A stretch of 64,000 nucleotides of DNA from an uncultured delta proteobacterium (lineage in GTDB: Bacteria > Desulfobacterota > Syntrophia > Syntrophales > Fen-1087). The translations under genes were made by a program, and so were the position numbers. A model generated the notes under the pieces. The model was not told the origin of the DNA. It did no database searches and worked only from the letters and a program-made list of their open reading frames with translations. The stretch spans positions 167,680 to 231,679 of the forward strand of contig CAVUOQ010000003.1 of the NCBI GenBank assembly GCA_963743175.1. The letters run 5' to 3'. Shown here piece by piece: positions 1 to 64,000 of the stretch. Each line of letters opens with the position of its first letter. The stretch's first letter is position 1.

Positions 1-741
1 TGTCCCCCTTTCCGTCTTATAGAACCGTTTGAAGGCAATAAAAGCAACAACGACCACGACAATGGCGACAATAAAGTACTTCTGGGCATAATCACTCAAA
101 TTAACCAGAAACAGCGTGGGGCCGGGCAATTCTCCCCCCATGCCTTCAAACATCTTCTGAAAAACCGGGATGACCTTGAGCAGCAGAAGCGATACAACAC
201 CGATCGAAATGACGAGTACGCTGGCCGGATAGGTCATCGCCCCCTTAACCTTGCTTTTGAGTTTCATGGCCTTTTCCATATAACTGGAAAGACGCTGGAG
301 AATGACGTCGAGGATACCCCCGCTTTCACCCGCGGCAACCAGATTGACAAAAAGGTCGTCATAGACGTTGGGATACTTTTTCAGGGCGTCGGAGAGGGTG
401 GATCCCCCTTCGATATCCTCCTTGATGGAGGTGATTATTTTTTTGAAGGTTTTATTTTGTTCCTGTTGTGCCAGCAGTTCAAGACACTGAATCAACGGGA
501 GTCCCGCATTAATCATGGTGGCAAAGATCCGGGCGAAAACGACGACGTCTTTCTCTTTCACCCTCTGTTTAAGAAAGGGAAGGTACTCCGCCAAATCCTT
601 TGGTTTCGTCCTGATCTTGATTGATTGGAGTCCTTGCCTGCGCAGAATAGCACGCAGTGACACATCGTTGGCGGCTTCCATTTCTCCCTTTTTGATTTCG
701 CCCTTTCGGGTCTGGGCTTCCCATACAAATATCGGCATCAT
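1..741 (-). CDS. pilC: type IV pilus platform protein PilC (GspF family), N-terminal 247 aa; gene runs off window start
   Basis: Not in ORF track (open at edge). Own translation from ATG at 741: MMPIFVWEAQTRKGEIKKGEMEAANDVSLRAILRRQGL..FARIFATMINAGLPLIQCLELL..VAAGESGGILDVILQRLSSYMEK..TYPASVLVISIGV, the GspF/PilC domain pattern. ATGA overlap with rlmB stop. Confidence 0.8.
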   Translation of the reverse strand, partial: MMPIFVWEAQTRKGEIKKGEMEAANDVSLRAILRRQGLQSIKIRTKPKDLAEYLPFLKQRVKEKDVVVFARIFATMINAGLPLIQCLELLAQQEQNKTFKKIITSIKEDIEGGSTLSDALKKYPNVYDDLFVNLVAAGESGGILDVILQRLSSYMEKAMKLKSKVKGAMTYPASVLVISIGVVSLLLLKVIPVFQKMFEGMGGELPGPTLFLVNLSDYAQKYFIVAIVVVVVAFIAFKRFYKTERGT

Positions 742-1493
742 TCCACTCCTTCCATATCGGCCCATTTACGGACAATGTCATTCAGGATGATCCCCGCGGC
801 TACGGAGACATTCAGTGAATCGATCTTCCCCCGCATGGGAATGGACAAGAGAAAATCACATTGCTTTCGGATCAGCGGTCTCATGCCGCGGCCTTCAGAA
901 CCCATCACCAGGCCGATATCCCCCTGGAAAGTCACGTCATGAATCTTCTGCCCTGCATGGGTATCGGCGCCATATATCCAGAATCCCTGTTTCTTCAAGT
1001 CAGCCATCGCCCGTGATAAATTAGCGACACGTACAACCGGCGTCAGCAAGGCCGCTCCCGCAGATGCCTTGATCACGGCAGCCGTAACCGTGGCGGTCCG
1101 GTGCTCGGGAATCATCACCCCATTTGCGCCGTGGCAGTGGGCCGTCCTGATCATGGCCCCCAGATTTTGCGGATCGGTAATCCCGTCTAACAGGAGAATC
1201 AGATGGTACAAGGACGCCGGATGACGATTCTTCATGATTTGATCCAGATCCGCGTAGGCAAAAGACGGATAAAAGCCGACGACCCCCTGATGCGACCCAT
1301 GACCTGTCAGCTTGTCGATCTCCCGTTTTTCCTTGAATGTGACGGGAATGTTTTTTGTGCCAGCAAGATTCAGAATGGAATGCAGCGTTTCCTTCGTCAT
1401 CCCTTTCGCATTCACGACGGCAATTTTCACAAGCCTGCAGGGTTCCATCCTCAGTGCCTCGGCAAGCGGATTAATCCCGTAAATGATCTCCAT
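738..1493 (-). CDS. rlmB: 23S rRNA (guanosine-2'-O)-methyltransferase RlmB (SpoU/TrmH family)
   Basis: ORF 738..1622; MEIIYGINPLAEAL.., LLLDGITDPQNLGAMIRTA, LVMGSEGRGMR, IPMRGKIDSLNVSVAAGI motifs. Start placed at the internal Met (1493) to clear the pyrF stop. Confidence 0.8.
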   Translation of the reverse strand: MEIIYGINPLAEALRMEPCRLVKIAVVNAKGMTKETLHSILNLAGTKNIPVTFKEKREIDKLTGHGSHQGVVGFYPSFAYADLDQIMKNRHPASLYHLILLLDGITDPQNLGAMIRTAHCHGANGVMIPEHRTATVTAAVIKASAGAALLTPVVRVANLSRAMADLKKQGFWIYGADTHAGQKIHDVTFQGDIGLVMGSEGRGMRPLIRKQCDFLLSIPMRGKIDSLNVSVAAGIILNDIVRKWADMEGVE

Positions 1494-1521
1494 GGCATGA
1501 TTCCGTTTATGACAACCCTTT

Positions 1522-2292
1522 TCAGCGCCCTCGCTTCTGAAGACCGGCTGAAATTTCCCCAATGATCTCTTCCGCGGTAAAAATCGGATCCTCGGCCATG
1601 CGGATGGGTCGGCCGACCACAATATAGTCAGCTCCGCTGCGAATGGCTTCCCCGGGTGTCATTGTCCTTTTCTGATCGTCGCCCCGTACGGTATCGGTGG
1701 CTCTGATGCCGGGAGTAACAATAATAAAATCCTGACCACACCCCTTCCGAATCGCACCAATATCCTGCGCTGACGCCACAACGCCGGCCACACCGGCGTC
1801 TTGGGCCATTTTGGACAGGGTCAGTACCAGCGTGTCCGCAGAACAGCGAAACCCCAGACCCCGGAGATCCTCGTCATTCAGGCTGGTCAGCACAGTGACA
1901 GCCAAAATGACGGGCATGGGCTTATACAGCGCCTCCGACCGCCTCCGGACGGCGACAACGGTCTCTTCCATCATGCTCTTTCCGCCCAAAGCATGAATAT
2001 TGAGCATGGAAACATCCATGTTGACGGCGCCTTCCGCAGCCCTGGCGACGGTGTTGGGAATATCGTGAAACTTCAGATCCAGAAATACCCTGCTGCCCCG
2101 ACAGAGGATCTGCCGAACGATTTCAGGCCCGTAAAGGGTAAACGATTCCTTGCCGACCTTGAACAGCCCGACGCGATCCTGCAAGCGATCAACCCAGGAC
2201 AGGGCCTCAGGGAGCCCCGTTCCGACATCAAGGGCGAAAATCAGTCGATCGATCGCCCCTTGTTTCAAATCATTATTCGGTATATTCTTCAT
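1522..2292 (-). CDS. pyrF: orotidine 5'-phosphate decarboxylase
   Basis: ORF 1522..2343; LIFALDV..FKVG..FLDLKFHDIPNTV..ILAVTVLTS motifs. Start uncertain (2292, 2313 or 2343; overlaps rpoZ end). Confidence 0.85.
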   Translation of the reverse strand: MKNIPNNDLKQGAIDRLIFALDVGTGLPEALSWVDRLQDRVGLFKVGKESFTLYGPEIVRQILCRGSRVFLDLKFHDIPNTVARAAEGAVNMDVSMLNIHALGGKSMMEETVVAVRRRSEALYKPMPVILAVTVLTSLNDEDLRGLGFRCSADTLVLTLSKMAQDAGVAGVVASAQDIGAIRKGCGQDFIIVTPGIRATDTVRGDDQKRTMTPGEAIRSGADYIVVGRPIRMAEDPIFTAEEIIGEISAGLQKRGR

Positions 2293-2545
2293 CGCCGATA
2301 TACTCGGTTTCATCCCCGGTCGAACGGTATATTTCCCGGACACCCACCAGATATTCCGGATGGGCGTGCGCTACTTTTCCTGCAGCAATTTCCCGGAGGG
2401 CAGCAACGATCTCCCGGTTGTTTTTAACATCGGTCAGGGGCTGTGAGCCCTTTAAAAGCTGTTTTGCGCGCCTTGTCGTCAACATCACGAGTGCAAAGCG
2501 ATTCGCTGAATGCCGTAAAGCATCTTCAACGGTAATTCTTGCCAT
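2273..2545 (-). CDS. rpoZ: DNA-directed RNA polymerase subunit omega
   Basis: MARITVEDAL..NRFALVMLTTRRAKQL, typical RpoZ N-terminus; 90 aa. Confidence 0.9.
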   Translation of the reverse strand: MARITVEDALRHSANRFALVMLTTRRAKQLLKGSQPLTDVKNNREIVAALREIAAGKVAHAHPEYLVGVREIYRSTGDETEYIGDEEYTE

Positions 2546-2581
2546 ATTTTTATACCTCCGTTAGACTACAAATATTTTCAG

Positions 2582-3289
2582 TTATCGAGCTGAGCCTCGT
2601 CCAATGGGACGAATGGCCTTTATCCCAAAAAAAGGTCTTATTTTTTCCATCACCCTTTCCCGCCGGCTTTTTTCCGCAATGTAGACGGACCTGAGGCAGT
2701 CGACAGCATCCTCAATCTCCTTATTGATAATAACATAATCATACCACATAACCTCCCGGATTTCATCTATGGCTTTTCCAAGCCGCTTTTGCATGACTTC
2801 CTGGATCTCTCCCCGTCTGTTCAATCTGGATTTCAAATCCTCCAGAGATGGGGGAAGGATATAGACAAAGACACCACCCGGATAATTCTTTTTCAGGACC
2901 TTTGCTCCTTCGGGTTCGACGTCCAGGAGCAGGTCGCAGCCGGCGGTAAGAAGATTCTGCATGATTTCCTTGGCCGTTCCGTAATAGTGCCCGTAATTTT
3001 CAGCCCATTCAGCAAACGCCCCTTTTTGGATCTGCTCCCGAAAGGCCTCCTCAGAGATAAAAAAATAATCCACACCGTTTTTTTCACCAGGGCGGGGCGG
3101 CCTGGTCGTCGAGGAAACGGAAAACCGGATATCCGGGCACAGCTTGAGGAATTCACGGCAAATGGATGTCTTTCCCGTCCCCGACGGCGCCGAAACCACC
3201 ATGAACAGGGCGGCCTCTACGGGATCCGGTTGCTGTTTTCCAGATTTATTCAAGATTCTGCACCTGTTCCCTGAGTTTTGCCAGTTCAC
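2582..3289 (-). CDS. gmk: guanylate kinase
   Basis: P-loop SAPSGTGKTS, STTRPPRPGE..GVDYFF, typical Gmk. Start uncertain (3289 or Met at 3202). Confidence 0.9.
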   Translation of the reverse strand: MNWQNSGNRCRILNKSGKQQPDPVEAALFMVVSAPSGTGKTSICREFLKLCPDIRFSVSSTTRPPRPGEKNGVDYFFISEEAFREQIQKGAFAEWAENYGHYYGTAKEIMQNLLTAGCDLLLDVEPEGAKVLKKNYPGGVFVYILPPSLEDLKSRLNRRGEIQEVMQKRLGKAIDEIREVMWYDYVIINKEIEDAVDCLRSVYIAEKSRRERVMEKIRPFFGIKAIRPIGRGSAR

Positions 3290-4130
3290 TTTTTATTTCA
3301 ATAACTTGTTTTGATATATCGGCATCACTGCTTTTCGAACCGATCGTATTGACCTCCCTATTCATCTCCTGGATAAGGAAATCGACTTTTCTGCCAATCG
3401 CTTCTTCAAGGTCCAGCATTTCCAAAAACTGCCCGAAGTGGCTCCGGAGGCGGACAATCTCCTCTGTAATATCACTTTTTTCAGCTAAAACAGCAACTTC
3501 CTGACTTAACCGGCTCTCGTCAACCACCAGCCCGCTGGTCAGTTCCCGGACACGCTCCGTCAGGCGTTTCTGATATTCCAAAACAACCTGGGGCGCCTTC
3601 GCCTCTATCCTGTTTAAGAGTTGCACCATCAGATCGAGACGGGCCGACAGATCCCGTGAAAGGATTTCCCCTTCCCGTCGCCTCATCTCCATCATACCGG
3701 CAAGTGCTTCCTCCAGAACCGCTGCCAATCCCTGCCAGAGTGCCGAGTCATCCTGCGGCAACTCCGCCATCTGAAATACATCTTTCTGACCCGCGATCAT
3801 CTCCAGCCTGATGTCATCCTGGAGGTTCAGAGACTGTTTCAATTGCATCAGCAGGTTAAAATAATTCTGGGCCAGTGGCAGATTTAATGCAAGATATTGG
3901 CCATTTTCAGCGCTGCTCTGGACATCCCTGCGGATGCTCACATCGATTTTGCCGCGGAGCAGCGGTTCGCCGATCTTTTTTTTAATCTCCACTTCGAGCG
4001 CGGACAGAGAAGCGGGAAGCCTCAAAGAAATTTCCAGAAAGCGGTGGTTAAGGGACTTTATCTCCACGGTGTATTTTTGACCGTCCAGGACGGCCTCGGC
4101 ACGGCCGTAACCTGTCATACTGCGAACCAT
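3246..4130 (-). CDS. yicC: YicC-family stress-induced protein
   Basis: MVRSMTGYGRAE..EIKSLNHRFLE..NREVNTIGSKS; canonical yicC-gmk-rpoZ neighbourhood. Confidence 0.85.
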   Translation of the reverse strand: MVRSMTGYGRAEAVLDGQKYTVEIKSLNHRFLEISLRLPASLSALEVEIKKKIGEPLLRGKIDVSIRRDVQSSAENGQYLALNLPLAQNYFNLLMQLKQSLNLQDDIRLEMIAGQKDVFQMAELPQDDSALWQGLAAVLEEALAGMMEMRRREGEILSRDLSARLDLMVQLLNRIEAKAPQVVLEYQKRLTERVRELTSGLVVDESRLSQEVAVLAEKSDITEEIVRLRSHFGQFLEMLDLEEAIGRKVDFLIQEMNREVNTIGSKSSDADISKQVIEIKSELAKLREQVQNLE

Positions 4131-4142
4131 TTCATTGTCCTT

Positions 4143-4670
4143 TCATACGGCCTTCAATGCCTCAAGATATTTGCCGCGAATTTTATGCAACAGGGTCGTT
4201 ACTTCCTGCCCCGCATAATCCGGATAGGTCCAGGAGAGGGCGCGGAACGCACCTTCCGTGAAAACCAGGGTCAGATCGGCGTAAATGCCGTCCCGAAGAT
4301 AGGGGCGATGCGTATATCCCTTCCCTGTAGCCAGAATCAAATGCGCTGCTGAAATATAGCCCGGATCGATATTGATCTTTCTTCGCCCTTCCCCGGAAAA
4401 TTGATCCTCAACGCGGTTGGTCATCAGCTTGACATCGGGAAGGGACTCGGGCGGGATAAGTTTTTCAAAACTGACCATACGCCGGACCAAGGCTTTTCCC
4501 ATTTCTTTTTCATAATAACTCGTATAGCCGAAGGGCATCTGCGCGCTGATAAAATCGGGCGTGCCGAAATGCACCGTCAGGATTTGCACCACATCACGGA
4601 AGATATCCCCTTCTGCAGAGATGACGCTCATCACAAGCTTGACCGCCTCTGCCCGTGTTGGTCTGCTCAT
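4143..4670 (-). CDS. DUF4416 family protein
   Basis: F..TSYYEKEMG..L.R..VSF..L..P..L...K..TN..E....GRRKINIDPGYI...LILATGK...HR.YL..GIYA.LTL pattern remembered for DUF4416. Confidence 0.6.
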   Translation of the reverse strand: MSRPTRAEAVKLVMSVISAEGDIFRDVVQILTVHFGTPDFISAQMPFGYTSYYEKEMGKALVRRMVSFEKLIPPESLPDVKLMTNRVEDQFSGEGRRKINIDPGYISAAHLILATGKGYTHRPYLRDGIYADLTLVFTEGAFRALSWTYPDYAGQEVTTLLHKIRGKYLEALKAV

Positions 4671-5656
4671 AGCACTTTTTTAAGTTCCGCCTGTGAAACC
4701 GTTGACGTACCGACCTTACCGACCACAATCCCTGCGGCATGGTTGGCCAGAAAAGCGGCTTCCTTGAAGGTTGCCCCGGATGCCATACAGAGTGCAAATA
4801 CCCCGATGGCCGTATCTCCAGCCCCGGTGACATCGAAAACTTCTCGTGCTTGGGTCGGCAATAAAGTGTGATTGATGCGGTCATTTTTTTCAAAAAGGGC
4901 CATCCCCTCTTCACCGCGCGTGATCAGGAGAGCCTGATAACGATAACGGCTGAGCAGGGTCGTCCCCACCTCAACCAGATTCTCGCGGCTGACCCGATCC
5001 ACGCCGACCGCCCGGCCCGCCTCGTGATGATTGGGCGTAATGATATCACACCCTTCGTATAGTGAAAAATCACTTTTCTTCGGATCGACACAGACGATGA
5101 TTTTTCGGTCCCGCACCAGATCCCGGATACCGTCGAGCAAGGCCTTCGTGATCACCCCCTTGCCGTAATCGGAGATGACGATCGCGCCAAGCTCATCCCG
5201 CAAGGCGCGGATATAGGCGATCATCCGCTCGATACTGTCTCCGTCCACAGGTTGGCGGCTTTCCCGGTCAAACCGCACCACCTGCTGGCTGTGAGCGACA
5301 ATCCTTGTTTTCAATGTGGTCGGACGATTGGCCTCCACAACAACCCCCCGGGTGTCAATCTGCCGTTTGCGAAATTCACTGATCAGTCTTTTCCCCATCC
5401 TGTCGGCGCCAACGACGCCGGATACGTAAACCCTGCCGCCCATCGCATAAATGTTATGCAAAACGTTGGCCGAACCGCCCAACAGCAATTGATCTGCATC
5501 AACCTCCACCACGGGCACAGGCGCCTCCGGTGAAATCCGCGAAACCTTCCCCCAGATAAAATGGTCGACCATCAGATCGCCCATAACCAGGACCCTTGCC
5601 TGGGAAAATCGGTCAATAATTTCAAGGGCCCTCTTATGATTCAGGATCTTTGTCAT
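4667..5656 (-). CDS. hldA: D-glycero-beta-D-manno-heptose-7-phosphate kinase (RfaE domain I type, PfkB family)
   Basis: VLVMGDLMVDHFIWGKVSRISPEAPVPVV..LGGSANV..DVTGAGDTA. Start at MTKILNH (GGAAGG RBS); ATGA overlap with downstream gene. Confidence 0.8.
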   Translation of the reverse strand: MTKILNHKRALEIIDRFSQARVLVMGDLMVDHFIWGKVSRISPEAPVPVVEVDADQLLLGGSANVLHNIYAMGGRVYVSGVVGADRMGKRLISEFRKRQIDTRGVVVEANRPTTLKTRIVAHSQQVVRFDRESRQPVDGDSIERMIAYIRALRDELGAIVISDYGKGVITKALLDGIRDLVRDRKIIVCVDPKKSDFSLYEGCDIITPNHHEAGRAVGVDRVSRENLVEVGTTLLSRYRYQALLITRGEEGMALFEKNDRINHTLLPTQAREVFDVTGAGDTAIGVFALCMASGATFKEAAFLANHAAGIVVGKVGTSTVSQAELKKVL

Positions 5657-5911
5657 GCCTTCCACCCACCTGCACATCATAGATGAAGTCGATCACTTGA
5701 GCGGTTCATACACAGCCTCAAGTATGAATTAAGTATCTTATTCCTATAACCATTTTTTGTCAATGCTTTTCTATATAACGAATGAGTGCCTCTGGAAAAG
5801 ATAACCGGCATCAGCCCATAATCCTTATTGACTTCAATCACGGCATGGGTTAGAGAATCAACGTTGTTTCGATCGTCTGAAATCACTTCATTATTCTTGG
5901 ATTATATTATT

Positions 5912-6679
5912 ATGCTCCGTTCAATTATCATCTTGATGCTCGGTGTGGCGGTCACTGGTTATGTATCGGCATGTGTCATTTTTTTCGGCCTGATCTCGCC
6001 TGGTGAAAACAAAATACACCGTATCGCAAAGATCTGGGCAAAAATTCTGTTGTTGCTGTCGAGCACCCGTGTGGAGGTGGTCGGAGCAGAAAACGTACTG
6101 ATCGGAAAACCGCAAATTTTCATGTCCAACCACCAGAGTGATTTTGATATTTTCGTCGTTCTCGGTTTCGTTCCCGGGCAATTCCGCTGGATTGCCAAAA
6201 AAGAACTCTTTAAGATCCCCATCTTTGGGGGTGCAATGAGAAACGCCGGATATATCGAAATTGACCGGCAGAACCATGAAAAAGCACTGAAGAGCCTCGA
6301 TATTGCAGCACAGAAAATCAGGGAGGGAAAATCCGTCATGACCTTTCCCGAGGGGACCCGAAGCAAGGAGGGCCTCATCAAACCCTTCAAGCAGGGCATG
6401 TTTCACCTGGCCATCAAAGCCGGGGTCCCCATTGTCCCCGTTTGTATTATTGGTACGGGTGCGATCATGCCCAAGCGCTCCTTGCGGATCAATCCGGGCA
6501 AAGTTACCATGATTATTGACAAACCCATCGATGTGACCGGTTACACCGTTGAAAACCGTGCACAGTTGATTGAACGGGTGAGGAACGTGATTGTGAACAA
6601 TTACGACCGGGGAATACCATCCGCAACGATTGAGTCTTCACGGGCGGCAAGGGGCCCCGCAACCCCCCGCGAGATATAG
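5912..6679 (+). CDS. plsC: 1-acyl-sn-glycerol-3-phosphate acyltransferase
   Basis: NHQSDFD and FPEGTRS acyltransferase motifs, N-terminal TM helix. Start at Met 5912 within ORF 5828..6679. Confidence 0.85.
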   Translation: MLRSIIILMLGVAVTGYVSACVIFFGLISPGENKIHRIAKIWAKILLLLSSTRVEVVGAENVLIGKPQIFMSNHQSDFDIFVVLGFVPGQFRWIAKKELFKIPIFGGAMRNAGYIEIDRQNHEKALKSLDIAAQKIREGKSVMTFPEGTRSKEGLIKPFKQGMFHLAIKAGVPIVPVCIIGTGAIMPKRSLRINPGKVTMIIDKPIDVTGYTVENRAQLIERVRNVIVNNYDRGIPSATIESSRAARGPATPREI

Positions 6680-6705
6680 CCGGATCCACTCAGGCGATAA
6701 AAAAC

Positions 6706-8967
6706 ATGACAATCACGCCATCAGGTTTCAAAAGGTCAAGAGAAATCGCCGGGGTTATCAACCTGGCGATTGCCATTTTTTTGCTGCTTTGCCTGTCTTC
6801 CTACCATCCCTCGGATCCTTCTTTTACCCATTTTTTCGCAGGAGACGCAAAAACCCATAACCTGATCGGTTCATTCGGATCTTACAGCGCTGATTCCCTT
6901 TTAAGGCTTTTTGGTGTCGGCGCCCTTTGGTTTCCGATCTTTTTTGCAGTCATCGCCTTTAAATATTTCCTCGACGTAAACTTTCGTCTCGGAGCCGCCG
7001 GTATCAACGCCTTTATCGGACTGCTAACGGCCACATCCGGTCTTGCCACTGTGGCACTGGCGGACATATCGATCTATGGCATTAAACTCCGTTCCGGCGG
7101 ACTTCTGGGTCATCTCCTGGACCGGTTCATGAACGCCTTTCTCAGCAATATTGGCACTTACATTGTCCTGGTCGTTATTCTCATCATTGCTCTCATGATC
7201 CTGATCGATTTATCCATTGTATCCTTCATCACGCAATTAAAAAACCGTGTGCAGGCCTTATGGCGCCGGGGCTCAGACCTTTTCATGAAACTCGTTGAAA
7301 AGCTCAAGGAAAGAAACATGATTCCCGCAACCAAGAGGAAGAAAGTGACCGAGCCGGTCATTGATGAGACGCCCGTCAAAACAGAGATCGTCCGGCCTGT
7401 GAAAGTGTCACAGACGCATTTCGATTTTGTCAGAAACGGCGGCGGTAAATTCAACCTGCCGTCCCTGACACTTCTCGACCAGATCCCCCGCAAGGACACG
7501 AGGATGAAGCGTGACAGCCTCATCGCCACGGCCCGGATTCTGGAAACAAAGCTGGCGGATTTCAGCGTGGAGGGAAAGGTCGTGGAAGTCAAGCCGGGAC
7601 CGGTGATCACCCTGTATGAACTTGAACCGGCCCCTGGCGTAAAAATAAATAAAATTACAAATTTATCTGATGATCTGGCGCTGGCTTTGCGGGCGCCGAG
7701 CATCCGGATCATCGCCCCGATTCCAGGAAAGGCAGCCGTCGGTATCGAGATACCCAACAACGCCCGTGAACCGGTGCAGCTGTTGGATGTTCTTGACCAT
7801 GAAGCCTTCCTCCAGTCATCGCTCAAGCTACCCATTGCCCTGGGTGTGGACATCGTCGGCAGTCCCGTGATTACCGATCTCATCCGGATGCCCCATCTGC
7901 TGATTGCCGGCACCACCGGCTCGGGCAAAAGCGTCTGTCTCAATGCCATGATCTGCAGCATTCTTTTCAAGGCGCCGCCCGACGACGTCAAATTTCTCAT
8001 GATCGATCCGAAAAGACTGGAGCTGTCCGCTTATGAACGGATCCCCCATCTCCTCCATCCCGTGGTGGTGAACCCCAAGAAGGCCTCCCTCGTGCTCCGC
8101 TGGGCCGTAGAAGAAATGGAACGCCGATACGAAGCCATCAGTGAGCTGGGGGTTAAAGGCATCGACTCGTACAACCGCCTCATCGACAAGGCCCGCAGTG
8201 GAAAGGGAAAAATCAAATTGTCGCCGGGGGAAAAGGCTCAGGAAGATCCGGATTATGCCCATGAGGGATTGCAGCCCACCTCCCCCAGGCTTCCTGCCGA
8301 TATCGCCAATCGTCATAAATTGCCCTACATTGTCATCGTGATCGACGAACTGGCCGATCTGATGATGGTGGCCCAGCGGAATGTTGAGGAATCCCTGGCC
8401 CGTCTTGCACAGATGGCCAGGGCGGCCGGAATCCACTTGATTCTGGCAACCCAGCGTCCCTCCGTGGATGTGATCACGGGAGTGATCAAAGCCAATTTCC
8501 CCACCCGTATTTCGTTCCAGGTTTCGTCCAAGGTGGATTCCAGGACCATCATCGACCAGCATGGCGCCGAAAAGCTGCTGGGGGCCGGAGACATGCTTTT
8601 TATCCCCCCCGGCACGTCGAAGCTGGTGCGCATCCACGGAGCCTATGTCTCCGACAAGGAGATTGACCGCATTGTCGCCTTCATATGCAATCAGGCCACG
8701 CCGGCCTACGATCAATCCATCGCCGAATATGAACACGAATCTCCGGAGGGAGAAAAGGCGGAAACCGATTTTGATGAAAAATATGACGAGGCGGTGGAAC
8801 TGGTTACAGATCTGGGGCAGGCCTCCATCTCACTCGTGCAGCGCTATATGAAAATAGGCTATAACCGGGCAGCCCGGATCATTGAACGCATGGAATCGGA
8901 GGGAATTGTGGGACGCTCCGACGGTGTAAAACCCAGGAAAGTCCTGGTCGGAAAACATCCAAAGTGA
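6706..8967 (+). CDS. ftsK: DNA translocase FtsK
   Basis: N-terminal TM helices, Walker A GTTGSGKS, LPYIVIVIDELADLMM, ATQRPSVDVITG, C-terminal gamma domain SISLVQRYMKIGYNRAARIIE. Confidence 0.95.
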   Translation: MTITPSGFKRSREIAGVINLAIAIFLLLCLSSYHPSDPSFTHFFAGDAKTHNLIGSFGSYSADSLLRLFGVGALWFPIFFAVIAFKYFLDVNFRLGAAGINAFIGLLTATSGLATVALADISIYGIKLRSGGLLGHLLDRFMNAFLSNIGTYIVLVVILIIALMILIDLSIVSFITQLKNRVQALWRRGSDLFMKLVEKLKERNMIPATKRKKVTEPVIDETPVKTEIVRPVKVSQTHFDFVRNGGGKFNLPSLTLLDQIPRKDTRMKRDSLIATARILETKLADFSVEGKVVEVKPGPVITLYELEPAPGVKINKITNLSDDLALALRAPSIRIIAPIPGKAAVGIEIPNNAREPVQLLDVLDHEAFLQSSLKLPIALGVDIVGSPVITDLIRMPHLLIAGTTGSGKSVCLNAMICSILFKAPPDDVKFLMIDPKRLELSAYERIPHLLHPVVVNPKKASLVLRWAVEEMERRYEAISELGVKGIDSYNRLIDKARSGKGKIKLSPGEKAQEDPDYAHEGLQPTSPRLPADIANRHKLPYIVIVIDELADLMMVAQRNVEESLARLAQMARAAGIHLILATQRPSVDVITGVIKANFPTRISFQVSSKVDSRTIIDQHGAEKLLGAGDMLFIPPGTSKLVRIHGAYVSDKEIDRIVAFICNQATPAYDQSIAEYEHESPEGEKAETDFDEKYDEAVELVTDLGQASISLVQRYMKIGYNRAARIIERMESEGIVGRSDGVKPRKVLVGKHPK

Positions 8968-10304
8968 TAGACTGCACCGTTCATATCGTCAGCCTCGGAT
9001 GCCCGAAAAATAAAGTGGATGCTGAGGTGATGGCCGCCATCCTGGCCGGCCAGAATTTCCAAATCACCCCGGAGCCGCAGGCCGCCGAGGTGATCCTGAT
9101 CAACACCTGTGCCTTTATCCTCCCCGCCAAAGAAGAGGCCATTGACGAGATCCTCCGCATGGCCCGGTATAAAAAAACGGGCGGCCTGAAATATCTGGTG
9201 GTAACGGGCTGCCTCCCCCAGCGTTACGGCAGAGCCCTGGAAAAAGAAATCCCGGAAGTGGACCTTTTCCTTGGAATATCCGAAATACCTAATATCACTA
9301 AGTATATATTTAATTTAGCATCCGGTCCGTCGATGCGTTGCCGCAGCATTATCAGTAAACCCGATTTTCTCATGAACGCAGAGCATTCCCGCCTGCTGCC
9401 CCCCTCCACAGCGACAACCTACCTGAAGATCGCCGACGGATGCTCCAATCGATGCGCCTACTGCATTATTCCGACCATTCGAGGAAAGGCGCGCAGCAGA
9501 CATCCAGATGACATCCTTCAGGAGGCGTCCGGTCTGGCTGAAAAAGGCGTCAAGGAGATCATCCTGATTGCTCAGGATACCACGGCTTATGGACGGGACC
9601 TGAAAATCAGACAGGGGCTCGCCCTGCTGTTGCAGAAACTTGCGGCCATTGAAAAAATCAGATGGATCCGGCTGCTCTATACCCATCCCAGCCATCTTAC
9701 AGAGGATGTCCTCACGCTGATGGCCGCAGAGGAAAAGGTTTGCCGGTATCTCGACATCCCCGTCCAGCACATCGATGACACCCTTCTGAAGGCCATGAAC
9801 CGCCGGACCAGCAGCAAGCAGATCTTTGCCGTGATTGAAAAAGCAAGGGCGCTCGTCCCGGATGTGGCCCTGCGGACTTCTCTCATGACGGGTTTCCCCG
9901 GGGAAACAAACGTCCGCTTTCATCGCCTCGTGGATCTCATCCGGAATATTCGTTTTGATCATCTCGGGGTTTTCACCTATTCGAGGGAAGAGGGAACGGC
10001 GGCCGCCGGTTTGTCCAGCCGAATTTCGGAAAGAGAAAAACTGAGACGCAGAAATCTGCTCATGGAGGAACAGTCCGTCGTCTCTCTTCAAATCAACCAA
10101 TCCCTGATCGGTTCCCGGCAGGAATGCATCATCGAAGGAAAAAGTGATCGGCCGGATTATCCTTTCTATGGCCGCTGCCGCCGTCAATCCCCGGAGATCG
10201 ACGGCATGACTTACTTCAGGGGTAAAAATTTAACCATTGGCGAAATTCTGACCTGCATCATCACCGACGCCGCAGAATACGACCTTTTCGGGGAAATCGT
10301 GTGA
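8964..10304 (+). CDS. rimO: ribosomal protein S12 methylthiotransferase RimO (radical SAM)
   Basis: SLGCPKN, INTCAF, radical-SAM CSNRCAYC, C-terminal TRAM. GTG start overlapping the ftsK stop. Confidence 0.85.
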   Translation: MIDCTVHIVSLGCPKNKVDAEVMAAILAGQNFQITPEPQAAEVILINTCAFILPAKEEAIDEILRMARYKKTGGLKYLVVTGCLPQRYGRALEKEIPEVDLFLGISEIPNITKYIFNLASGPSMRCRSIISKPDFLMNAEHSRLLPPSTATTYLKIADGCSNRCAYCIIPTIRGKARSRHPDDILQEASGLAEKGVKEIILIAQDTTAYGRDLKIRQGLALLLQKLAAIEKIRWIRLLYTHPSHLTEDVLTLMAAEEKVCRYLDIPVQHIDDTLLKAMNRRTSSKQIFAVIEKARALVPDVALRTSLMTGFPGETNVRFHRLVDLIRNIRFDHLGVFTYSREEGTAAAGLSSRISEREKLRRRNLLMEEQSVVSLQINQSLIGSRQECIIEGKSDRPDYPFYGRCRRQSPEIDGMTYFRGKNLTIGEILTCIITDAAEYDLFGEIV

Positions 10305-10335
10305 CGACTTCGCTTCACGCAGTCGTCATTCATAA

Positions 10336-10496
10336 CGAACACGTAAAAAGTTAAAAAATGAGCCGAAAGCGACGGCTGCGTAAAAAGCTTCGCAGGCAAG
10401 GCGCGCAAATCATGAGGGATGAGGCATACTTTTACGTACGCCTCAATGACGGAGGATGCAGCGCAACGCAGCATCCAGACTTTTTACACAGCCGTC
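10336..10496 (+). repeat. family-A MITE-like structured repeat, copy 1 (TSD ATTCATAA at 10328-10335 and 10497-10504)
   Basis: Alignable by eye to copies at 12413, 39652 and 50421. Internal GACGGCTGCGTAAAAAG pairs with terminal CTTTTTACACAGCCGTC. Abuts the acd stop codon. Confidence 0.85.
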
Positions 10497-11745
10497 ATTC
10501 ATAAATGATTTCGTCCGCTGCATGGGCTTCCTCGGCGTCAGCCTCAAAGTCGCGGGCAAGCCCTCTGGCCTTGGCCTTCAGGAATTCCCGGTACCACTCA
10601 TGGGCCACGATCATGGACATGACCTCGCTCGTGCCCGTCCAGATGGTGGCCAGGCGGATATCCCGGAAAATGCGCTCAACGGGGAAAACATTGGTGTAGC
10701 CGATTCCGCCGAGTACCTGCATCGCATTGTGCACCACTTTCTGGCAGGATTCGGTGATGAACTTCTTGGATTCGGAAACCATGCGTCGCACCCGGTTCAT
10801 CTCCACCCCGGCATCCACGGCGCGGGCCGTGGCGTAGCCCAGGGCGCGGGCAGCATCCAGCAGCATGACCGCCTCGGCCACCTGAAAGCTCACGCCCTCA
10901 AACCGGGCAATCACCTGGCCGAAGGCCTTGCGCCGGGAGGTGTAGCTTGTGGCAATTTCCAGTGCCGGACGGGCAGCGCCGATGGTCATTATTGCCGTTC
11001 CCAAGCGTTCCGGAATCATCATGGTGTTGAAAACATCATAAGCCCCATTGACCCGCCCCAACACATTCTCGCGGGGAACCTTGACATCCTTGAAGACCAA
11101 CCGGGCCGTTCCACCGCCCCGGCAACCCATGAGTCCATAGAGGTACTTCGTTTCAACCCCCGGTCCCCGATCCACGATAAACGCCGTAATGGATTCCTGC
11201 GGGTTCGCATCCGGTGCGAAATTGGTCCTGGCATAAAGCAGAAAATAATCCGCCCCTTCGCCGCCCACGATAAACCGCTTCTGGCCGTTGATCAGGAAAT
11301 AATCGCCATGATCTTCAGCCTTCGTGGCGGCGCCGAAAAAGTCCGATCCGCCGCGAGGTTCCGTCAGACACTCCGCCGCAAAGAGATCGCCGCGCAACAA
11401 CGGCTTGACATATTTTTCCTTCTGCTCGTCCGTCCCGTGTTGAACGATGGCATCACAGACCAGCTCCGCTCCGACGCCGAAGACGCAGGCCATTTCATAC
11501 CCCAGCGTGCCCACCTCCTCCATGACCACGCCGGTGGTCACCCAGTCCATGCCGCGGCCGCCCCATGCTTCCGGATAACGGCAGCCCATGAGATTGCGCC
11601 GGCCCGCTTCCCGGAGAAATTCCTTGGGAAACTTGATCTTGTCCGCGTCCATATCGAGGATCATCTGTTTCGGCACCCATTTGACAAGATCCCGCACCTC
11701 GTCCCTGATTTTGAGTTGTTCCTTTGTCAGCATGTAATCAAACAT
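10495..11745 (-). CDS. acyl-CoA dehydrogenase family protein
   Basis: ORF 10495..11778; ..AECLTEPRGGSD..INGQKRFI..GGIGYT.. ACAD fold pattern. Start probably the third Met (11745), 6 nt after AAAGGAG. Confidence 0.85.
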   Translation of the reverse strand: MFDYMLTKEQLKIRDEVRDLVKWVPKQMILDMDADKIKFPKEFLREAGRRNLMGCRYPEAWGGRGMDWVTTGVVMEEVGTLGYEMACVFGVGAELVCDAIVQHGTDEQKEKYVKPLLRGDLFAAECLTEPRGGSDFFGAATKAEDHGDYFLINGQKRFIVGGEGADYFLLYARTNFAPDANPQESITAFIVDRGPGVETKYLYGLMGCRGGGTARLVFKDVKVPRENVLGRVNGAYDVFNTMMIPERLGTAIMTIGAARPALEIATSYTSRRKAFGQVIARFEGVSFQVAEAVMLLDAARALGYATARAVDAGVEMNRVRRMVSESKKFITESCQKVVHNAMQVLGGIGYTNVFPVERIFRDIRLATIWTGTSEVMSMIVAHEWYREFLKAKARGLARDFEADAEEAHAADEIIYE

Positions 11746-11774
11746 ATCCATCTCCTTTACTTTTAGAAATCTTT

Positions 11775-11928
11775 GCATAACCGCTGAAAAATGGTTCGCA
11801 AGCGGCGAATCAAATGTTTTCCGCCTTTCCAGAGATCACGTTAGCGGCTTGCCATGAATCATGATGACGTCTGGTCGTCCTCTTAGCGGAAAAGATTTTT
11901 GAACCGCGGCGAAGCTATTTTTCAAAGG
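11775..11928 (+). repeat. family-B interspersed repeat, copy 1
   Basis: About 85-90% identical to 19413-19565 and to the reverse complements of 49611-49764 and 60959-61110. Its end CCTTTGA (gene sense) contains the TGA of the CYTH gene. Confidence 0.85.
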
Positions 11929-12410
11929 ATTTTCATCTCCGGTGACCATCGTCCATAGGGGTGATTCACCAGATTCATGTTCCAGTACTTCGGATCGAGA
12001 GAGACTTCCCGGCCCACCCATTCGGGAAGCTCAATGGCCTGACGCTCTTGTGTCAGCTCCACCTCGGCAACCACCAATCCTTCGTTTTCTCCTGTAAATT
12101 CATCTATTTCCCAGCTCATGCCCTTGAAATCAAGGACGTATCTTATTTTTTCAATAAATGGCCTCAGGCAGACCCGTTCAAGCAAATCCTTCGCCTCGTC
12201 CACCGGCAGCGGGTATTCATATTCCGGGCAGGAAAGGCCCGTTTTCCGACCTTTGATGGTCAGAGTGGCCTTCTCTCCCGCTACCCGTACACGAACGACA
12301 CGATCATGAGAAGCAACGAGGTATCCCTGCCGGCAGAAGGTCCCCCGGTCGCCCTTTCGCCAGCCATCGCCGCTCACCAAAAACTTCCTTTCGACTTCAT
12401 TGTCCGTCAT
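11922..12410 (-). CDS. CYTH domain protein (triphosphate tunnel metalloenzyme family)
   Basis: MTDNEVERKFLV start (EXEXK motif), ..RVRV..TLTIKG.., ..EIDEF.G.N.GLVVAEVEL... The 5' part of ORF 11922..12608 is repeat-derived and excluded. Confidence 0.8.
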   Translation of the reverse strand: MTDNEVERKFLVSGDGWRKGDRGTFCRQGYLVASHDRVVRVRVAGEKATLTIKGRKTGLSCPEYEYPLPVDEAKDLLERVCLRPFIEKIRYVLDFKGMSWEIDEFTGENEGLVVAEVELTQERQAIELPEWVGREVSLDPKYWNMNLVNHPYGRWSPEMKIL

Positions 12411-12412
12411 AA

Positions 12413-12574
12413 CGCCCTCGTAAAACGTCAAAAAATACGCCGAAAATGACGGCTTCGTAAAAAGCTCCGCAGGCAAGGCGCGCAAATCAAGAGGAGCGAG
12501 GCGTACTTTGTGCGTACGCCGTAGTGACGAAGGATGCAGCGCAACGCAGCATCCGGACTTTTTACGAAGCCGTC
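12413..12574 (+). repeat. family-A repeat, copy 2 (flanked by CGTCATAA 12405-12412 / TGTCATAA 12575-12582)
   Basis: GACGGCTTCGTAAAAAG ... CTTTTTACGAAGCCGTC is a perfect 17-bp inverted pair. Inner hairpins GGCGTAC/GTACGCC and GGATGCAGCG/CGCAGCATCC. Confidence 0.9.
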
Positions 12575-12576
12575 TG

Positions 12577-13167
12577 TCATAACGCCTCGATAACGGACCA
12601 CAGGACATCCTTTCCTTCGCCCGTCTTGGCTGAAAAGAGAACAGGACCGGTTGCGGTTTTCAAATCTGCCCCTTTGATCAGCATCTCTTCGATCTGACGG
12701 GCACGGAACCACACCTGGCTTTTTGAAAGCTTATCTATTTTCGTCAGGACCAGCAGGACCGGAATACGGCAATCGTTGAGCCACTGCAGGAGGTCCAGAT
12801 CATGCGCAGCAGGATCCCTCCGGATATCCATGATCAGAATGACGAGACGCAAGTTGGATCTTTCTTTCAGATAGGTTTCCACCATGGGACCCCAGTTTCG
12901 CCGGACCGCTTCGGGAACCCGTGCAAAACCGTATCCGGGAAGATCAACAAAAGCATAGCGATGATTGATGAGGAAAAAATTGATAAGCTGCGTGCGGCCG
13001 GGCGTATTGCTTGTCTTGGCAAGATTTTTCCGACGGACAAGCGCGTTGATGAGTGAAGACTTGCCCACGTTGGATCGGCCCACAAAGGCCACCTCGGGAA
13101 GGACGCCTTCGGGATAGTGTGACGGTTCGGTGGCGCTCTTGATGAATTCTGCAGACAGGATTTTCAT
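12577..13167 (-). CDS. engB: ribosome biogenesis GTP-binding protein EngB/YsxC
   Basis: GRSNVGKSSLINAL, NTPGRTQ, DLPGYG, TKIDK G-motifs; 196 aa. Confidence 0.9.
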   Translation of the reverse strand: MKILSAEFIKSATEPSHYPEGVLPEVAFVGRSNVGKSSLINALVRRKNLAKTSNTPGRTQLINFFLINHRYAFVDLPGYGFARVPEAVRRNWGPMVETYLKERSNLRLVILIMDIRRDPAAHDLDLLQWLNDCRIPVLLVLTKIDKLSKSQVWFRARQIEEMLIKGADLKTATGPVLFSAKTGEGKDVLWSVIEAL

Positions 13168-13240
13168 CGGGCATACCTGTCAGCGACCACCGAAAATCCT
13201 CTTTCATTCCCGGAGCAAATGGCAACGGCAAAGTTCCCGT

Positions 13241-14620
13241 TTATTCCCTTTCGAAAACGATGCCGTACTTCTCCAGCTTCCGCTCGAGAGTTGGTCTTGA
13301 TATCCCAAGAATATCGCACACTTCTCCTTTATTCAGGGTACTGTTATTTTTCAGAAAATTCCGGACATATTGTTCTTCCACCTCATCAAGGGTCAGGAGC
13401 TTTCCGGTCGTTTCTCTTCCGTTCGCCTGCTGCTCCGGATTTTCCTCCTCGCAGCGTTCATCGATCAGTTCGGGAAAATCACCCCGGACCAGAACCTGCC
13501 CTTTGGCGACCACCAGTGCCCGGACCAGGAGATTTTCCAGTTCACGGATGTTCCCGGGCCATCTGTATTTCTTAAATACTTCCATCATCTCATCAGACAC
13601 CCCGATAACCCGCTTATGGAGATCCTTGTTGATTTTGGCCAGCAGATAATCCACGAGGGGAGCGATGTCCTCGCGACGCTCCCGCAGGGGCGGAATCCGG
13701 ATGGAGACGATATTCAGGCGATAATAAAGATCATCCCTGAACTTGTTTTCCTTGACCATGTTTTTTAGGTCTTTATTGGTGGCGGCAATGATCCGCGCAT
13801 TGACCCGGACGCGGTCCTTGCCGCCCACCCGTTCGAATTCCATTTCCTGCAGAACCCTGAGAAGTTTTGCCTGGAGATTCAGGGACATCTCGCTGATTTC
13901 ATCGAGAAAGACGGTCCCGTAACGGGCGAGTTCAAACTTGCCCTGTTTGCGGCTGATGGCGCCCGTAAAGGATCCCTTTTCGTGACCAAACAATTCCGAC
14001 TCCAGCAAAGTCTCCACAATGGCAGAACAGTTTACGGCAATATAGGGTTCGTCCGGCGCTGTATTGTGATGAATGACCTTGGCAATCAGTTCCTTGCCGG
14101 TTCCGCTTTCGCCCTCGATCAATACGGTCGTCCGGCTCTGTGAAACAACGCCGATCGTCTTGAAAATCTCGCTCATTTCCCGACCGGAGCCGATAATGTC
14201 GCCGACCTTAAAGTGCCGGGACGGTTCCATGAGCAAACCGTCGATCTTCTTTTCCATCTCATACGTTTTGACGGCCTTTTTGATGGCGATATCCAGCTCA
14301 TCGACATTGATGGGTTTATGGATGTAGTCAAATGCGCCTTCTTTCATGGCCCTGATCGTTGAATCCATGTCATGGTGGGCGGTAATCATGATGACCTTGA
14401 TGTTTTCATTTTCTTCCCGCAAATCCTCCAGAACCGCAAAGCCGTCGATATCGGGCAAGCGGATGTCAAGAATGACCACCTCGGGCGTGTGCTGGATGAA
14501 CTTGTTCAAGCCCTCGGTGCCGGTATGGGCCGTCACCACGTCATAGCCTTCCTCGGTCAGGTAGAGTTCAAGCGTTTCAGAAATCGAGACATCATCATCG
14601 ATCACGAGAATCTTCGGCAT
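13241..14620 (-). CDS. sigma-54-dependent response regulator (NtrC family: REC + AAA+ + HTH)
   Basis: ILVIDDD..DIRLPDIDG receiver; GESGTGKE Walker A; GAFTGA loop (GSFTGA); RWPGNIRELEN; C-terminal Fis-type HTH. Confidence 0.9.
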   Translation of the reverse strand: MPKILVIDDDVSISETLELYLTEEGYDVVTAHTGTEGLNKFIQHTPEVVILDIRLPDIDGFAVLEDLREENENIKVIMITAHHDMDSTIRAMKEGAFDYIHKPINVDELDIAIKKAVKTYEMEKKIDGLLMEPSRHFKVGDIIGSGREMSEIFKTIGVVSQSRTTVLIEGESGTGKELIAKVIHHNTAPDEPYIAVNCSAIVETLLESELFGHEKGSFTGAISRKQGKFELARYGTVFLDEISEMSLNLQAKLLRVLQEMEFERVGGKDRVRVNARIIAATNKDLKNMVKENKFRDDLYYRLNIVSIRIPPLRERREDIAPLVDYLLAKINKDLHKRVIGVSDEMMEVFKKYRWPGNIRELENLLVRALVVAKGQVLVRGDFPELIDERCEEENPEQQANGRETTGKLLTLDEVEEQYVRNFLKNNSTLNKGEVCDILGISRPTLERKLEKYGIVFERE

Positions 14621-14624
14621 GCCG

Positions 14625-16871
14625 TTATCCTTCCTGATTAAGCGGGAATGTCACCATCACCCGGGTTCCTTCTGCTTTTTTGCTGCTGACTTCGATGCTT
14701 CCCCTGTGAAGATCAATGATCTTCTTGACCTGCGTCATCCCCAGGCCGGTTCCATATTTTTTCTTGGTGAAGAAGGGATTAAAAATATGGGGCATATCCG
14801 ACGCCTCGATCCCGCAGCCGTTATCTTCAACCGTGATTTGAAGCTGTGCCGGATCATTTCCCGTTCGCCGGGCCGTGGTTCGCAGGATGCCGTCCATCTC
14901 CATGGAATCCACGGCGTTCCGGTAAATGTTCAGAAAGGCCTGCTCCAGCATCGCTGAATCCACCTGCAGAAAAGGAAGCGAATCTTCAATCTCGGTGTGA
15001 ATGCGGATGTTCTTGTCCGTGACCAGTCTTTCCACCAGAGCCAGGGCATTCTCAACAATTCTTCGAATATCGGAGGGTTCCTTTTTGGGAACGGCGGGCT
15101 TGGCGTATATGAGCACGTCATTGACGAGCTCCCCCAGGTGTTCCACTTCCCGCTGAGCGATCCGGAAGCGCTTGAGATCATTTCCCTCGGGCTGCATGCG
15201 CTTTTCCAGAATCTGGAGGCTCATCTTGATGGATGACAGAGGGTTGCGCACCTCATGCGCGATCCCGGCTGACAACTGGCCGATGGCCGCCAGTTTTTCA
15301 CTCTCATAGAATTTTTTTTCAAGATCTTTGAACTCCGTTATATCTCGCTGGACAAAAACATAACGGCCGGTTCCCTCAATGGGCCGGGGAGTGATCAGCA
15401 GGCTTCTTTTCGACCCGTCTTTTTCCGTGGCTTCGATTTCAAACGGCTGATAGATTCCTTTTTTCACATCCTCCCAGACCGCCAGGGCCAATGTCCGATG
15501 TTCGGGGGCCACGAATTCCGTAAAAGGCTTCCCTTTGCTTTCTCTGAAAATGAAACCCTTTCCTTTTTGGAGATTACCGCTGATATAGTTGATGATGCCG
15601 TCGCTGCTGAGGTCAAACAGGGTGTCCGGCGAGCTGTCCACGATCGACCGCAGGTAATTATAGACCCCTTCAATCTCCTGCCTGAGTCGGACATTCTCCG
15701 AAAGTTCGTTCTGCAGGGTTTCGGCATACTCCTTGAGATTCGCGGCCATCTCCTCTTCCCGGCTCACGTCCTGAAGCGTTTCTATGGCCGCAATGATCGC
15801 CCCCTTCTCATCACGGATCGGCGCCGCCAGGAAATAGAGATACCGGCTCCGTCCGCCGAGCTTTTTATAATAATCCCTGGCCTCGTAGGCGCCTTCGACA
15901 ACGGCTGATTTCTGCACGCGCTTCTTGCCGTAATATTTTTCCAGTCCCTCGATATCATCATCCACGATCAGATCGGCAATGACCGGGCGTTTTTCCGGAT
16001 AAAAGGGCGCGTATTGTTTGTCCGTACCGATCATTTCTCCGGCCTGATACCCCACAAGTTCGGCGCAGGCTTTGTTCCAGAGCATGATACGGTGGTCTCT
16101 GCCGATGACAAACGTGGGGATCGGCGATCCCTCAATGACGCCCTCGATGGTCTTAATCAGCCGAATGTTTTTATCCAGTTCGCTCTTGAGGGTCTCCGTA
16201 TATCGCTTCAAATCATTTTCCAGTTCCGTTTGCCGCGTAACATCCTGGAGCGTTTCAATCGCAGCGCTGATCTCCCCTTTTTTATCGTAAATCGGCGCCG
16301 CCAGAAAATAAAGGTGCCGCCTGACCCCGCTGCGATTTTCGAAAAAATCGCTGGCATCGTAGGCTCCTTCAATCATTTTGGATTTTTGCACCCGCTTTTT
16401 GCCGTAATACTTTTCCAGTCCTTCGATATCGTTGTCCACAATCAGATCAGCAATAACCGGACGTTTCTCTTGATAAAAAGGTAAATATTGCTTGTCCGTG
16501 CCGATCATCTCCACCGCGTCATAACCCATGAGATCGGCGCAAGCCTTGTTCCAGAACATGATTTTGTGATCCCTGCCGATCACGAACGTCGGAATCGGCG
16601 ATCCCTCGATGATGCCCTCAATGGTACTCTTTTCACGGAAAAGCTTGTCCTGCCAGTTTTCACTCTCCCGGAAACGCCTCCACTCCCGGTTGATGCGGAT
16701 CTGCCGCCAACCCGCGTACGCGAGCGACAGGCTGGCAACGACCACCGCTAATACCAGCGCATCACGTTCCGCAATGTTCCTGTCATGGGAATGCGTGACA
16801 GTCAGGACGGCCAAAAGGATCAGGACGACGATCGATAATAACATCAACCAGGTGGAAGCCCTCATGCACAA
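14625..16871 (-). CDS. membrane PAS-domain sensor histidine kinase (2 TM, two tandem special PAS-like modules, one ordinary PAS, HisKA, HATPase)
   Basis: H-box SAGIAHEVRNPL; N/G boxes NAVDSM..DNGCGI..GTGLG. Two near-identical about 150-aa repeats IEG.IEGSPIPTFVIGRDH.IM.WNKACA.. Directly upstream of the NtrC-type gene. Confidence 0.9.
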   Translation of the reverse strand: MCMRASTWLMLLSIVVLILLAVLTVTHSHDRNIAERDALVLAVVVASLSLAYAGWRQIRINREWRRFRESENWQDKLFREKSTIEGIIEGSPIPTFVIGRDHKIMFWNKACADLMGYDAVEMIGTDKQYLPFYQEKRPVIADLIVDNDIEGLEKYYGKKRVQKSKMIEGAYDASDFFENRSGVRRHLYFLAAPIYDKKGEISAAIETLQDVTRQTELENDLKRYTETLKSELDKNIRLIKTIEGVIEGSPIPTFVIGRDHRIMLWNKACAELVGYQAGEMIGTDKQYAPFYPEKRPVIADLIVDDDIEGLEKYYGKKRVQKSAVVEGAYEARDYYKKLGGRSRYLYFLAAPIRDEKGAIIAAIETLQDVSREEEMAANLKEYAETLQNELSENVRLRQEIEGVYNYLRSIVDSSPDTLFDLSSDGIINYISGNLQKGKGFIFRESKGKPFTEFVAPEHRTLALAVWEDVKKGIYQPFEIEATEKDGSKRSLLITPRPIEGTGRYVFVQRDITEFKDLEKKFYESEKLAAIGQLSAGIAHEVRNPLSSIKMSLQILEKRMQPEGNDLKRFRIAQREVEHLGELVNDVLIYAKPAVPKKEPSDIRRIVENALALVERLVTDKNIRIHTEIEDSLPFLQVDSAMLEQAFLNIYRNAVDSMEMDGILRTTARRTGNDPAQLQITVEDNGCGIEASDMPHIFNPFFTKKKYGTGLGMTQVKKIIDLHRGSIEVSSKKAEGTRVMVTFPLNQEG

Positions 16872-16982
16872 CGCCTTTTTCTGCTCTTACTGCCGGTTTG
16901 ATCCATGCCCCTCCCGGTTCGCCTGTCCTGGCGAACAATTTGTTCTATTGAAAATGGGGATTTCACCCGAGCGATAAATGAG

Positions 16983-17165
16983 CTACTCTTGAAATTTGCC
17001 CCTGCGTTTCTTCATCTGATAACTCACAATGGCATAGAGGACATAGACGGAAAAGGCTGACGCCAGCGAAATCAGCAGGGTTGTTAACCCGCTTTCAATG
17101 CCGATGACCCGCTGACAGATCAGCCATACCACAAGATAGGTGATCGCCGTTAATATTTCCTGCAT
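16983..17165 (-). CDS. small hypothetical membrane protein (60 aa, 2 predicted TM helices)
   Basis: ORF only; hydrophobic helices and a basic C-terminus (KKRRGK). Lies just upstream of the kinase on the same strand. Confidence 0.4.
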   Translation of the reverse strand: MQEILTAITYLVVWLICQRVIGIESGLTTLLISLASAFSVYVLYAIVSYQMKKRRGKFQE

Positions 17166-17454
17166 TACTTAATCCCCTCTTTTCAAAAAGACGTTCGTCG
17201 CAAGCCGCGTATTTGATCACCCGACGCGAAATGCAGGGCGATACTAACGACCCCGCAAGAAAATTTCAATATAAAATATTTCATGGGCCTCTGATATGGG
17301 TAGTGTCATTTTACTTTTCGTTCAATTTACCCCGCTTGTTGAATAGGATGTTAAACGATATCAGCACCCATCGAGACAAAAATATTCTGCCTGTGAAGAA
17401 AATAAGCAAGCAGCTATCTGGTGTTAGCGCGATAACAGGCCAGAGTCAGGCAAG

Positions 17455-17470
17455 TGGCACATGTGTTGCA
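17455..17470 (+). promoter_or_regulatory. sigma-54 (-24/-12) promoter TGGCAC-N5-TTGCA
   Basis: Exact TGGCACatgtgTTGCA. GG at 17456-57 and GC at 17468-69 (12-nt offset). 104 nt upstream of the atpE-like start and adjacent to a divergent NtrC-type activator. Confidence 0.75.
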
Positions 17471-17573
17471 GATGCACCGCGCAAACCATGAAAAAATTCC
17501 TCTTTCCCGGGTGTGATTTTTGTGTTACGGGTAAGAGAGAAAAATTTAATCAAGCAGGAAAGGAGAAAGAAAG

Positions 17574-17951
17574 ATGTCAGGGAAATTTGGTAAAAAATTG
17601 TTAAAACTTCTTGTCGCAGCGGGAGTTTTACTGGTGTCATCACCCCTTGTTTACGCGGCTGAGGCACTTCCGGGAGCCGGTGAGTCCTATACAAAGGCTC
17701 TTTTTGCCGTGGGAGCGATGCTTGCAGCGGGCTTCGCCATCGGCGTCGGGGCCGTGGGAGCCGGTTTGGGAATCGGAACAGCGGCAAGCGGTGCATGTGC
17801 GGCAGTCGGCAGAAACCCCGGGGTACAGGGAAAGATCATGACGGTCATGCTGGTCGGCATGGCCATGGCGGAATCCGTCGCTATCTATGCGCTGGTTGTC
17901 TCGTTGATCCTCCTGTATGCAAACCCCTACATGCGTTATTTTTTGGGTTAA
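17574..17951 (+). CDS. atpE: F-type ATP synthase subunit c-like protein with signal-peptide-like N-terminal extension (orphan)
   Basis: GAVGAGLGIGTAASGA helix-1 Gly motif, GRNPG loop, helix-2 MAMAESVAIYALVVSLILLYANP with carboxylate. RBS AGGAAAGGAG. Confidence 0.8.
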   Translation: MSGKFGKKLLKLLVAAGVLLVSSPLVYAAEALPGAGESYTKALFAVGAMLAAGFAIGVGAVGAGLGIGTAASGACAAVGRNPGVQGKIMTVMLVGMAMAESVAIYALVVSLILLYANPYMRYFLG

Positions 17952-18001
17952 TTTGAATCAAATATTAACTTCAAAATAACAACAGTTAGGGGGAAACGCG
18001 C

Positions 18002-19318
18002 ATGTCAGAAACTAATAAAGGTAAGCAGTTATTCACTGTAGCGAGAGTCTTCTTCCTGCTTATCGTAATCCCCTTATCACTGATGGCTATTCTAATCGCC
18101 AACGGCATTTTTAAATTAGGGGTTACAGTCAAAGAACGAGCAGTGACTGCTCTTGACCAGAAATCTCAGGAAGAAATCAAAGTTCGTGCCATGAACACGG
18201 CGGATGAGGTCACTAATTTCCTCACGGAACGCAAGAAGGATATCCTGATTGCCACGATTATTCCGGCATCTGAACCCGTGTTCAGGAACTTCGTCAATGA
18301 AAACAGGAAAAACATCTGGGTCAAGGAAAAGGACAAAATCCGTCAGATCTCGGCGCCTCTTTACACCGAGATCTCCCTCATTGATAAAAATGGCAATGAG
18401 AGGATCAAGGTCTCCAACGGAAAGATCGTCCCCAGTGCGAAACTGGTCAATGTCAGCGCCCCGGCCAATACAACTTATAAAAACGAAGACTATTTTGCCA
18501 GGACAAGAAAATTGAACAAGGGAGAGGTCTATGTCTCCCCGGTCACCGGCTGGTATGTGAACCGGACGGAGTTCGAAAAAGGCAAGCGGTTTGCGGGCAT
18601 TGTCCGATTCGCCACGCCCCTGTTCGGACCAGAGGGATTTGCCGGGATCATCAGCCTGGCCCTTGATTACAGTCACCTTGCCGGTTATACGGACCATATT
18701 ATTCCCACGCAGGCAGCGTCTGTTTTTGAAGCGGATGCTGCAACGGGAAATTATGCCTACATGGTCGACCACGAAGGGTATGTCATTTCTCATCCTAGCG
18801 ACTACCATATCAGGGGGCTTCGTGCCAACGGAATGCCGGTCCCCGCACTCACGCAGACAAATTCGGCAGAACTGGCCAAAAAAGGCGAAGAGGTCCTGAA
18901 TCTGAATCTCCTTTCCTTCATGGATCCGAACCTGCCGGAAGTGGCCAGGGATGCGGCAACTGGAAAATCAGGCATTAAAATGTACAAGTTTGCGGGACAT
19001 ACAAAATTTGTCGCCTATGCGCCCATCAGATTCTTTACAAAAGACGCGCCTGAGCCGGGAGGATTCGGATGGATCGGCATGGGTGTTGATGTGGAGAAAT
19101 TCAACGAACTGGCTATCTCGACAACGAAAAACATCGATAAAGAAGCAAAGGCGTGGACAACGACGATCATTCTGATTCTGACGATCTCCGTTATCATTCT
19201 GTTCCTCATCCTGGCCCTTCTGGCCCGCGGAATCACCCGTTCCATCGAAGCGGAGGTTCCGAAGGGTTCCGAAGGGGAAGGTTATTTCAACGAGGACGAA
19301 GAAGAAGACGATAAATAA
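18002..19318 (+). CDS. double-Cache (dCache-like) periplasmic sensor domain membrane protein without output domain
   Basis: N-terminal TM, about 350-aa extracytoplasmic region with Cache-like pattern (..YF...R.L..GEVYVSPV.., ..AGIISLALDYSHL.., ..YAYMVDHEGYVISHP..), second TM, then only an acidic tail ..YFNEDEEEDDK. Confidence 0.65.
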   Translation: MSETNKGKQLFTVARVFFLLIVIPLSLMAILIANGIFKLGVTVKERAVTALDQKSQEEIKVRAMNTADEVTNFLTERKKDILIATIIPASEPVFRNFVNENRKNIWVKEKDKIRQISAPLYTEISLIDKNGNERIKVSNGKIVPSAKLVNVSAPANTTYKNEDYFARTRKLNKGEVYVSPVTGWYVNRTEFEKGKRFAGIVRFATPLFGPEGFAGIISLALDYSHLAGYTDHIIPTQAASVFEADAATGNYAYMVDHEGYVISHPSDYHIRGLRANGMPVPALTQTNSAELAKKGEEVLNLNLLSFMDPNLPEVARDAATGKSGIKMYKFAGHTKFVAYAPIRFFTKDAPEPGGFGWIGMGVDVEKFNELAISTTKNIDKEAKAWTTTIILILTISVIILFLILALLARGITRSIEAEVPKGSEGEGYFNEDEEEDDK

Positions 19319-19327
19319 ATCTGCATA

Positions 19328-19358
19328 GGCCGGAAGCTTCGACTTCCGGCCTATTTTT
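19328..19358 (+). terminator. rho-independent terminator after the Cache gene
   Basis: GGCCGGAAG-cttcga-CTTCCGGCC followed by TATTTTTA. Confidence 0.75.
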
Positions 19359-19412
19359 ATTCCATCGACCTGCCTATCCACCCCAGCCTATCCTTCACGA
19401 AACGAGAACTTT

Positions 19413-19565
19413 GTATAACCGATGAGAAATGGTTTGCAAGCGGCGAATCAAATTTTTCCGCCTTGCGAGAGATGACGTTAACGGTTTGCCGGATATCGTG
19501 ATTATGTCTGGTCGTCCTCTTGGAGGAAAAGATATTTGAACTGCGGCGAAGCCATTTTCCAAAGG
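19413..19565 (+). repeat. family-B interspersed repeat, copy 2
   Basis: GTATAACCGATGAGAAATGGTTTGCAAGCGGCGAATCAAA...GCGGCGAAGCCATTTTCCAAAGG, aligned to copy 1. Confidence 0.85.
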
Positions 19566-19703
19566 TCACGAGCCGCCTTGCGCGCTGTGCGAAGATTTTG
19601 TCACGATCTTTCCGTTTGACTTGCCTGGACCGATTTGATAGGAAACTGACGCAATTCCAAACGACATTGCCCGTCACAGCAAATCATGCAGGAGGAGATA
19701 TTC

Positions 19704-22115
19704 ATGAAAGACGATAAAATGGTTTTATGGTTCGATGAACTTGAACTGGCCGACATTCCGCAGGTGGGCGGCAAGAATGCCTCACTCGGTGAAATGAGGA
19801 GAGAATTGATTCCCAAAGGGGTCCGAATCCCCGATGGTTACGCTGTGACAGCCAATGCTTACCGTTATCTTTTGAAATCATCCGGCATTGTCGAGCAGAT
19901 GAAGCAGATTCTTTCGGACCTGGACACCCACGACATGGAGAATCTGAAAAACCGGGGACGGCAGATTCGATCACTCATCTATCATTCGCCTTTTCCAAAG
20001 GATCTGGAAGATGAAATCATCGCGGCGTACGGGAAGCTCTGCGAGGAATACGGACCTGATACAGACGTGGCCGTTCGCAGTTCCGCCACGGCGGAAGACC
20101 TTCCTGACGCAAGCTTCGCCGGACAGCAGGAGACCTATCTCAACGTGACCGGGAAAGAGGCCCTCCTCGAAGCCTGCAAGAAATGTTTCGCTTCCCTGTT
20201 TACGGACCGGGCCATATCCTACCGGGTTGACAAAGGGTTTGATCATCTGTCCATTGCCCTGTCCATCGGGGTGCAGAAAATGGTCCGCTCGGATCTGGCG
20301 ACATCCGGAGTCATCTTTTCGATCGACACGGAATCCGGCTTCAAGGATGCTATCCTGATCACCGGGTCTTACGGACTGGGAGAAACGGTGGTCCAGGGGT
20401 CCGTCAACCCCGATGAATTTTTCGTCTTTAAACCCACACTGAAAACCGGACATCGGCCGATTATTCAAAAAAAGCTGGGCACCAAGGAAATCAAAATGGT
20501 CTATGCGACAGGAGTGGGAGGAGACGCCACTGAAACCGTTCCTGTTCCCCGGGAAGACTGCGAGCGGTTTTGTCTGACGGATGACGAAATTCTCCAGCTG
20601 GCCCGCTGGACCACGATCATTGAGGATCATTATTCCGCCGAGGCCGGTTATTTCAAACCCATGGACATCGAATGGGGAAAGGACGGCCGGACCGGTGATC
20701 TCTTTATTCTGCAGGCCAGACCGGAAACGGTCCAGTCGCAGAAGGACGTCAATGTCCTGGAAAGTTATGTCCTCCTCGAATCCAGGGAACCTTTGGTCAC
20801 CGGGACCAGCGTCGGCGCAAAAATCGGGGCCGGACCCGTTCAGGTCATAAAATCCGTGGATGAGATCAGAAACTTCAAAAAAGGGGAGGTTCTGGTTACC
20901 GACATGACCGACCCTGACTGGGAACCGGTCATGAAGATTGCCGCGGCCATCGTCACCAACAAGGGAGGCCGGACCTGTCATGCCGCCATTGTCAGCCGGG
21001 AACTGGGCGTGCCCTGCATTGTAGGGACAGGAAAAGGAACAAAGGCGTTGATGGGGGTGACCCACGCTACGGTATCCTGTGCGGAAGGAGAAGTAGGCAA
21101 GGTTTATGACGGCCTCCTGAAGTTTGAAGTTCAGCGGATCAACGCCAAGAACCTGACCCGTCCCAGGACTAAAATCATGATGAATGTGGGAAATCCCGAA
21201 AATGCCTTTACGCTGGCCGCGATTCCCAACGACGGGGTAGGGCTTGCCCGACTGGAATTTATCATCAACCAGTTCATCAGCATCCATCCCATGTCCCTGA
21301 TTCAGTTCGATAAGGTCACCGATGCGGCGGTCCGCAGCAAGATTGAAACACTGACCAGAGGCTACAATGACCGGCGGGATTTCTTCGTGGACAAACTCGC
21401 CCAGGGGGTTGCAAAAATAGGCGCCGCCTTCTGGCCGAAGGAAGTTATCGTCCGGATGAGCGATTTCAAAAGTAACGAGTATGCCAATCTGATTGGTGGG
21501 GCCTTCTTCGAGCCCCATGAAGAAAACCCGATGATCGGGTTCCGAGGCGCCTCCCGTTACTACGACGATAAATATCGTGCCGCCTTCGCCCTGGAATGCG
21601 AGGCCATGAAAAAGGTCAGAAACGAAATGGGGCTGACCAATGTGAAACTGATGATTCCCTTCTGCCGGACCGTGGAGGAAGGGGAAAAAGTCATCAAGGT
21701 CATGGCAGACAGGGGACTTGTTCAGGGTGAAAATGGTCTTGAAATTTACATGATGGTTGAGATCCCGAGCAATGTCGTCCTGATCGACGATTTCGGCAAG
21801 ATCTTCGATGGTTTTTCTATCGGCTCAAACGATCTGACCCAGTTGACGCTCGGTCTGGACAGGGATTCGGCGGAAGTTGCCCACATCTTCGATGAACGAA
21901 ACAAAGCCGTGATGGATCTGATCCGGATCGCCATCACCAAATCCAACAAAATGGGCAAGAAAATCGGCATTTGCGGTCAGGCGCCCAGTGATTATCCTGA
22001 ATTTGCCAGATTCCTTGTTGAATGCGGGATTGACAGCATATCCCTTAATTCCGATACGGTTATTAAAACGACGGTGGAGATTCTGGAAACAGAAAAATCG
22101 CTCAGCGAGTCGTAA
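19704..22115 (+). CDS. ppsA: phosphoenolpyruvate synthase (pyruvate, water dikinase)
   Basis: VGGKNASLGEM, ..SSATAEDLPDASFAGQQ.., phosphohistidine GGRTCHAAIVSRELG, C-terminal PEP-utilising domain. Start at Met 19704 after AGGAGGAG. Confidence 0.95.
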   Translation: MKDDKMVLWFDELELADIPQVGGKNASLGEMRRELIPKGVRIPDGYAVTANAYRYLLKSSGIVEQMKQILSDLDTHDMENLKNRGRQIRSLIYHSPFPKDLEDEIIAAYGKLCEEYGPDTDVAVRSSATAEDLPDASFAGQQETYLNVTGKEALLEACKKCFASLFTDRAISYRVDKGFDHLSIALSIGVQKMVRSDLATSGVIFSIDTESGFKDAILITGSYGLGETVVQGSVNPDEFFVFKPTLKTGHRPIIQKKLGTKEIKMVYATGVGGDATETVPVPREDCERFCLTDDEILQLARWTTIIEDHYSAEAGYFKPMDIEWGKDGRTGDLFILQARPETVQSQKDVNVLESYVLLESREPLVTGTSVGAKIGAGPVQVIKSVDEIRNFKKGEVLVTDMTDPDWEPVMKIAAAIVTNKGGRTCHAAIVSRELGVPCIVGTGKGTKALMGVTHATVSCAEGEVGKVYDGLLKFEVQRINAKNLTRPRTKIMMNVGNPENAFTLAAIPNDGVGLARLEFIINQFISIHPMSLIQFDKVTDAAVRSKIETLTRGYNDRRDFFVDKLAQGVAKIGAAFWPKEVIVRMSDFKSNEYANLIGGAFFEPHEENPMIGFRGASRYYDDKYRAAFALECEAMKKVRNEMGLTNVKLMIPFCRTVEEGEKVIKVMADRGLVQGENGLEIYMMVEIPSNVVLIDDFGKIFDGFSIGSNDLTQLTLGLDRDSAEVAHIFDERNKAVMDLIRIAITKSNKMGKKIGICGQAPSDYPEFARFLVECGIDSISLNSDTVIKTTVEILETEKSLSES

Positions 22116-22143
22116 GTCCGATTCGCCGCCGTTAGAAAGCAAA

Positions 22144-22186
22144 CAGCGTTCAGCGCGGATATACATGCGCTGAACGCTGTTTTTTT
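22144..22186. terminator. palindromic (potentially bidirectional) terminator between ppsA and rnpB
   Basis: CAGCGTTCAGCGC-ggatatacat-GCGCTGAACGCTG, with a T7 run on the plus side and an A-run/T-rich tract on the other. Confidence 0.75.
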
Positions 22187-22198
22187 AAAAGGTGTCAA

Positions 22199-22565
22199 AC
22201 CAGATCATAAGCCGAGTTCTGTTCCGCCCGTCGGTCACCCGGAAGGCGGCGATGATCATTCATCTGGGACAGCAGTTGCCTGCGGCCTCAAGCGACACTA
22301 CCCGAGAACGTCGGGCGGGCCACCCTTAAATGTTCTCCTATTCGGTCTTGCTCCGGATGGGGTTTACCATGCCTTCCCTGTCACCAGGGAAGCGGTGAGC
22401 TCTTACCTCGCCTTTTCACCCTTACCCGCCATGGCCGGGCGGTATATTTTCTGTGGCACTTTCCTTAGGGTCGCCCCCAGTCGCCGTTAGCGACCATCCT
22501 GCCCTGTGGAGCTCGGACTTTCCTCCCGTCCGGATACATCCGGACCAGCGATCATCTGATCTACT
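22199..22565 (-). ncRNA. rnpB: RNase P RNA (bacterial type A)
   Basis: The reverse complement contains GGAGGAAAGTCCGAGCTCCACAGGGCAG, GGTAAACCCCATCCGGAGCAAGACC and ACAGAACTCGGCTTATGATCTGG. The 5' AGATCAGATGATC pairs with the 3' GATCATC/TGATCT (P1/P2). Ends are +/-5 nt. Confidence 0.9.
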
Positions 22566-22631
22566 CCAACACCTCCATTTTTGCTTGTTATAAACCATAA
22601 AACGAAAAAGAACCAGCTGTTTGTATTCAGG

Positions 22632-23372
22632 CTATTCGCCTTTTCTATTCTGATCCTCCCAGTAAATGATCCGGCTGCAATGGGGACAATATTTGATATC
22701 GTCATCTTTTTGTAGTTCAATATACAATTGCGGCGGAATATTCATATGGCAGCCCCTGCAAATCTCTTTCCAGGCGGCGACCACCGCCAGACCATGACTC
22801 CTGTGTTTTATTGTTTCATATTTTTTCAACAGATCCGGCGTTATTTGCTCCTTCAGCAGCAAATCCCTTTCAAGATAAATAGAAATCTCCGCATCCAGGG
22901 CTGTCAGTTCCTGCTCAATCTGTTGCTTTTGGGATTCGTGATCACGCCGGTTTTCATCCAGTTCCTTTTCTCTCACCCTGACCACTTTTCTGACCTGATC
23001 AAGCTTATCCATGACGATGAGAATCTCATCCTCCAGGCCGTTGTTTTTCAATTCGGTGATTTCAATTTCCTTGAGCATCGCCTGATATTCCTTGTTCGTC
23101 TTGACCTCAGACAGACGATCTCTGGCTTTTTTCAGGTTCTCAAATCCCCGCTTGAGTTTCTCTTCCCTCTCCTTGTGGGTTTTGTTTAAATCCTCCAGAG
23201 TCTCTTGATCTTTTTCGAAATCAGCACAAAAAGCATGGAACGCTCCATCCAGTTTTGCCAATTCCCTCGGCAGCAATTTTTTACGGTTATTAATCCTGAT
23301 GATCTCTGTATCATTCTTCTGTAAATCAATGATCAATCGTCGTTGTGCTCCCAACCGCACCCCTCCCTTCAT
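22632..23372 (-). CDS. zinc-ribbon / coiled-coil protein (COG1579, DUF164-like)
   Basis: Long coiled coil, then C-terminal CRGC..(18)..CPHC zinc ribbon. Start uncertain (ATG 23372, or TTG 23354 behind AAGGGAGGGG). Confidence 0.65.
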   Translation of the reverse strand: MKGGVRLGAQRRLIIDLQKNDTEIIRINNRKKLLPRELAKLDGAFHAFCADFEKDQETLEDLNKTHKEREEKLKRGFENLKKARDRLSEVKTNKEYQAMLKEIEITELKNNGLEDEILIVMDKLDQVRKVVRVREKELDENRRDHESQKQQIEQELTALDAEISIYLERDLLLKEQITPDLLKKYETIKHRSHGLAVVAAWKEICRGCHMNIPPQLYIELQKDDDIKYCPHCSRIIYWEDQNRKGE

Positions 23373-23531
23373 TATAACATTGCAAAAAAAATGCACCCTT
23401 GGGCAGGTGCATTTTTCAGAGGAAGTCCGGACTTCCCGAATCTGTTGTCCACTCATTTGAATAAATCCGCTGAATCACCATCAACGCCATCCCCGATATT
23501 CTTGATTTAAAATCCCTGCCGGGAAGTGATA

Positions 23532-23605
23532 ATGGGCCCACCTGGATTCGAACCAGGGACCGACCGGTTATGAGCCGGTGGCTCTACCAATTGAGCTATG
23601 GGCCC
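23532..23605 (-). tRNA. tRNA with CAU anticodon (elongator Met, or Ile2 if lysidine-modified)
   Basis: GGGCCCATAGCTCAATTGGTAGAGCCACCGGCTCATAACCGGTCGGTCCCTGGTTCGAATCCAGGTGGGCCCA folds as a cloverleaf. G1-C72 and the lack of a GGG/CCC anticodon stem exclude an initiator. Confidence 0.9.
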
Positions 23606-23715
23606 GTACACGACTGGAACTTGTGATGCCTCACTTGACACTGTTGCTACACCGAGTACGGCCTATTGTCAACATTCTAATTTACTGAACCAACAAGAAG
23701 CCATTGCACATATCC

Positions 23716-25467
23716 CTATTTCAACAAAGGTTTCAGGACTTTTCTTCTGGAAGGATTCCTCAGTTTCCGCACGGCGTTCGCATCTGCGGATCGCAGATGG
23801 TCCTTCAAAAGCTCCATTGCCTCCTGTTTCTTTTCAGAGACCAAATCGGTCCGCTCACTGATACCGAAACGCATCCGCAGGACCTTTTCCTCTCTAGGCG
23901 TCAAGGTGGACAATATTTTCCGCGTCTGCTCTGCCAGATCCATGCTGATCGTCGCTTCCGAAGGGGAAATGATCTTCTTGTCTTCGATAAAGTCACCCAG
24001 GTGACTGTCCTCCTCTTCACCAATCGGGGTCTCCAGGGAAATGGGTTCCTTGGCGATCTTTAATACTTTTCGGACCTTTTCCAGGGGATATTCCATTTTA
24101 TTGGCAATTTCCTCCGGCGTCGGCTCCCGTCCCAACTCCTGAACCAGATAACGGGAGGTCCGGATCAGTTTATTGATGGTCTCGATCATATGAACTGGAA
24201 TGCGGATGGTCCTGGCCTGATCGGCGATCGCCCTGGTGATGGCCTGTCTGATCCACCAGGTGGCATAGGTGGAAAATTTATAGCCCCGCTGATATTCAAA
24301 TTTATCCACCGCTTTCATCAAACCGATGTTTCCTTCCTGAATAAGGTCCAGAAACTGCAGGCCCCGGTTCGTATATTTTTTGGCAATGCTGACAACCAGG
24401 CGAAGATTGGCCTCTACCAGCTTTCTTTTGGCAATCTCCGCCTTGGCCTCGCCACACTCGATGGAATCGACCATCTTCTTCACGGCGGTTGCCGACAGCC
24501 CGACCTCCTGGGAAATTTTCTTGATTGTCCGGTTGGCTTCCCTGACGGTCGCTTCACAGGCCTTCAATGTCTCTCTGCTGATATTCAATTTCCGGGTTAC
24601 ACGTTTTTCATCCACCGCTGATTTTTTCATGGATATCCATGCTTGTTCCATCTGTGTCAGGGAAAGGCCCGTCTGATCCTTGCAGGCTTGAACATCTTTC
24701 TCCACCTGCTCGATCTCCTCAAGATAGCCCTTGAGAAGAGCGACCATCCTGTCAATCTGCCTCTTGCTGAATTTGACTTTGCGGCAAAGCTGGATGATAC
24801 GCTTCGTATTCTCATCCAGCTCGCTGCGAAGAATTTCCTTCTGAAAATCGAGCAGGCCCTTCGTTTTCAGTTTCAAGCGCAGGATATCATTCTTCTTATC
24901 CAGGACTGTGACCTTGTCAATCAGCTTCAGCAAGCGTTCCCTGTGGAGATCTTCCTCTACGTAGCCATCTTCATCTTCAAGGTTATCCACGACATTCTTG
25001 ACGCGCAGATCCTCATTTCTCAGCCGGACGCCGATATCCACGACATTTTTGATACAGACGTTGACACCAAACACCGCATCCATGCTTTCTTTCAGGCCTT
25101 CTTCGATCTTCTTGGCAATTTCAACCTCCCCTTCCCGGCTGAGCAGCGAAACGAGGCCCATTTCACGGAGGTACATTTTGACGGGATCCCCGGTCTTTCC
25201 GACAAGCGGCGCGAGCCCCAGCGTTTCCTCTTCCTTGGTGCCGGCAAGCTCATCCGTCGGCTTCTTAACGATCAGTTTTTCGCCCTTGTCCGTATCGATG
25301 ATGTCGATATTCTTCTCGCCGAAAAGCATGATGATATCGTCAATCTGATCGGAAGAAATAATGTCCGACGGCAACAGGTCATTCACGTCGTCATAGGTGA
25401 GAAAACCCTTTTCCTCCCCCAAGGATATCAGCTTCTTAAATTCATCTGTCGGTATTTCTTTCGCCAT
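23716..25467 (-). CDS. rpoD: RNA polymerase primary sigma factor (sigma-70 family) with atypical region 4.2
   Basis: Regions 1.1-4 are present; [27 protein letters not shown] (2.3/2.4); dnaG-rpoD synteny. The C-terminus is ..[45 protein letters not shown]. Confidence 0.9.
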
Positions 25468-25512
25468 GTCATTGTCTCCCGGAACGAATTTTTATCCCCT
25501 TGCCAAACGGGC

Positions 25513-27282
25513 TTAAATCCCCAGCATTTTTTCTTCTTTAGAAAGGCGGTCTTTTTCCACCAAAAGCCGGCCGCACCGATCCGTATCGCCAGTTTCCTGT
25601 GCCTTTTTAATGTCCGGATTCAGTGCCTTAATTTTTTCCTTGTACCAGCGCCGCCTGATCTGTCGCGTGGTATCGACGACCAGCCGATCCAGTATCTTTT
25701 CTTCCTCAAACGGCCGCGCCTCCATGAGCTTTTTCATCAGGCCTTCCCGGAGGGGTCCCGGGTCCAAGCGGCTTATTGCTTCGACCGCATCTAAAGGCTG
25801 TAAGCCGGCGGCAGCGTCCAGTAATATCTTCCCGAATTTTTTTAGCTCCATGTTCGTAAAGTAACCCAGAATTTTTGTCTGCGCCAAATGGTTGCATATT
25901 CCCGGATGGATCAGTAACAGATGGATTAAATTGAGTTCCAGCTTATCGATCTCCTCCACACGGCTTCTGCGGATTGCGCCGGCGTTTGTTATGGCGGGCA
26001 GCGTATGGGAAATTTCGTTTTTCAAAAGTTCCTGGTCAATGCCCAGCATTTCCGAGACCCGCTTGATGAAGAGATTCCTGTCGATGACGTTTTCAATCTG
26101 TTTGATAAAAGCAACGGCTTTTCGGAACGAATCCCGATCTTTTTCAAAACCACCTCGATCTCCCAGGACATGATCAATATAGTAATCGACCAAGGAGGGA
26201 GCGCGGTTGATCAGATCCAGCAGGGCATCCCCGCCATAAGTCCGGACGTAATCGTCGGGATCAAGATTCTCAGGGAGCACGAGGACGCGGGCACTCAGGT
26301 TGCCTGCCAGGAACAGTTCCAGGCTTCTCATCAGGGCTTTGCGACCCGCCTCATCAGGATCGAAGAGAACCACAACATGTGTCGTATAACGGCCGATCAG
26401 ATCAATCTGATCTTTCGTCAGTGCGGTCCCCAACGTGGCCACGACATGAGTGATGCCTGCACTCCAGAGTGAAATCAGGTCAAAATACCCTTCCACCAGA
26501 ATGACATAACCCTGCCTGCGGATGGCCTCTTTTGCCCTGTTGAGTGCGTACAGATTCCTCCCCTTGACATAAACACCCGATTCGGGGGAATTGAGATACT
26601 TGGGCTCTCCATCGCCAATAAGCCTTCCCCCGAAGGCGATGACGCGGCCATTGAAATCTTCGACGGGGAACATCAATCGGCCCCGGAAACGGTCATATGG
26701 GGAGGCGTCCTTTCCCGGGATGAGGAGCCCCGCCTGTTCGGCGTTTGCCAAAGACGCCTTTTCCTTTTCGAAAAAGTCCCGCAGGTGACGCCAGCTGTTC
26801 AGGGCAAAACCGAGACGAAACTCCCTGACGACTTCTTCCCGGACTCCCCGTTGCCTAAGATAAGCAACGGCTTCTTTCCCTGAGGATGTGGCCAGGTTTC
26901 TGATATAATGGTCGGCCGCCATTTCGTTGATCCTGATCAACTGCTCCTGATGGCTGGCCTCCTGCCTCTCCTTCTGCGAAATCCGCTCCGGAATGATGAC
27001 CCCTGTTTTTTTCGCCAGGTGACGGATGGCCTCAGGATAGGTCATCTGGCTGATTTTCATCAAAAAAGCAAAAACATTACCCCCTTCGCCACATCCGAAA
27101 CAGTAAAACATCTGGCGGTCCGGTGTGACGGTAAACGAGGGCGTTTTTTCCTTGTGAAAAGGACAAAGGCCGACAAAATTCCGCCCCGCCTTTTTCAGCG
27201 TAACATATTCTGAAACCAGCTCAACGATGTTGGCGCGGTTTTTAATCTCCTCAACCTTGATGTCCGGTATATAACCCTTCAA
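25513..27282 (-). CDS. dnaG: DNA primase
   Basis: Zinc finger CPFHKEKTPSF..CFGCGEGG, TOPRIM region VILVEGYFDLISL..VVLFDPDEAG. Confidence 0.95.
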   Translation of the reverse strand: MKGYIPDIKVEEIKNRANIVELVSEYVTLKKAGRNFVGLCPFHKEKTPSFTVTPDRQMFYCFGCGEGGNVFAFLMKISQMTYPEAIRHLAKKTGVIIPERISQKERQEASHQEQLIRINEMAADHYIRNLATSSGKEAVAYLRQRGVREEVVREFRLGFALNSWRHLRDFFEKEKASLANAEQAGLLIPGKDASPYDRFRGRLMFPVEDFNGRVIAFGGRLIGDGEPKYLNSPESGVYVKGRNLYALNRAKEAIRRQGYVILVEGYFDLISLWSAGITHVVATLGTALTKDQIDLIGRYTTHVVVLFDPDEAGRKALMRSLELFLAGNLSARVLVLPENLDPDDYVRTYGGDALLDLINRAPSLVDYYIDHVLGDRGGFEKDRDSFRKAVAFIKQIENVIDRNLFIKRVSEMLGIDQELLKNEISHTLPAITNAGAIRRSRVEEIDKLELNLIHLLLIHPGICNHLAQTKILGYFTNMELKKFGKILLDAAAGLQPLDAVEAISRLDPGPLREGLMKKLMEARPFEEEKILDRLVVDTTRQIRRRWYKEKIKALNPDIKKAQETGDTDRCGRLLVEKDRLSKEEKMLGI

Positions 27283-27347
27283 TCGTGCCCTCTCAAGACG
27301 GATCGACCCGATAAACCTGCAAGCTTTTATTATGGAAGCTTATATGG

Positions 27348-27794
27348 CTAAGCTGACAGGATCGTTCTAACCTTTTCACTCAAGAGCTTTCCATCGGCTT
27401 TGCCGGTGAGTTTCGGCATCAGAACTTTCATGACTTTTCCCATGTCCTTGACACTCAGGGCGCCTGTTTCATCAATGGCCTTCCGGATCTCCTGGAGGAT
27501 ATCTTCTTCAGACAACTGCTGAGGCATGAAGGCCTGGATAATCTTCAGTTCCGCCTCCTCCTTCTCGACAAGATCCGGCCGTCCCCCCCTGGCAAACTGT
27601 TCGATGGAATCTTTGCGCTGCTTCACCATGCTGGACAAAGTCTGCAGAAATTCTGAATCATTCAAATCCCGCTTCAAATCGATTTCCCGATAGTGCAGGG
27701 CCGCCTTGATGAGGCGCAGGGCGGACAGGGTGATTTTATCCTTTTCCTTGGCCGCGACCACCATATCCTGATCAATTTTTGTTTTAAATTTCAT
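27348..27794 (-). CDS. yqeY: GatB/YqeY domain protein
   Basis: 148 aa; ..AMKAKD...L..LR.....I...EID..R.. pattern, ..MGKVMK.LMPKL.GKADGK.. Confidence 0.8.
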   Translation of the reverse strand: MKFKTKIDQDMVVAAKEKDKITLSALRLIKAALHYREIDLKRDLNDSEFLQTLSSMVKQRKDSIEQFARGGRPDLVEKEEAELKIIQAFMPQQLSEEDILQEIRKAIDETGALSVKDMGKVMKVLMPKLTGKADGKLLSEKVRTILSA

Positions 27795-27871
27795 ACTGTA
27801 CCTTCGCTTATCTTTATTACCGTATTATGTTATACCGCTTCTGCCGTTTGTCAACAGACCTCCCGAAAAAA

Positions 27872-28218
27872 TCAGTTCAGGTCATCTCTGAGTTTTTCGC
27901 CGCCCAACACATGGAGGTGAAGATGAAAGATCACCTGTCCCCCTCCTCTCTGCAGTTGATGATCGTTCTGAAACCTTTTTGATCCATTTTTTTGACTTTA
28001 GCAACTTCCTGGACCGCGGCAATCAGGGCATCCAGTTCCTTCATCCGTTCATCGCTAAGATCCATCAGCGTTGGAATATGGGTCTTCGGAATCACGATCA
28101 CGTGCACGGGCGCCATGGGATGTATATCATCGAAGGCCAAAACCTGATCGGTTTCATAAACCCTGGAACTTGGGATTTGACCACTCACGATCCTGCAGAA
28201 AATACAGTCATCCATCAT
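27872..28218 (-). pseudogene. HIT-family (histidine triad) protein gene interrupted by a 1-nt deletion
   Basis: ORF 27931..28218 ends ..GFRTIINCREEGDR*. The next frame continues GGQVIFHLHLHVLGGEKLRDDLN* (stop 27872-74), carrying the HxHxHxx triad. The span is 347 nt (348 expected). Confidence 0.8.
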
Positions 28219-28241
28219 ATGCCCCCCCTGAAAAACATCCG

Positions 28242-28979
28242 TTACCGCTTCGCCCTGTCGATTGCCGCTTGCAAATTCAGCCCGCCTGTATAGAGGGCCT
28301 TGCCGACAATGACCCCTATGACCCCTGCGGGCTCAAGCGCAAGCACCTGTTCAATGTCTCCGATGCCGGCCACCCCTCCGGAGGCAATAACGGGGATGCT
28401 CACCGCTTCTGCGAGGATGCGGGTCGCTTCAATATTGACGCCGGTTTCCATGCCATCCCGCTGGATGTCCGTGTAAACGATAGCCGCCAGACCATCGTCT
28501 TCATACCGTCTGGCGATATTCGCAGCGGGTTCGGACGTTTTCTCCGTCCAACCCTGGACTGCGACCAGGCCATTACGCGCATCAATCCCGACAATAATAC
28601 ACCCGCTGAATTGCCGGCAGGCATCCCGGACAAATGTTTCATGCTTCAGCGCGGCGGTCCCAAGGATGACCCATCGCACCCCCTGCTCAATATAAAATTC
28701 AACCGTTTCCATATCCCGGATACCGCCGCCCAGTTCAACCGGGATCGTAACGGCCTTGACTATCTTCAGAATCACCGCCCTGTTCCGGGGCGATCCTGCC
28801 AGGGAGCCATCCAGATCAACGATATGAATCCGCTGGGCCCCCTGCGCCTGCCATTGTACGGCGATATCCACGGGATCTTCCGAATAAACGGTGGCCCGCC
28901 GGAAATCGCCCTGCGCCAGCCGGACACACCTGCCATCTTTCAAGTCAATCGCCGGTATGACAATCACGTCTCTCTCCAA
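28242..28979 (-). CDS. hisA: phosphoribosylformimino-5-aminoimidazole carboxamide ribotide isomerase
   Basis: IPAIDLKDGRCVRL.QGD, ..IHIVDLDGS.., ..GGGIR.., ..ASGGV.. HisA motifs. Confidence 0.9.
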   Translation of the reverse strand: MERDVIVIPAIDLKDGRCVRLAQGDFRRATVYSEDPVDIAVQWQAQGAQRIHIVDLDGSLAGSPRNRAVILKIVKAVTIPVELGGGIRDMETVEFYIEQGVRWVILGTAALKHETFVRDACRQFSGCIIVGIDARNGLVAVQGWTEKTSEPAANIARRYEDDGLAAIVYTDIQRDGMETGVNIEATRILAEAVSIPVIASGGVAGIGDIEQVLALEPAGVIGVIVGKALYTGGLNLQAAIDRAKR

Positions 28980-29051
28980 AAGAAAAATCGGAATCCCCGC
29001 TACATGAAATTCCGAAGGTGCGACTGTTCTCGCTGCAATAACCGGATGAAG

Positions 29052-29792
29052 CTATTTGGACAGGGCAGGAAAGTTATTCATGATATTGTCCATCCCTCCT
29101 TCGGACAACTCCCTTACCGTCACCCACCTGCCGCCACCCCTCAGAAAGGCGGAAGCCTGAAGAACATTTTCCATCAGGGATGTTTGTGTTTTGTCAAAAC
29201 GGCCTTTCCAGACCAGGGCCGTGTCGCTGACTCTGAAAAGGTAGATTTCAAAAGCCACCGACGCGGGCTTCGCGGCGGCATAGGGCGTGCCCTGACGCTC
29301 ACGAAAACGATAGACATAACCAAAGATGATCCCGTCCACCTCCAGATCGTCTCCAACCTTCTTCAACAGGGCCAGCGGCGTGACTTTATCAAAGGCCCCG
29401 ATGTAGCGCTCATATATTCCGGCCACCCGGTCCGGAGGGATGACATCGACTTTATAGCCTGCGTTGAGCCTCTCGATAAAGATCCGTTCAATAATTGCTT
29501 CCGAACGATCAGGGGGTCCGTCCGCCCTGGTAAAAAACACGCAACGGCTGCAATCGGCCGCATTAATATCGGTTTGTTCCGGTGTGGTCTGCTGAAAAGG
29601 CGCTATGGCCAAACGTTGAAAGACCAACTTGCCGCCCTGCTGCAGCGTCGTCCCCGAACCACTCCCATTATAACATCCCGTGATCCCCAGGATGATCAGG
29701 GATAACCCGCATAAAATTATGATTTTATACAGATTTGCCTCCTTCCAGGGGATTCCGAACGGGGATCCTTTCCGATATGATTTCAGCTTCAC
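29052..29792 (-). CDS. putative lipoprotein of unknown function embedded in the his cluster
   Basis: Signal peptide with lipobox LGITGC, then a Gly/Ser linker. No family assignable from memory. Confidence 0.5.
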   Translation of the reverse strand: MKLKSYRKGSPFGIPWKEANLYKIIILCGLSLIILGITGCYNGSGSGTTLQQGGKLVFQRLAIAPFQQTTPEQTDINAADCSRCVFFTRADGPPDRSEAIIERIFIERLNAGYKVDVIPPDRVAGIYERYIGAFDKVTPLALLKKVGDDLEVDGIIFGYVYRFRERQGTPYAAAKPASVAFEIYLFRVSDTALVWKGRFDKTQTSLMENVLQASAFLRGGGRWVTVRELSEGGMDNIMNNFPALSK

Positions 29793-29797
29793 GACTG

Positions 29798-30394
29798 CTA
29801 CAGGCTCCCTTTGGTTGACAGGACACCCTCGATCCGCCCGTGGAGGGTCACGGCTTTATTGAGTGCGCGTGCAAAGGCCTTGAAGATGGCTTCGGCCATG
29901 TGATGGTTGTTCCTGCCATAATGCACGTTGATATGCAAGGTTATTCCGCTATGGTCTGAAAAAGATTTAAAAAACTCCTTAATCAGGGCCGGGTCAAAGG
30001 TACCGATTTTCGCTTCTCCGAACGCTGCATTGTAAATCAGATAAGGGCGGCCGGAGATGTCCATGGCCACCCCGCACAGCGCCTCATCCATGGGAACCAG
30101 CGATTGCCCGTAACGTGCGATGCCCTCCTTGCCCCCCAGTGCCTGTTTGACGGCCGTCCCCAAACAAATTCCCAGATCTTCCACAAGATGGTGTTCATCA
30201 ACGGATGTGTCCCCCTGACTCTGGACACACAGATCGAAAAAACCGTGTTTTGCAAAAAGATGAAACATGTGATCCAGAAATGGAACGGTGGTCACAATAT
30301 CCGCCTTGCCGGATCCATCCAGATTGATTTCAAGAGATACCTCTGTTTCCGTTGTCTTTCTGTATATTTTCGAGATTCTGTCCATGGGGCTCAT
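29798..30394 (-). CDS. hisB: imidazoleglycerol-phosphate dehydratase
   Basis: RKTTETEV..LDG.G...I.T.V.FLDHM...F..HG.FDL......D..VD.HH..ED.GI..G; NNHH..EA.FKA. Confidence 0.95.
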   Translation of the reverse strand: MSPMDRISKIYRKTTETEVSLEINLDGSGKADIVTTVPFLDHMFHLFAKHGFFDLCVQSQGDTSVDEHHLVEDLGICLGTAVKQALGGKEGIARYGQSLVPMDEALCGVAMDISGRPYLIYNAAFGEAKIGTFDPALIKEFFKSFSDHSGITLHINVHYGRNNHHMAEAIFKAFARALNKAVTLHGRIEGVLSTKGSL

Positions 30395-30399
30395 CCTTT

Positions 30400-31272
30400 T
30401 CAGATCACTTTATTCAGCGGATACTCGATAATCCCTTCTGCACCCGCTTCCTGCAGCAGGGGGATCAAATCTCTGACGATGCCGGCACTGACAATCGTCT
30501 CTACGGCAAACCACTCTTCGGAATATAAATTGGATATGGTCGGCGCCTTCAAAGACGGCAGCAAAAGGACAACCCGCCCAAGATTTTCCTTGGACACATT
30601 CAATTTCAAACCCACCTTCCCCAACGCCTGGAGCGCACCATTCAGGAGCGTCCTGATTTGCTCAATTTTCTGTCTCTTCCAGGGATTTTCCCAGGCAGAC
30701 GGATTGGCAATGAGCTGTGTATTGGTCTGCATTAATTCACAAACGATTCTGAGTTTGTTGGCCCTGATCGTGGAACCCGTTTCCGTGACTTCCACGATCG
30801 CGTCCACCAGGCCCTCCACCACTTTTGCCTCTGTCGCCCCCCAGGAAAATTCGACATGAACATCAATATTTCTTTCCCGGAAATAGCGTTTCGTAAAATG
30901 GACCAGTTCCGTGGAAATACGTTTCCCCTGCATATCTTCAAGAGACTGGATCGGTGAATCTTCCCGGACTACGAGCACCCAGCTCGCCTTTCTTGTTGAG
31001 GTCTTGGAATAGACAAGGTCCTGCACGGTTACGACCGTTGAGTCATTTTCAATGACCCAGTCCCTTCCCGTCAGCCCCAGATCCAGGGTCCCATCTTCCA
31101 CATATCTCGACATTTCCTGGGCCCGGACCAGACTGCAGGCAATTTCGTCATCGTCAATATCCGGGAAATAGCTTCGGCTATCATAGGTGATGCGCCAGCC
31201 GGCTCTCTTAAAAAGCTCAACCGTGTTGACCTCCAGGCTGCCTTTGGGAATACCCAGTTTCAGTTTATTCAT
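30400..31272 (-). CDS. hisG: ATP phosphoribosyltransferase (long form)
   Basis: [10 protein letters not shown], ..DLGLTGRDW.., ..[13 protein letters not shown]-terminal regulatory domain; 290 aa. Confidence 0.9.
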
Positions 31273-31646
31273 TTTTTATAGACGTCCTCCGGATTAAAAA
31301 TTCTCACCCCTGTATTTTCAACCCGCCCGTCGACCAGCTTTCGATAAAAGCAGGACCGGTAACCGGTATGGCAGGCAGCCCCCCCCAACTGATGGACCTT
31401 GAGCAAAATCGTATCGTCGTCACAGTCGATCCGCACCTCCCGGACAAGCTGAACGTGTCCCGACGTCTCCCCCTTGAGCCACAGGGTATTGCGGGACCGG
31501 CTCCAGAAGGTCGCCTTGCCTGTTTCCAGCGTTCTCAACCAGGCATCGCGGTTCATGTAAGCCAGCATCAGCACTTCGCCCGTTTCATCGTCCTGAACAA
31601 TCGCGGGGAGCAGACCTCCCCCCTTGTTAAAATCGGGATCGAACAT
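31269..31646 (-). CDS. hisI: phosphoribosyl-AMP cyclohydrolase (monofunctional)
   Basis: [21 protein letters not shown]...T...G.A.FWSRSR..LW.KGETSG; [21 protein letters not shown]. Confidence 0.9.
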
Positions 31647-31685
31647 TAAATCATGTCTTCTTTCAACACTTATTCCAGGCGGCGT

Positions 31686-31714
31686 ATGCTAATTTAAGAA
31701 TCCGTTTTTATCAA
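31686..31714 (-). promoter_or_regulatory. putative sigma-70 promoter of the his cluster (TTGATA-N17-TAGCAT)
   Basis: Minus-strand TTGATA (31714-31709), a 17-nt spacer and TAGCAT (31691-31686), about 40 nt upstream of the hisI ATG. Confidence 0.4.
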
Positions 31715-31850
31715 GCATTATTTCTTTTCAGGCATATTCGCCTGCATATTCACCTTGCCTCGTTCTTACATTTGTGATAGAAAATATCCGCGATTTTTTT
31801 ATTTTTGCGCCTTCATTTTCATATAAACATCGGATCGAGGAGGTAAAACC

Positions 31851-32156
31851 ATGTCACTGCTCATAGCCGGCGCCGTATCGGCAGTTCTGGGTTTGATCGG
31901 CCTCATGGCCTGGTGGAATGACTTTCTGATCATTCTCAAGGGGGCCGTCCCTCTGGCGATGCTTCTGGGCGGCATCCTGGCTATTTACGTGGGATTTGAT
32001 GATATCCAGGATAAGATGCGTGAGGAACGGGTGCGGCAGGACGCAAAACTGGATAAGACCAGGGAGGAAATGGAGATCGTCCGGGCCAAGGCTGAACAGT
32101 ATCGGGAAGAGCTTGAACGGTTAAAAGAACTTGCAAAGTCCGGCAAGGACGCCTGA
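31851..32156 (+). CDS. small membrane protein with C-terminal coiled coil (hypothetical)
   Basis: Strong RBS GAGGAGG; two hydrophobic helices, then the charged helix ..REERVRQDAKLDKTREEMEIVRAKAEQYREELERLKE. Confidence 0.55.
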   Translation: MSLLIAGAVSAVLGLIGLMAWWNDFLIILKGAVPLAMLLGGILAIYVGFDDIQDKMREERVRQDAKLDKTREEMEIVRAKAEQYREELERLKELAKSGKDA

Positions 32157-32542
32157 AGTATTAAATTTCACTTGACAGTTAAAAAAAAATAAACTAGGGA
32201 TGGCCCGCACAGAAAATTTTGGTCGTTAATGAGATGATCGTCAATAAACTGAAATTCAGAATATCCTTGCGCGCCACCAATCATCCCCCCTACATGTATT
32301 GATGCCTGCTGCCCATGTCTTTATGGGTAAGCAGGCCTTCTAGATTTCATCATTTACTCCAAAAATTATTTTTTTATTCGGCAGGACTTGACCATGTTTT
32401 ACATTATCGACGATTTTTATTACTTTTTTTCATCCAAATATGGCTATTGATGCCTGTATGTTTCGCTTGCCGGGAAGCAGGCAGGACAACGACGTAAATA
32501 TTTACAAGACCCATAAACAATGACCACCATAAGGAGACCAAA

Positions 32543-33574
32543 ATGAAAAAGAAAATATTTATATGGATTGCTTTTCTCGTGGCAGCCGGATGGGGCATAG
32601 CCGGTTCGTCGAAAGTTTTGGAAGCATCAACCACCAATCTGACCTACAGCGTATTCTTCCCGCCGACCCATGGGCAGAGCAAAGCCGCCGCCGACTGGGC
32701 CAAAGAGATCGAAAAACGGACCGACGGCCGGGTCAAGATCAATGTGTTTTCCGGCGGGACCCTCACCCCGGCGGATCAAACCTATGACGGTGTCGTCAAG
32801 GGAATCTCCGACATTGGCATGTCCTGTTTTGCCTACACCCGGGGACGCTTCCCCATCATGGAAGTTCTTGACCTTCCAATGGGTTATCCCAACGGGCGCA
32901 CAGCAACGCGTGTCGCCAACGATTTCTTCACGAAATTCAAACCCAAAGAACTTGACGGCGTCAAAGTTCTCTATATCCATGCCCACGGACCGGGGCTCCT
33001 GCATACCTTAAAGCCGGTCCAGTCCTTGCGGGATCTGAAGGGCATGAAGATCCGTTCTACCGGTCTGAGCGCGAAGGTGGTCGAAATGCTGGGCGCCGTT
33101 CCGGTGGCGATGCCGCAGGGGGGAACCTATGAGGCCCTGCAAAGAGGGGTCGTGGATGGAACATTCACCCCCATTGAAACCCTGAAAGGCTGGAAGCAGG
33201 CCGAAGTTGTCAAATATACAACCGATTCATCTGGTGTCGGCTATACGACCGCCATGTTCGTGGTCATGAACCTTAAAAAATGGAACGCCTTGCCGAAAGA
33301 CATCCAGGACATCTTCGAAGCGGTCAGCGGCCAGTGGGTTGACGTTCATGGACAAACGTGGGACACGTTGGATTTGGAAGGCCGCCAGTACACACTGAGT
33401 CTCGGCAATAAAGTCATCTCATTAAGCAAAGAGGAAAATGCCCGGTGGAAAAAAGCGGTCAGCCCGATTATCCAGGACTATATCAAAACAACAAACGCCA
33501 AGGGTCTGAACGGACAGCAGGCCGTCAAGGAAGTCGAAAGTTTAATTAAGAAGTATGGCAAACTGTACAAATAG
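32543..33574 (+). CDS. dctP: TRAP transporter substrate-binding protein (DctP family)
   Basis: Signal peptide, 343 aa, followed by the DctQ/DctM genes. ..P..H......A..WA.EIEKRT.GRV.I.VF..G.L. Confidence 0.85.
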
Positions 33575-33601
33575 AAGGTCCTGCTGAAGGGATAATCGAT
33601 T

Positions 33602-34087
33602 ATGCTTCGATTGGAACGGGCCGTCACGGTGACGAGCCGCTGGTTCAATTATGCCGCTTGCCTGGCCGTTGTCGTCATGATGCTGCTGTCCTGCGCCGAT
33701 GTGGCCCTACGGCTCTTCGGCGCCCCCATCCCCGGCGCCTATGAAATGGTGGGTTTTCTGGGCGCCGTGATTGTCTCCTTTGCACTTGCTTATACCTCCC
33801 TGCAGCGGGGGCATGTGGCGGTGGAACTGCTTTTTGAAAAACTGCCTCCACGGGCACAGTGCTTCGTTGAAGCGGGTGGCAATCTGATCGGCGCCGCCCT
33901 CTTCGGCCTCATGGCCTGGCAGAGCCTCACTTACGGTACGGACCTGCGACACAGCGGGGAAGTGTCTTTGACGCTCCAGATGCCGGTTTATCCCTTTGTC
34001 TATGGCATCGCCCTCGGTTCCGGCATGTTGGCGCTGGTTCTGCTCATCGATTTCATCAGATCCTTGAAAAGGGGACTGGAAGTATGA
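33602..34087 (+). CDS. dctQ: TRAP transporter small permease (DctQ family)
   Basis: 161 aa, 4 TM helices, overlaps the dctM start (ATGA). Confidence 0.8.
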   Translation: MLRLERAVTVTSRWFNYAACLAVVVMMLLSCADVALRLFGAPIPGAYEMVGFLGAVIVSFALAYTSLQRGHVAVELLFEKLPPRAQCFVEAGGNLIGAALFGLMAWQSLTYGTDLRHSGEVSLTLQMPVYPFVYGIALGSGMLALVLLIDFIRSLKRGLEV

Positions 34088-35385
34088 CGCCGACCATGAT
34101 GGGGTTAACGAGCTTTGTTGCTCTCGTGTTGCTCATGTTCCTGAAAATCCCGGTGGGATTTGTCATGGCCATCGTGGGATTTGCGGGGTTCGGACTTCTG
34201 ATCTCCTGGGATGCGTCACTGAGTCTGCTCGCCCGTGATTTTTTCTCCGTTTTCAGTTCCTACAATCTGACCGTCATCCCGCTCTTCGTTTTCATGGGAC
34301 AGGTGGCTCACCATTCCGGCATGAGCGGCCGGCTTTTCAATACCGCCCACAAGTTTCTGGGACACCTCCCCGGCGGACTGGCCATCGCCACCATCGGGGC
34401 CTGCGCCGGTTTTTCCGCTATTTGCGGCTCCACGAGCGCGACCGCGGCCACCATGGCCTCGGTCGCCTTGCCGCAGATGAAAAAATACAATTACGACCCC
34501 GCATTGGCCACGGGCGTCGTCGCCGCCGGGGGCAGTCTGGGCATCCTCATTCCGCCCAGCACGATCTTTATCATCTACGGTATCATGACGGAACAGTCCA
34601 TCGGCAAACTGTTCATGGCCGGCGTCCTGCCCGGCATCCTCCTGACCCTGCTTTTTATTCTGACGATTGTCATCTGGACACACCTGCGCCCGGACATCTG
34701 TGAAAAAGCGCCGAAGTCCACCTGGAAAGAAAGAATCGCCTCTCTGACGGGCGTGATCGAAACCTTCATTCTCTTTGTCATGGTCATGGGCGGCCTTTTC
34801 GTGGGCCTTTTCACCCCGACCGAGGCGGCGGCCATCGGCGCTTTTGGAACGCTCCTCATTGCGCTGGTCGGCCGCAATCTTTCGTGGCGGGGTTTAATCA
34901 GATCTTTGGATGAAACCACCCGGGTTTCCTGTATGATCTTCGTCATCGTCGCCGGCGCCACTGTTTTCGGGCACTTCCTGGCCGTAACCGGCATTCCGGC
35001 AAACATCGGAACCTGGGTATCAGGGCTTGCCTTGCCGCCTCCCGTTATCATCGGATTGATCCTTCTGGTCTATCTGGTTCTCGGCTGCCTGATGGATTCG
35101 CTGGCCATGATCATGCTCACGATTCCCATCTTTTTTCCGGTCGTGACCACCCTCGGCTATGATCCCATCTGGTTCGGCGTGATCATTGTTCTGGTCACGG
35201 AGATGGGCGTCATCACACCGCCCGTGGGCATTAATGTTTATGTCGTCGCCGGCGTGGCGCGGGATGTTCCCCTGCACATTATCTTCAAAGGCGCGACCCA
35301 CCTGCTCATGGCCCTGCTGGTCACGGCGATCCTGTTGATCCTCTTTCCTCAGATTGCGACGTACCTGCCCAGCTTAATGAAATGA
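34084..35385 (+). CDS. dctM: TRAP transporter large permease (DctM family)
   Basis: 433 aa polytopic protein; ..GGSLGILIPPS....IYG.. DctM signature. Confidence 0.9.
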   Translation: MTPTMMGLTSFVALVLLMFLKIPVGFVMAIVGFAGFGLLISWDASLSLLARDFFSVFSSYNLTVIPLFVFMGQVAHHSGMSGRLFNTAHKFLGHLPGGLAIATIGACAGFSAICGSTSATAATMASVALPQMKKYNYDPALATGVVAAGGSLGILIPPSTIFIIYGIMTEQSIGKLFMAGVLPGILLTLLFILTIVIWTHLRPDICEKAPKSTWKERIASLTGVIETFILFVMVMGGLFVGLFTPTEAAAIGAFGTLLIALVGRNLSWRGLIRSLDETTRVSCMIFVIVAGATVFGHFLAVTGIPANIGTWVSGLALPPPVIIGLILLVYLVLGCLMDSLAMIMLTIPIFFPVVTTLGYDPIWFGVIIVLVTEMGVITPPVGINVYVVAGVARDVPLHIIFKGATHLLMALLVTAILLILFPQIATYLPSLMK

Positions 35386-35418
35386 AAATCCTTTGAAGAA
35401 ACGACCGGAGGAGCAAAG

Positions 35419-37512
35419 ATGGATTTCTTTTTCAATCCGAAAGCGATCGCCGTGGTGGGTGCTACGCCCAACCCGTTCAAGGGAGGCTGTTCGATTCTGA
35501 AAAACCTGATCGCCGGTTATCAGGGAAGGATCTATCCCATCAACCCCCGTTATGACAAAATCGAAGGGTTGCCCGCCTTCCCGTCCGTTAACGCCGTTGA
35601 CGGTCCGGTCGATCTGGCCATCGTTTTTGTGCCGGCACAGGCGACGCCGGACGCTATTGAAGACTGCATCCGCAAGGGCGTCTCCGGCGTCATCATCGAG
35701 TCCGGCGGCTTTGCTGAAACGGGCACTGAGGGCCGGCGGCTGCAGCAGCGGATTCTCGATAGGGCCAGGGGGGCCGGCATCCGGCTGTGGGGACCCAACT
35801 GCATGGGCCTTGTGGATGCGGTTCATGGCCGTGTCTTCTCCTTCCTCGACCCCAGAGCGCTTCAGGCAGGCCTCGTCCCGGGCAATGTTTCCCTGGTGGT
35901 GCAGAGCGGCATGCTGTCCGCCGGTTTCCTGGTTGACATCATGACACACGGCATCATGGGGATCAGCAAGGTTTGCTCCGTGGGCAACAAAATGGACGTC
36001 GACGAGTGCGATCTTGTGCCCTGGCTGTTGAGAGATCCCGACACCGCCGTTATCGGACTCTATCTGGAGACGATCGCCCGCGGCCGGCGCTTTGCGGATA
36101 TTTGCCGCAGCAGCGCCAAACCGATTGTGGTCCTCAAGGGCGGCAAAAGCCCCAGAGGCGCCCAGGCGGCCATGAGCCACACTGCAAGTCTCGCCGGAAA
36201 CCGGCGGATTGTCTCCGGAGCGCTCGCGCAGACCGGAGTGATCGAAGCCTACGACTTCAAGCAGATGATGGATCTCTGCCGGTCCCTGGCGATGGTTCCG
36301 AACAAAGCCGATGAATTGAAAGGCGGTGTTGCCATTCTAACCTTCAGCGGCGGCGCGGGCATTGTTTCTTCAGACTTTCTCGAAGAGATGGGCCTCACCG
36401 TGGCCGATTTTGCCGACGACACAAAAAAAAGTCTGCAGGCTGTCTTTCCCGAATGGATGCCCGTGGCCAACCCCGTGGATCTGTGGCCGGCCATGGAAAA
36501 AAACGCCGCGACCGATGTGGATATATACAGCAAGGCCATGAAGACCGTTCTGGCCGACCCGGCGGTCGCTGCCGTGCTGCTGCACGTCTTTGTCGGCAAT
36601 TTCCGGATCAGGATCAATCTGCCGGACCTGGCGCAGCAGTCGCGGGCTGCCGGCAAGCCCGTTTTCATCTGGCTTTTGGGCAGGCGGGATGAGGCGTATC
36701 AGTTTCAGATGACAGCCCGCGAGCAGGGGGTGCCGGTGTTCCAGGAACTTCATCGCGCTGTGGAATGTCTCTCCATCGTCATGCGCCGGGAAAAGCGGGC
36801 CACATCGGCCATTTTCGCTAATAAAGCCGGCAAATGTCTGCCCTTAGCACTTGAATTCCGACAACTGCTTGCGGAGGTCAACGGCCCGCTGGACGAGTTC
36901 ATTTCAAAGCAGATTCTGAAGACTTACGATATCCCCACGGTGGATGAAGCCATCGCCACCGATGTCCATGAATGCCTGCAGGCAGCGGCGAGGATCGGCT
37001 ATCCCGTCGTCATGAAGGGGTTGCAAGAGGGCGGCGTCCATAAAACAGAGATGGGGCTGGTCTATCTCGATATCCGCAACAAATCGACGGCAATGAGAAC
37101 CTTCAAAACACTCACAAGGAAGATGGGCGGCCGTGGCAGGGTCCTGATCCAGAAGCAGGTGAAAGGCCATGTCGAACTGATCCTGGGGCTGATACGAGAT
37201 CCCCAGTTCGGCCCCTGCGTCATGATCGGCCTGGGCGGCATCATGGCCGAGGTCTTCCAGGATGCGGTTTTTGCCATGGCTCCGCTGAACCATCAGGAAG
37301 CGCTGGCACTCACCGGTCGCCTTCAGGGGCAGCAGCTGCTGGACGGCTTCCGGGGAAACCCGCCGGTGAACAGGGAGGAGATTGCCCGGATGCTTGTGAC
37401 CCTGGGAACCATCGGGCTGGCCTATCCCCGTATTCAGGAAATCGACATCAACCCACTGATTGTCGGTGCGGCGGGGGCTGTCGCGGTGGATGCCACGATT
37501 ATTCTCGGGTAG
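35419..37512 (+). CDS. ADP-forming acyl-CoA synthetase (acetate--CoA ligase family: CoA-binding + ligase-CoA + ATP-grasp)
   Basis: FFNPKAIAVVGATPNP.KGG, ..NPRYD.I.G..A..S...V..PVDLAIV.VPA.., C-terminal ATP-grasp ..GYPVVMK...GG.HKTE.G.V.L.; 697 aa. Confidence 0.85.
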   Translation: MDFFFNPKAIAVVGATPNPFKGGCSILKNLIAGYQGRIYPINPRYDKIEGLPAFPSVNAVDGPVDLAIVFVPAQATPDAIEDCIRKGVSGVIIESGGFAETGTEGRRLQQRILDRARGAGIRLWGPNCMGLVDAVHGRVFSFLDPRALQAGLVPGNVSLVVQSGMLSAGFLVDIMTHGIMGISKVCSVGNKMDVDECDLVPWLLRDPDTAVIGLYLETIARGRRFADICRSSAKPIVVLKGGKSPRGAQAAMSHTASLAGNRRIVSGALAQTGVIEAYDFKQMMDLCRSLAMVPNKADELKGGVAILTFSGGAGIVSSDFLEEMGLTVADFADDTKKSLQAVFPEWMPVANPVDLWPAMEKNAATDVDIYSKAMKTVLADPAVAAVLLHVFVGNFRIRINLPDLAQQSRAAGKPVFIWLLGRRDEAYQFQMTAREQGVPVFQELHRAVECLSIVMRREKRATSAIFANKAGKCLPLALEFRQLLAEVNGPLDEFISKQILKTYDIPTVDEAIATDVHECLQAAARIGYPVVMKGLQEGGVHKTEMGLVYLDIRNKSTAMRTFKTLTRKMGGRGRVLIQKQVKGHVELILGLIRDPQFGPCVMIGLGGIMAEVFQDAVFAMAPLNHQEALALTGRLQGQQLLDGFRGNPPVNREEIARMLVTLGTIGLAYPRIQEIDINPLIVGAAGAVAVDATIILG

Positions 37513-37535
37513 CAGGTCAGGGAGCCGTACATCAT

Positions 37536-37578
37536 CCTTTGAAAAATTGTTCTTGAAGCGGCGAATCCATTTTTCAAA
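37536..37578. repeat. collapsed family-B derivative (terminus plus its inverted copy; short hairpin)
   Basis: CCTTTGAAAAATtgttcttgaaGCGGCGAATCCATTTTTCAAA matches the B terminus and its reverse complement. It lies between the convergent acs and trkA genes. Confidence 0.6.
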
Positions 37579-37585
37579 CGCTTGC

Positions 37586-38233
37586 TCAATTTATATTCTG
37601 GATGTCCTTTTCCTTGCCGACCACGATGAGAACCTCGCCGTCCTTGATGACAAAATTCGCCGGGGGAACCATGTGAATCCGGTCGGAGATGATATCCCGG
37701 ATCGCGATGACTTCGATATGATATTTCCCGCGCAACTGGAGTTCCGCAATCGTTTTGCCCAGAAAGCTGTTCGGCGGCGCCAATTCGGAAATCATGTAGT
37801 CGTCGGACAAGGGCAGATAATCCAGCACATTGGGTGAAATCAGGCTTTTAGCCACCTTGCGGGCCATTTCCTTTTCCGGAATGACAACCTCCGTCGCCCC
37901 GACCTTCTCCAGGATCAGCTTGTGTTCCTCATTGGGAGCCTTGACAATGATGTTCCTGACATTCAGTTGTTTCAGGTGGAGCGTGATCAGGGTACTGGCA
38001 GCCAGATCCTCGCCGAAGGAGATGATCACCACATCGTCCTGCTGAACCCCGATCATCTCCATGACCTCCTTGTCGATTCCGTCGGCGACAATGGCCTTGG
38101 TGGAACAATCCCTCGCCCTCTGGACGGCGTCCTTGTTTTTATCGATGGCGATAACCTCGAAGCCGCCCTCGTAAAGCGCACTGACAAGATTGATCCCGAA
38201 GATCCCCAAACCAATGACGATGGCCCTTTTCAT
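37586..38233 (-). CDS. trkA: potassium uptake protein TrkA/KtrA (RCK domain)
   Basis: MKRAIVIGLGIFG Rossmann motif, TrkA-N + TrkA-C, 215 aa. Confidence 0.85.
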   Translation of the reverse strand: MKRAIVIGLGIFGINLVSALYEGGFEVIAIDKNKDAVQRARDCSTKAIVADGIDKEVMEMIGVQQDDVVIISFGEDLAASTLITLHLKQLNVRNIIVKAPNEEHKLILEKVGATEVVIPEKEMARKVAKSLISPNVLDYLPLSDDYMISELAPPNSFLGKTIAELQLRGKYHIEVIAIRDIISDRIHMVPPANFVIKDGEVLIVVGKEKDIQNIN

Positions 38234-38251
38234 TTTTTCACTCCTTTTTTA

Positions 38252-39636
38252 TCAACCCACCATGACCTGCTCTTCAGCGTAGGTGAGTCCCCGCTTCGGC
38301 GCACTCCAGGCAAAAGCCAGCGTCAGGGGACCGACCCGCCCGGCGAACATCATGAGAATAATGGCGAGTTTCTGCATATCATTGAGGTTTGCCGTAATGC
38401 CCATGGACAGGCCCACGGTTCCAAAAGCCGATACGGTTTCAAAAAGGTATTCCACAAAAAAATGGCGGCTCTGTGTGGGATGCGGCGTTTCGGCATGGCC
38501 GCCTGCAAAACAGAAGGATCGACGTAATCAGACAGATCGAAAAGGCCGATGCGAAAACGATGGCCATGGTCCTGCCGAGAATTTCCTTCGGGATGGTCCG
38601 GTTGAACATGTTGACTTCGTCCTGGCCCTTGATCCGATTCCAGATCATGACAAGGAGGAGTGCGAAACTGGTCGTCTTGATGCCGCCGCCGGTCGAGTCC
38701 GGGCGATGCTCCGATGAACATGAGGATGATCAGAACGAGGATGGTCGCATTGGTCAGTTGACCATGTCCACGGTATTGAAACCGGCAGGTCCGCGGCCGC
38801 AACGGACTGAAAGAAGGAGGTCAGAATCTGCGTTTCACGGACGCTCCCTAGCAGAATGTGATTCATTTCAAAAAGGTAAAACAGCAAAGCCCCTGCCGAT
38901 GATCAGAATACGCGGTCATCACCAGGACAACCCTGCTGTGGATGGACAGTTTCTTTTGTAATCCCCGGAATCTCGCGAAAACTTCATATTGAACAATAAA
39001 GCCGATCCCCCCGAGAATAATGAGTCTCATGATAGTCAGGTTGACGACCACAGTCAGCCTGATAGCTCATGAGATTATCGGCAAAGAGGGAATAACCGCA
39101 GTTGTTGAAGGCGGAGACAGCGTGATAGAGGGCCTGATAAAGAGGCATGCGCCATGGGGAAATCATGAGAAAAACGGACAAACAAGCAGCAACGTACCCA
39201 TGCCTTCGATGAGAAATGTGGACAAGAAGGACCCATTTGGCAATGACGACGAAAATCCCGCCGCGGCGTATGCAGGAATGCTGGATTGCACGATTTCCCG
39301 TTCTTTGAAGGAAACCCCGCGGCCCATCATCCCGAAGAACACGACGGAAAAGGTGACAATCCCCAGACCGCCGATCTGAAATAGAAAAAGACTGATGACC
39401 TGTCCGGTGAAAGACAGATCCGTGCCGATGTCAATCGTGACCAGACCGGTGACGCACACCGCCGAGGCCGACGTGAACAGGGCATCCACAAAAGTGAGCT
39501 GTCCCCGGCCGGCGGAAAAGGGCAGCCATAGCAGGAACGCCCCCGCCAGAATCACAGCGGCAAAACTGAAAATGAAAATCCGTCCAGGTGGGAGTTGTCT
39601 GGCGACAAAAGTGCGGAGATGAACCGGAATATTCAT
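38252..39636 (-). pseudogene. trkH: TrkH/KtrB potassium transporter gene broken by at least 9 frameshifts
   Basis: The homologous pieces lie in different frames. These are MNIPVHL..DALFTSASAVCVTGL..QIGGLGIVTF (F0), GGIFVVIAKWVLLV (F2), AVSAFNNCGYSL (F1), VNLTIMRLIILGGIGF (F0), LFYLFEMN..FFQSV (F1), AGFNTVDMV (F2), LTNATILVLIILMFIGASPG (F0), STGGGIKTTSFALLLVMIW (F2) and ETVSAFGTVGLSMGIT (F1). The length of 1385 nt is not a multiple of 3. Confidence 0.85.
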
Positions 39637-39651
39637 GGCTATGATCCCTTG

Positions 39652-39812
39652 ACGAATTCGTAAAAAATCAAGATACTATCCAAATTCGACGGCTTCGTAA
39701 AAAGCTCCGCAGGCAAGGCGCGTAAATCCTGAGGAGTGAGGCGTACTTTAGGTACGCCGCAATGACGAAGGATGCAGCGCAACGCAGCATCCGGACTTTT
39801 TACGAAGTCGTC
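39652..39812 (+). repeat. family-A repeat, copy 3 (TSD ATCCCTTG at 39644-39651 and 39813-39820)
   Basis: Left TIR (G)ACGAATTCGTAAAAAA, internal GACGGCTTCGTAAAAAG and right CTTTTTACGAAGTCGTC. Its terminal GA completes the lspA TGA. Confidence 0.9.
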
Positions 39813-40311
39813 ATCCCTTGGAGTCGGTCTGGCTTTCCTTGCCGCGTCTCGTGAGTTCGATAAACAGGATGACCGCACCCACGGAAATGGCCGAGTCGGC
39901 CACATTGAAGGCCGGCCAGTGGGTGGAGCCGATGTAAACATCCAGAAAGTCAATCACTTCCCCTAAACGAACCCGGTCGATCAGATTTCCGACGGCGCCG
40001 GATAGAATCAGCGAGAGGGCAAACGTCAGAAACGGCTCCTTCGCCTTGCTTTTCCAGATATAATGCACGACCAAGATGATCGCCAGGACCGTAACGGCCG
40101 CGAAAAAGATGGAACGGAACAGCGGCGAGGCGTCGGCCAGAAAACCGAAGGCCGCTCCAGGATTGCGGACATAGGTGATGCTGAACAATCCCTGAATGAC
40201 GGGGATGGATTCATGCAGCCGCATCGATGAATCGACATAAAACTTGGTGATCTGATCAAGAAGGAGAATCAGGCCGGTCGTCACGCCAAGCAGGAGGACC
40301 TTTTTATTCAA
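39811..40311 (-). CDS. lspA: lipoprotein signal peptidase (signal peptidase II)
   Basis: ..RNPGAAFG.., ..GAVGNLIDR...G.VIDF.., ..WPAFNVADS.I..G; classic ileS-lspA pair. Confidence 0.9.
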   Translation of the reverse strand: MNKKVLLLGVTTGLILLLDQITKFYVDSSMRLHESIPVIQGLFSITYVRNPGAAFGFLADASPLFRSIFFAAVTVLAIILVVHYIWKSKAKEPFLTFALSLILSGAVGNLIDRVRLGEVIDFLDVYIGSTHWPAFNVADSAISVGAVILFIELTRRGKESQTDSKG

Positions 40312-43099
40312 GATTTGTCAGGCACCTTTCGCAAACCGTCGGATGTTCAGGATTCATTCCGACATTCTCGCTGTAGATCCAGCAACGATTGCACTTCTTG
40401 CCGCCGGCCTTGGAGACGCCGACTGAAAGACCCTCAACCTCGGCGCTCTGATAGGCCTCCGGAATCTGATCCTTCGGCACGAGACTGACCTGCGACACGA
40501 TCAGCAGCGCCCGGAGATCCTCGATGTGCGTATCCAGAAGAGACCGGAGTTGTTCCGGCGGACAAACCGCAACGGCGGCATCCAGGGGATGCCCCACCAC
40601 CTTGTTTTTCCTCGCGATTTCAATGGCCTTGGAAATCTCACCTTTGACGGCAATGAGGGTCTTCCAGCGTTCTGACAAATCAGGATTCAGGAAAGCTTCA
40701 TTGACCGCCGGGAATTGGGTCAGATGGACGCTCGCCTCTTTACCGGCATAAGCCGGCAGGGCTGCCCAGACCTCTTCGGCGGTAAAGGTCAGCATCGGCG
40801 CCAGCAGCCGGGTCATGGCCTCGAGGATGAGATACATGGCCCTCTGGGCGGAGCGTCGTGCCTTTGAGGCCGCCTTGGCCGTATAGAGGCGGTCTTTGAG
40901 GACATCCAGATAAAGGGCGCTCAGATCAACGGTGCAGAAATTGTAAAGGGTGTAGTAGACGACATGAAACTGATAACTGTCATAGGCTTCGCGGACACGC
41001 TTGATCACCTCCTGCAGCCGGTGCAGGGCCCAACGATCAATCTCTTCCATGTCTTCGGACGCCACCGCATCCCGCTGACAATCAAAATCATAGAGATTCC
41101 CCAGAATGTAACGGCTGGTATTGCGGATCCGGCGGTAGGCCTCCACGAGGCGTTTGAGGATCTCATCGGAAATTCGGATATCCTCGGTGTAATCTTCCGC
41201 GGCCACCCAGAGCCGCAGGATTTCCGCCCCGTACTGCTCAATGATCTCCTGCGAATCGATGACATTGCCCACGGATTTGGACATCTTCTTGCCCTCGCCG
41301 TCCACGACAAAACCGTGCGTGAGAACACTCTTGTAAGGCGCCCGGCTGCGCGTTCCCACGGACTCCAGCAGGGATGAATGGAACCAGCCGCGATGCTGAT
41401 CGGACCCTTCCAGATACAGATCCGCACGGCGACCGGTGATCGGGCCAGTTTTCCAGAACGGCGGCGTGGCTCACGCCGGAATCAAACCACACATCCAGAA
41501 TATTCGTCTCCTTCGTAAATCGTATCATGCCGCAATGCGGACAGAGCGTTCCGGCCGGCATCAGGTCCCGCGGCTCCCTTTCAAACCACACGTCGGCACC
41601 GTACTGCCGGACCAGCGCCACGATATGATCCATCATGGCCTGGGTCATCAGCTCCCGGCCGCATTGCCCGCAGTAGAAGATGGTGATCGGAACGCCCCAG
41701 AGCCGCTGGCGCGAGATGCACCAGTCGGGACGGTTTTCCACCATACCGTAGATCCGGTCGCGTCCCCAGGCGGGAATCCACTTGACCTCTTCGATCGCCC
41801 GCAGGGCGTTTTTTCGCAGATCGTTTTTTTCCATGGAGATGAACCACTGCTCCGTGGAGCGGAAAATAATCGGCTGCTTGCAGCGCCAGCAGTGGGGATA
41901 GGAATGCTCCATCTCCACAAGGCCCATCAATGCTCCGATTTCTTTCAATTTTTTGTTGATCGTGTCATTGGCGTCAAAGACGAACTGTCCGGCAAACTCC
42001 TCAACATCGGGTGTAAACTTGCCGTCGTCGTCCACGGGGGCGTAATTGTCCAGGCCGTACTTCATGCCGATTTCATAGTCCTCCTGGCCATGCCCCGGAG
42101 CGATATGCACGCAGCCGGTACCGGCCTCCAGCGTGACAAAGGGGGCCAGAATCAGCACACTCTCGCGGTCGACCAGCGGATGGCGGCATTTGAGCCCCTC
42201 CAGGACTGCACCTGTGAATTCATCTATGATTTCATATTGTTTTCCGCGATAGCCGAAGGCGTCAAGACAGTAATCGAGCATGTCTTTGGCGAGAATCAAC
42301 ACCTCTGATTCCACTTCGACCGCCGCGTAGATGAAGTCCTTATGGACGGCAATCGCCAGGTTTGCCGGGATCGTCCAGGGCGTCGTCGTCCAGATCACGA
42401 CATTGACTTTTTTACCGGCCAGTTTCGGGCGGATGGCCGCAATATCGGAAATGATGGGAAATTTGACATAAATGGACGGCGTCTGGTGGTCCGCATATTC
42501 CACTTCCGCTTCCGCCAGGGCCGTTTTGCAGGAGGCGCACCAGTAAACGGGCTTTTTCCCCTTATAGACGCTGCCGTTAAGGAAGAGCTTCCCGAATTCG
42601 GCCACGGTAGCCGCCTCATAATCATAGGTCATCGTCAGATAGGGATTCTCCCATTCGCCGAAGACGCCCAGGCGCTTGAATTGCTCCCGCTGGATATCCA
42701 CATATTTTTCTGCATAGATGCGGCAGAAGCGGCGCTTTTCCGTCTGGGACAGGTCGTTCTTCTTCTCGCCCAGTTCCTTGTCCACCTGATGTTCGATGGG
42801 CAGGCCGTGGCAGTCCCAGCCGGGCACATAAACGCTGTCAAAGCCCGTCATGTTCTTGGCTTTGATCACCATATCCTTGAGAATCTTATTGAGCGCCGTC
42901 CCCAGATGGATGTTGCCGTTGGCATAGGGGGGGCCGTCGTGCAGGATGTAAGCTCTCGCGGCCCTTTGAAACCTCCCGGATTTTATCGATACATGTCGAT
43001 CTCCTCCCACATTTTGAGCATCTCCGGCTCCTTCTTGGCGAGATTGGCTTTCATGGGAAAATCGGTTTTCGGAAGATTCAAGGTGTCTTTGTAGTCCAT
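40304..43099 (-). pseudogene. ileS: isoleucine--tRNA ligase; reading frame as sequenced is broken by three 1-nt insertions
   Basis: True start is [20 protein letters not shown] (ATG 43099). The frames run F1 -> F0 ([10 protein letters not shown]) -> F2 ([16 protein letters not shown]..) -> F1 ([21 protein letters not shown]-terminal Zn finger). The extra bases are at about 42985, about 42954 and 41426. 2796 nt overall. Confidence 0.9.
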
Positions 43100-43165
43100 G
43101 GACGCTCCTTAACATTTGTTTACGGATTTGGCAGAGCTACCACAGAGAAGGCACACTTTCAAGAT

Positions 43166-43198
43166 AAAAAAAGCCCCCCGCCGGAATCGGCAGGGGGC
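43166..43198 (-). terminator. rho-independent terminator downstream of groEL
   Basis: Minus strand: GCCCCCTGCCG-attc-CGGCGGGGGGC followed by TTTTTTT. Confidence 0.8.
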
Positions 43199-43231
43199 TC
43201 ATTTCATAACGGGTTACATCGTGAAGCAATC

Positions 43232-44898
<1,667 letters not shown>

Positions 44899-44914
44899 TT
44901 ATATGTTTATTCAT

Positions 44915-45205
44915 TTACTTTTCAATGATGCCCAGGATATCGTCTTCTCTCATGATCAGATGTTCGTCGCCGTCAATCTTGACTTCCGTACCGGCGTACT
45001 TGCTGAAGAGAATCCGGTCGCCCGCCTTCACGTCCAACTTTACGAGCTTGCCGTCCTCCGTCGTTTTACCCTTGCCGACGGCAATGACTTGGCCCTCCAT
45101 GGGTTTTTCCTTGGCGGTGTCCGGGATGATGATGCCTCCCTTTGTTTTTGACTCTTCCTCTACCCGTTTTACGATGACTCTGTCCTGTAACGGTCTGATT
45201 TTCAT
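44915..45205 (-). CDS. groES: co-chaperonin GroES
   Basis: [39 protein letters not shown]; 96 aa. Confidence 0.95.
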
Positions 45206-45280
45206 ACCTTAACCTCTCCTTTCAACCTTATACTTTAGATTTTTAAAGACGATCATAGCTCTCCCTCGCCTAATTCTGCC

Positions 45281-45319
45281 ATATAATAAACATGAATTGC
45301 CCTGTGTCAAGTTTTCAAG
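45281..45319 (-). promoter_or_regulatory. possible groESL promoter (CTTGAAAACTTGACA -35 region, A/T-rich -10 about 17-19 nt downstream)
   Basis: Minus strand CTTGAAA (45319-45313) overlaps TTGACA (45310-45305). The -10 candidates are ATTATA/TTATAT/TATATG. No CIRCE inverted repeat was seen. Confidence 0.3.
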
Positions 45320-45340
45320 TGATTTTTTTCGAACAGGCGG

Positions 45341-45535
45341 TTATGTCGGAAAGGGGGCGGGCGACCAGTAGTCGCAATCCCGGGAAGTCCGGTTGATTAC
45401 GTGATCCACGAAACGGGCAAAGCGGGCGCAGTGCTCCTGCGGATCATCGGATTCCCGGTGGTAATAAAAGCAATTCCGGCAGGCTTGATCCTGATCTTTC
45501 CGGGAAGCGTTGTCGAATGGTTTCTTACAGTCCAT
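45341..45535 (-). CDS. small Cys/His-containing hypothetical protein (64 aa)
   Basis: Good RBS (AAAGGAGAAACGACC-ATG). MDCKKPFDNASRKDQDQACRNCFYYHRESDDPQEHCARFARFVDHVINRTSRDCDYW. It follows the VWA gene by 14 nt. Confidence 0.5.
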   Translation of the reverse strand: MDCKKPFDNASRKDQDQACRNCFYYHRESDDPQEHCARFARFVDHVINRTSRDCDYWSPAPFPT

Positions 45536-45549
45536 GGTCGTTTCTCCTT

Positions 45550-46896
45550 TCAATGGCGGCGATGGACCAGCGACGTGACGACGCCTTCGAGGTGGTGCAG
45601 GGTGTTGCATTCCTTCACTGTACTGCAGAAGGGGATGTATTTTTTCATTTCCGAATCCCCCGTCCCCCAGAAGGACGGCGTCTCCGGGTTCAGCCAGATC
45701 AGCCGTTTGCTGCGCTCATAGATCGCCTTGAGGATGCCTGTCTGCGCCTCCGCATAATTATTCCGCGCATCGCCCAGAATGAGCACGGTGGTCTTCCGCG
45801 AGACGCTGTCCAGGTGGTTCGCCTTGAAGTCCCGAAAGGACTGGTCGTAGTCGGTCCGGCCCATGAGAATGGGCAGGTCCGCCCCCAGGCGGATCTTCTC
45901 AACGGCCACCTCGATGGGGTATTCATCAAAAATCGACGTGATTTCAATCAGGTTTGAACAGAAGATAAACGTTCTGATCCGGACGATGGCCTTGTTCAGT
46001 CCATACAGAAACAGCAGCAGAAACCGGACCGTCCGCATGACAGACCGGCTGATATCGCAGATGACCACAAGATCGGGCCGTTCGATCTTTCGTTTTTTCC
46101 ACTTCGGATCGAAAAGGAAGCCCTGGTAGGTGATGTTCTTACGCAGGGTTTTCTTGAAGTCCAGTTGTCCCCGCCGGGAGGCCTTCCGCCGCCGCGAATG
46201 CAGGTCGTTCAACCGTTTGACCATGCGCTGGATAATGATGTGCATGTCCTGGAAATGCTGCTGTTCCAGCGTGGACAGTTTGGCATGGCGCAGATAGGAC
46301 GTCAGCAAGTTCTCCATCGCCGTGGGGGTGTTGAGGGTCAGTTGCTGCGCCACATACCGCCGGACATTGTCCACCAGAAAGGTTCTCGCTTTCTCCAACG
46401 CAGCCGTCTGCTGCGCCGCACCGGGCAACCCGGCGGCCTGCGTGGCCTGGATCTGCGCATCCAGCGTCGGCAGGCCCATCCGGTCCAAAATCCGCAGGGT
46501 ATACAGGCTCTGCTGTGTGAAAAACTGGATATCCGTGAGGTTGGCCGCCCGGGCTGCCTCCCGCATGGCCATGACAAGCGCTGTCTGGTCTCCGGAAAGC
46601 AGCGTCCGGATGAGTGAAAAGTCGGTTGCCGCCCCGACAAGCACCGGGTCAGGTTCTGCGGTTGCATTGGCATCGGCGAAGTAATCAAAGGAAAAGAAAT
46701 GATCGAAGCACCGGGCAAAAATCTCCTTTTCCGGCGCCGATTTGGGGAGCGCCGCCAGCAGCGCGTCCCGCAGGGTTTCCCGATCGTTATAACCGACAAG
46801 CCGGACGGACTGCAGAGCGTCCAGGGTTTCCGAAACGGAAATCCGGACGCCGGCGTGCCGCAGAGAAACGATAAAGTCGCTCAGGACCCGGTCCAT
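45550..46896 (-). CDS. VWA domain protein, CoxE-like
   Basis: The C-terminal half has the VWA/MIDAS-like motif VVICDISRSM.. and ..ILGDARNNY... It is partner of the upstream MoxR ATPase (2-nt gap). Confidence 0.7.
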   Translation of the reverse strand: MDRVLSDFIVSLRHAGVRISVSETLDALQSVRLVGYNDRETLRDALLAALPKSAPEKEIFARCFDHFFSFDYFADANATAEPDPVLVGAATDFSLIRTLLSGDQTALVMAMREAARAANLTDIQFFTQQSLYTLRILDRMGLPTLDAQIQATQAAGLPGAAQQTAALEKARTFLVDNVRRYVAQQLTLNTPTAMENLLTSYLRHAKLSTLEQQHFQDMHIIIQRMVKRLNDLHSRRRKASRRGQLDFKKTLRKNITYQGFLFDPKWKKRKIERPDLVVICDISRSVMRTVRFLLLFLYGLNKAIVRIRTFIFCSNLIEITSIFDEYPIEVAVEKIRLGADLPILMGRTDYDQSFRDFKANHLDSVSRKTTVLILGDARNNYAEAQTGILKAIYERSKRLIWLNPETPSFWGTGDSEMKKYIPFCSTVKECNTLHHLEGVVTSLVHRRH

Positions 46897-46898
46897 CG

Positions 46899-47849
46899 TC
46901 AGTCTCCCGCCGCCCTGACGGCGCCGGCCGTGAGCGGATGCAGGCGTTCGGTCACCACGGCGATATCCTCTTCGAATTTCAGGAATATATTGAGGGTATC
47001 CCGCACCAGATCGGGACTCAGCTCTTGGGCATGCAGAATCAGCAGGACTTTCGCCCAGTCGATGGTTTCGCTGATGGACGGCGCCTTCCGGACCTCCAGT
47101 TGTCTCACCGCCTGGATGAAGGCAACCAGTTGCCGGCCGAGCTTTTCCGAAATGCCGGGCACGCGGATGCGGATGATATTTCTTTCCAGGCCGGGTTCGG
47201 GAAAGGGAATGAAAAGGTGCAGACAGCGGCGTTTGAGCGCCTCGCTAAGCTCCCGGGTGCTGTTGCTGGTGAGAAAGACGATCGGCTTCGTGACGGCCTG
47301 AACGGTGCCGATTTCGGGAATGGAAACCTGAAAATCGGACAGGATCTCCAGCAAAAAAGCCTCGAACTCGTCATCGGCCTTGTCGATCTCATCTACGAGC
47401 AGCACGGCCCCCCCTTCCTGCTGCAAGGCCTTCAGGAGCGGCCGGGGTTCGAGAAAGTGGCGGGAAAAAAAGATGTCGTCATAGCGATGCAGCTTGTCGA
47501 TGGATTCGGCAAAACCGTTTTCCCGGTTGATGATGCTGTCCAGCTTGTCTTTCAGGAGCTGCGTATAGAGCAGTTGCTTGCCGTACTTCCACTCATAGAG
47601 CGCCTTCGATTCGTCAAGCCCCTCGTAGCACTGCAGCCGGATCAGGGGCAGGTCGAGAAAGGCCGCAGTGGTTTTTGCCAGTTCCGTTTTGCCGACGCCG
47701 GCGGGGCCTTCCACAAGCAGCGGTTTGCCCAGGTGATAGGCCAGGAAGGCCGTCGTTGTGATCTGGCGGCTGGCAATAAATCCCTGTTCCTTGAATCCTC
47801 GCCCGATGGCTTCGGGAGACGCGAATTTTTCATCGTGAATGGTCTGCAT
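46899..47849 (-). CDS. MoxR-family AAA+ ATPase (CoxD-like)
   Basis: Walker A EGPAGVGKTELAK, Walker B LLVDEIDKADDEFEAFLLE, sensor ..VFLTSNSTRELS.AL.RRC. Confidence 0.8.
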   Translation of the reverse strand: MQTIHDEKFASPEAIGRGFKEQGFIASRQITTTAFLAYHLGKPLLVEGPAGVGKTELAKTTAAFLDLPLIRLQCYEGLDESKALYEWKYGKQLLYTQLLKDKLDSIINRENGFAESIDKLHRYDDIFFSRHFLEPRPLLKALQQEGGAVLLVDEIDKADDEFEAFLLEILSDFQVSIPEIGTVQAVTKPIVFLTSNSTRELSEALKRRCLHLFIPFPEPGLERNIIRIRVPGISEKLGRQLVAFIQAVRQLEVRKAPSISETIDWAKVLLILHAQELSPDLVRDTLNIFLKFEEDIAVVTERLHPLTAGAVRAAGD

Positions 47850-48993
47850 GATTCCTATCCTGTCCTTTCTTCAGGAGAATGGTTTCTCCGATTCTCTTCT
47901 GCTTGATGAGCGCGACATGCCCCGCCACGCCGAGGGTCATGGTCAGATCCTTCGCCAGCGTCTCCCACGCCGCGTCGGGTTGTATCCCCGCTTGCTCGAT
48001 AACCTGCGCCAGGCGGGATTGAAACTGCCCGGCCAGGGAACGGAACGACAACAGGAGGGACGGGAATTCGGGATGGCGGCAGCCGCTGTCGAGCATGGAG
48101 GCGGCTTCATAGGCCAGAATTCTCAGCGCGTCGAGCCGAAACTGCAGCTCGCCGAGCGCTGTTTTCAGATCATCGGTGGGGCCGATCTCCTGTCCTGCGA
48201 TCAGGACCGGCAGGGCGGCCATCTGGACCTGCATCCCGCCTGCGACCGGACCCATGAGCATGACGTCCTCCAGGTCCCGAAAGGGTTTGGATATCCGCTC
48301 AAAAGCGTCCCCTATGTTTCCCAGCACTTGGTCGGAAGAAATCCGGCAGGCCTCAAGCCGGATGCCGCAGTGGGGAGAGGGCTTCAGAAAATCGAGCCGG
48401 AGCGGATCGGTCAGAGAAAGGCCGGGAGTCTTACGGGGGACAAGAAAAGCGGTCATTTGTTTTTTCCCGCCTTCCGTCGCCGAAACGGCGAGAACCACAA
48501 AGAGGCCGGCCAGGGGTCCGTTGGTGAGAAAGGATTTTTCACCGGTCAGGATCCAGTCCTCACCTTCGCGGAGGGCGGATGTCCGCAGATATTTTGGATG
48601 CGCCCCCGTCCCTGGCTCGGAAATCGCGAGCGACGGCGTGATTTTTCCTGCGGCCAGTCGCGGCAGCCATTGTTCGATCTGCTGGTTGGTGCCGAAACCC
48701 AGAATGGCAAATCGGCACACGATCAGATGAATGAGCCAGGACAGGGCCATGCCCAGATTATGACTCCGGCTGACAAAGGCCTCGCCGGCCGCCTGGATGG
48801 AAAGCCAGTCCCCACCCGAACCGCCGTAAGCGGCGGGAATGCCCAGACCGAGCAACCCGGCCTCTCCCATTTTCCGCCAGAGCGCAACGGGAAATGCATC
48901 GGTTCCGTTCAAACTTGAAGCCGCTTCCTTTATTACGAAGAGGTCTATCTGTTGCTGTCGCTTTTGTCGTTCTTCATCCAGATGCATCGCCAT
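47830..48993 (-). CDS. acyl-CoA dehydrogenase-like protein (divergent)
   Basis: ..LGLGIPAAYGG.., ..LAISEPGTGAHP.., ..W.LTGEKSF.TNG ACAD pattern. The C-terminal region reads LGVAGHVALIK where MCAD-type enzymes have YEGT..IQ. Confidence 0.7.
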   Translation of the reverse strand: MAMHLDEERQKRQQQIDLFVIKEAASSLNGTDAFPVALWRKMGEAGLLGLGIPAAYGGSGGDWLSIQAAGEAFVSRSHNLGMALSWLIHLIVCRFAILGFGTNQQIEQWLPRLAAGKITPSLAISEPGTGAHPKYLRTSALREGEDWILTGEKSFLTNGPLAGLFVVLAVSATEGGKKQMTAFLVPRKTPGLSLTDPLRLDFLKPSPHCGIRLEACRISSDQVLGNIGDAFERISKPFRDLEDVMLMGPVAGGMQVQMAALPVLIAGQEIGPTDDLKTALGELQFRLDALRILAYEAASMLDSGCRHPEFPSLLLSFRSLAGQFQSRLAQVIEQAGIQPDAAWETLAKDLTMTLGVAGHVALIKQKRIGETILLKKGQDRNHADHSR

Positions 48994-48995
48994 GA

Positions 48996-49517
48996 TTACT
49001 TTTCCTGTTCCTCCACAACCATCTCGTCGTCGATCCCGCCCGCTACGGCTGGAGACAAAGGCGCGGACGGCTGATTTTTTACGGCTCCGTTTCGCTGAAA
49101 TTTAAGAAAAAATCCGTTGAGTACCCGCTTGAATGCCTCTATTTCCTCTTCGGAAAATCCAGTCTTGATTTCTTCATTGACGCGGCGAATAACTGCCTTG
49201 GCCCCGTCCACCTCGGCAAAGCCCTGCGGCGTAATATGGATATGAGAAGTGCGGCGGTCCCCTGGATTGGCGTGCCGCTTGAGAAAGCCGGCTTTCTCAA
49301 GGCGGTCCGTAAGCCCTGTCATGGTCGAGTTGTCGATGCCGAGGATTTGGCTCAGTTCCGTCATTGTGCGACCGTCTTTCTGTTTCAGCAGGAACAGGAT
49401 CCCCGCCTGGGCGGCGGTAACCCGGACACCGGACGCCGCGAGGGCGCTGTTGAGATACATTTTCAATTTCTGCTGAGCTGAAAAAACGAGAAAAATCAAA
49501 CGGTCATCGGTGATCAT
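48996..49517 (-). CDS. MarR family transcriptional regulator
   Basis: ..VTAAQAGILFLL....GRTMTELSQILGIDNSTMTGLTDRLEKAGFLKR..NPGDRR winged HTH. Start at MITDD (49517) within ORF 48996..49640. Confidence 0.85.
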   Translation of the reverse strand: MITDDRLIFLVFSAQQKLKMYLNSALAASGVRVTAAQAGILFLLKQKDGRTMTELSQILGIDNSTMTGLTDRLEKAGFLKRHANPGDRRTSHIHITPQGFAEVDGAKAVIRRVNEEIKTGFSEEEIEAFKRVLNGFFLKFQRNGAVKNQPSAPLSPAVAGGIDDEMVVEEQEK

Positions 49518-49541
49518 CGGCCTGCCCTTTTTGAAGTGTTC

Positions 49542-49580
49542 GGTATGCGTATATTTTGCATACCAAATATATCTTGTCAA
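49542..49580 (-). promoter_or_regulatory. putative marR-operon promoter (TTGACA -35) with overlapping palindrome GGTATGC-N9-GCATACC (candidate MarR operator)
   Basis: Minus strand TTGACA at 49580-49575, -10-like CAAAAT about 16 nt downstream, and a perfect 7-bp inverted repeat at 49542-49548/49558-49564. Confidence 0.4.
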
Positions 49581-49610
49581 GAATTTTATTGATGGTTTGG
49601 AGATGAGAGA

Positions 49611-49764
49611 CCTTTGAGAAATGGATTCGCCGCGTCTCAAAAATCTTTTCCGCTAAGAGGATAACCAGACGTAATCATGATTCATGATAAGCCGTTAACG
49701 TCATCTCTGGAAAGGCGGAAAATATTTGATTCGCCGCTCGCGAACCATTTCTCAGCGGTTATGC
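49611..49764 (-). repeat. family-B interspersed repeat, copy 3 (inverted relative to copies 1-2)
   Basis: CCTTTGAGAAATGGATTCGCCGCG...GATTCGCCGCTCGCGAACCATTTCTCAGCGGTTATGC. Confidence 0.85.
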
Positions 49765-49786
49765 AAAACTTTCAACGAATGTTGTC

Positions 49787-50401
49787 TTAATCAGATGAGA
49801 CTGGCTTGATTTCCACGTGTGTTTTTGAGAGTTTCTTGAACGTTGTGGCGTCTGCGAGCGTGCCGACAAAATCACCGCAATGGATCGGGATGACGGCTTT
49901 CGGTTGGACCATATTGACGGCTTCAGCTGCTTCTCTTGCCGTCATGGTATAGGTTCCCCCAACCGGCAGAATCCAGATATCCGCCTTGATTGTCTTCATC
50001 TCGGGAATGAAATCGGTGTCCCCGGCATAGTAGATCGTTGTGCCTTCCACCGTCAGGAGAAAGCCGATCCATTGATTGGCCTTCGGATGATAAGGCTTGT
50101 CGATATTATAGGCCGGAACGGCTTCAACGGTTACCCCCTGGACCGTTACTTTATCGCCGGGTTGGAGCGCCCGCACATCTCCGGAGAGTTGCGCCGCGGC
50201 GTCGAGAGCCGCGACAATGACTGTGTCTTCTTTCCGGATTTTCCTGATATCGGCGGGCGACAGATGGTCGTGATGGCTGTGGCTGATCAGAATCAGATCG
50301 GCCTTCGGGCCGCCCTTGATCTTCCAGGGGTCTATGTAAATGATTTTCTGCGCATCAATTCTGATGCTCGCATGGCCGAGCCACTTAATTTTAGCCAGCA
50401 T
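49787..50401 (-). CDS. MBL-fold metallo-hydrolase
   Basis: LGHASIRI.., HSHHDH metal motif, 204 aa. Confidence 0.8.
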   Translation of the reverse strand: MLAKIKWLGHASIRIDAQKIIYIDPWKIKGGPKADLILISHSHHDHLSPADIRKIRKEDTVIVAALDAAAQLSGDVRALQPGDKVTVQGVTVEAVPAYNIDKPYHPKANQWIGFLLTVEGTTIYYAGDTDFIPEMKTIKADIWILPVGGTYTMTAREAAEAVNMVQPKAVIPIHCGDFVGTLADATTFKKLSKTHVEIKPVSSD

Positions 50402-50420
50402 CCGGCAACCCTCCTGTTAA

Positions 50421-50584
50421 ATTCACATAAAATCAAGAAATGAGCCGAATACGACGGCTTCGTAAAAAGCTCCGCAGGCAAGGCACGCAAGCCCCCTCCC
50501 CGAGGAAAGCGGCATACCTGGCAGTATGCCGCTTTGACGAAGGATGCAGCGCAACGAAGCATCCGGACTTTTTACGAGGCCATC
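50421..50584 (+). repeat. family-A repeat, copy 4 (most divergent; no clear TSD)
   Basis: GACGGCTTCGTAAAAAG...GCGGCATAC-ctggca-GTATGCCGC...CTTTTTACGAGGCCATC. Its terminal GA completes the pit TGA. Confidence 0.85.
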
Positions 50585-51581
50585 AAAAAATGATCTCCAG
50601 GCCGATATAGATAATGGCTGACATAAGCGCAGACAAAGGAATCGTCAGCACCCATGCCCAGATGATGGTTCCGGCCACGCCCCAGCGAACGGCGGTCCAC
50701 CGTTTCGTGGCGCCCACCCCCACGATGGCTCCCGTGATCGTATGGGTCGTACTCACGGGAATACCGGCCAGGGATGCCCCGATAATGGCGATCGCCGCTG
50801 CCCCTTCTGCACAGAATCCTCCCATGGGCTGAAGTTTCGTGATCTTGGTCCCCATCGTCTTGACGATGCGCCACCCGCCGGCCATGGTTCCCAATGCAAT
50901 CATCGTGTAGCAGCTAATCACAACCCAAATGGGGATATGGAAAGTGTTTCCGATGAGTCCCTTGCTGTAAAGAATCAGGGCAATGATCCCCATGGTCTTC
51001 TGGGCATCGTTCATGCCGTGTCCCAAACTGTAAACGGCAGCGGAGAGGAGTTGCATCTTCTTGAATACCCTTTGAGACTTGGCCACATTCGAGTGTTTGC
51101 TCAGATTCAAAACCAGGATCATCAACGCCAGACCGAGGATCATGCCGATTGTTGGCGACAAAATGATAAAGACAGTCGTTTTGGTAATCCCACCCCAGAC
51201 CAGGACCTGCGTTCCCCCCTTCATGACCCCGGCGCCGATTAGGCCGCCGATCAGGGCATGGGATGAACTGCTGGGTAGGCCCAGCCACCAGGTGATGAGA
51301 TTCCAGATGATTGCGCCGCCCAACGTGGCCAGGATCAGAAAATTATCTACGATATCCGGGTGAATGATGCCCGTACCGACGGTCTTGGCAACATGGACGC
51401 CCACAAAGAAAACAGCCGCAAAATTGAAGAAAGCGGCCCAAAGGACCGCCTGCCTGGGAGAGAGGACACGGGTGGAAACAATGGTGGATATCGAGTTTGC
51501 CGAATCGTGAAACCCATTGATGTAATCGAAAACCAGGGCCACCAGGACCAGGAAAACGACAAATGCAAAAGAATCAACCAT
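50583..51581 (-). CDS. pit: inorganic phosphate transporter, PiT family
   Basis: ..NGFHDSANSI.., ..GLPSSSSHALIGG.., ..GIPVSTTHT..G...G; 332 aa. Confidence 0.9.
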   Translation of the reverse strand: MVDSFAFVVFLVLVALVFDYINGFHDSANSISTIVSTRVLSPRQAVLWAAFFNFAAVFFVGVHVAKTVGTGIIHPDIVDNFLILATLGGAIIWNLITWWLGLPSSSSHALIGGLIGAGVMKGGTQVLVWGGITKTTVFIILSPTIGMILGLALMILVLNLSKHSNVAKSQRVFKKMQLLSAAVYSLGHGMNDAQKTMGIIALILYSKGLIGNTFHIPIWVVISCYTMIALGTMAGGWRIVKTMGTKITKLQPMGGFCAEGAAAIAIIGASLAGIPVSTTHTITGAIVGVGATKRWTAVRWGVAGTIIWAWVLTIPLSALMSAIIYIGLEIIF

Positions 51582-52203
51582 TTTTCAGGACGATGCCCTC
51601 TACAATGTTCGAAACATCCTCGCAAATGTCCAAGGCTTCTTCAAACCGTTCGAAGATTTCCTTCCATTTAATCAATTCAAAGGGATCCGTTTCATGTTCG
51701 AACAGTTTGGCCATCGTCATTCGCAAAACCTGATCGCCGTCGTTTTCCAGGGTATTGATCTCCACGCAGGCATCCAGAATCATCTTGGCATTTTTCATGT
51801 CTCTGAGCCCGCATACAATCATCTTCACTTTTGCCGTGGCCTCGTTTAAAATCCTGGCCTGCTGAAACAGTTCTTCTTTCGGCGCTTTGATTTTATACAG
51901 GGACATCCGGATGGCGGCGGCCTCCGTCATATCCAGGATACTGTCCATCTTGTTGACCAGGGCATAAATATCTTCGCGATCGATCGGCGTCAGAAAGGTG
52001 GTATGCATCTTCTCGTAGGTGCGATGGGTGATGACGTCTGCCTCGTGTTCGATTTCCTTGAGTTTGGCCAGGCGTGATTCAAAAGAATCGTAATGGAGAA
52101 GCATATCCAGAAAAAGTTTGCCCCCCTCATCGATCTTGTCCGCCAGTTCTTCAAAAAGGTCAAAAAACTTTTCTTCTCTGGGAATGAATCGCATCAGAAC
52201 CAT
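51574..52203 (-). CDS. DUF47 / PhoU-like Pit accessory protein
   Basis: ..REEKFFDLF.E.A......G...L......................I...E.EAD... pattern; overlaps the pit start by 8 nt. Confidence 0.8.
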   Translation of the reverse strand: MVLMRFIPREEKFFDLFEELADKIDEGGKLFLDMLLHYDSFESRLAKLKEIEHEADVITHRTYEKMHTTFLTPIDREDIYALVNKMDSILDMTEAAAIRMSLYKIKAPKEELFQQARILNEATAKVKMIVCGLRDMKNAKMILDACVEINTLENDGDQVLRMTMAKLFEHETDPFELIKWKEIFERFEEALDICEDVSNIVEGIVLKNG

Positions 52204-52411
52204 CCTCCAATAAAACGTCTACATTGAAGCGGGGTTTTGCCATCCCTTTCAAGGGATGGCAAAATCTTTGCGCGCCCTCTATCGGATTATTATGAAAATT
52301 GCAACAGGTTTTCATCCTGTCGTCAATATTGTCCCTATAATCAGCACGTAACAGTCTGTGCGCGTCGTGAACAGCTGCCCGGTCTGGTTTATTGTCTGCC
52401 CCGGTGTAAAA

Positions 52412-53464
52412 TCAAGCGATGGTCACATCCTTACAGCGGTAAACATCCTGGACGGCGTTCAGAATTTCGACGCCTTCCGCCATAGGCCTCTGAAATGCCT
52501 TGCGGCCGGTAATCAGCCCCATGCCTCCGGCCCGCTTGTTAATGACCGCCGTGCGGACCGCCTCCGCCAGGTCGTTTGCCCCTTCCGACGCCCCGCCCGA
52601 ATTGATCAAGCCGGTGCGGCCCATGTAACAGTTCATCACCTGATAGCGGGTCAGATCGATGGGGTGCGCGGTGGTCAACTCCGTATAGACTTTCGGATTC
52701 GTCTTGCTGAACTTGACGGACGTGAAGCCGCCGTTGCAATCGGGCTGCTTCTGCTTGACAATATCGGCCTGAATCGTCACGGCCAGGTGATTGGCCTGTC
52801 CGGTCAGGTCGGCGGATGTATGGTAATCGACACCGTCTTTTTTGAAAGCGTTGTTGCGCAGGTATGCCCAGAGGATCGTCACCATCCCCAGGTCGTGCGC
52901 CATTTCAAAGGCCTCCGTGATTTCCTGGATCTGCCGGCTGCTTCCCTCCGATCCGTAGTAAATCGTGGCCCCGATCGCGACCGCGCCCATATCAAAGGCC
53001 TGCTTGACGCTGGCGAAAAGAATCTGGTCGTGCCGTTCGGGATAAACCAGCAGGTCATTGTGATTGATTTTGACGATGAAAGGGATCCGGTGCGCATATT
53101 TTCTGGCCACCATGCCGAGAGCCCCCAGCGTGGATGCCACGCCGCTGCATCCGCCTTCCACGGCAAGTTTCACGATGTTTTCCGGATCGAAATAGATGGG
53201 ATTCGGCGCAAAAGACGCCGCGGCGCTGTGTTCGATTCCCTGATCCACCGGCAGAATGGACAGGTAGCCCGTACCCGCCAGGCGACCGTGATCAAACAGG
53301 ATCTGCATGTTGCGCAAAACCTGGATAGGCCGGTCCGAGGGCGCCATGATCCGTTCGATAAAATCCGGCCCCGGAAGATGAAGTTGATTACGGGGAAAGA
53401 TACATTTGTGCTGCAGCAACGCCTCCGCGTCCTTTCCCAAAAGGGTTCTGATCTTATTCAGCAT
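52412..53464 (-). CDS. fbaB: class I fructose-bisphosphate aldolase (FbaB/DhnA type)
   Basis: Collinear with remembered E. coli FbaB over 350 aa: LLGKDA..LLQH.C, LRNMQ.L...[72 protein letters not shown]. Confidence 0.9.
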
Positions 53465-53700
53465 AGCCGATACACTCCTCTCTGTTCATTTTTATTAAAA
53501 ACCGGTCAGGGGCGGCCGAAAACGGCGTCATCTTAAACTTCTTTGGCTTTCTGTTCAACTTTTTTTATTGACAACACACACGGCATAATTGATTGACTTT
53601 TTCTCCATTGTTCATGTACGCTGCACGTGGAAACGGAAGGACCTTCAAAAGATATCAGACGCTCAACAGGATGTCAGGGTTATAAAAGGAGGGTGTATTT

Positions 53701-55095
53701 ATGAAAGGAAAAACTGTCAAGAAGAGTGATACGGGCAGGAGCGGCAAAAAAGTGATAAAGAAAATAAATTTGCATGAAAGCCCCCACGAATCGGAGCATC
53801 TGCTGCAAAGCATCGTTCAGGGCTTCTCCATCCCCGCTTTTGTGATCGGAAGGGACCACAAGGTGATCTACTGGAACAGGGCACTGGAGCAACTGAGCAA
53901 AATCCCGATGAGTGAGGTGGTGGGCACCAACAAGCAATGGCGGGCCTTCTATGCCGAGGCAAGACCCTGCATGGCGGATCTTCTGATCGATGGGGCTTCA
54001 GAGCGGATTCCAAAATGGTATGAAGGGAAATACACCAAATCCGATCTGCTGGAAGAGGCCTATGAGGCGACGGATTTTTTCCCTGATCTCGGGGAGGGCG
54101 GCAAATGGCTTCGCTTTACGGCTGCGGCCGTCAGGGATTCAGGAGGCAAGATCATAGGCGCCGTTGAGACACTGGAAGACATCACGGAACACAAACGTGC
54201 CGAAGAGTCGCGACGGGAAAGCGAGCAGCGGCTATACAGCGTCATAGAGGGATCGCCCTTTCCGACATTTGTCATCGGACTCGATCACAAGGTGATTTAC
54301 TGGAACCGTGCCCTGGAAGAATTAAGCAGAATTCCGGCGGAAGAGGTGATCGGAACCCGTCAGCACTGGCGCGCTTTTTATGCCAACGAACGGCCCTGCA
54401 TGGCTGATCTTCTCGTGGATCAATCCCTCGAAACCATCCCGGAATGGTACAGGGGCGTTTCTAAATCAAAGCTTCTTGATGAGACCTTCGAAGCCGAGGG
54501 ATTTTTTCCCGATCTGGGTGAAAAAGGGCGCTGGCTCTGGTTCACCGCAGCGACAATCCGTAGTTCCCAGGGAGCCCTGGTTGGAGCTATCGAGACATTG
54601 GGAGATTTTACCGAGCGCAAATATGCGGAACAAAGGCTGATCGAGAGCGAAAAAAGGCTCAACAGCATTTTTGAGGGGTTTTCCATCCCTGCTTTTGTGA
54701 TCGGGAAGGACCACAAGGTCATTCTCTGGAACCGGGCGCTGGAAAAATTGAGCAAAATACCGGCCGAAGAAATGATCGGGACCAATAAGCACTGGCAGGC
54801 CTTCTACGCAAAAGAGAGGCCCTGTATGGCCGATCTGCTTGTGGACAGCGCCGTAAAGAACATTTCCAGGTGGTATTCGGGAAAATATCGGAAATTCGAT
54901 GTCGCCGAAGATGCCTTCGAAGCAACGGATTTCTTCCCTGAATTGGGGAAAAAAGGGCGCTGGCTTCGTTTTACGGCTGCCGTCATCCGGGATAGCCAGG
55001 GAGAACTCGTTGGGGCCGTTGAGACCCTCGAAGACATCACGGATCAAAAATCGGCTGAGGCCGAACTGAAGGGAAGTGCGCTGAAGAAATATTAA
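53701..55095 (+). CDS. stand-alone protein made of three tandem PAS-like modules (no output domain)
   Basis: Three about 142-aa repeats, each ..G(F/S)(S/P)(I/F)P(A/T)FVIG.DHKVI.WNRALE.LS.IP.(E)E(V/M)(V/I)GT..(Q/H)W.AFYA.(E/A)RPCMADLL(V/I)D....I..WY.G......L.E..(Y/F)EA..FFP.LG..G.WL.FTAA..R.S.G...GA(V/I)ETL.D(I/F)T..K.AE. Confidence 0.85.
   Translation: MKGKTVKKSDTGRSGKKVIKKINLHESPHESEHLLQSIVQGFSIPAFVIGRDHKVIYWNRALEQLSKIPMSEVVGTNKQWRAFYAEARPCMADLLIDGASERIPKWYEGKYTKSDLLEEAYEATDFFPDLGEGGKWLRFTAAAVRDSGGKIIGAVETLEDITEHKRAEESRRESEQRLYSVIEGSPFPTFVIGLDHKVIYWNRALEELSRIPAEEVIGTRQHWRAFYANERPCMADLLVDQSLETIPEWYRGVSKSKLLDETFEAEGFFPDLGEKGRWLWFTAATIRSSQGALVGAIETLGDFTERKYAEQRLIESEKRLNSIFEGFSIPAFVIGKDHKVILWNRALEKLSKIPAEEMIGTNKHWQAFYAKERPCMADLLVDSAVKNISRWYSGKYRKFDVAEDAFEATDFFPELGKKGRWLRFTAAVIRDSQGELVGAVETLEDITDQKSAEAELKGSALKKY
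53800..55066 (+). repeat. intragenic tandem repeat, 3 x about 426 bp (PAS-like modules)
   Basis: DNA-level similarity is visible, e.g. TTCCATCCCCGCTTTTGTGATCGGAAGGGACCACAAGGTGAT vs TTCCATCCCTGCTTTTGTGATCGGGAAGGACCACAAGGTCAT. Confidence 0.8.
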
Positions 55096-55184
55096 ATTCT
55101 TTTATCACCGTGCGTACGTCCGTTGAGCGGACCTGTTGAACAGGAGCCGAATATTTTAGCGGGAATCAAGGAGGTCAGACCATC

Positions 55185-55700
55185 ATGATGAGATCACACG
55201 CCACAAAATTAATAGAGATAACGGAGAAACATGCGGAAGCCATCGCCCAGCAATGGTATAACAACATCAAAATGAATCCCAAAACGCCATATTATCATAC
55301 AATGCCGGAAAGTAAGGCCATCCAGCAGGCCATGAATTTTTACAGCAAAGTCGGAAAACTGTTCCTCTCAGATAACCCCTTCGAGGACGCGCATATCCTG
55401 TTTGCCAAACTTGCGGAAGACAGCTATATGGCTCGTATCCCTTTGCCCCAGGCCATCTACGCGCTCACGCTCATGAGGCGCCATATGTGGCTCTATGCCG
55501 AATTTCAGGCCACGTTTATGACCGCAGTCGAACACCATCATGCCGCAGAAAGCCTGAACCGTACGATTCTGATGTTTGACTATGCGACGTACGTCCTCGC
55601 TCTGAAATACGATGAACTGCTCCGAAGGGAAATCGAAGAAAAATTCAAATCGTTAAAAATTAAAAGTCCCCTTGGAATCTGGGGAAGTTCTCAAAAATAG
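55185..55700 (+). CDS. hypothetical all-helical protein (171 aa); possibly an RsbR-N/globin-like sensor fold
   Basis: RBS AAGGAGG. ..ITEKHAEAIAQQWYNNIK.., ..IPLPQAIYALTLMRRHMW... The family assignment is from memory only. Confidence 0.45.
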   Translation: MMRSHATKLIEITEKHAEAIAQQWYNNIKMNPKTPYYHTMPESKAIQQAMNFYSKVGKLFLSDNPFEDAHILFAKLAEDSYMARIPLPQAIYALTLMRRHMWLYAEFQATFMTAVEHHHAAESLNRTILMFDYATYVLALKYDELLRREIEEKFKSLKIKSPLGIWGSSQK

Positions 55701-55724
55701 CTGGGATTTCAGGGGCTCTTCCGT

Positions 55725-57086
55725 TCAATGCAGCGTTCCCGCCCAGCGCGGATCATGCCGCATGCGGGCGACTCTGCGCTGGAGCTGGCGGACCGTAATG
55801 CCGAGGACGCGGGCGGCCTCCTTGCGGTCGCCCGGGGTATGGCTCAGAACATAGGCCACATGGTCATCATCATTTTCCTTCAGCGTACATAACTGTCGCA
55901 TGGAATGAGAGGACGGCAGCGGCGGCACACCCAGATGCTGCGGATAGATAAGGTCTGAGTCGGTCAGCAGGACTGCATTTTCCACAATCTGAGACAATTC
56001 GCGGATATTCCCCGGATAATCCCGGCGACACAGAGTATCCATGGCCTCAGGATGAAACCCCCTGATATTTCTATTGTGGCGCTCGGACGCTTTCGACAGG
56101 AAGTGAGACGCCAGCAGGGAGATATCGCCCATCCGCTCCCGCAGGGGAGGCAGGTGGATGTGGACCGATTTCAGACGGTACAGGAGATCCAGCCGGAAGC
56201 TCCCTTCCTGACAGGCGATGTCGATGTTTCTGTTGGAGGCGGAAACGACACGGACATCGACCCGGATCGGCTTGGTCAAACCGAGCGGGAAAAAGGTTTT
56301 TTCTTCCAGCACGCGCAGCAGCTTCGCCTGCAGACCGACCGGCAGCTCCCCGATTTCATCCAGAAACAGAGTCCCTCCGTCCGCCTGCTCAAAATAGCCC
56401 CGATAAGGAGATTCCGCGCCCGTAAAGGCCCCTTTGGCATGACCGAAAAACTGACTTTCAAACATCGTAACCGGAATGGCCGAAACGTTCACGGCAACGA
56501 AAGGTCCTTTCGGCGCGGGGCCTGCCCGGTGAATCCCCCTGGCAACCAGTTCCTTGCCGGTTCCCGATTCGCCGGTAATCATGACAGGATTGCCGCTTCC
56601 GGCCATGACCTGGGCATAGGAAAGCAGAGACAGCATCCGGGGGCACTGGGTCATAATTTCGGAGAAGGCATCCGGTACGTCCAAATGGGCATCCCGGGCT
56701 GAAACCGACAGCCCGATGAGGAGCCCCCGGCGTTCATAAGCACGTTCAATGGCCCGGAAAAGGAGGTCGTTGTCCACCGGTTTGACGAGATAATCATAAG
56801 CGCCCAGCCGGATGGCCTTCACGGTGGTGGGGATGTCGTCGACGGCGGTGAGAATGATAAATTCCGTATGGGGACGGTAAGGTTTTGCGGATTCAAGCAC
56901 CTGTAACCCATCTACATCCGGCATGAGCAGATCGAGAAGAACGATGTCAAATTCGATTTCCCTGATTTTCCGAATGGCGTCCCTGCCATTATCACAGACC
57001 TCCACGTTCCGGATGCCCCGCCATCTCAGGATTCGCCTGACCGAACTTAAAGAGATTTCTTCGTCATCGACGATGAGGATTTTCAT
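55725..57086 (-). CDS. sigma-54-dependent response regulator (NtrC family)
   Basis: MKILIVDDEE..LDLLMPDVDG; GESGTGKE; GAFTGA; YPGNIRELS; C-terminal HTH. ATGA overlap with the upstream kinase. Confidence 0.9.
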   Translation of the reverse strand: MKILIVDDEEISLSSVRRILRWRGIRNVEVCDNGRDAIRKIREIEFDIVLLDLLMPDVDGLQVLESAKPYRPHTEFIILTAVDDIPTTVKAIRLGAYDYLVKPVDNDLLFRAIERAYERRGLLIGLSVSARDAHLDVPDAFSEIMTQCPRMLSLLSYAQVMAGSGNPVMITGESGTGKELVARGIHRAGPAPKGPFVAVNVSAIPVTMFESQFFGHAKGAFTGAESPYRGYFEQADGGTLFLDEIGELPVGLQAKLLRVLEEKTFFPLGLTKPIRVDVRVVSASNRNIDIACQEGSFRLDLLYRLKSVHIHLPPLRERMGDISLLASHFLSKASERHNRNIRGFHPEAMDTLCRRDYPGNIRELSQIVENAVLLTDSDLIYPQHLGVPPLPSSHSMRQLCTLKENDDDHVAYVLSHTPGDRKEAARVLGITVRQLQRRVARMRHDPRWAGTLH

Positions 57087-59266
57087 AATCTCTGCCTTCC
57101 CACGTCACGAATAAAGTTTTTTAATTGCAACAGGCTAAAAGGTTTCTTCAGAAGGAGGTCCGCCTTGGGGGCCGTCTTGCCGGACTGCCCATAAACAGCA
57201 GATTCAGAGGAATAAAGAATCACGGTCAGCAGGGGGAATCGTTCCCGGATCCTTTTCAGGAGGTCCCACCCGTCCATCCCCGGGAGTTTGATCTCCGAAA
57301 TCACCATATCAACTTCCGGATAATCTTCCAGATAAGTGATGATGTCTTCAGGGGTATCATCCAGACCCGGGGACCAGCCCACGGCATCGATGAAATTCAT
57401 CTTCAGTTCATTCAAAAAGGCATGGTCATGATCAATGCAGAACATCGTCGGACGGATATCAATGCGGGTTTGGCCGTCTACGGGCAAGAATATGGAGAAC
57501 CGGCTTCCCAATCCCGGTCGGGATAGAACCCCGATCAGGCCCTGATGATCCTTGATCAGGCCGTAAGAGATGGAAAGTCCCAGGCCGGTCCCCTCCTTGT
57601 CCCTGCGCGTGGAAAAGAAGGGTTCAAAAATATGATCCAGCACGTCCCTTTCCATGCCCGTGCCGTTATCCTCGATCTCGATCAGGATCGCCTTGAGCCG
57701 TTTAAGGTATCTTGCGGTAATAATGATTCGCCCTTTCCGGTCGGCGGGAATGGCCTGGTGGGCGTTGATCAGCAGATTGGCAATCACCTGTTCGATTTTC
57801 TGAAAGTGTCCGTGAATGGGCGGCAGATTGCTGTCAACATAACGATCGATACGGGATACCGTTTTCCGGATTTGAGCGCCCACAAGGATCAGCACACCCT
57901 GGATGACTTCACTGATCTGAACGGGTTTCTTCTGAGCCGATTCATCCGATCGGGCAAATTCTTTCAGGCCCGAAACAACGCGTTTGATCCGCTGGGCGGC
58001 AATCTTGAACTCCTCAATGATTTCCTTCATATTCATGCAGACTTCTACATAGCGGATTCCCTTATCGCCCCAGTCGGGATGGGAGGCGCCGTCACTGGCA
58101 AGAATCGGCTCAATGGCTTTCCACATTTCTTCCAGCAGGGGAATATTGTAGGCAATAAAACTGACGGGGTTGTTGATCTCATGGGCGACGCCGGCCACAA
58201 CCTCACCCAGTGCCGTCAATTTATGGGATTGAATCATCTGCTGAAGGCGGAGTTCTCCCTCCTGTCGGATGCGGCGGTCCTCCGTGACATCCCGCCATGC
58301 GCCGACCATGTATTTTCGGGACCGATTGTCGGTGCGAATCAAGCGCCGGGAATCCGAAAACCATCGATAGGACCCGTCGGCAGCCTGGAAACGGTATTCA
58401 CTCTGATAAGCCCCTTTGCGGACGACCGTTTTCAGTTCCGCGAGGATCCTTTCGCGATCATCGGGATGGATGTGCTCCTGCCAGAAGAATGGATTTTCGA
58501 TAAACTGCTGCGGGGTGTACCCGGTCATTTCGCTGATGGTATGGCTGATGAAGGTGGTCTTGAAGTGCTTGTCGGCGCTGCAGGTGTAAGAAACAATCGG
58601 CAGTGATTTCAAAATGAGCGAAAGCTGTTCCGTCGTTTCCCTGAGCGCCTTTTCCGCCCGTTCGCGCTCCCGGAGTTCCGCCTGCAGCGCTTTGTTTGCC
58701 CGGGCCAATTCCCGTGTCCGCTCCCGGACCTTGGATTCCAGATCTCCATAGGCCTTCAACAGGGCGGCTTCCGCCTGCTTTGCCTCGGTGATGTCTTCCA
58801 GGGTTTCGACGGCGCCGACCAGCGCACCTTTAGCATTCCGGATGACAGCCGCCGTGAAGCGCAGCCATCTTCCCCTGTCGCCGAGGTCCGGGAAGAAATC
58901 CGTCGCCTCGTAAGCCTCATCGATCAGTGTGGATTTTGTGAACTTTCCTGCATACCAGCGGAGAATCGCCTCCGGGGATTCATCCACCAGCAGATCGGCC
59001 ATGCAGGGTCGCTCGGCGCCGTAGAATGCCCGCCAGTGTTGACGGGTTCCGATCACCTCTTCGGCCCTGATCCCACTGAGTTCCGCCAGCGCCCTGTTCC
59101 AATAGATAACCTTGCGGTCTCTTCCAATCACAAAAGCCGGAATGGGCGAACTCCCGATGACGCTGTGCAGATACTGCTCGCCATTGCTGATAAGTTCATC
59201 CGCCCACTTACATTCGTATTCTGCTGTTTCGTGGAGTCGATCCTGATGGTGATGTTTCTTTATCAT
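57083..59266 (-). CDS. cytoplasmic PAS sensor histidine kinase with C-terminal degenerate receiver domain
   Basis: One special PAS-like module (SPIPAFVIGRDRKVIYWNRALAELS..), a second PAS, H-box VAGVAHEINNP, HATPase (DNGTGM..GTGLGLS), then a REC-like domain with ISEIKLPGMDG. Confidence 0.9.
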   Translation of the reverse strand: MIKKHHHQDRLHETAEYECKWADELISNGEQYLHSVIGSSPIPAFVIGRDRKVIYWNRALAELSGIRAEEVIGTRQHWRAFYGAERPCMADLLVDESPEAILRWYAGKFTKSTLIDEAYEATDFFPDLGDRGRWLRFTAAVIRNAKGALVGAVETLEDITEAKQAEAALLKAYGDLESKVRERTRELARANKALQAELRERERAEKALRETTEQLSLILKSLPIVSYTCSADKHFKTTFISHTISEMTGYTPQQFIENPFFWQEHIHPDDRERILAELKTVVRKGAYQSEYRFQAADGSYRWFSDSRRLIRTDNRSRKYMVGAWRDVTEDRRIRQEGELRLQQMIQSHKLTALGEVVAGVAHEINNPVSFIAYNIPLLEEMWKAIEPILASDGASHPDWGDKGIRYVEVCMNMKEIIEEFKIAAQRIKRVVSGLKEFARSDESAQKKPVQISEVIQGVLILVGAQIRKTVSRIDRYVDSNLPPIHGHFQKIEQVIANLLINAHQAIPADRKGRIIITARYLKRLKAILIEIEDNGTGMERDVLDHIFEPFFSTRRDKEGTGLGLSISYGLIKDHQGLIGVLSRPGLGSRFSIFLPVDGQTRIDIRPTMFCIDHDHAFLNELKMNFIDAVGWSPGLDDTPEDIITYLEDYPEVDMVISEIKLPGMDGWDLLKRIRERFPLLTVILYSSESAVYGQSGKTAPKADLLLKKPFSLLQLKNFIRDVGRQRL

Positions 59267-59424
59267 TCAGCACACGCCCCGGGGAATCATTGACAGCACC
59301 CACCACGTCCTGACTTCCCTATACCAGACGACTTACATCCGCACAAGCGGCATTGACGAATTTGGACAATCATCTGAATTTTTGCGAGTCCAGCAGCATG
59401 GCCGGCGTGGACGAGTCCTGTTAA

Positions 59425-60915
59425 TCAAGTCAGCAGAAGATTCACGACGTAAACGAACAACCCCATGACAGCCGAATAGACCGCGCAGTACAGAAACGTC
59501 CTGCGGACGATAGACCGTTCCTCCGATTGCAGCCCCACCGTGGCGGCCGCGACCGAGATGCTCTGCGGCGAGATCATTTTCCCCGCCGTCGCCCCCGACG
59601 TGTTGGAGGCGACGATCCAGGAAACGTCGGCGCCGATCTGCTTTGCCGTTTCCCGCTGGAGCTCCCCGAGCAGAATGTTGGAAGCGGTGTCGCTTCCCGT
59701 CACGAATGTTCCGATAGCGCCCAAACCAGGGGCAAGCAGGGGATAGGCCTTCCCGGAGACCGTCGAAAGCAGGGTTGCCGTGGATGCCACCATTCCCGAA
59801 TAGCCCATGACCTTCGCCAGGGCCACGATGTTGATGATGGTCCAGGCGCTCCACTTGATCCGGTCCAGCGACTGGAAGAAAACCCGACCGACCGTCTTCG
59901 GCGAGAGTCCCTGCAAGAGCGATCCGGCGATCGCCGAGACAAACAGAAGCGTTCCCGGCGTGGTGAGCCAGTCGACCCTCACGGCGCTTGTGCCCACGGG
60001 CACGGCAAAGACAAAGGGGGCGCGCTTCAGAAAATCGAGCGGCAGGAGGCGCGTGATCACGACGAAGGCAAGCAGGATAATGTAAGATGCCAGCGCCAGG
60101 AGGAGTTTCCTCTGATCGACATCCGCTTCCCATTTCCCGCTGACGGATTTGTAGAGAATATACAGGGCAAGCGACCCAAGAGAGCCCATGACGGCCACGA
60201 GTTCGGGGCCGAGGAAGAAGGCCGTGAGGGTTTGGATGCCGCCGAAGAGGACTCCGAGGACGAGAACCTCCGGGAGGGAAGCGCCAAGGCCTTTTGGCCC
60301 TCCGTTGCTGATCAGGGCAATCGCCACGGGAACCAGGATGCTGAAGGGCAAAAGCTGCAAGGCCACATTGTGCGTCAGCGTCACGAGATCAAGCCCGGTG
60401 ATCTGGGCGAGCACAATGACGGGAATGCCAAGGGCGCCGAAGGCCACAGGCACCGAGTTGGCCACCAGCGCGATTACGGCGGCGGTGATGGGTGCAAAGC
60501 CCATCGTGATAAGGACCGCTGTGGGGATCGCGACGGCCGTCCCGAAGCCCGCCACGCCCTCCAGAAACCCCCCGAAACAGTAAGCGATGATGACGGCCTG
60601 GATATTGCGATCCGGCGAGAGCGTCACCAGAGTGGCCCGGACCGTTTCCATGGCGCCCGACTCGACTCCGGCAAAATAAGTAAAGACGGCGGCAAGAATG
60701 ACCCAGATGATGGGGATCAGGGCGATAAGGCCGCCCTCGAGCACCGATGAGATGAGCCGAGCGGAGGCCATCTTCCAGACAAAACAGGCCAGGAGCGCCG
60801 TGACAATCAGGGCCGCCAGCGTGACAGAGTGAGACTTGAATTTCGTGGCCGTGAGTCCCGTAAAAAGAAGGATCAGAGGAATCGTGCTGATAAGACCGAA
60901 TATCAGGCTGTCCAT
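59425..60915 (-). CDS. lctP: L-lactate permease family (LctP) transporter
   Basis: Polytopic, about 496 aa; ..FGGFLEG.AGFG...AI.. and ..GSDT.SN.L.G.LQ.. LctP signatures. Start at MDSLIFG after GGAGAT. Confidence 0.8.
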   Translation of the reverse strand: MDSLIFGLISTIPLILLFTGLTATKFKSHSVTLAALIVTALLACFVWKMASARLISSVLEGGLIALIPIIWVILAAVFTYFAGVESGAMETVRATLVTLSPDRNIQAVIIAYCFGGFLEGVAGFGTAVAIPTAVLITMGFAPITAAVIALVANSVPVAFGALGIPVIVLAQITGLDLVTLTHNVALQLLPFSILVPVAIALISNGGPKGLGASLPEVLVLGVLFGGIQTLTAFFLGPELVAVMGSLGSLALYILYKSVSGKWEADVDQRKLLLALASYIILLAFVVITRLLPLDFLKRAPFVFAVPVGTSAVRVDWLTTPGTLLFVSAIAGSLLQGLSPKTVGRVFFQSLDRIKWSAWTIINIVALAKVMGYSGMVASTATLLSTVSGKAYPLLAPGLGAIGTFVTGSDTASNILLGELQRETAKQIGADVSWIVASNTSGATAGKMISPQSISVAAATVGLQSEERSIVRRTFLYCAVYSAVMGLFVYVVNLLLT

Positions 60916-60958
60916 CTCTATCTCCGTCCTGTTTGAATAAGAGTGAGAGCGCCTCATT

Positions 60959-61110
60959 CCTTAAAAATGGCTTCGCCGCGGCTCAAAAATCTTTCCCGCT
61001 AAGAGAACAACCAGTCGCCATCATGATCTATTGCAAACCGTTAACGTTATTTCTGGAAAGGCGGAAAACATTTGATTCGCCGCTTGCGAACCATTTTTCA
61101 GGTGTTATGC
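60959..61110 (-). repeat. family-B interspersed repeat, copy 4
   Basis: CCTTAAAAATGGCTTCGCCGCGG...GATTCGCCGCTTGCGAACCATTTTTCAGGTGTTATGC. Confidence 0.85.
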
Positions 61111-61146
61111 GAAGCACCGCTCCGTGCGTGTTTTAGAGGCAGTGAT

Positions 61147-62781
<1,635 letters not shown>

Positions 62782-62795
62782 TTACTTTTAAACCT

Positions 62796-64000
62796 TCAGC
62801 CGAGTTCGCTGAGAACCACATCGGCGATCTGTCCGCAATACTTTTCCGTCACTGTTACTGACGGCCCCTCCACCATCACGCGGCACATGTTCTGGGTACC
62901 GGAATAGCGGACCAGAACTCGTCCCTCATTGCCGAGTTCTCTTTCCGCTTGCCGGATCGCCTCCACAAGCCGGGGGATTGTGGCGATGTCCGGTTTGCGC
63001 TTGACGTCCACATTGATCAGTTTCTGCGGAAAGATGTCCATCATGGCCGCCATCTCGGACAGGGGCTTGCCTTCCCTGATCATCGCGGCAATGAGCTGCA
63101 TGGCTGCAACGATGCCGTCACCGGTGGTGTGGTGGTCCAGGAAGATCATATGCCCCGCTTCCTCGCCGCCGATGATCGCTCCCATGCTCAACATGTCTTC
63201 GAGGACATAGCGGTCGCCCACTTTGGAGGCGTGGTGTCTGAAGCCGTATTTCTTGCAGGCCATCCTCAATCCCAGGTTGCTCATCACGGTGGTAACGAGC
63301 AGGTCTTTCTTCAATTTACCGTCTTTTTTGAGCATATTCGCGCAAATGATGAGCACCTGATCGCCCGTGATTCCATTGCCCTTTTCATCCACGGCGATGA
63401 GACGGTCGCCGTCCCCGTCAAAAGCCAGCCCGATGGCCGCTCCGGTCTCCACCACTCTTTTCTTCAGGTCATCGGTGTGCTGTGAGCCGCATTGGTCGTT
63501 GATGTTAAGGCCGTTCGGGTTATTGTGGATGACTTCCACCTCGGCGCCGAGCTCCGTGAATGCTGTGGGCGCGACCCTGTAGGTGGCGCCGTTGGCCGTG
63601 TCCAGCACGATTTTCAGCCCTTCCATGGACAGATTACGGGGAAATGTGTTTTTTAGAAAGACGATGTATCGCCCCTGGACGTCTTCCATGCGGAAGGCCT
63701 TTCCCATCCCCTTTGCCGCAGGCAGGAAATCGATGAGCTTGTTGTTGAGGATCAGGTCTTCGATAGTCTCTTCCTCTTCATCGGTCAGCTTGAAGCCGTT
63801 CCCGCTGAAGATCTTGAGCCCGTTGTCCTGATAGGGATTGTGGGAAGCAGAAATCACGATGCCGGCATCGGCTCGCATGCTCTGGGCGATAAAGGCGATG
63901 CCGGGGGTGGGCAGCACACCGACCAGGTAGGGGTGTCCTCCCATGGAGGTGATCCCCGCTTCGAGAGAGCTTTCCAGCATGTACCCGGAAATCCGGGTAT
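62796..64000 (-). CDS. glmM: phosphoglucosamine mutase (C-terminal about 400 aa; N-terminus beyond window end)
   Basis: ..GIVISASHNPYQDNG(L)KIF.. phosphoserine loop, ..AFDGDGDR.. Mg site, ..GGEEAGH... The frame stays open to position 64000. Confidence 0.9.
   Translation of the reverse strand, partial: TRISGYMLESSLEAGITSMGGHPYLVGVLPTPGIAFIAQSMRADAGIVISASHNPYQDNGLKIFSGNGFKLTDEEEETIEDLILNNKLIDFLPAAKGMGKAFRMEDVQGRYIVFLKNTFPRNLSMEGLKIVLDTANGATYRVAPTAFTELGAEVEVIHNNPNGLNINDQCGSQHTDDLKKRVVETGAAIGLAFDGDGDRLIAVDEKGNGITGDQVLIICANMLKKDGKLKKDLLVTTVMSNLGLRMACKKYGFRHHASKVGDRYVLEDMLSMGAIIGGEEAGHMIFLDHHTTGDGIVAAMQLIAAMIREGKPLSEMAAMMDIFPQKLINVDVKRKPDIATIPRLVEAIRQAERELGNEGRVLVRYSGTQNMCRVMVEGPSVTVTEKYCGQIADVVLSELG

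Follow-up and report, generated by a model that had tools for sequence, protein, structure and literature searches.

The window, i.e. the whole 64-kb stretch of DNA analysed here, contains four copies of a small repeat, each 161-169 bp long. An earlier note on this DNA had described four copies in a single orientation, and their number, places and shared orientation were all confirmed in the sequence. Every copy is built in the same order from an outer left repeat (L1), a spacer, an inner copy of this repeat (L2), two hairpins and a right repeat (R). The core hairpin GGATGCAGCGCAACGCAGCATCC matched four times in the window, with 0.00 matches expected by chance, and the 17-nt terminal repeat GACGGCTTCGTAAAAAG matched nine times at up to three mismatches (0.10 expected). 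L2 and R of copy 2 both matched GACGGCTTCGTAAAAAG exactly, i.e. they are the perfect 17-nt complements that had been claimed. The features are, by position:

10303-10327, + strand, remnant of 25 bp consisting of terminal-repeat ends only (GACGACTTCG-CTTCA-CGCAGTCGTC; a single match, 0.01 expected)
10328-10333, + strand, left target-site duplication of copy 1, ATTCAT
10334-10496, + strand, copy 1 (L1 10334-10350, spacer, L2 10371-10387, hairpin 1 10423-10442, hairpin 2 10454-10476, R 10480-10496)
10497-10502, + strand, right target-site duplication of copy 1, ATTCAT
12405-12410, + strand, left duplication of copy 2, CGTCAT, identical to the right one at 5 of 6 positions
12411-12574, + strand, copy 2 (L1 12411-12427, L2 12448-12464, hairpin 2 12532-12554, R 12558-12574)
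12575-12580, + strand, right duplication of copy 2, TGTCAT, with the engB stop codon (12577-12579) inside it
39644-39650, + strand, left target-site duplication of copy 3, ATCCCTT, 7 bp
39651-39812, + strand, copy 3 (L1 39651-39667, L2 39688-39704, hairpin 2 39770-39792, R 39796-39812)
39813-39819, + strand, right duplication of copy 3, ATCCCTT
47873-47880, no strand assigned, empty target site AGGAGAAT; in the relative L094 a full element (6431-6589) sits here, flanked by duplicated bases
50416-50584, + strand, copy 4 (degenerate L1 at about 50416-50432, L2 50453-50469, hairpin 2 50542-50564 with one mismatch, R 50568-50584)

Copy 1 is flanked by rimO (+) and acd (-), which converge on it. 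It was inserted directly behind the ...GTC end of the 25-bp remnant, which itself supplies the GA of the rimO stop codon (TGA, 10302-10304, a T plus this GA). New copies have often gone in right next to the ...GTC end of a copy already present. Copy 2 has the engB stop on one side and the start of a CYTH-domain gene on the other, and copy 3 was inserted between lspA and a trkH-like gene. Copy 4 showed no recognisable flanking duplication and is an old copy; its insertion is also present in L094 (3686-3862). The two positional orthologues share their flanks and left end, and their cores are of different subfamilies.

These copies belong to a dispersed family, here called Family A. A collection scan seeded with the exact hairpin-2 sequence, and hence biased to well-preserved copies, returned at least about 139 copies in about 112-113 loci of roughly 30 Syntrophales/Smithellaceae-type MAGs, among the matches listed. 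Many contigs in these matches end inside the element. The mobile unit is 125-165 bp long and bounded by 17-nt terminal inverted repeats (GAYGnnnTCGTAAAAAG ... CTTTTTACGAnnCRTC), which were conserved in 63 distinct copies among the matches listed. Most copies also carry L2, the exact pairing partner of R. Copies from different genera were unusually alike, with a mean column identity of 84%. Short forms, internal deletions, nested palindromes and the 25-bp remnant were seen as derivatives and are typical of decaying MITEs. The only open reading frames in the element, of 48 and 56 aa on the + strand of copies 1 and 4, do not make it a coding unit: the start ATG in the spacer is missing in copy 2 and in most other genomes, and the frames are interrupted by nested inserts and not conserved between copies.

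Direct repeats flank the family as a whole. Among the matches listed, 48 of 92 copies had an exact direct repeat of 6 nt or more adjoining the left terminal repeat, compared with 7 of 92 in a shifted control. Thirty-six copies had a repeat of 6 bp, six one of 7 bp and a single copy one of 8 bp, again among the matches listed. The reading of these repeats as target-site duplications therefore stood, but their length is 6 bp, sometimes 7-8, and not 8 bp. The 8 bp proposed for copies 1-3 were reduced to 6 bp in copy 1 and 7 bp in copy 3, and the duplication of copy 2 is imperfect. The extra matching bases beside the duplications are element ends or target preference. We considered that duplications of variable length are primed by microhomology, so that the first bases of L1 would stem from the target. 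Pairing L1 with the flanks of other copies, however, gave the same distribution of extra identity, so the extra matches at L1 are target preference. The target logo was symmetric, gTC|AAnnTT|GAt, with G at -3 in 16/36, T at -2 in 21/36, A at T1 in 35/36, T at T6 in 35/36, G at +1 in 21/36 and A at +2 in 17/36 copies among the matches listed. Alternative termini TG...CA with a 4-bp duplication would be less parsimonious, since the copies in L046 and L065 with atypical end bases show the same atypical base on both sides.

Two sites could be compared between the empty and the filled state. The junction between lspA and the trkH-like gene has no element in L114, L119 and L120, where it reads ...AAGGGATCATAGCCATG. 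The two genes are only 2 nt apart in these relatives, a single AAGGGAT is present and LspA ends ...KGS-TAG, exactly the pre-insertion end ..KGS* that had been predicted from copy 3. The orthologous empty sites hold a single copy of the duplicated bases. Together, the lspA-trkH junction and the empty site of the window at 47873-47880 prove that the element is mobile.

The position relative to genes had been described as copies welded onto stop codons. Indeed, the TGA codons of acd (10495-10497), lspA (39811-39813) and pit (50583-50585) consist of one flank base and the terminal GA of the element, as claimed for three of the four genes; the exception is engB, whose stop (12577-12579) lies 3 nt outside copy 2 and off the junction. 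The reconstructed empty site of copy 1 already had the TGA of acd. The lspA stop (TCA at 39811-39813) is new and was created by the insertion of copy 3. In 6 of 9 reconstructable cases, a stop at the same codon was already present in the empty site. The welded stops follow from the ends GA...TC, which together with A...T of the duplication yield TGA reading inward at both junctions, and from a TAA 11 nt further inside in a second reading frame. The preferred target itself contains TCA/TGA.

Among the matches listed, copies lay within a few nucleotides of gene 3' ends, and the suspected preference for gene ends was thus borne out in the family. Long open reading frames ended at the junction TGA in 20 of 60 cases facing R and in 6 of 59 facing L1, with a further 4 facing R and 5 facing L1 ending at the TAA 11 nt inside (among the matches listed). 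When orthologous duplicates were removed, junction stops amounted to 19/59 at the right end and 6/56 at the left among the matches listed, i.e. they were four times commoner at the right. A simple MITE model does not predict this right-end excess. The shared orientation, with every copy at the end of a minus-strand gene, turned out to be a property of the window only. Orientation relative to the neighbouring genes was unbiased in the family, with 28 (-,-), 25 (+,+), 9 convergent and 9 divergent arrangements among the matches listed.

We also examined the fold. Paired cells made up 97.6% in the alignment of copies, and double changes occurred in 13 pairs, compared with 5.8±1.5 in shuffled alignments (0/500 reached this value) and at most 8 in slid controls. 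The covariation is real, and compensatory changes preserve the pairing of hairpin 1 and of the long L2/R stem. L2 and R remain complementary through about eight variants of three variable positions. Single examples given previously fared less uniformly: GGCATAC/GTATGCC is present in copy 4, but it is a subfamily variant that also occurs in genome L046 and not a private change, and the T>G change in the closing stem of copy 1 is compensated by A>C, but an adjacent C.A and an A.C in hairpin 1 are not compensated. The L2/R stem and the core covary, although a purely selfish element moving as double-stranded DNA by cut-and-paste has no obvious need for this. Wobble pairs were strand-asymmetric (118 G.U versus 23 A.C), and every high-frequency wobble was a G.U on the + strand of the element; this bias to one strand is not accounted for by the MITE model. 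Low-frequency mismatches, in contrast, were strand-symmetric, which suggests neutral decay of resident copies. Folds were very stable on both strands (z of -5.5 and -4.2). These data only suggest that the fold matters on one strand in amplifying lineages.

At the RNA level, GGAC and a T5 run come after hairpin 2 on the + strand, and these T residues belong to the closing stem. A terminator consensus scan of the elements flagged none on the + strand and a single match on the - strand, a 5-bp hairpin with T6 in copy 1. The idea that the element doubles as a terminator is thus backed by the scan for this small hairpin of copy 1 only. The elements scanned contained no promoter-like site. A GC stem directly followed by a T run and co-oriented with genes, as in intrinsic-terminator-like repeats of the SPRITE type, was not seen either. 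Rfam gave no match over the whole window at the gathering score and none relevant at E<=10 for copies 1 and 2. Copy 2 had no blastn match among 72,556 plasmids, and our literature search found no paper linking Syntrophus or Smithella with such repeats.

Taken together, Family A is very probably a non-autonomous DNA transposon (MITE) of Syntrophales-type deltaproteobacteria. It is short (under about 500 bp) and non-coding, has terminal inverted repeats and target-site duplications of characteristic length, and occurs in dispersed copies with presence/absence differences. This interpretation, already put forward in the earlier note, withstood the checks of duplications, gene ends, covariation, known families and empty sites. 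The family is new, but the kind of element is well known and no new type of system is involved. Judging from the anatomy, a transposase supplied in trans would bind the terminal repeats and insert the element at AT-rich sites of the type gTC|AAnnTT|GAt, duplicating 6 bp (sometimes 7-8). We infer the family and chemistry of this putative transposase only from the duplications and the inverted repeats. When the element lands on a stop codon or directly in front of one, the protein loses nothing or only a few residues; such insertions survive for this reason, and copies pile up at gene 3' ends and inside operon junctions. By analogy with Correia, ERIC and bcr1, effects on the host could include cleavage of the RNA duplex of about 17-21 bp, altered mRNA stability or partial termination.

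Other readings have to be weighed against this, mainly in view of the fold. It is quite unlikely that Family A is primarily a functional structured RNA module (a mobile terminator or attenuator, a small RNA, or a 3' structure that stabilises mRNA or is processed by RNase III) that is kept by the host and has its transposon traits as a secondary feature. Covariation-supported pairs, in the closing stem and hairpin 1, would be expected of such a module, and the G.U excess with all high-frequency cases on the + strand, the very stable folds, the sequence GGAC-T5 behind hairpin 2, the small hairpin with T6 on the - strand of copy 1 and the location of copies directly after stop codons fit it as well. 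MITEs with RNA-level roles are known, too (Correia, ERIC, SPRITE, bcr1; PMC10969869, PMC3184786). Yet neither a consistent orientation nor an own promoter or terminator was found: with 28 versus 25 orientations among the matches listed, transcription would yield the wrong strand in half of the cases. The symmetric low-frequency mismatches suggesting neutral decay, the tolerance of nested insertions and internal deletions, the outcome of the terminator scan with its single - strand match and the lack of an Rfam match even at E<=10 speak against it as well. Moreover, copy 3 separates two genes whose translation is coupled in relatives; a terminator would be harmful there, which argues against efficient termination at this copy. 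Somewhat less improbable, but still unlikely, is that the fold is needed on one strand for propagation via a structured single-stranded DNA or RNA intermediate with 6-bp duplications, or that Family A is a mobile RNA module with a better chance of being kept by the host when a stop codon lies directly at its right end. The strand bias of the wobbles, the strict complementarity of L2 and R and the surplus of junction stops at the right end would follow from either.

Movement as single-stranded DNA by an HUH-type enzyme, as a REP/BIME-like element with RAYT or a palindrome-associated IS200/IS605 derivative, is highly improbable. HUH Y1 transposition (IS200/IS605, REP) leaves the target unduplicated and places the element 3' of an invariant motif of four or five nucleotides. 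Family A has duplications of 6-8 bp, a symmetric target logo, two confirming empty sites and true inverted repeats at its termini, and no RAYT, TnpA or TnpB gene was found beside any copy examined. It thus lacks the marks of REP/BIME or IS200/IS605 elements, i.e. missing duplications, a fixed motif and a nearby HUH transposase, even though such a mechanism would explain a fold mattering on one strand only, the strand-specific tolerance of G.T wobbles in amplified lineages, the L2/R complementarity kept through about eight variants and the arrival of new copies beside ...GTC ends. The compensatory changes might also be unselected and result from intrastrand template switching between the palindrome arms or from gene conversion between copies, which we regard as possible though rather doubtful. 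Quasipalindrome correction is an established mutational mechanism using long inverted repeats, and the arms, being long perfect inverted repeats, are a suitable substrate; the different cores of copy 4 and its L094 orthologue between shared flanks and left ends suggest conversion. However, templated correction would not yield an excess of G.U over A.C on the + strand, and it leaves unexplained why L1 was not corrected towards R. It bears only on how the covariation arose and can stand beside the MITE explanation without replacing it.

Among known MITEs and related repeats, bcr1 of the Bacillus cereus group, a dispersed element of about 155 bp with a distribution not conserved between relatives, short direct repeats, a compensated cruciform-like fold and no transposase of its own (PMC3184786), resembles Family A in size, dispersal, flanking repeats, fold and the lack of a transposase. 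Sequence and host phylum are unrelated, and bcr1 has 5-bp direct repeats, whereas Family A has 6 bp at AAnnTT. Transcription was shown for bcr1. The Correia elements of Neisseria (CREE/NEMIS) are MITEs of 100-160 bp whose long terminal repeats pair into an RNA duplex that RNase III cuts in transcripts; hundreds of copies lie near genes, and presence/absence between strains shows their mobility (PMC10969869, PMC3184786). Family A shares the small size, the pairing repeats, the many gene-adjacent copies and the presence/absence differences. Correia, however, has a TA duplication, 26-bp repeats, an IHF site and promoters, and Family A a 6-bp duplication and a doubled left repeat.

ERIC or RU-1 of Enterobacteria, an imperfect palindrome about 127 bp long, sits in transcribed intergenic regions and frequently at the 3' ends of genes; it alters mRNA stability there (PMC10969869) and is acted on by RNase E (PMC10969869, PMC3184786). 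It is similar in being palindromic, intergenic and often at gene 3' ends, but it has a TA target, another sequence and no built-in junction stops, which Family A has. SPRITE of Streptococcus pneumoniae, like Family A a small dispersed folded repeat downstream of genes, folds like a Rho-independent terminator (PMC10969869, PMC3184786) and is defined by this motif, whereas in Family A a gap of 4 nt separates hairpin 2 from T5, the T run lies in the closing stem and the orientation is random. Chunjie of Geobacter uraniireducens, with very stable folds and some copies overlapping genes or sitting in operons (PMC3184786), shares a deltaproteobacterial host, fold stability and location at genes or in operons; by its description (178-235 bp, 21-bp terminal repeats, 9-bp direct repeats) it is set apart from Family A.

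Hundreds of Family A copies break MAG assemblies of syntrophic, methanogenesis-linked deltaproteobacteria and give rise to spurious open reading frames and wrongly placed gene ends. Assembly and annotation would both profit from a model of the family. It is also a clean example of an element whose end sequence (GA...TC) and target preference (A...T, TC/GA flanks) guarantee stops at both junctions, which lets it colonise the last codons of essential genes and tightly coupled operon junctions almost cost-free. The strand-biased wobble and the right-end bias of stops could show whether selection acts at the RNA or single-strand level.

A last set of observations concerns the possible source of the transposase. 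In about 1 Mb of loci, neither solo repeats nor repeat pairs up to 6 kb apart nor the adjoining open reading frames revealed an autonomous element or a transposase bearing these terminal repeats. The neighbours of the solo terminal repeats in L062, L109, L108 and L029 were only host genes or other small non-coding elements. Systematic screening for inverted repeat pairs within 6 kb that also have matching duplications yielded a single pair, spanning 3.2 kb in L009. It encloses ordinary metabolic genes, and its duplication is the self-complementary hexamer AATATT; we consider it a coincidence. Other small elements combined the same terminal repeat with cores of their own, which would be expected of a single transposase acting on several MITE families.

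The element is mobile DNA, as settled by two empty sites. Its four copies in the window, recognized in the earlier note and all on the + strand, were confirmed in the window sequence, positions included, and a remnant lies beside copy 1:

10334-10496, + strand: copy 1, at rimO/acd
12411-12574, + strand: copy 2, at engB
39651-39812, + strand: copy 3, at lspA/trkH-like gene
50416-50584, + strand: copy 4, at pit
10303-10327: remnant of terminal-repeat ends, a 25-bp palindrome built solely from the 10 outermost nt of either repeat, GACGACTTCG-CTTCA-CGCAGTCGTC

At the lspA-trkH junction, metagenomic relatives whose LspA is 92%, 69% and 71% identical to that of the window read ...AAGGGATCATAGCCATG... 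with a single AAGGGAT; LspA there terminates in KGS-TAG, 2 nt before the start of the following gene. In the window, AAGGGAT stands on either side of copy 3. The predicted pre-insertion end of lspA, KGS, is thus what the relatives carry, but the duplication measures 7 bp and not the proposed 8 bp. The other empty site is a single AGGAGAAT at 47873-47880, where L094, a locus from a related genome that is 85-92% identical to the window over 46473-53904, has a full element. The old copy 4 at pit is common to both. This copy and L094 3686-3862 are positional orthologues that have flanks and left end in common (about 97% by eye). Their cores, nevertheless, belong to different subfamilies, that of the window matching L046, a locus from another genome, which suggests gene conversion between copies.

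With their flanks, the window copies align at a mean column identity of 81%, and an independent repeat finder recovered them as four-member families. Hairpin 2 (GGATGCAGCGCAACGCAGCATCC) is present four times in the window (0.00 expected). Nine matches to the 17-nt repeat GACGGCTTCGTAAAAAG were counted when up to 3 mismatches were allowed (0.10 expected): each copy supplies the inner left repeat L2 and, in reverse complement, the right repeat R, and copy 3 adds its outer left repeat L1. L2 and R of copy 2 pair without a mismatch.

Among the matches listed, 92 copies had enough flank for a direct-repeat test. The bases after the right end recurred immediately before the left terminal repeat, as an exact repeat of at least 6 nt, in 48/92 copies, against 7/92 when the following 14 nt of flank served as control. 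With the element ends set as GAYG...CRTC, the duplication was 6 bp long in 36 of the copies listed, 7 bp in 6 and 8 bp in 1. The target logo was symmetric, gTC|AAnnTT|GAt (n = 36): the first duplicated base was A and the last T in 35/36 each, flanked by G at −3 (16/36), T at −2 (21/36), G at +1 (21/36) and A at +2 (17/36). The target is thus similar to the ends of the element itself, which accounts for several tandem pairs exactly one duplication apart and for the insertion of copy 1 directly after the end of the palindrome at 10303-10327. This palindrome resembles the footprint of an excision or the remains of a deletion; the rimO stop TGA (10302-10304) consists of a T and the GA of this remnant.

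The stops described as welded to the element were found at acd (10495-10497), lspA (39811-39813) and pit (50583-50585), each made up, on the gene strand, of a T from the flank and the GA at the end of the element. The engB stop is found beyond copy 2, at a distance of 3 nt. Since the element reads GA...TC and the duplication A...T, both junctions read TGA inward. A second frame entering the element meets the TAA of CGTAAAAAG 11 nt inside and the third is open. Among the matches listed, open frames of at least 120 codons ended at the junction stop in 20/60 cases at the right end and 6/59 at the left, and at the inner TAA in 4/60 and 5/59, respectively. In reconstructed empty sites, a stop was already present at the same codon in 6/9 cases, and the other three proteins were shortened by 1, 8 and 12 residues. 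The pattern is one of target preference for AT-rich hexamers flanked by TCA/TGA, followed by survival of insertions that leave proteins intact. After removal of orthologous duplicates from the family-wide loci (L001-L113), long ORFs ended at the junction TGA in 19/59 cases at the right end vs 6/56 at the left, put at a fourfold excess on the right. This excess stands beside a symmetric target logo and a balanced orientation: co-directional gene contexts numbered 28 vs 25 in the matches listed, with 9 convergent and 9 divergent, so that the uniform orientation seen in the window is no family trait.

The alignment of 63 distinct L2-to-R sequences gave a consensus fold with an L2/R closing stem, hairpin 1 (GGCGTAC/GTACGCC plus two extra pairs) and hairpin 2, with 97.6% of cells paired. 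The compensatory stem changes reported earlier held up, double changes occurring in 13 pairs vs 5.8 ± 1.5 after shuffling (0/500 reached 13) and at most 8 with slid partners. At three variable terminal-repeat positions L2 and R stay complementary through about 8 variants (TTC/GAA, ATC/GAT, GCG/CGC, CAT/ATG, TAT/ATA, TGC/GCA, GGC/GCC, TCC/GGA). Hairpin 2 falls outside this judgement because it seeded the scan. Both strands folded much more stably than their shuffles, with z values of −5.5 and −4.2. Wobble pairs were strand-biased, with G.U on the element + strand in 118 cells vs A.C in 23; all four high-frequency wobbles were G.U (15, 27, 21 and 18 sequences), and rare mismatches were about equal. 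We cautiously read this as a one-strand constraint on amplifying lineages with neutral decay of resident copies, the independent events being few.

On the suggestion that the element could double as a terminator, a consensus scan flagged one site, a 5-bp hairpin with T6 on the − strand of the copy 1 spacer, and none on the + strand of the elements. After hairpin 2 come GGAC and a T5 run that belongs to the closing stem. Moreover, copy 3 divides two genes translationally coupled in relatives, where efficient termination would silence the downstream one. Termination is therefore treated as a possibility at some copies, and cleavage of the 17-21-bp duplex by an RNase III-type enzyme would be an equally plausible effect. 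Around copy 3, ileS (40304-43115) lies in two overlapping frames and the downstream trkH-like gene (38350-39636) in at least four frames. Assembly frameshift errors seem more likely here than pseudogenes, as ileS is essential, and a polar effect of copy 3 is therefore not inferable.

One scan of a species-representative genome collection, seeded with hairpin 2, yielded at least 113 stretches from about 30 assemblies, all those listed being uncultured MAGs labelled Syntrophales, Smithellaceae, Syntrophaceae or 'Desulfobacteraceae'. A profile from the window copies gave at least 118 strong matches and at least 139 places in all among the sources listed. Many contigs start or finish within the element, the signature of a high-copy repeat disrupting assemblies. 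At some loci (L090 ~3150-3250, L094 3686-3862, L012, L026, L031, L032, L033, L082, L095, L097), additional GC-rich hairpins sit nested inside the element, always at set positions. One such hairpin, ATGGGGACA...TGTCCCCAT, was seen in either orientation across two copies and is thus a separate tiny palindromic insert.

The element matched no Rfam family and no plasmid, and we found nothing on such repeats in the literature on these bacteria. It is most like bcr1 in size, short direct repeats and compensatory changes, and most like Correia in paired terminal repeats and closeness to genes (PMC3184786, PMC10969869). It works like these classical bacterial MITEs without belonging to any of the families defined by their sequences, and represents a new family of known type. 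Its notable extras are modest: the doubled left repeat, junction stops arising from end and target sequences, strong stem covariation, and two asymmetries, the strand-biased wobble and the right-end excess of junction stops. Among the loci examined, neither a transposase nor a larger element bounded by these ends was found. The terminal repeat, TTGACGnnTTCGTAAAAAG, is shared by further small non-coding elements of the same genomes whose cores are entirely different (L022 212-290, L093 4253-4340, L040 5979, L054 7700, L062 2239). This sharing suggests a superfamily of several MITE families served by one transposase.

Another repeat family, unrelated to the first, is also present in the window, with four copies of about 150 nt:

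11753-11928, + strand: second-family copy
19391-19565, + strand: second-family copy
49619-49767, − strand: second-family copy
60965-61113, − strand: second-family copy

These are 81-85% identical, contain internal inverted repeats and had no Rfam match at gathering score; at least two are found immediately 5' of genes on the minus strand, namely acd and a MarR-like gene. Two tracts contain diverged direct repeats that probably represent repeated protein domains: 53794-55050 has three copies at a period of 426-429 nt (70-73%), and 15703-16476 has two at 474 nt (73%).

Follow-up and report, generated by a model that had tools for sequence, protein, structure and literature searches.

A candidate sigma-54-inducible isoform of ATP-synthase subunit c and its Cache-protein partner in the Syntrophales

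Background

Syntrophus, Smithella and bacteria like them gain a fraction of an ATP from each reaction that supports their growth, and syntrophs must run their ATP synthase both ways, the reverse direction driving reverse electron transport. The locus studied here, from an uncultured member of the Syntrophales, raises the question of why a gene for the rotor subunit c should stand away from the other ATP-synthase genes, behind a sigma-54 promoter and directly ahead of a gene for a membrane protein with a Cache-like ectodomain and no output domain. An earlier reading of the same stretch of 64,000 nucleotides (the window), made from the sequence only, had proposed either a sensory or ion-conducting membrane module or an alternative c-subunit swapped into the ATP synthase under a specific signal. 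The features on which the argument turns are listed below in window coordinates.

13241-14620, minus strand: NtrC-type sigma-54 activator with REC, AAA+ (Sigma54_activat) and Fis-type HTH domains, identified with Pfam; may activate the sigma-54 promoter (17455)
14625-16871, minus strand: membrane histidine kinase with two TM segments, no periplasmic domain, a duplicated PAS domain and a third PAS, HisKA and HATPase_c, identified with Pfam
16983-17165, minus strand: 60-aa two-TM protein (sm60), first gene of the divergent sm60-HK-NtrC operon, traced with tblastn
17241-17269, minus strand: putative sigma-70-like promoter (TTGAAA, 17 nt, TAGTAT) for sm60-HK-NtrC, from a consensus scan
17321-17343, no strand assigned: palindrome TTCAA-N13-TTGAA with conserved arms and a variable spacer; candidate upstream activator site for an NtrC-type protein
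17455-17470, plus strand: sigma-54 -24/-12 promoter TGGCAC-N5-TTGCA, with GG at 17456-57 and GC at 17468-69; predicted transcription start at about 17481
17557-17566, plus strand: ribosome-binding site GGAAAGGAGA, near-invariant in upstream-region alignments
17574-17951, plus strand: F-type ATP synthase c-subunit of 125 aa, paralog E1, from PF00137, TIGR01260 and a neighbour-joining (NJ) tree
18002-19318, plus strand: Cache protein of 438 aa (TM, dCache_1-like ectodomain of about 348 aa, TM, 30-aa acidic tail), to judge from the layout co-transcribed with E1
19325-19354, plus strand: intrinsic terminator closing the E1-Cache transcript (12-bp stem with 7 GC pairs, followed by a T-run)

Results

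The profile search called for by the sequence-only reading bears out its description of the first gene as c-subunit-like, the product of E1 scoring 62.9 bits against PF00137 (ATP-synt_C; cut-off 24) and 46.9 bits against TIGR01260 (cut-off 43.95). Codons 1-29 (17574-17660) are predicted to encode a signal-peptide-like extension ending in VYA ahead of AE, which is probably cleaved; its presence had been recognized before, at an overestimated length of about 35 residues. The mature part holds the GxGxGxG motif, the RNP loop and the essential glutamate in MAESV, and the segments GAVGAGLGIG, GRNPG and MAESV fall in the same alignment columns as their counterparts in the c-subunits of Escherichia coli, Ilyobacter tartaricus, Acetobacterium woodii and Spirulina. 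The Gly motif, the loop and the glutamate likewise correspond to those of the solved c-rings 4BEM, 2WIE and 1YCE. Judged by its sequence, the core of E1 is that of a wholly ordinary H+-type F-ATPase c-subunit.

More specific identities were considered and rejected. Where I. tartaricus has Gln32, a Na+ ligand, E1 has Ile67, and the motif at the essential glutamate reads E-S-V rather than E-S-T; a Na+-type c-subunit was discarded, there being neither Gln nor Glu at the Gln32 position. The isoleucine fits the conclusion of Dibrova et al. that the Syntrophus F-ATPase is H+-specific (PMC2881411), and the label 'sodium ion specific' in one source annotation is therefore doubtful, the Na+ motif being absent. 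In Syntrophus aciditrophicus the N-ATPase, an additional F-type enzyme, comes with a c-subunit to itself (PMC2881411), and this identity was rejected as well, since E1 reaches only 68.1 bits against TIGR03322 (cut-off 130.85) and has no atp neighbours; unlike the N-ATPase gene, it is not surrounded by an operon of the atpDCQRBEFAG type.

A motif search of the 64 kb detected no AtpA, AtpD or AtpB hallmark motif, in agreement with the sequence-only reading, and no second c-subunit; nor does any Syntrophales locus have atpB within 10 kb of E1. The term 'orphan' applied earlier to this gene is thus apt as regards its detachment from other atp genes, yet the arrangement is less strange than was supposed, because a scattered arrangement of F0 genes is on record for the Syntrophales (PMC5606693). 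The genomes compared contain E1 at 44 loci, in 42 cases under a Syntrophales or deltaproteobacterial name, and the gene is highly conserved; in Syntrophus buswellii it lies alone beside ppsA, with neither the Cache gene nor the two-component system. A search for locus tags adjoining SYN_02966 gave none, and an E1 search of cluster representatives returned mostly multi-repeat c polyproteins; two clusters looked up yielded a single organism name, from the Desulfobacterales.

It had been considered that this atpE might be the only copy, belonging to a split atp operon, and a second paralog was in fact found in the Syntrophales. In the NJ tree the c-subunits of the order split into two clades, E1, which includes the window gene, and E2, both bearing the signal-peptide-like extension. 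Over 88 core positions the two share 36 invariant residues and are separated by 17 fixed differences, which affect the helix-1 packing motif, the position of I. tartaricus Gln32 (Met in E2) and the F1-facing loop; they leave the carboxylate untouched and do not clearly point to a particular ring size or ion specificity. E1 and E2 occur on the same contig in L130, L131, L134, L136 and 11 metagenome loci, and synteny checks identify the two c genes listed for one Smithella MAG (PMC5606693, Table S9) as E1 (437_33) and E2 (4_31). E2 is widespread (1257 matches) and conserved. In at least three lineages atpZ-atpI-atpB are close by, and in other cases E2 is found next to the E1 operon; neither paralog adjoins atpB directly. 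As far as sequence comparison goes, the presence of two c paralogs holds for the Syntrophales as an order; in lineages with E1 only, if there are any, which might include that of the window or the genus Syntrophus, E1 would simply be the housekeeping subunit.

The -24/-12 element previously read at 17455-17470, TGGCACATGTGTTGCA, is exact and constitutes the sole 11/11 match to the sigma-54 consensus in a scan of the 64 kb. Its GG and GC lie exactly 10 nt apart, it is placed upstream of a gene, and an NtrC-type activator adjoins, as is expected of a sigma-54 promoter. Since 1.85 sites would be expected by chance in the window when one mismatch is allowed, a lone site is not significant by itself and it is conservation that counts. 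Among 108 orthologous loci of E1, 102 have a site that matches at least 9 of the 11 positions and retains GG/GC; it precedes the start codon by 83-132 nt (median 121), and the element is the block of highest conservation in the intergenic alignment. In the window the distance to the ATG measures 103 nt; the upstream position had been given correctly, the figure of 104 nt had not. Upstream of E2 the element was found in none of 13 loci, and this contrast (102/108 against 0/13) argues for differential regulation of the paralogs rather than for a routine use of sigma-54.

In about 45 of 103 loci the TTCAA-N13-TTGAA palindrome precedes the -24 element at a fixed distance of 134 nt (about +/-3). 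The leader of E1 gives no sign of a riboswitch or attenuator, as an Rfam scan of 16900-19700 returned no match and the predicted folding of the 99-nt leader is no more stable than that of shuffled sequence (z=0.38). A 92-codon open reading frame at 17213-17491 was rejected as a gene, its conservation being patchy and element-like, as is typical of non-coding DNA.

The gene that follows E1 does encode an output-less protein with a Cache-like ectodomain between two TM helices, as the sequence-only reading had it, and the terminator proposed after it is present. With a gap of 50 nt between the E1 stop and the Cache start, neither a terminator nor a sigma-70-like site in between on sequence scanning, and a strong terminator thereafter, the two genes can be taken to form an operon. 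The window protein matches dCache_1 (PF02743) with E=5.4e-9 and 36.4 bits, a score under the Pfam cut-off of 45, and all 34 aligned homologues match the same family (best E=2.3e-13). Among the homologues TM1 hardly varies, and every tail is acidic; neither they nor the window protein have a transmitter domain (kinase, MCP or GGDEF), the acidic tail alone following TM2. A profile search of the PDB with the Cache alignment produced no meaningful match, and an AlphaFold2 model from the 34-sequence alignment (pLDDT 43.9, pTM 0.38) was too poor for use.

The pairing of the two genes is conserved well beyond the window. All 75 metagenome loci with the Cache gene have E1 immediately ahead of it, always at a spacing of 36-79 nt, and both genes are present in most genome loci. 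This linkage is strictly one-way, for the Cache gene never occurs apart from E1, whereas E1 can occur without the Cache gene. The E1 protein does not need the Cache protein, as the S. buswellii gene illustrates. In four loci the sequence runs past E1 without a Cache gene (L025, L041, L042 and L043), and the kinase is missing from all four; L025 and L041 have kept the activator gene. Being absent from S. buswellii, L025 and L041, the Cache/kinase module is hence dispensable for E1 function.

On the divergent side, the small two-TM protein, the PAS kinase and the NtrC-type activator pointed out by the sequence-only reading are all in place: the 60-aa open reading frame is present, and Pfam confirms the kinase and the activator (Sigma54_activat 224.9 bits, Response_reg 105.3, HTH_8 24.6). 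The kinase and the activator lie beside the E1 operon in most Syntrophales loci. The 60-aa protein has no family match among the Pfam and TIGR profiles, but by tblastn it precedes the kinase gene in most loci. The window kinase is 57% identical to its Smithellaceae ortholog, which has a periplasmic dCache_1 domain and a single copy of the PAS domain that is duplicated in the window. Both hexamers of the sigma-70-like site fall on conserved intergenic blocks (GATACTA and TTTCAATAT), and this site may be the promoter of the divergent operon.

Discussion

On balance, we favour the view that E1 is an isoform of subunit c of the ATP-synthase rotor that is inducible through a two-component system and sigma-54 and is co-transcribed with a dedicated Cache protein. 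According to this proposal, a probably cytoplasmic signal would be sensed by the PAS kinase, leading to phosphorylation of the NtrC-type activator, which would bind the palindrome and, from this site 134 nt ahead of the -24 element, open the sigma-54 promoter at 17455. E1 and the Cache protein would then be made from a single transcript whose leader measures about 92 nt. E1 would presumably join the F1Fo rotor, in place of E2 or in addition to it, so that the amount or composition of the rotor might be tuned to the sensed condition. As a dedicated accessory of the operon, the Cache protein may provide extracytoplasmic feedback to the kinase or may assist or modulate the E1 ring through its invariant TM1. 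Of the two ideas put forward by the sequence-only reading, that of an alternative c-subunit is favoured by the position of E2 as the copy near atpZ-atpI-atpB.

If this proposal is correct, energy-starved Syntrophales may be capable of refitting their ATP synthase as the need arises. Two conserved c isoforms, one of them under two-component/sigma-54 control, offer a testable handle on the tuning of the ion-to-ATP ratio. An order-specific family of output-less Cache proteins, strictly linked to a rotor gene, also suggests a partner of either the F0 sector or its regulator; in the literature searched we found no description of such a partner protein or of the E1-Cache arrangement. The proposal would further add an ATP-synthase gene to the sigma-54 regulon; two large studies of sigma-54 regulons (PMC4641369, PMC12316311) name none.

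The role of the Cache protein admits a different reading, which we regard as a real possibility if not the expected one: it might be an accessory sensor of the kinase, closing a feedback loop, with no functional tie to the c-subunit and sharing its transcript since the same regulator targets both. An output-less Cache protein would require a signalling partner, the window kinase is devoid of a periplasmic sensor domain, and the kinase is gone in every one of the four Cache-less loci. Against this, the Smithellaceae kinase owns a periplasmic dCache_1 domain and the separate Cache gene is nonetheless retained, three loci (L009, L013 and L024) keep the Cache gene with E1 and have no kinase within 10 kb, and the Cache gene is never found away from E1. 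There is also no detectable similarity between the two Cache domains, and the idea that the Cache protein is a detached sensor domain of the kinase was rejected on the same grounds.

It seems rather doubtful that E1 is instead the main housekeeping c-subunit of a single F1Fo, moved away from atpB by rearrangement, with sigma-54 in a routine role, E2 minor or redundant, and the Cache gene and two-component system mere neighbours that tune the level of expression. Such a gene could well be as conserved as E1 is over its 44 genome loci and could lie next to ppsA, as an ordinary gene, in S. buswellii; F0 genes are dispersed in Smithella (PMC5606693), and rpoN is essential in Geobacter, where it governs many core functions (PMC2817479). 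The paralog, however, is just as much a widespread and conserved gene, it is E2 that lies near atpZ-atpI-atpB in at least three lineages, and the sigma-54 element sets E1 apart from it.

For an inducible E1 isoform, a more elaborate version of the proposal can be put forward as speculation, and we think it unlikely in its full form: Syntrophales would swap c isoforms to alter the size of the ring and with it the H+/ATP ratio, or else the preferred direction of the enzyme, with E1 induced through the PAS kinase, the NtrC-type activator and sigma-54, and with the Cache protein docking by its TM1 as an isoform-specific assembly or gating partner. Organisms living at the thermodynamic limit would then possess a bioenergetic gear shift under the control of a signal.

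The RNP loop of subunit c contacts the central stalk of F1. The detachment of E1 from all other atp genes and its strict pairing with a ligand-binding-type ectodomain protein of invariant TM1 could suggest a ring-like oligomer that forms, outside the ATP synthase, a ligand-gated ion-conducting or sensory module with the Cache ectodomain, but E1 retains every feature of rotary function, that loop included, its core is 69% identical (residues 72-120) to an atpB-adjacent c-subunit from Desulfopila, it persists in Syntrophus without the Cache gene, and E2, near atpB, has the same architecture, all of which makes this reading very improbable. A stand-alone channel is likewise unlikely, and no support was found for the sequence-only suggestion of a module independent of the ATP synthase.

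The features that set the inducible isoform apart are best appreciated by comparison with known systems. The Desulfopila subunit (L045), a canonical AtpE, has in common with E1 the two-helix hairpin, GxGxGxG, the RNP loop, A-E-S-x-A-I-Y and a C-terminal LLYANPY. E1 differs from it in lying away from atpB and in an N-terminal extension about 42 aa longer, and from canonical AtpE in its sigma-54 promoter, the Cache gene that follows and the paralog E2 in the same order. In a Thermoanaerobaculia locus of another phylum (L046), the c gene comes directly after atpB and its product likewise has a positively charged, hydrophobic N-terminal segment ending in an Ala-x-Ala-like motif, whereas both Syntrophales paralogs are extended and neither adjoins atpB. 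An N-terminal signal peptide is also present in the c-subunit of Aquifex aeolicus.

Several c genes per enzyme are a feature of the c1/c2/c3 hybrid rotor of A. woodii (4BEM), whose c1 and c2 chains rank among the solved structures nearest to E1. In c1 two hairpins are fused (182 aa, two matched stretches), whereas the Syntrophales paralogs are single hairpins; and whereas the A. woodii c genes lie within the atp operon, those of the Syntrophales are unlinked to it, E1 alone being under sigma-54/two-component control with a Cache partner. Duplications of c have also been noted in Desulfovibrio magneticus and Acidithiobacillus (PMC4154653). On the regulatory side, the locus resembles NtrB/NtrC systems in its divergent kinase and activator, its GG-N10-GC promoter and its upstream palindrome, and departs from them in its target, which is here an ATP-synthase rotor gene.

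Organization and conservation of the E1-Cache operon

The sequence-only reading proposed a perfect sigma-54 promoter in front of an orphan c-subunit-like gene and a Cache-like partner, divergent from a PAS-kinase/NtrC pair, and promoter, both reading frames, terminator and divergent regulators were all found where it had placed them.

Features of the E1-Cache operon and its divergent regulators (window positions, strand)
13241-14620, -, NtrC-type activator
14625-16871, -, PAS kinase
16983-17165, -, gene for a 60-aa protein
17269..17241, -, sigma-70-like promoter (TTGAAA, 17 nt, TAGTAT) towards the 60-aa gene, both hexamers on conserved alignment blocks
17321-17343, palindrome TTCAA-N13-TTGAA, candidate activator site, conserved arms and free spacer
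17455-17470, +, sigma-54 -24/-12 element TGGCACATGTGTTGCA, by sequence inspection
directly before the E1 ORF, +, strong ribosome-binding site GGAAAGGAGA
17574-17951, +, E1 c-subunit ORF, 125 codons, ATP-synt_C and TIGR01260 matches
18002-19318, +, Cache ORF, 438 codons, 50 nt after the E1 ORF, dCache_1 match
19325-19354, +, terminator with a 12-bp stem, after the Cache ORF

The c-subunit gene, designated E1 together with its orthologs, matches Pfam ATP-synt_C (62.9 bits, cut-off 24) and NCBIfam TIGR01260 (46.9 bits, cut-off 43.95), and the Cache ORF matches dCache_1 with E=5.4e-9 and 36.4 bits, under the cut-off of 45. In the same databases the divergent kinase shows several PAS domains, HisKA and HATPase_c, the activator shows REC, Sigma54_activat and HTH_8, and the 60-aa protein has no family match. 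A scan between the E1 and Cache ORFs found neither a terminator-like nor a sigma-70-like site. The reported absence of other atp genes was borne out, with no AtpA, AtpD or AtpB hallmark in the 64 kb, and no second c-subunit gene was found anywhere within the window.

A lone exact sigma-54 match per 64 kb is not significant by itself, and the promoter is accepted as real because it is conserved across loci. Upstream sequence of 200 nt or more was available for 108 orthologous E1 genes. In 102 of these, a site agreeing with the consensus at no fewer than 9/11 positions, GG and GC intact, lies 83-132 nt (median 121 nt) before the start codon; together with the ribosome-binding site it forms the best-conserved blocks of the intergenic alignment. 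In about 45 loci the palindrome keeps a constant distance of 134 nt from the -24 element, on its upstream side. It has the form and distance expected of an NtrC-type activator site and is a candidate for that role; it is also present in L009 and L024, two loci without an adjacent regulator pair. On the other strand, the sigma-70-like promoter probably drives an operon of the 60-aa gene, kinase and activator. Elsewhere in the window, a 9/11 sigma-54-like site (TGGCAAAATCTTTGCG, 52257-52272) is intergenic, upstream of a plus-strand ORF (52358-53536); every other such site lies inside long ORFs.

Protein searches place the homologues of E1 and of the Cache protein in Syntrophales (Syntrophus, Smithella, Smithellaceae and many MAGs). 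Scanning species-representative genomes with the c-subunit yielded 44 loci, 42 of them in genomes named Syntrophales or uncultured deltaproteobacteria, and the remaining two, from Desulfopila (L045) and Thermoanaerobaculia (L046), served as outgroups. Most Syntrophales loci carry EngB, NtrC, kinase and 60-aa genes on one strand and the c-subunit and Cache genes, frequently with ppsA, on the opposite one. Departures from this order are of three kinds. In the complete genome of Syntrophus buswellii DM-2 (L042) and a related MAG (L043), E1 is on its own, with nfnAB-like genes on one side and ppsA on the other, the Cache gene and two-component system both missing at the locus; the S. buswellii upstream region is homologous and recognisable, yet degraded, with TGGTGC-N5-TTGCT as promoter and one palindrome arm mutated. 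In L025 and L041 the kinase, 60-aa and Cache genes have been lost and the NtrC gene remains; L009, L013 and L024 retain both c-subunit and Cache genes, but no regulator pair lies within 10 kb. Scanning metagenomes with the Cache alignment added 80 loci; 75 of them extend far enough upstream, and each of these 75 has the c-subunit gene 36-79 nt ahead of the Cache gene. The pairing is thus conserved in relatives, and since these 75 loci all show E1 in front, the Cache gene has been seen only directly behind an E1-type gene, but E1 is not always accompanied by the Cache gene. In a Smithellaceae genome (GCA_053578255.1; L003, 10429-11743) the Cache gene appears as a pair of overlapping ORFs of 299 and 155 aa, which may reflect a frameshift or a pseudogene.

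Two c-subunit paralogs and the place of E1

By sequence, the core of E1 is that of an ordinary c-subunit: it shares 69% identity with the atpB-adjacent Desulfopila c-subunit over aligned residues 72-120 and aligns without gaps to solved c-rings through the functional motifs. A stand-alone channel formed by such a protein seems very improbable. A Na+-type c-subunit was rejected because the Na+ motif is absent, and an N-ATPase c-subunit because the score, 68 bits, falls below the cut-off of 130.85. In two GenBank MAG records a Syntrophus E1 ortholog (cluster of P0241) bears the name 'ATP synthase subunit c, sodium ion specific', which is probably wrong because the Na+-binding motif is missing. 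Dibrova et al. (PMC2881411) called the Syntrophus F-ATPase H+-specific, in agreement with an E1 lacking that motif. The E1 extension, absent from the Desulfopila protein, consists of MSGKFGKK, a hydrophobic stretch and VYA|AE, the form of a putative type-I signal peptide, which fits the location of the c-subunit N-terminus on the outer face of the membrane. The atpB-adjacent c-subunit of the Thermoanaerobaculia outgroup has a comparable extension, and the Aquifex aeolicus c-subunit reportedly has a cleaved signal peptide; hence the extension is no argument against an ATP-synthase role. Proteins of 400-1139 aa with 5 to 15 tandem c-subunit hairpins (P0256, P0257, P0275) topped the cluster-representative search.

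A second c-subunit paralog exists in Syntrophales. Eleven metagenome loci contain a further c-subunit gene, which is convergent to the Cache gene; as a query it retrieves a large family (1257 matches, including proteins named Smithella, Smithellaceae and Syntrophales), and a neighbour-joining tree separates it, as clade E2, from the E1 clade with the window and S. buswellii genes. Because both share a length of about 125 aa, a signal-peptide-like extension and a (D/S)YTK motif, they descend from one already-extended ancestor. Across 88 core positions the clades have 36 invariant residues in common and fixed differences at 17, which include the helix-1 packing motif (GAxGAG in E1, GTxGTG in E2), the cytoplasmic loop (RNPGV versus RNPEA) and Ile versus Met at the position of Gln32, a Na+ ligand in I. 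tartaricus.

In L128, L129, L132, L133 and L137, covering Smithella and two or more further lineages, E2 is four genes (about 4.7 kb) away from an atpZ-atpI-atpB cluster that itself contains no c gene; in L130, L131, L134 and L136 E2 is found beside the E1 operon or the two-component system of that operon. In the Ca. Smithella cisternae bin (PMC5606693), atpB is 4_23 and two 'subunit C' genes are listed, of which 4_31, near atpB, is E2 by synteny, and 437_33 is assigned to E1 because a gltD gene (437_38) lies five genes off, as in the Smithella loci compared. Judged from these neighbourhoods, Smithella and the lineages of L130, L134 and L136, at the least, carry E1 and E2 in one genome. No sigma-54 element was found upstream of the 13 E2 genes examined. 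That E1 is simply the housekeeping subunit and E2 a minor copy is the main rival reading, which we consider unlikely.

Somewhat better than even, in our estimate, is the chain in which the kinase, on sensing a signal, would phosphorylate the NtrC-type activator, which would bind the palindrome and open the sigma-54 promoter; one transcript would yield E1 and the Cache protein, and processed E1 would enter the F1Fo rotor alongside E2 or in its place. Rotor rings of more than one c type are already known from Acetobacterium woodii (PDB 4BEM), and so are split atp loci (0C/0B in delta-proteobacteria, 0A/0C in epsilon-proteobacteria) and sporadic c duplications (Koumandou and Kossida, PMC4154653). 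In the searchable literature no c-subunit gene was found described as controlled by sigma-54 and a two-component system, nor one with a Cache protein as partner; two sigma-54 regulon surveys (PMC4641369, PMC12316311) do not mention ATP synthase, and the Smithella paper tabulates both c genes without comment. The case as a whole currently stands on comparative genomics, and the conservation of this arrangement across an order bears on energy management by syntrophs.

The Cache protein and sensor modules

What the Cache protein does was weighed apart from the three readings of E1. dCache_1 is matched in 34/34 aligned homologues. The family appears confined to Syntrophales, and identity is 68% or higher in each of the best 120 search matches. 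TM1 (VFFLLIVIPLSLMAILIANG) hardly varies, although sequences overall are 61-97% identical, and such conservation of the anchor suggests a specific helix-helix contact inside the membrane; the tail after TM2 is short and acidic in every aligned homologue. Loss patterns point both ways on its partner. A feedback sensor, a tentative reading that we hold at less than even, accords with the joint disappearance of Cache gene and kinase in L025 and L041, but in L009, L013 and L024 the Cache gene stays beside E1 with no kinase nearby; the alternative is that it partners the c-ring.

In the window kinase a PAS is duplicated, and there are two TM helices but no domain in the periplasm. Its Smithellaceae ortholog (L003, 6692-9238) carries that PAS once and possesses a periplasmic dCache_1, and the L136 ortholog has 1090 aa; on these predictions the kinase swaps its sensor module between lineages. 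Comparison found no similarity between the Cache protein and this periplasmic dCache, and the two are not regarded as related.

Neighbouring genes

A small AtpZ-like gene (PF09527, ATPase_gene1) adjoins EngB in L130 (18661-18897), L134 (10486-10710) and L136 (18679-18915), beside the E1/E2 neighbourhood and distant from atpI-atpB. Genes resembling nfnAB (gltD-like and DHODB_Fe-S_bind) flank atpB in L137 (1018-4275) and E1 in S. buswellii (L042, 7295-9545), and Smithella loci have a gltD-like gene some 8 kb upstream of E1; these scattered atp pieces may once have formed one common neighbourhood. The window also holds a second regulator set (53701-59266), adjoined by a lactate permease gene (59425-60957).

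Second regulator set (window positions, strand)
53701-55095, +, stand-alone triple-PAS protein
55725-57086, -, second NtrC-type activator
57083-59266, -, hybrid PAS kinase with C-terminal receiver domain

Its triple-PAS protein and hybrid kinase share a PAS motif, 'IPAFVIG', that is also the motif of the kinase at 14625-16871 ('IPTFVIG').
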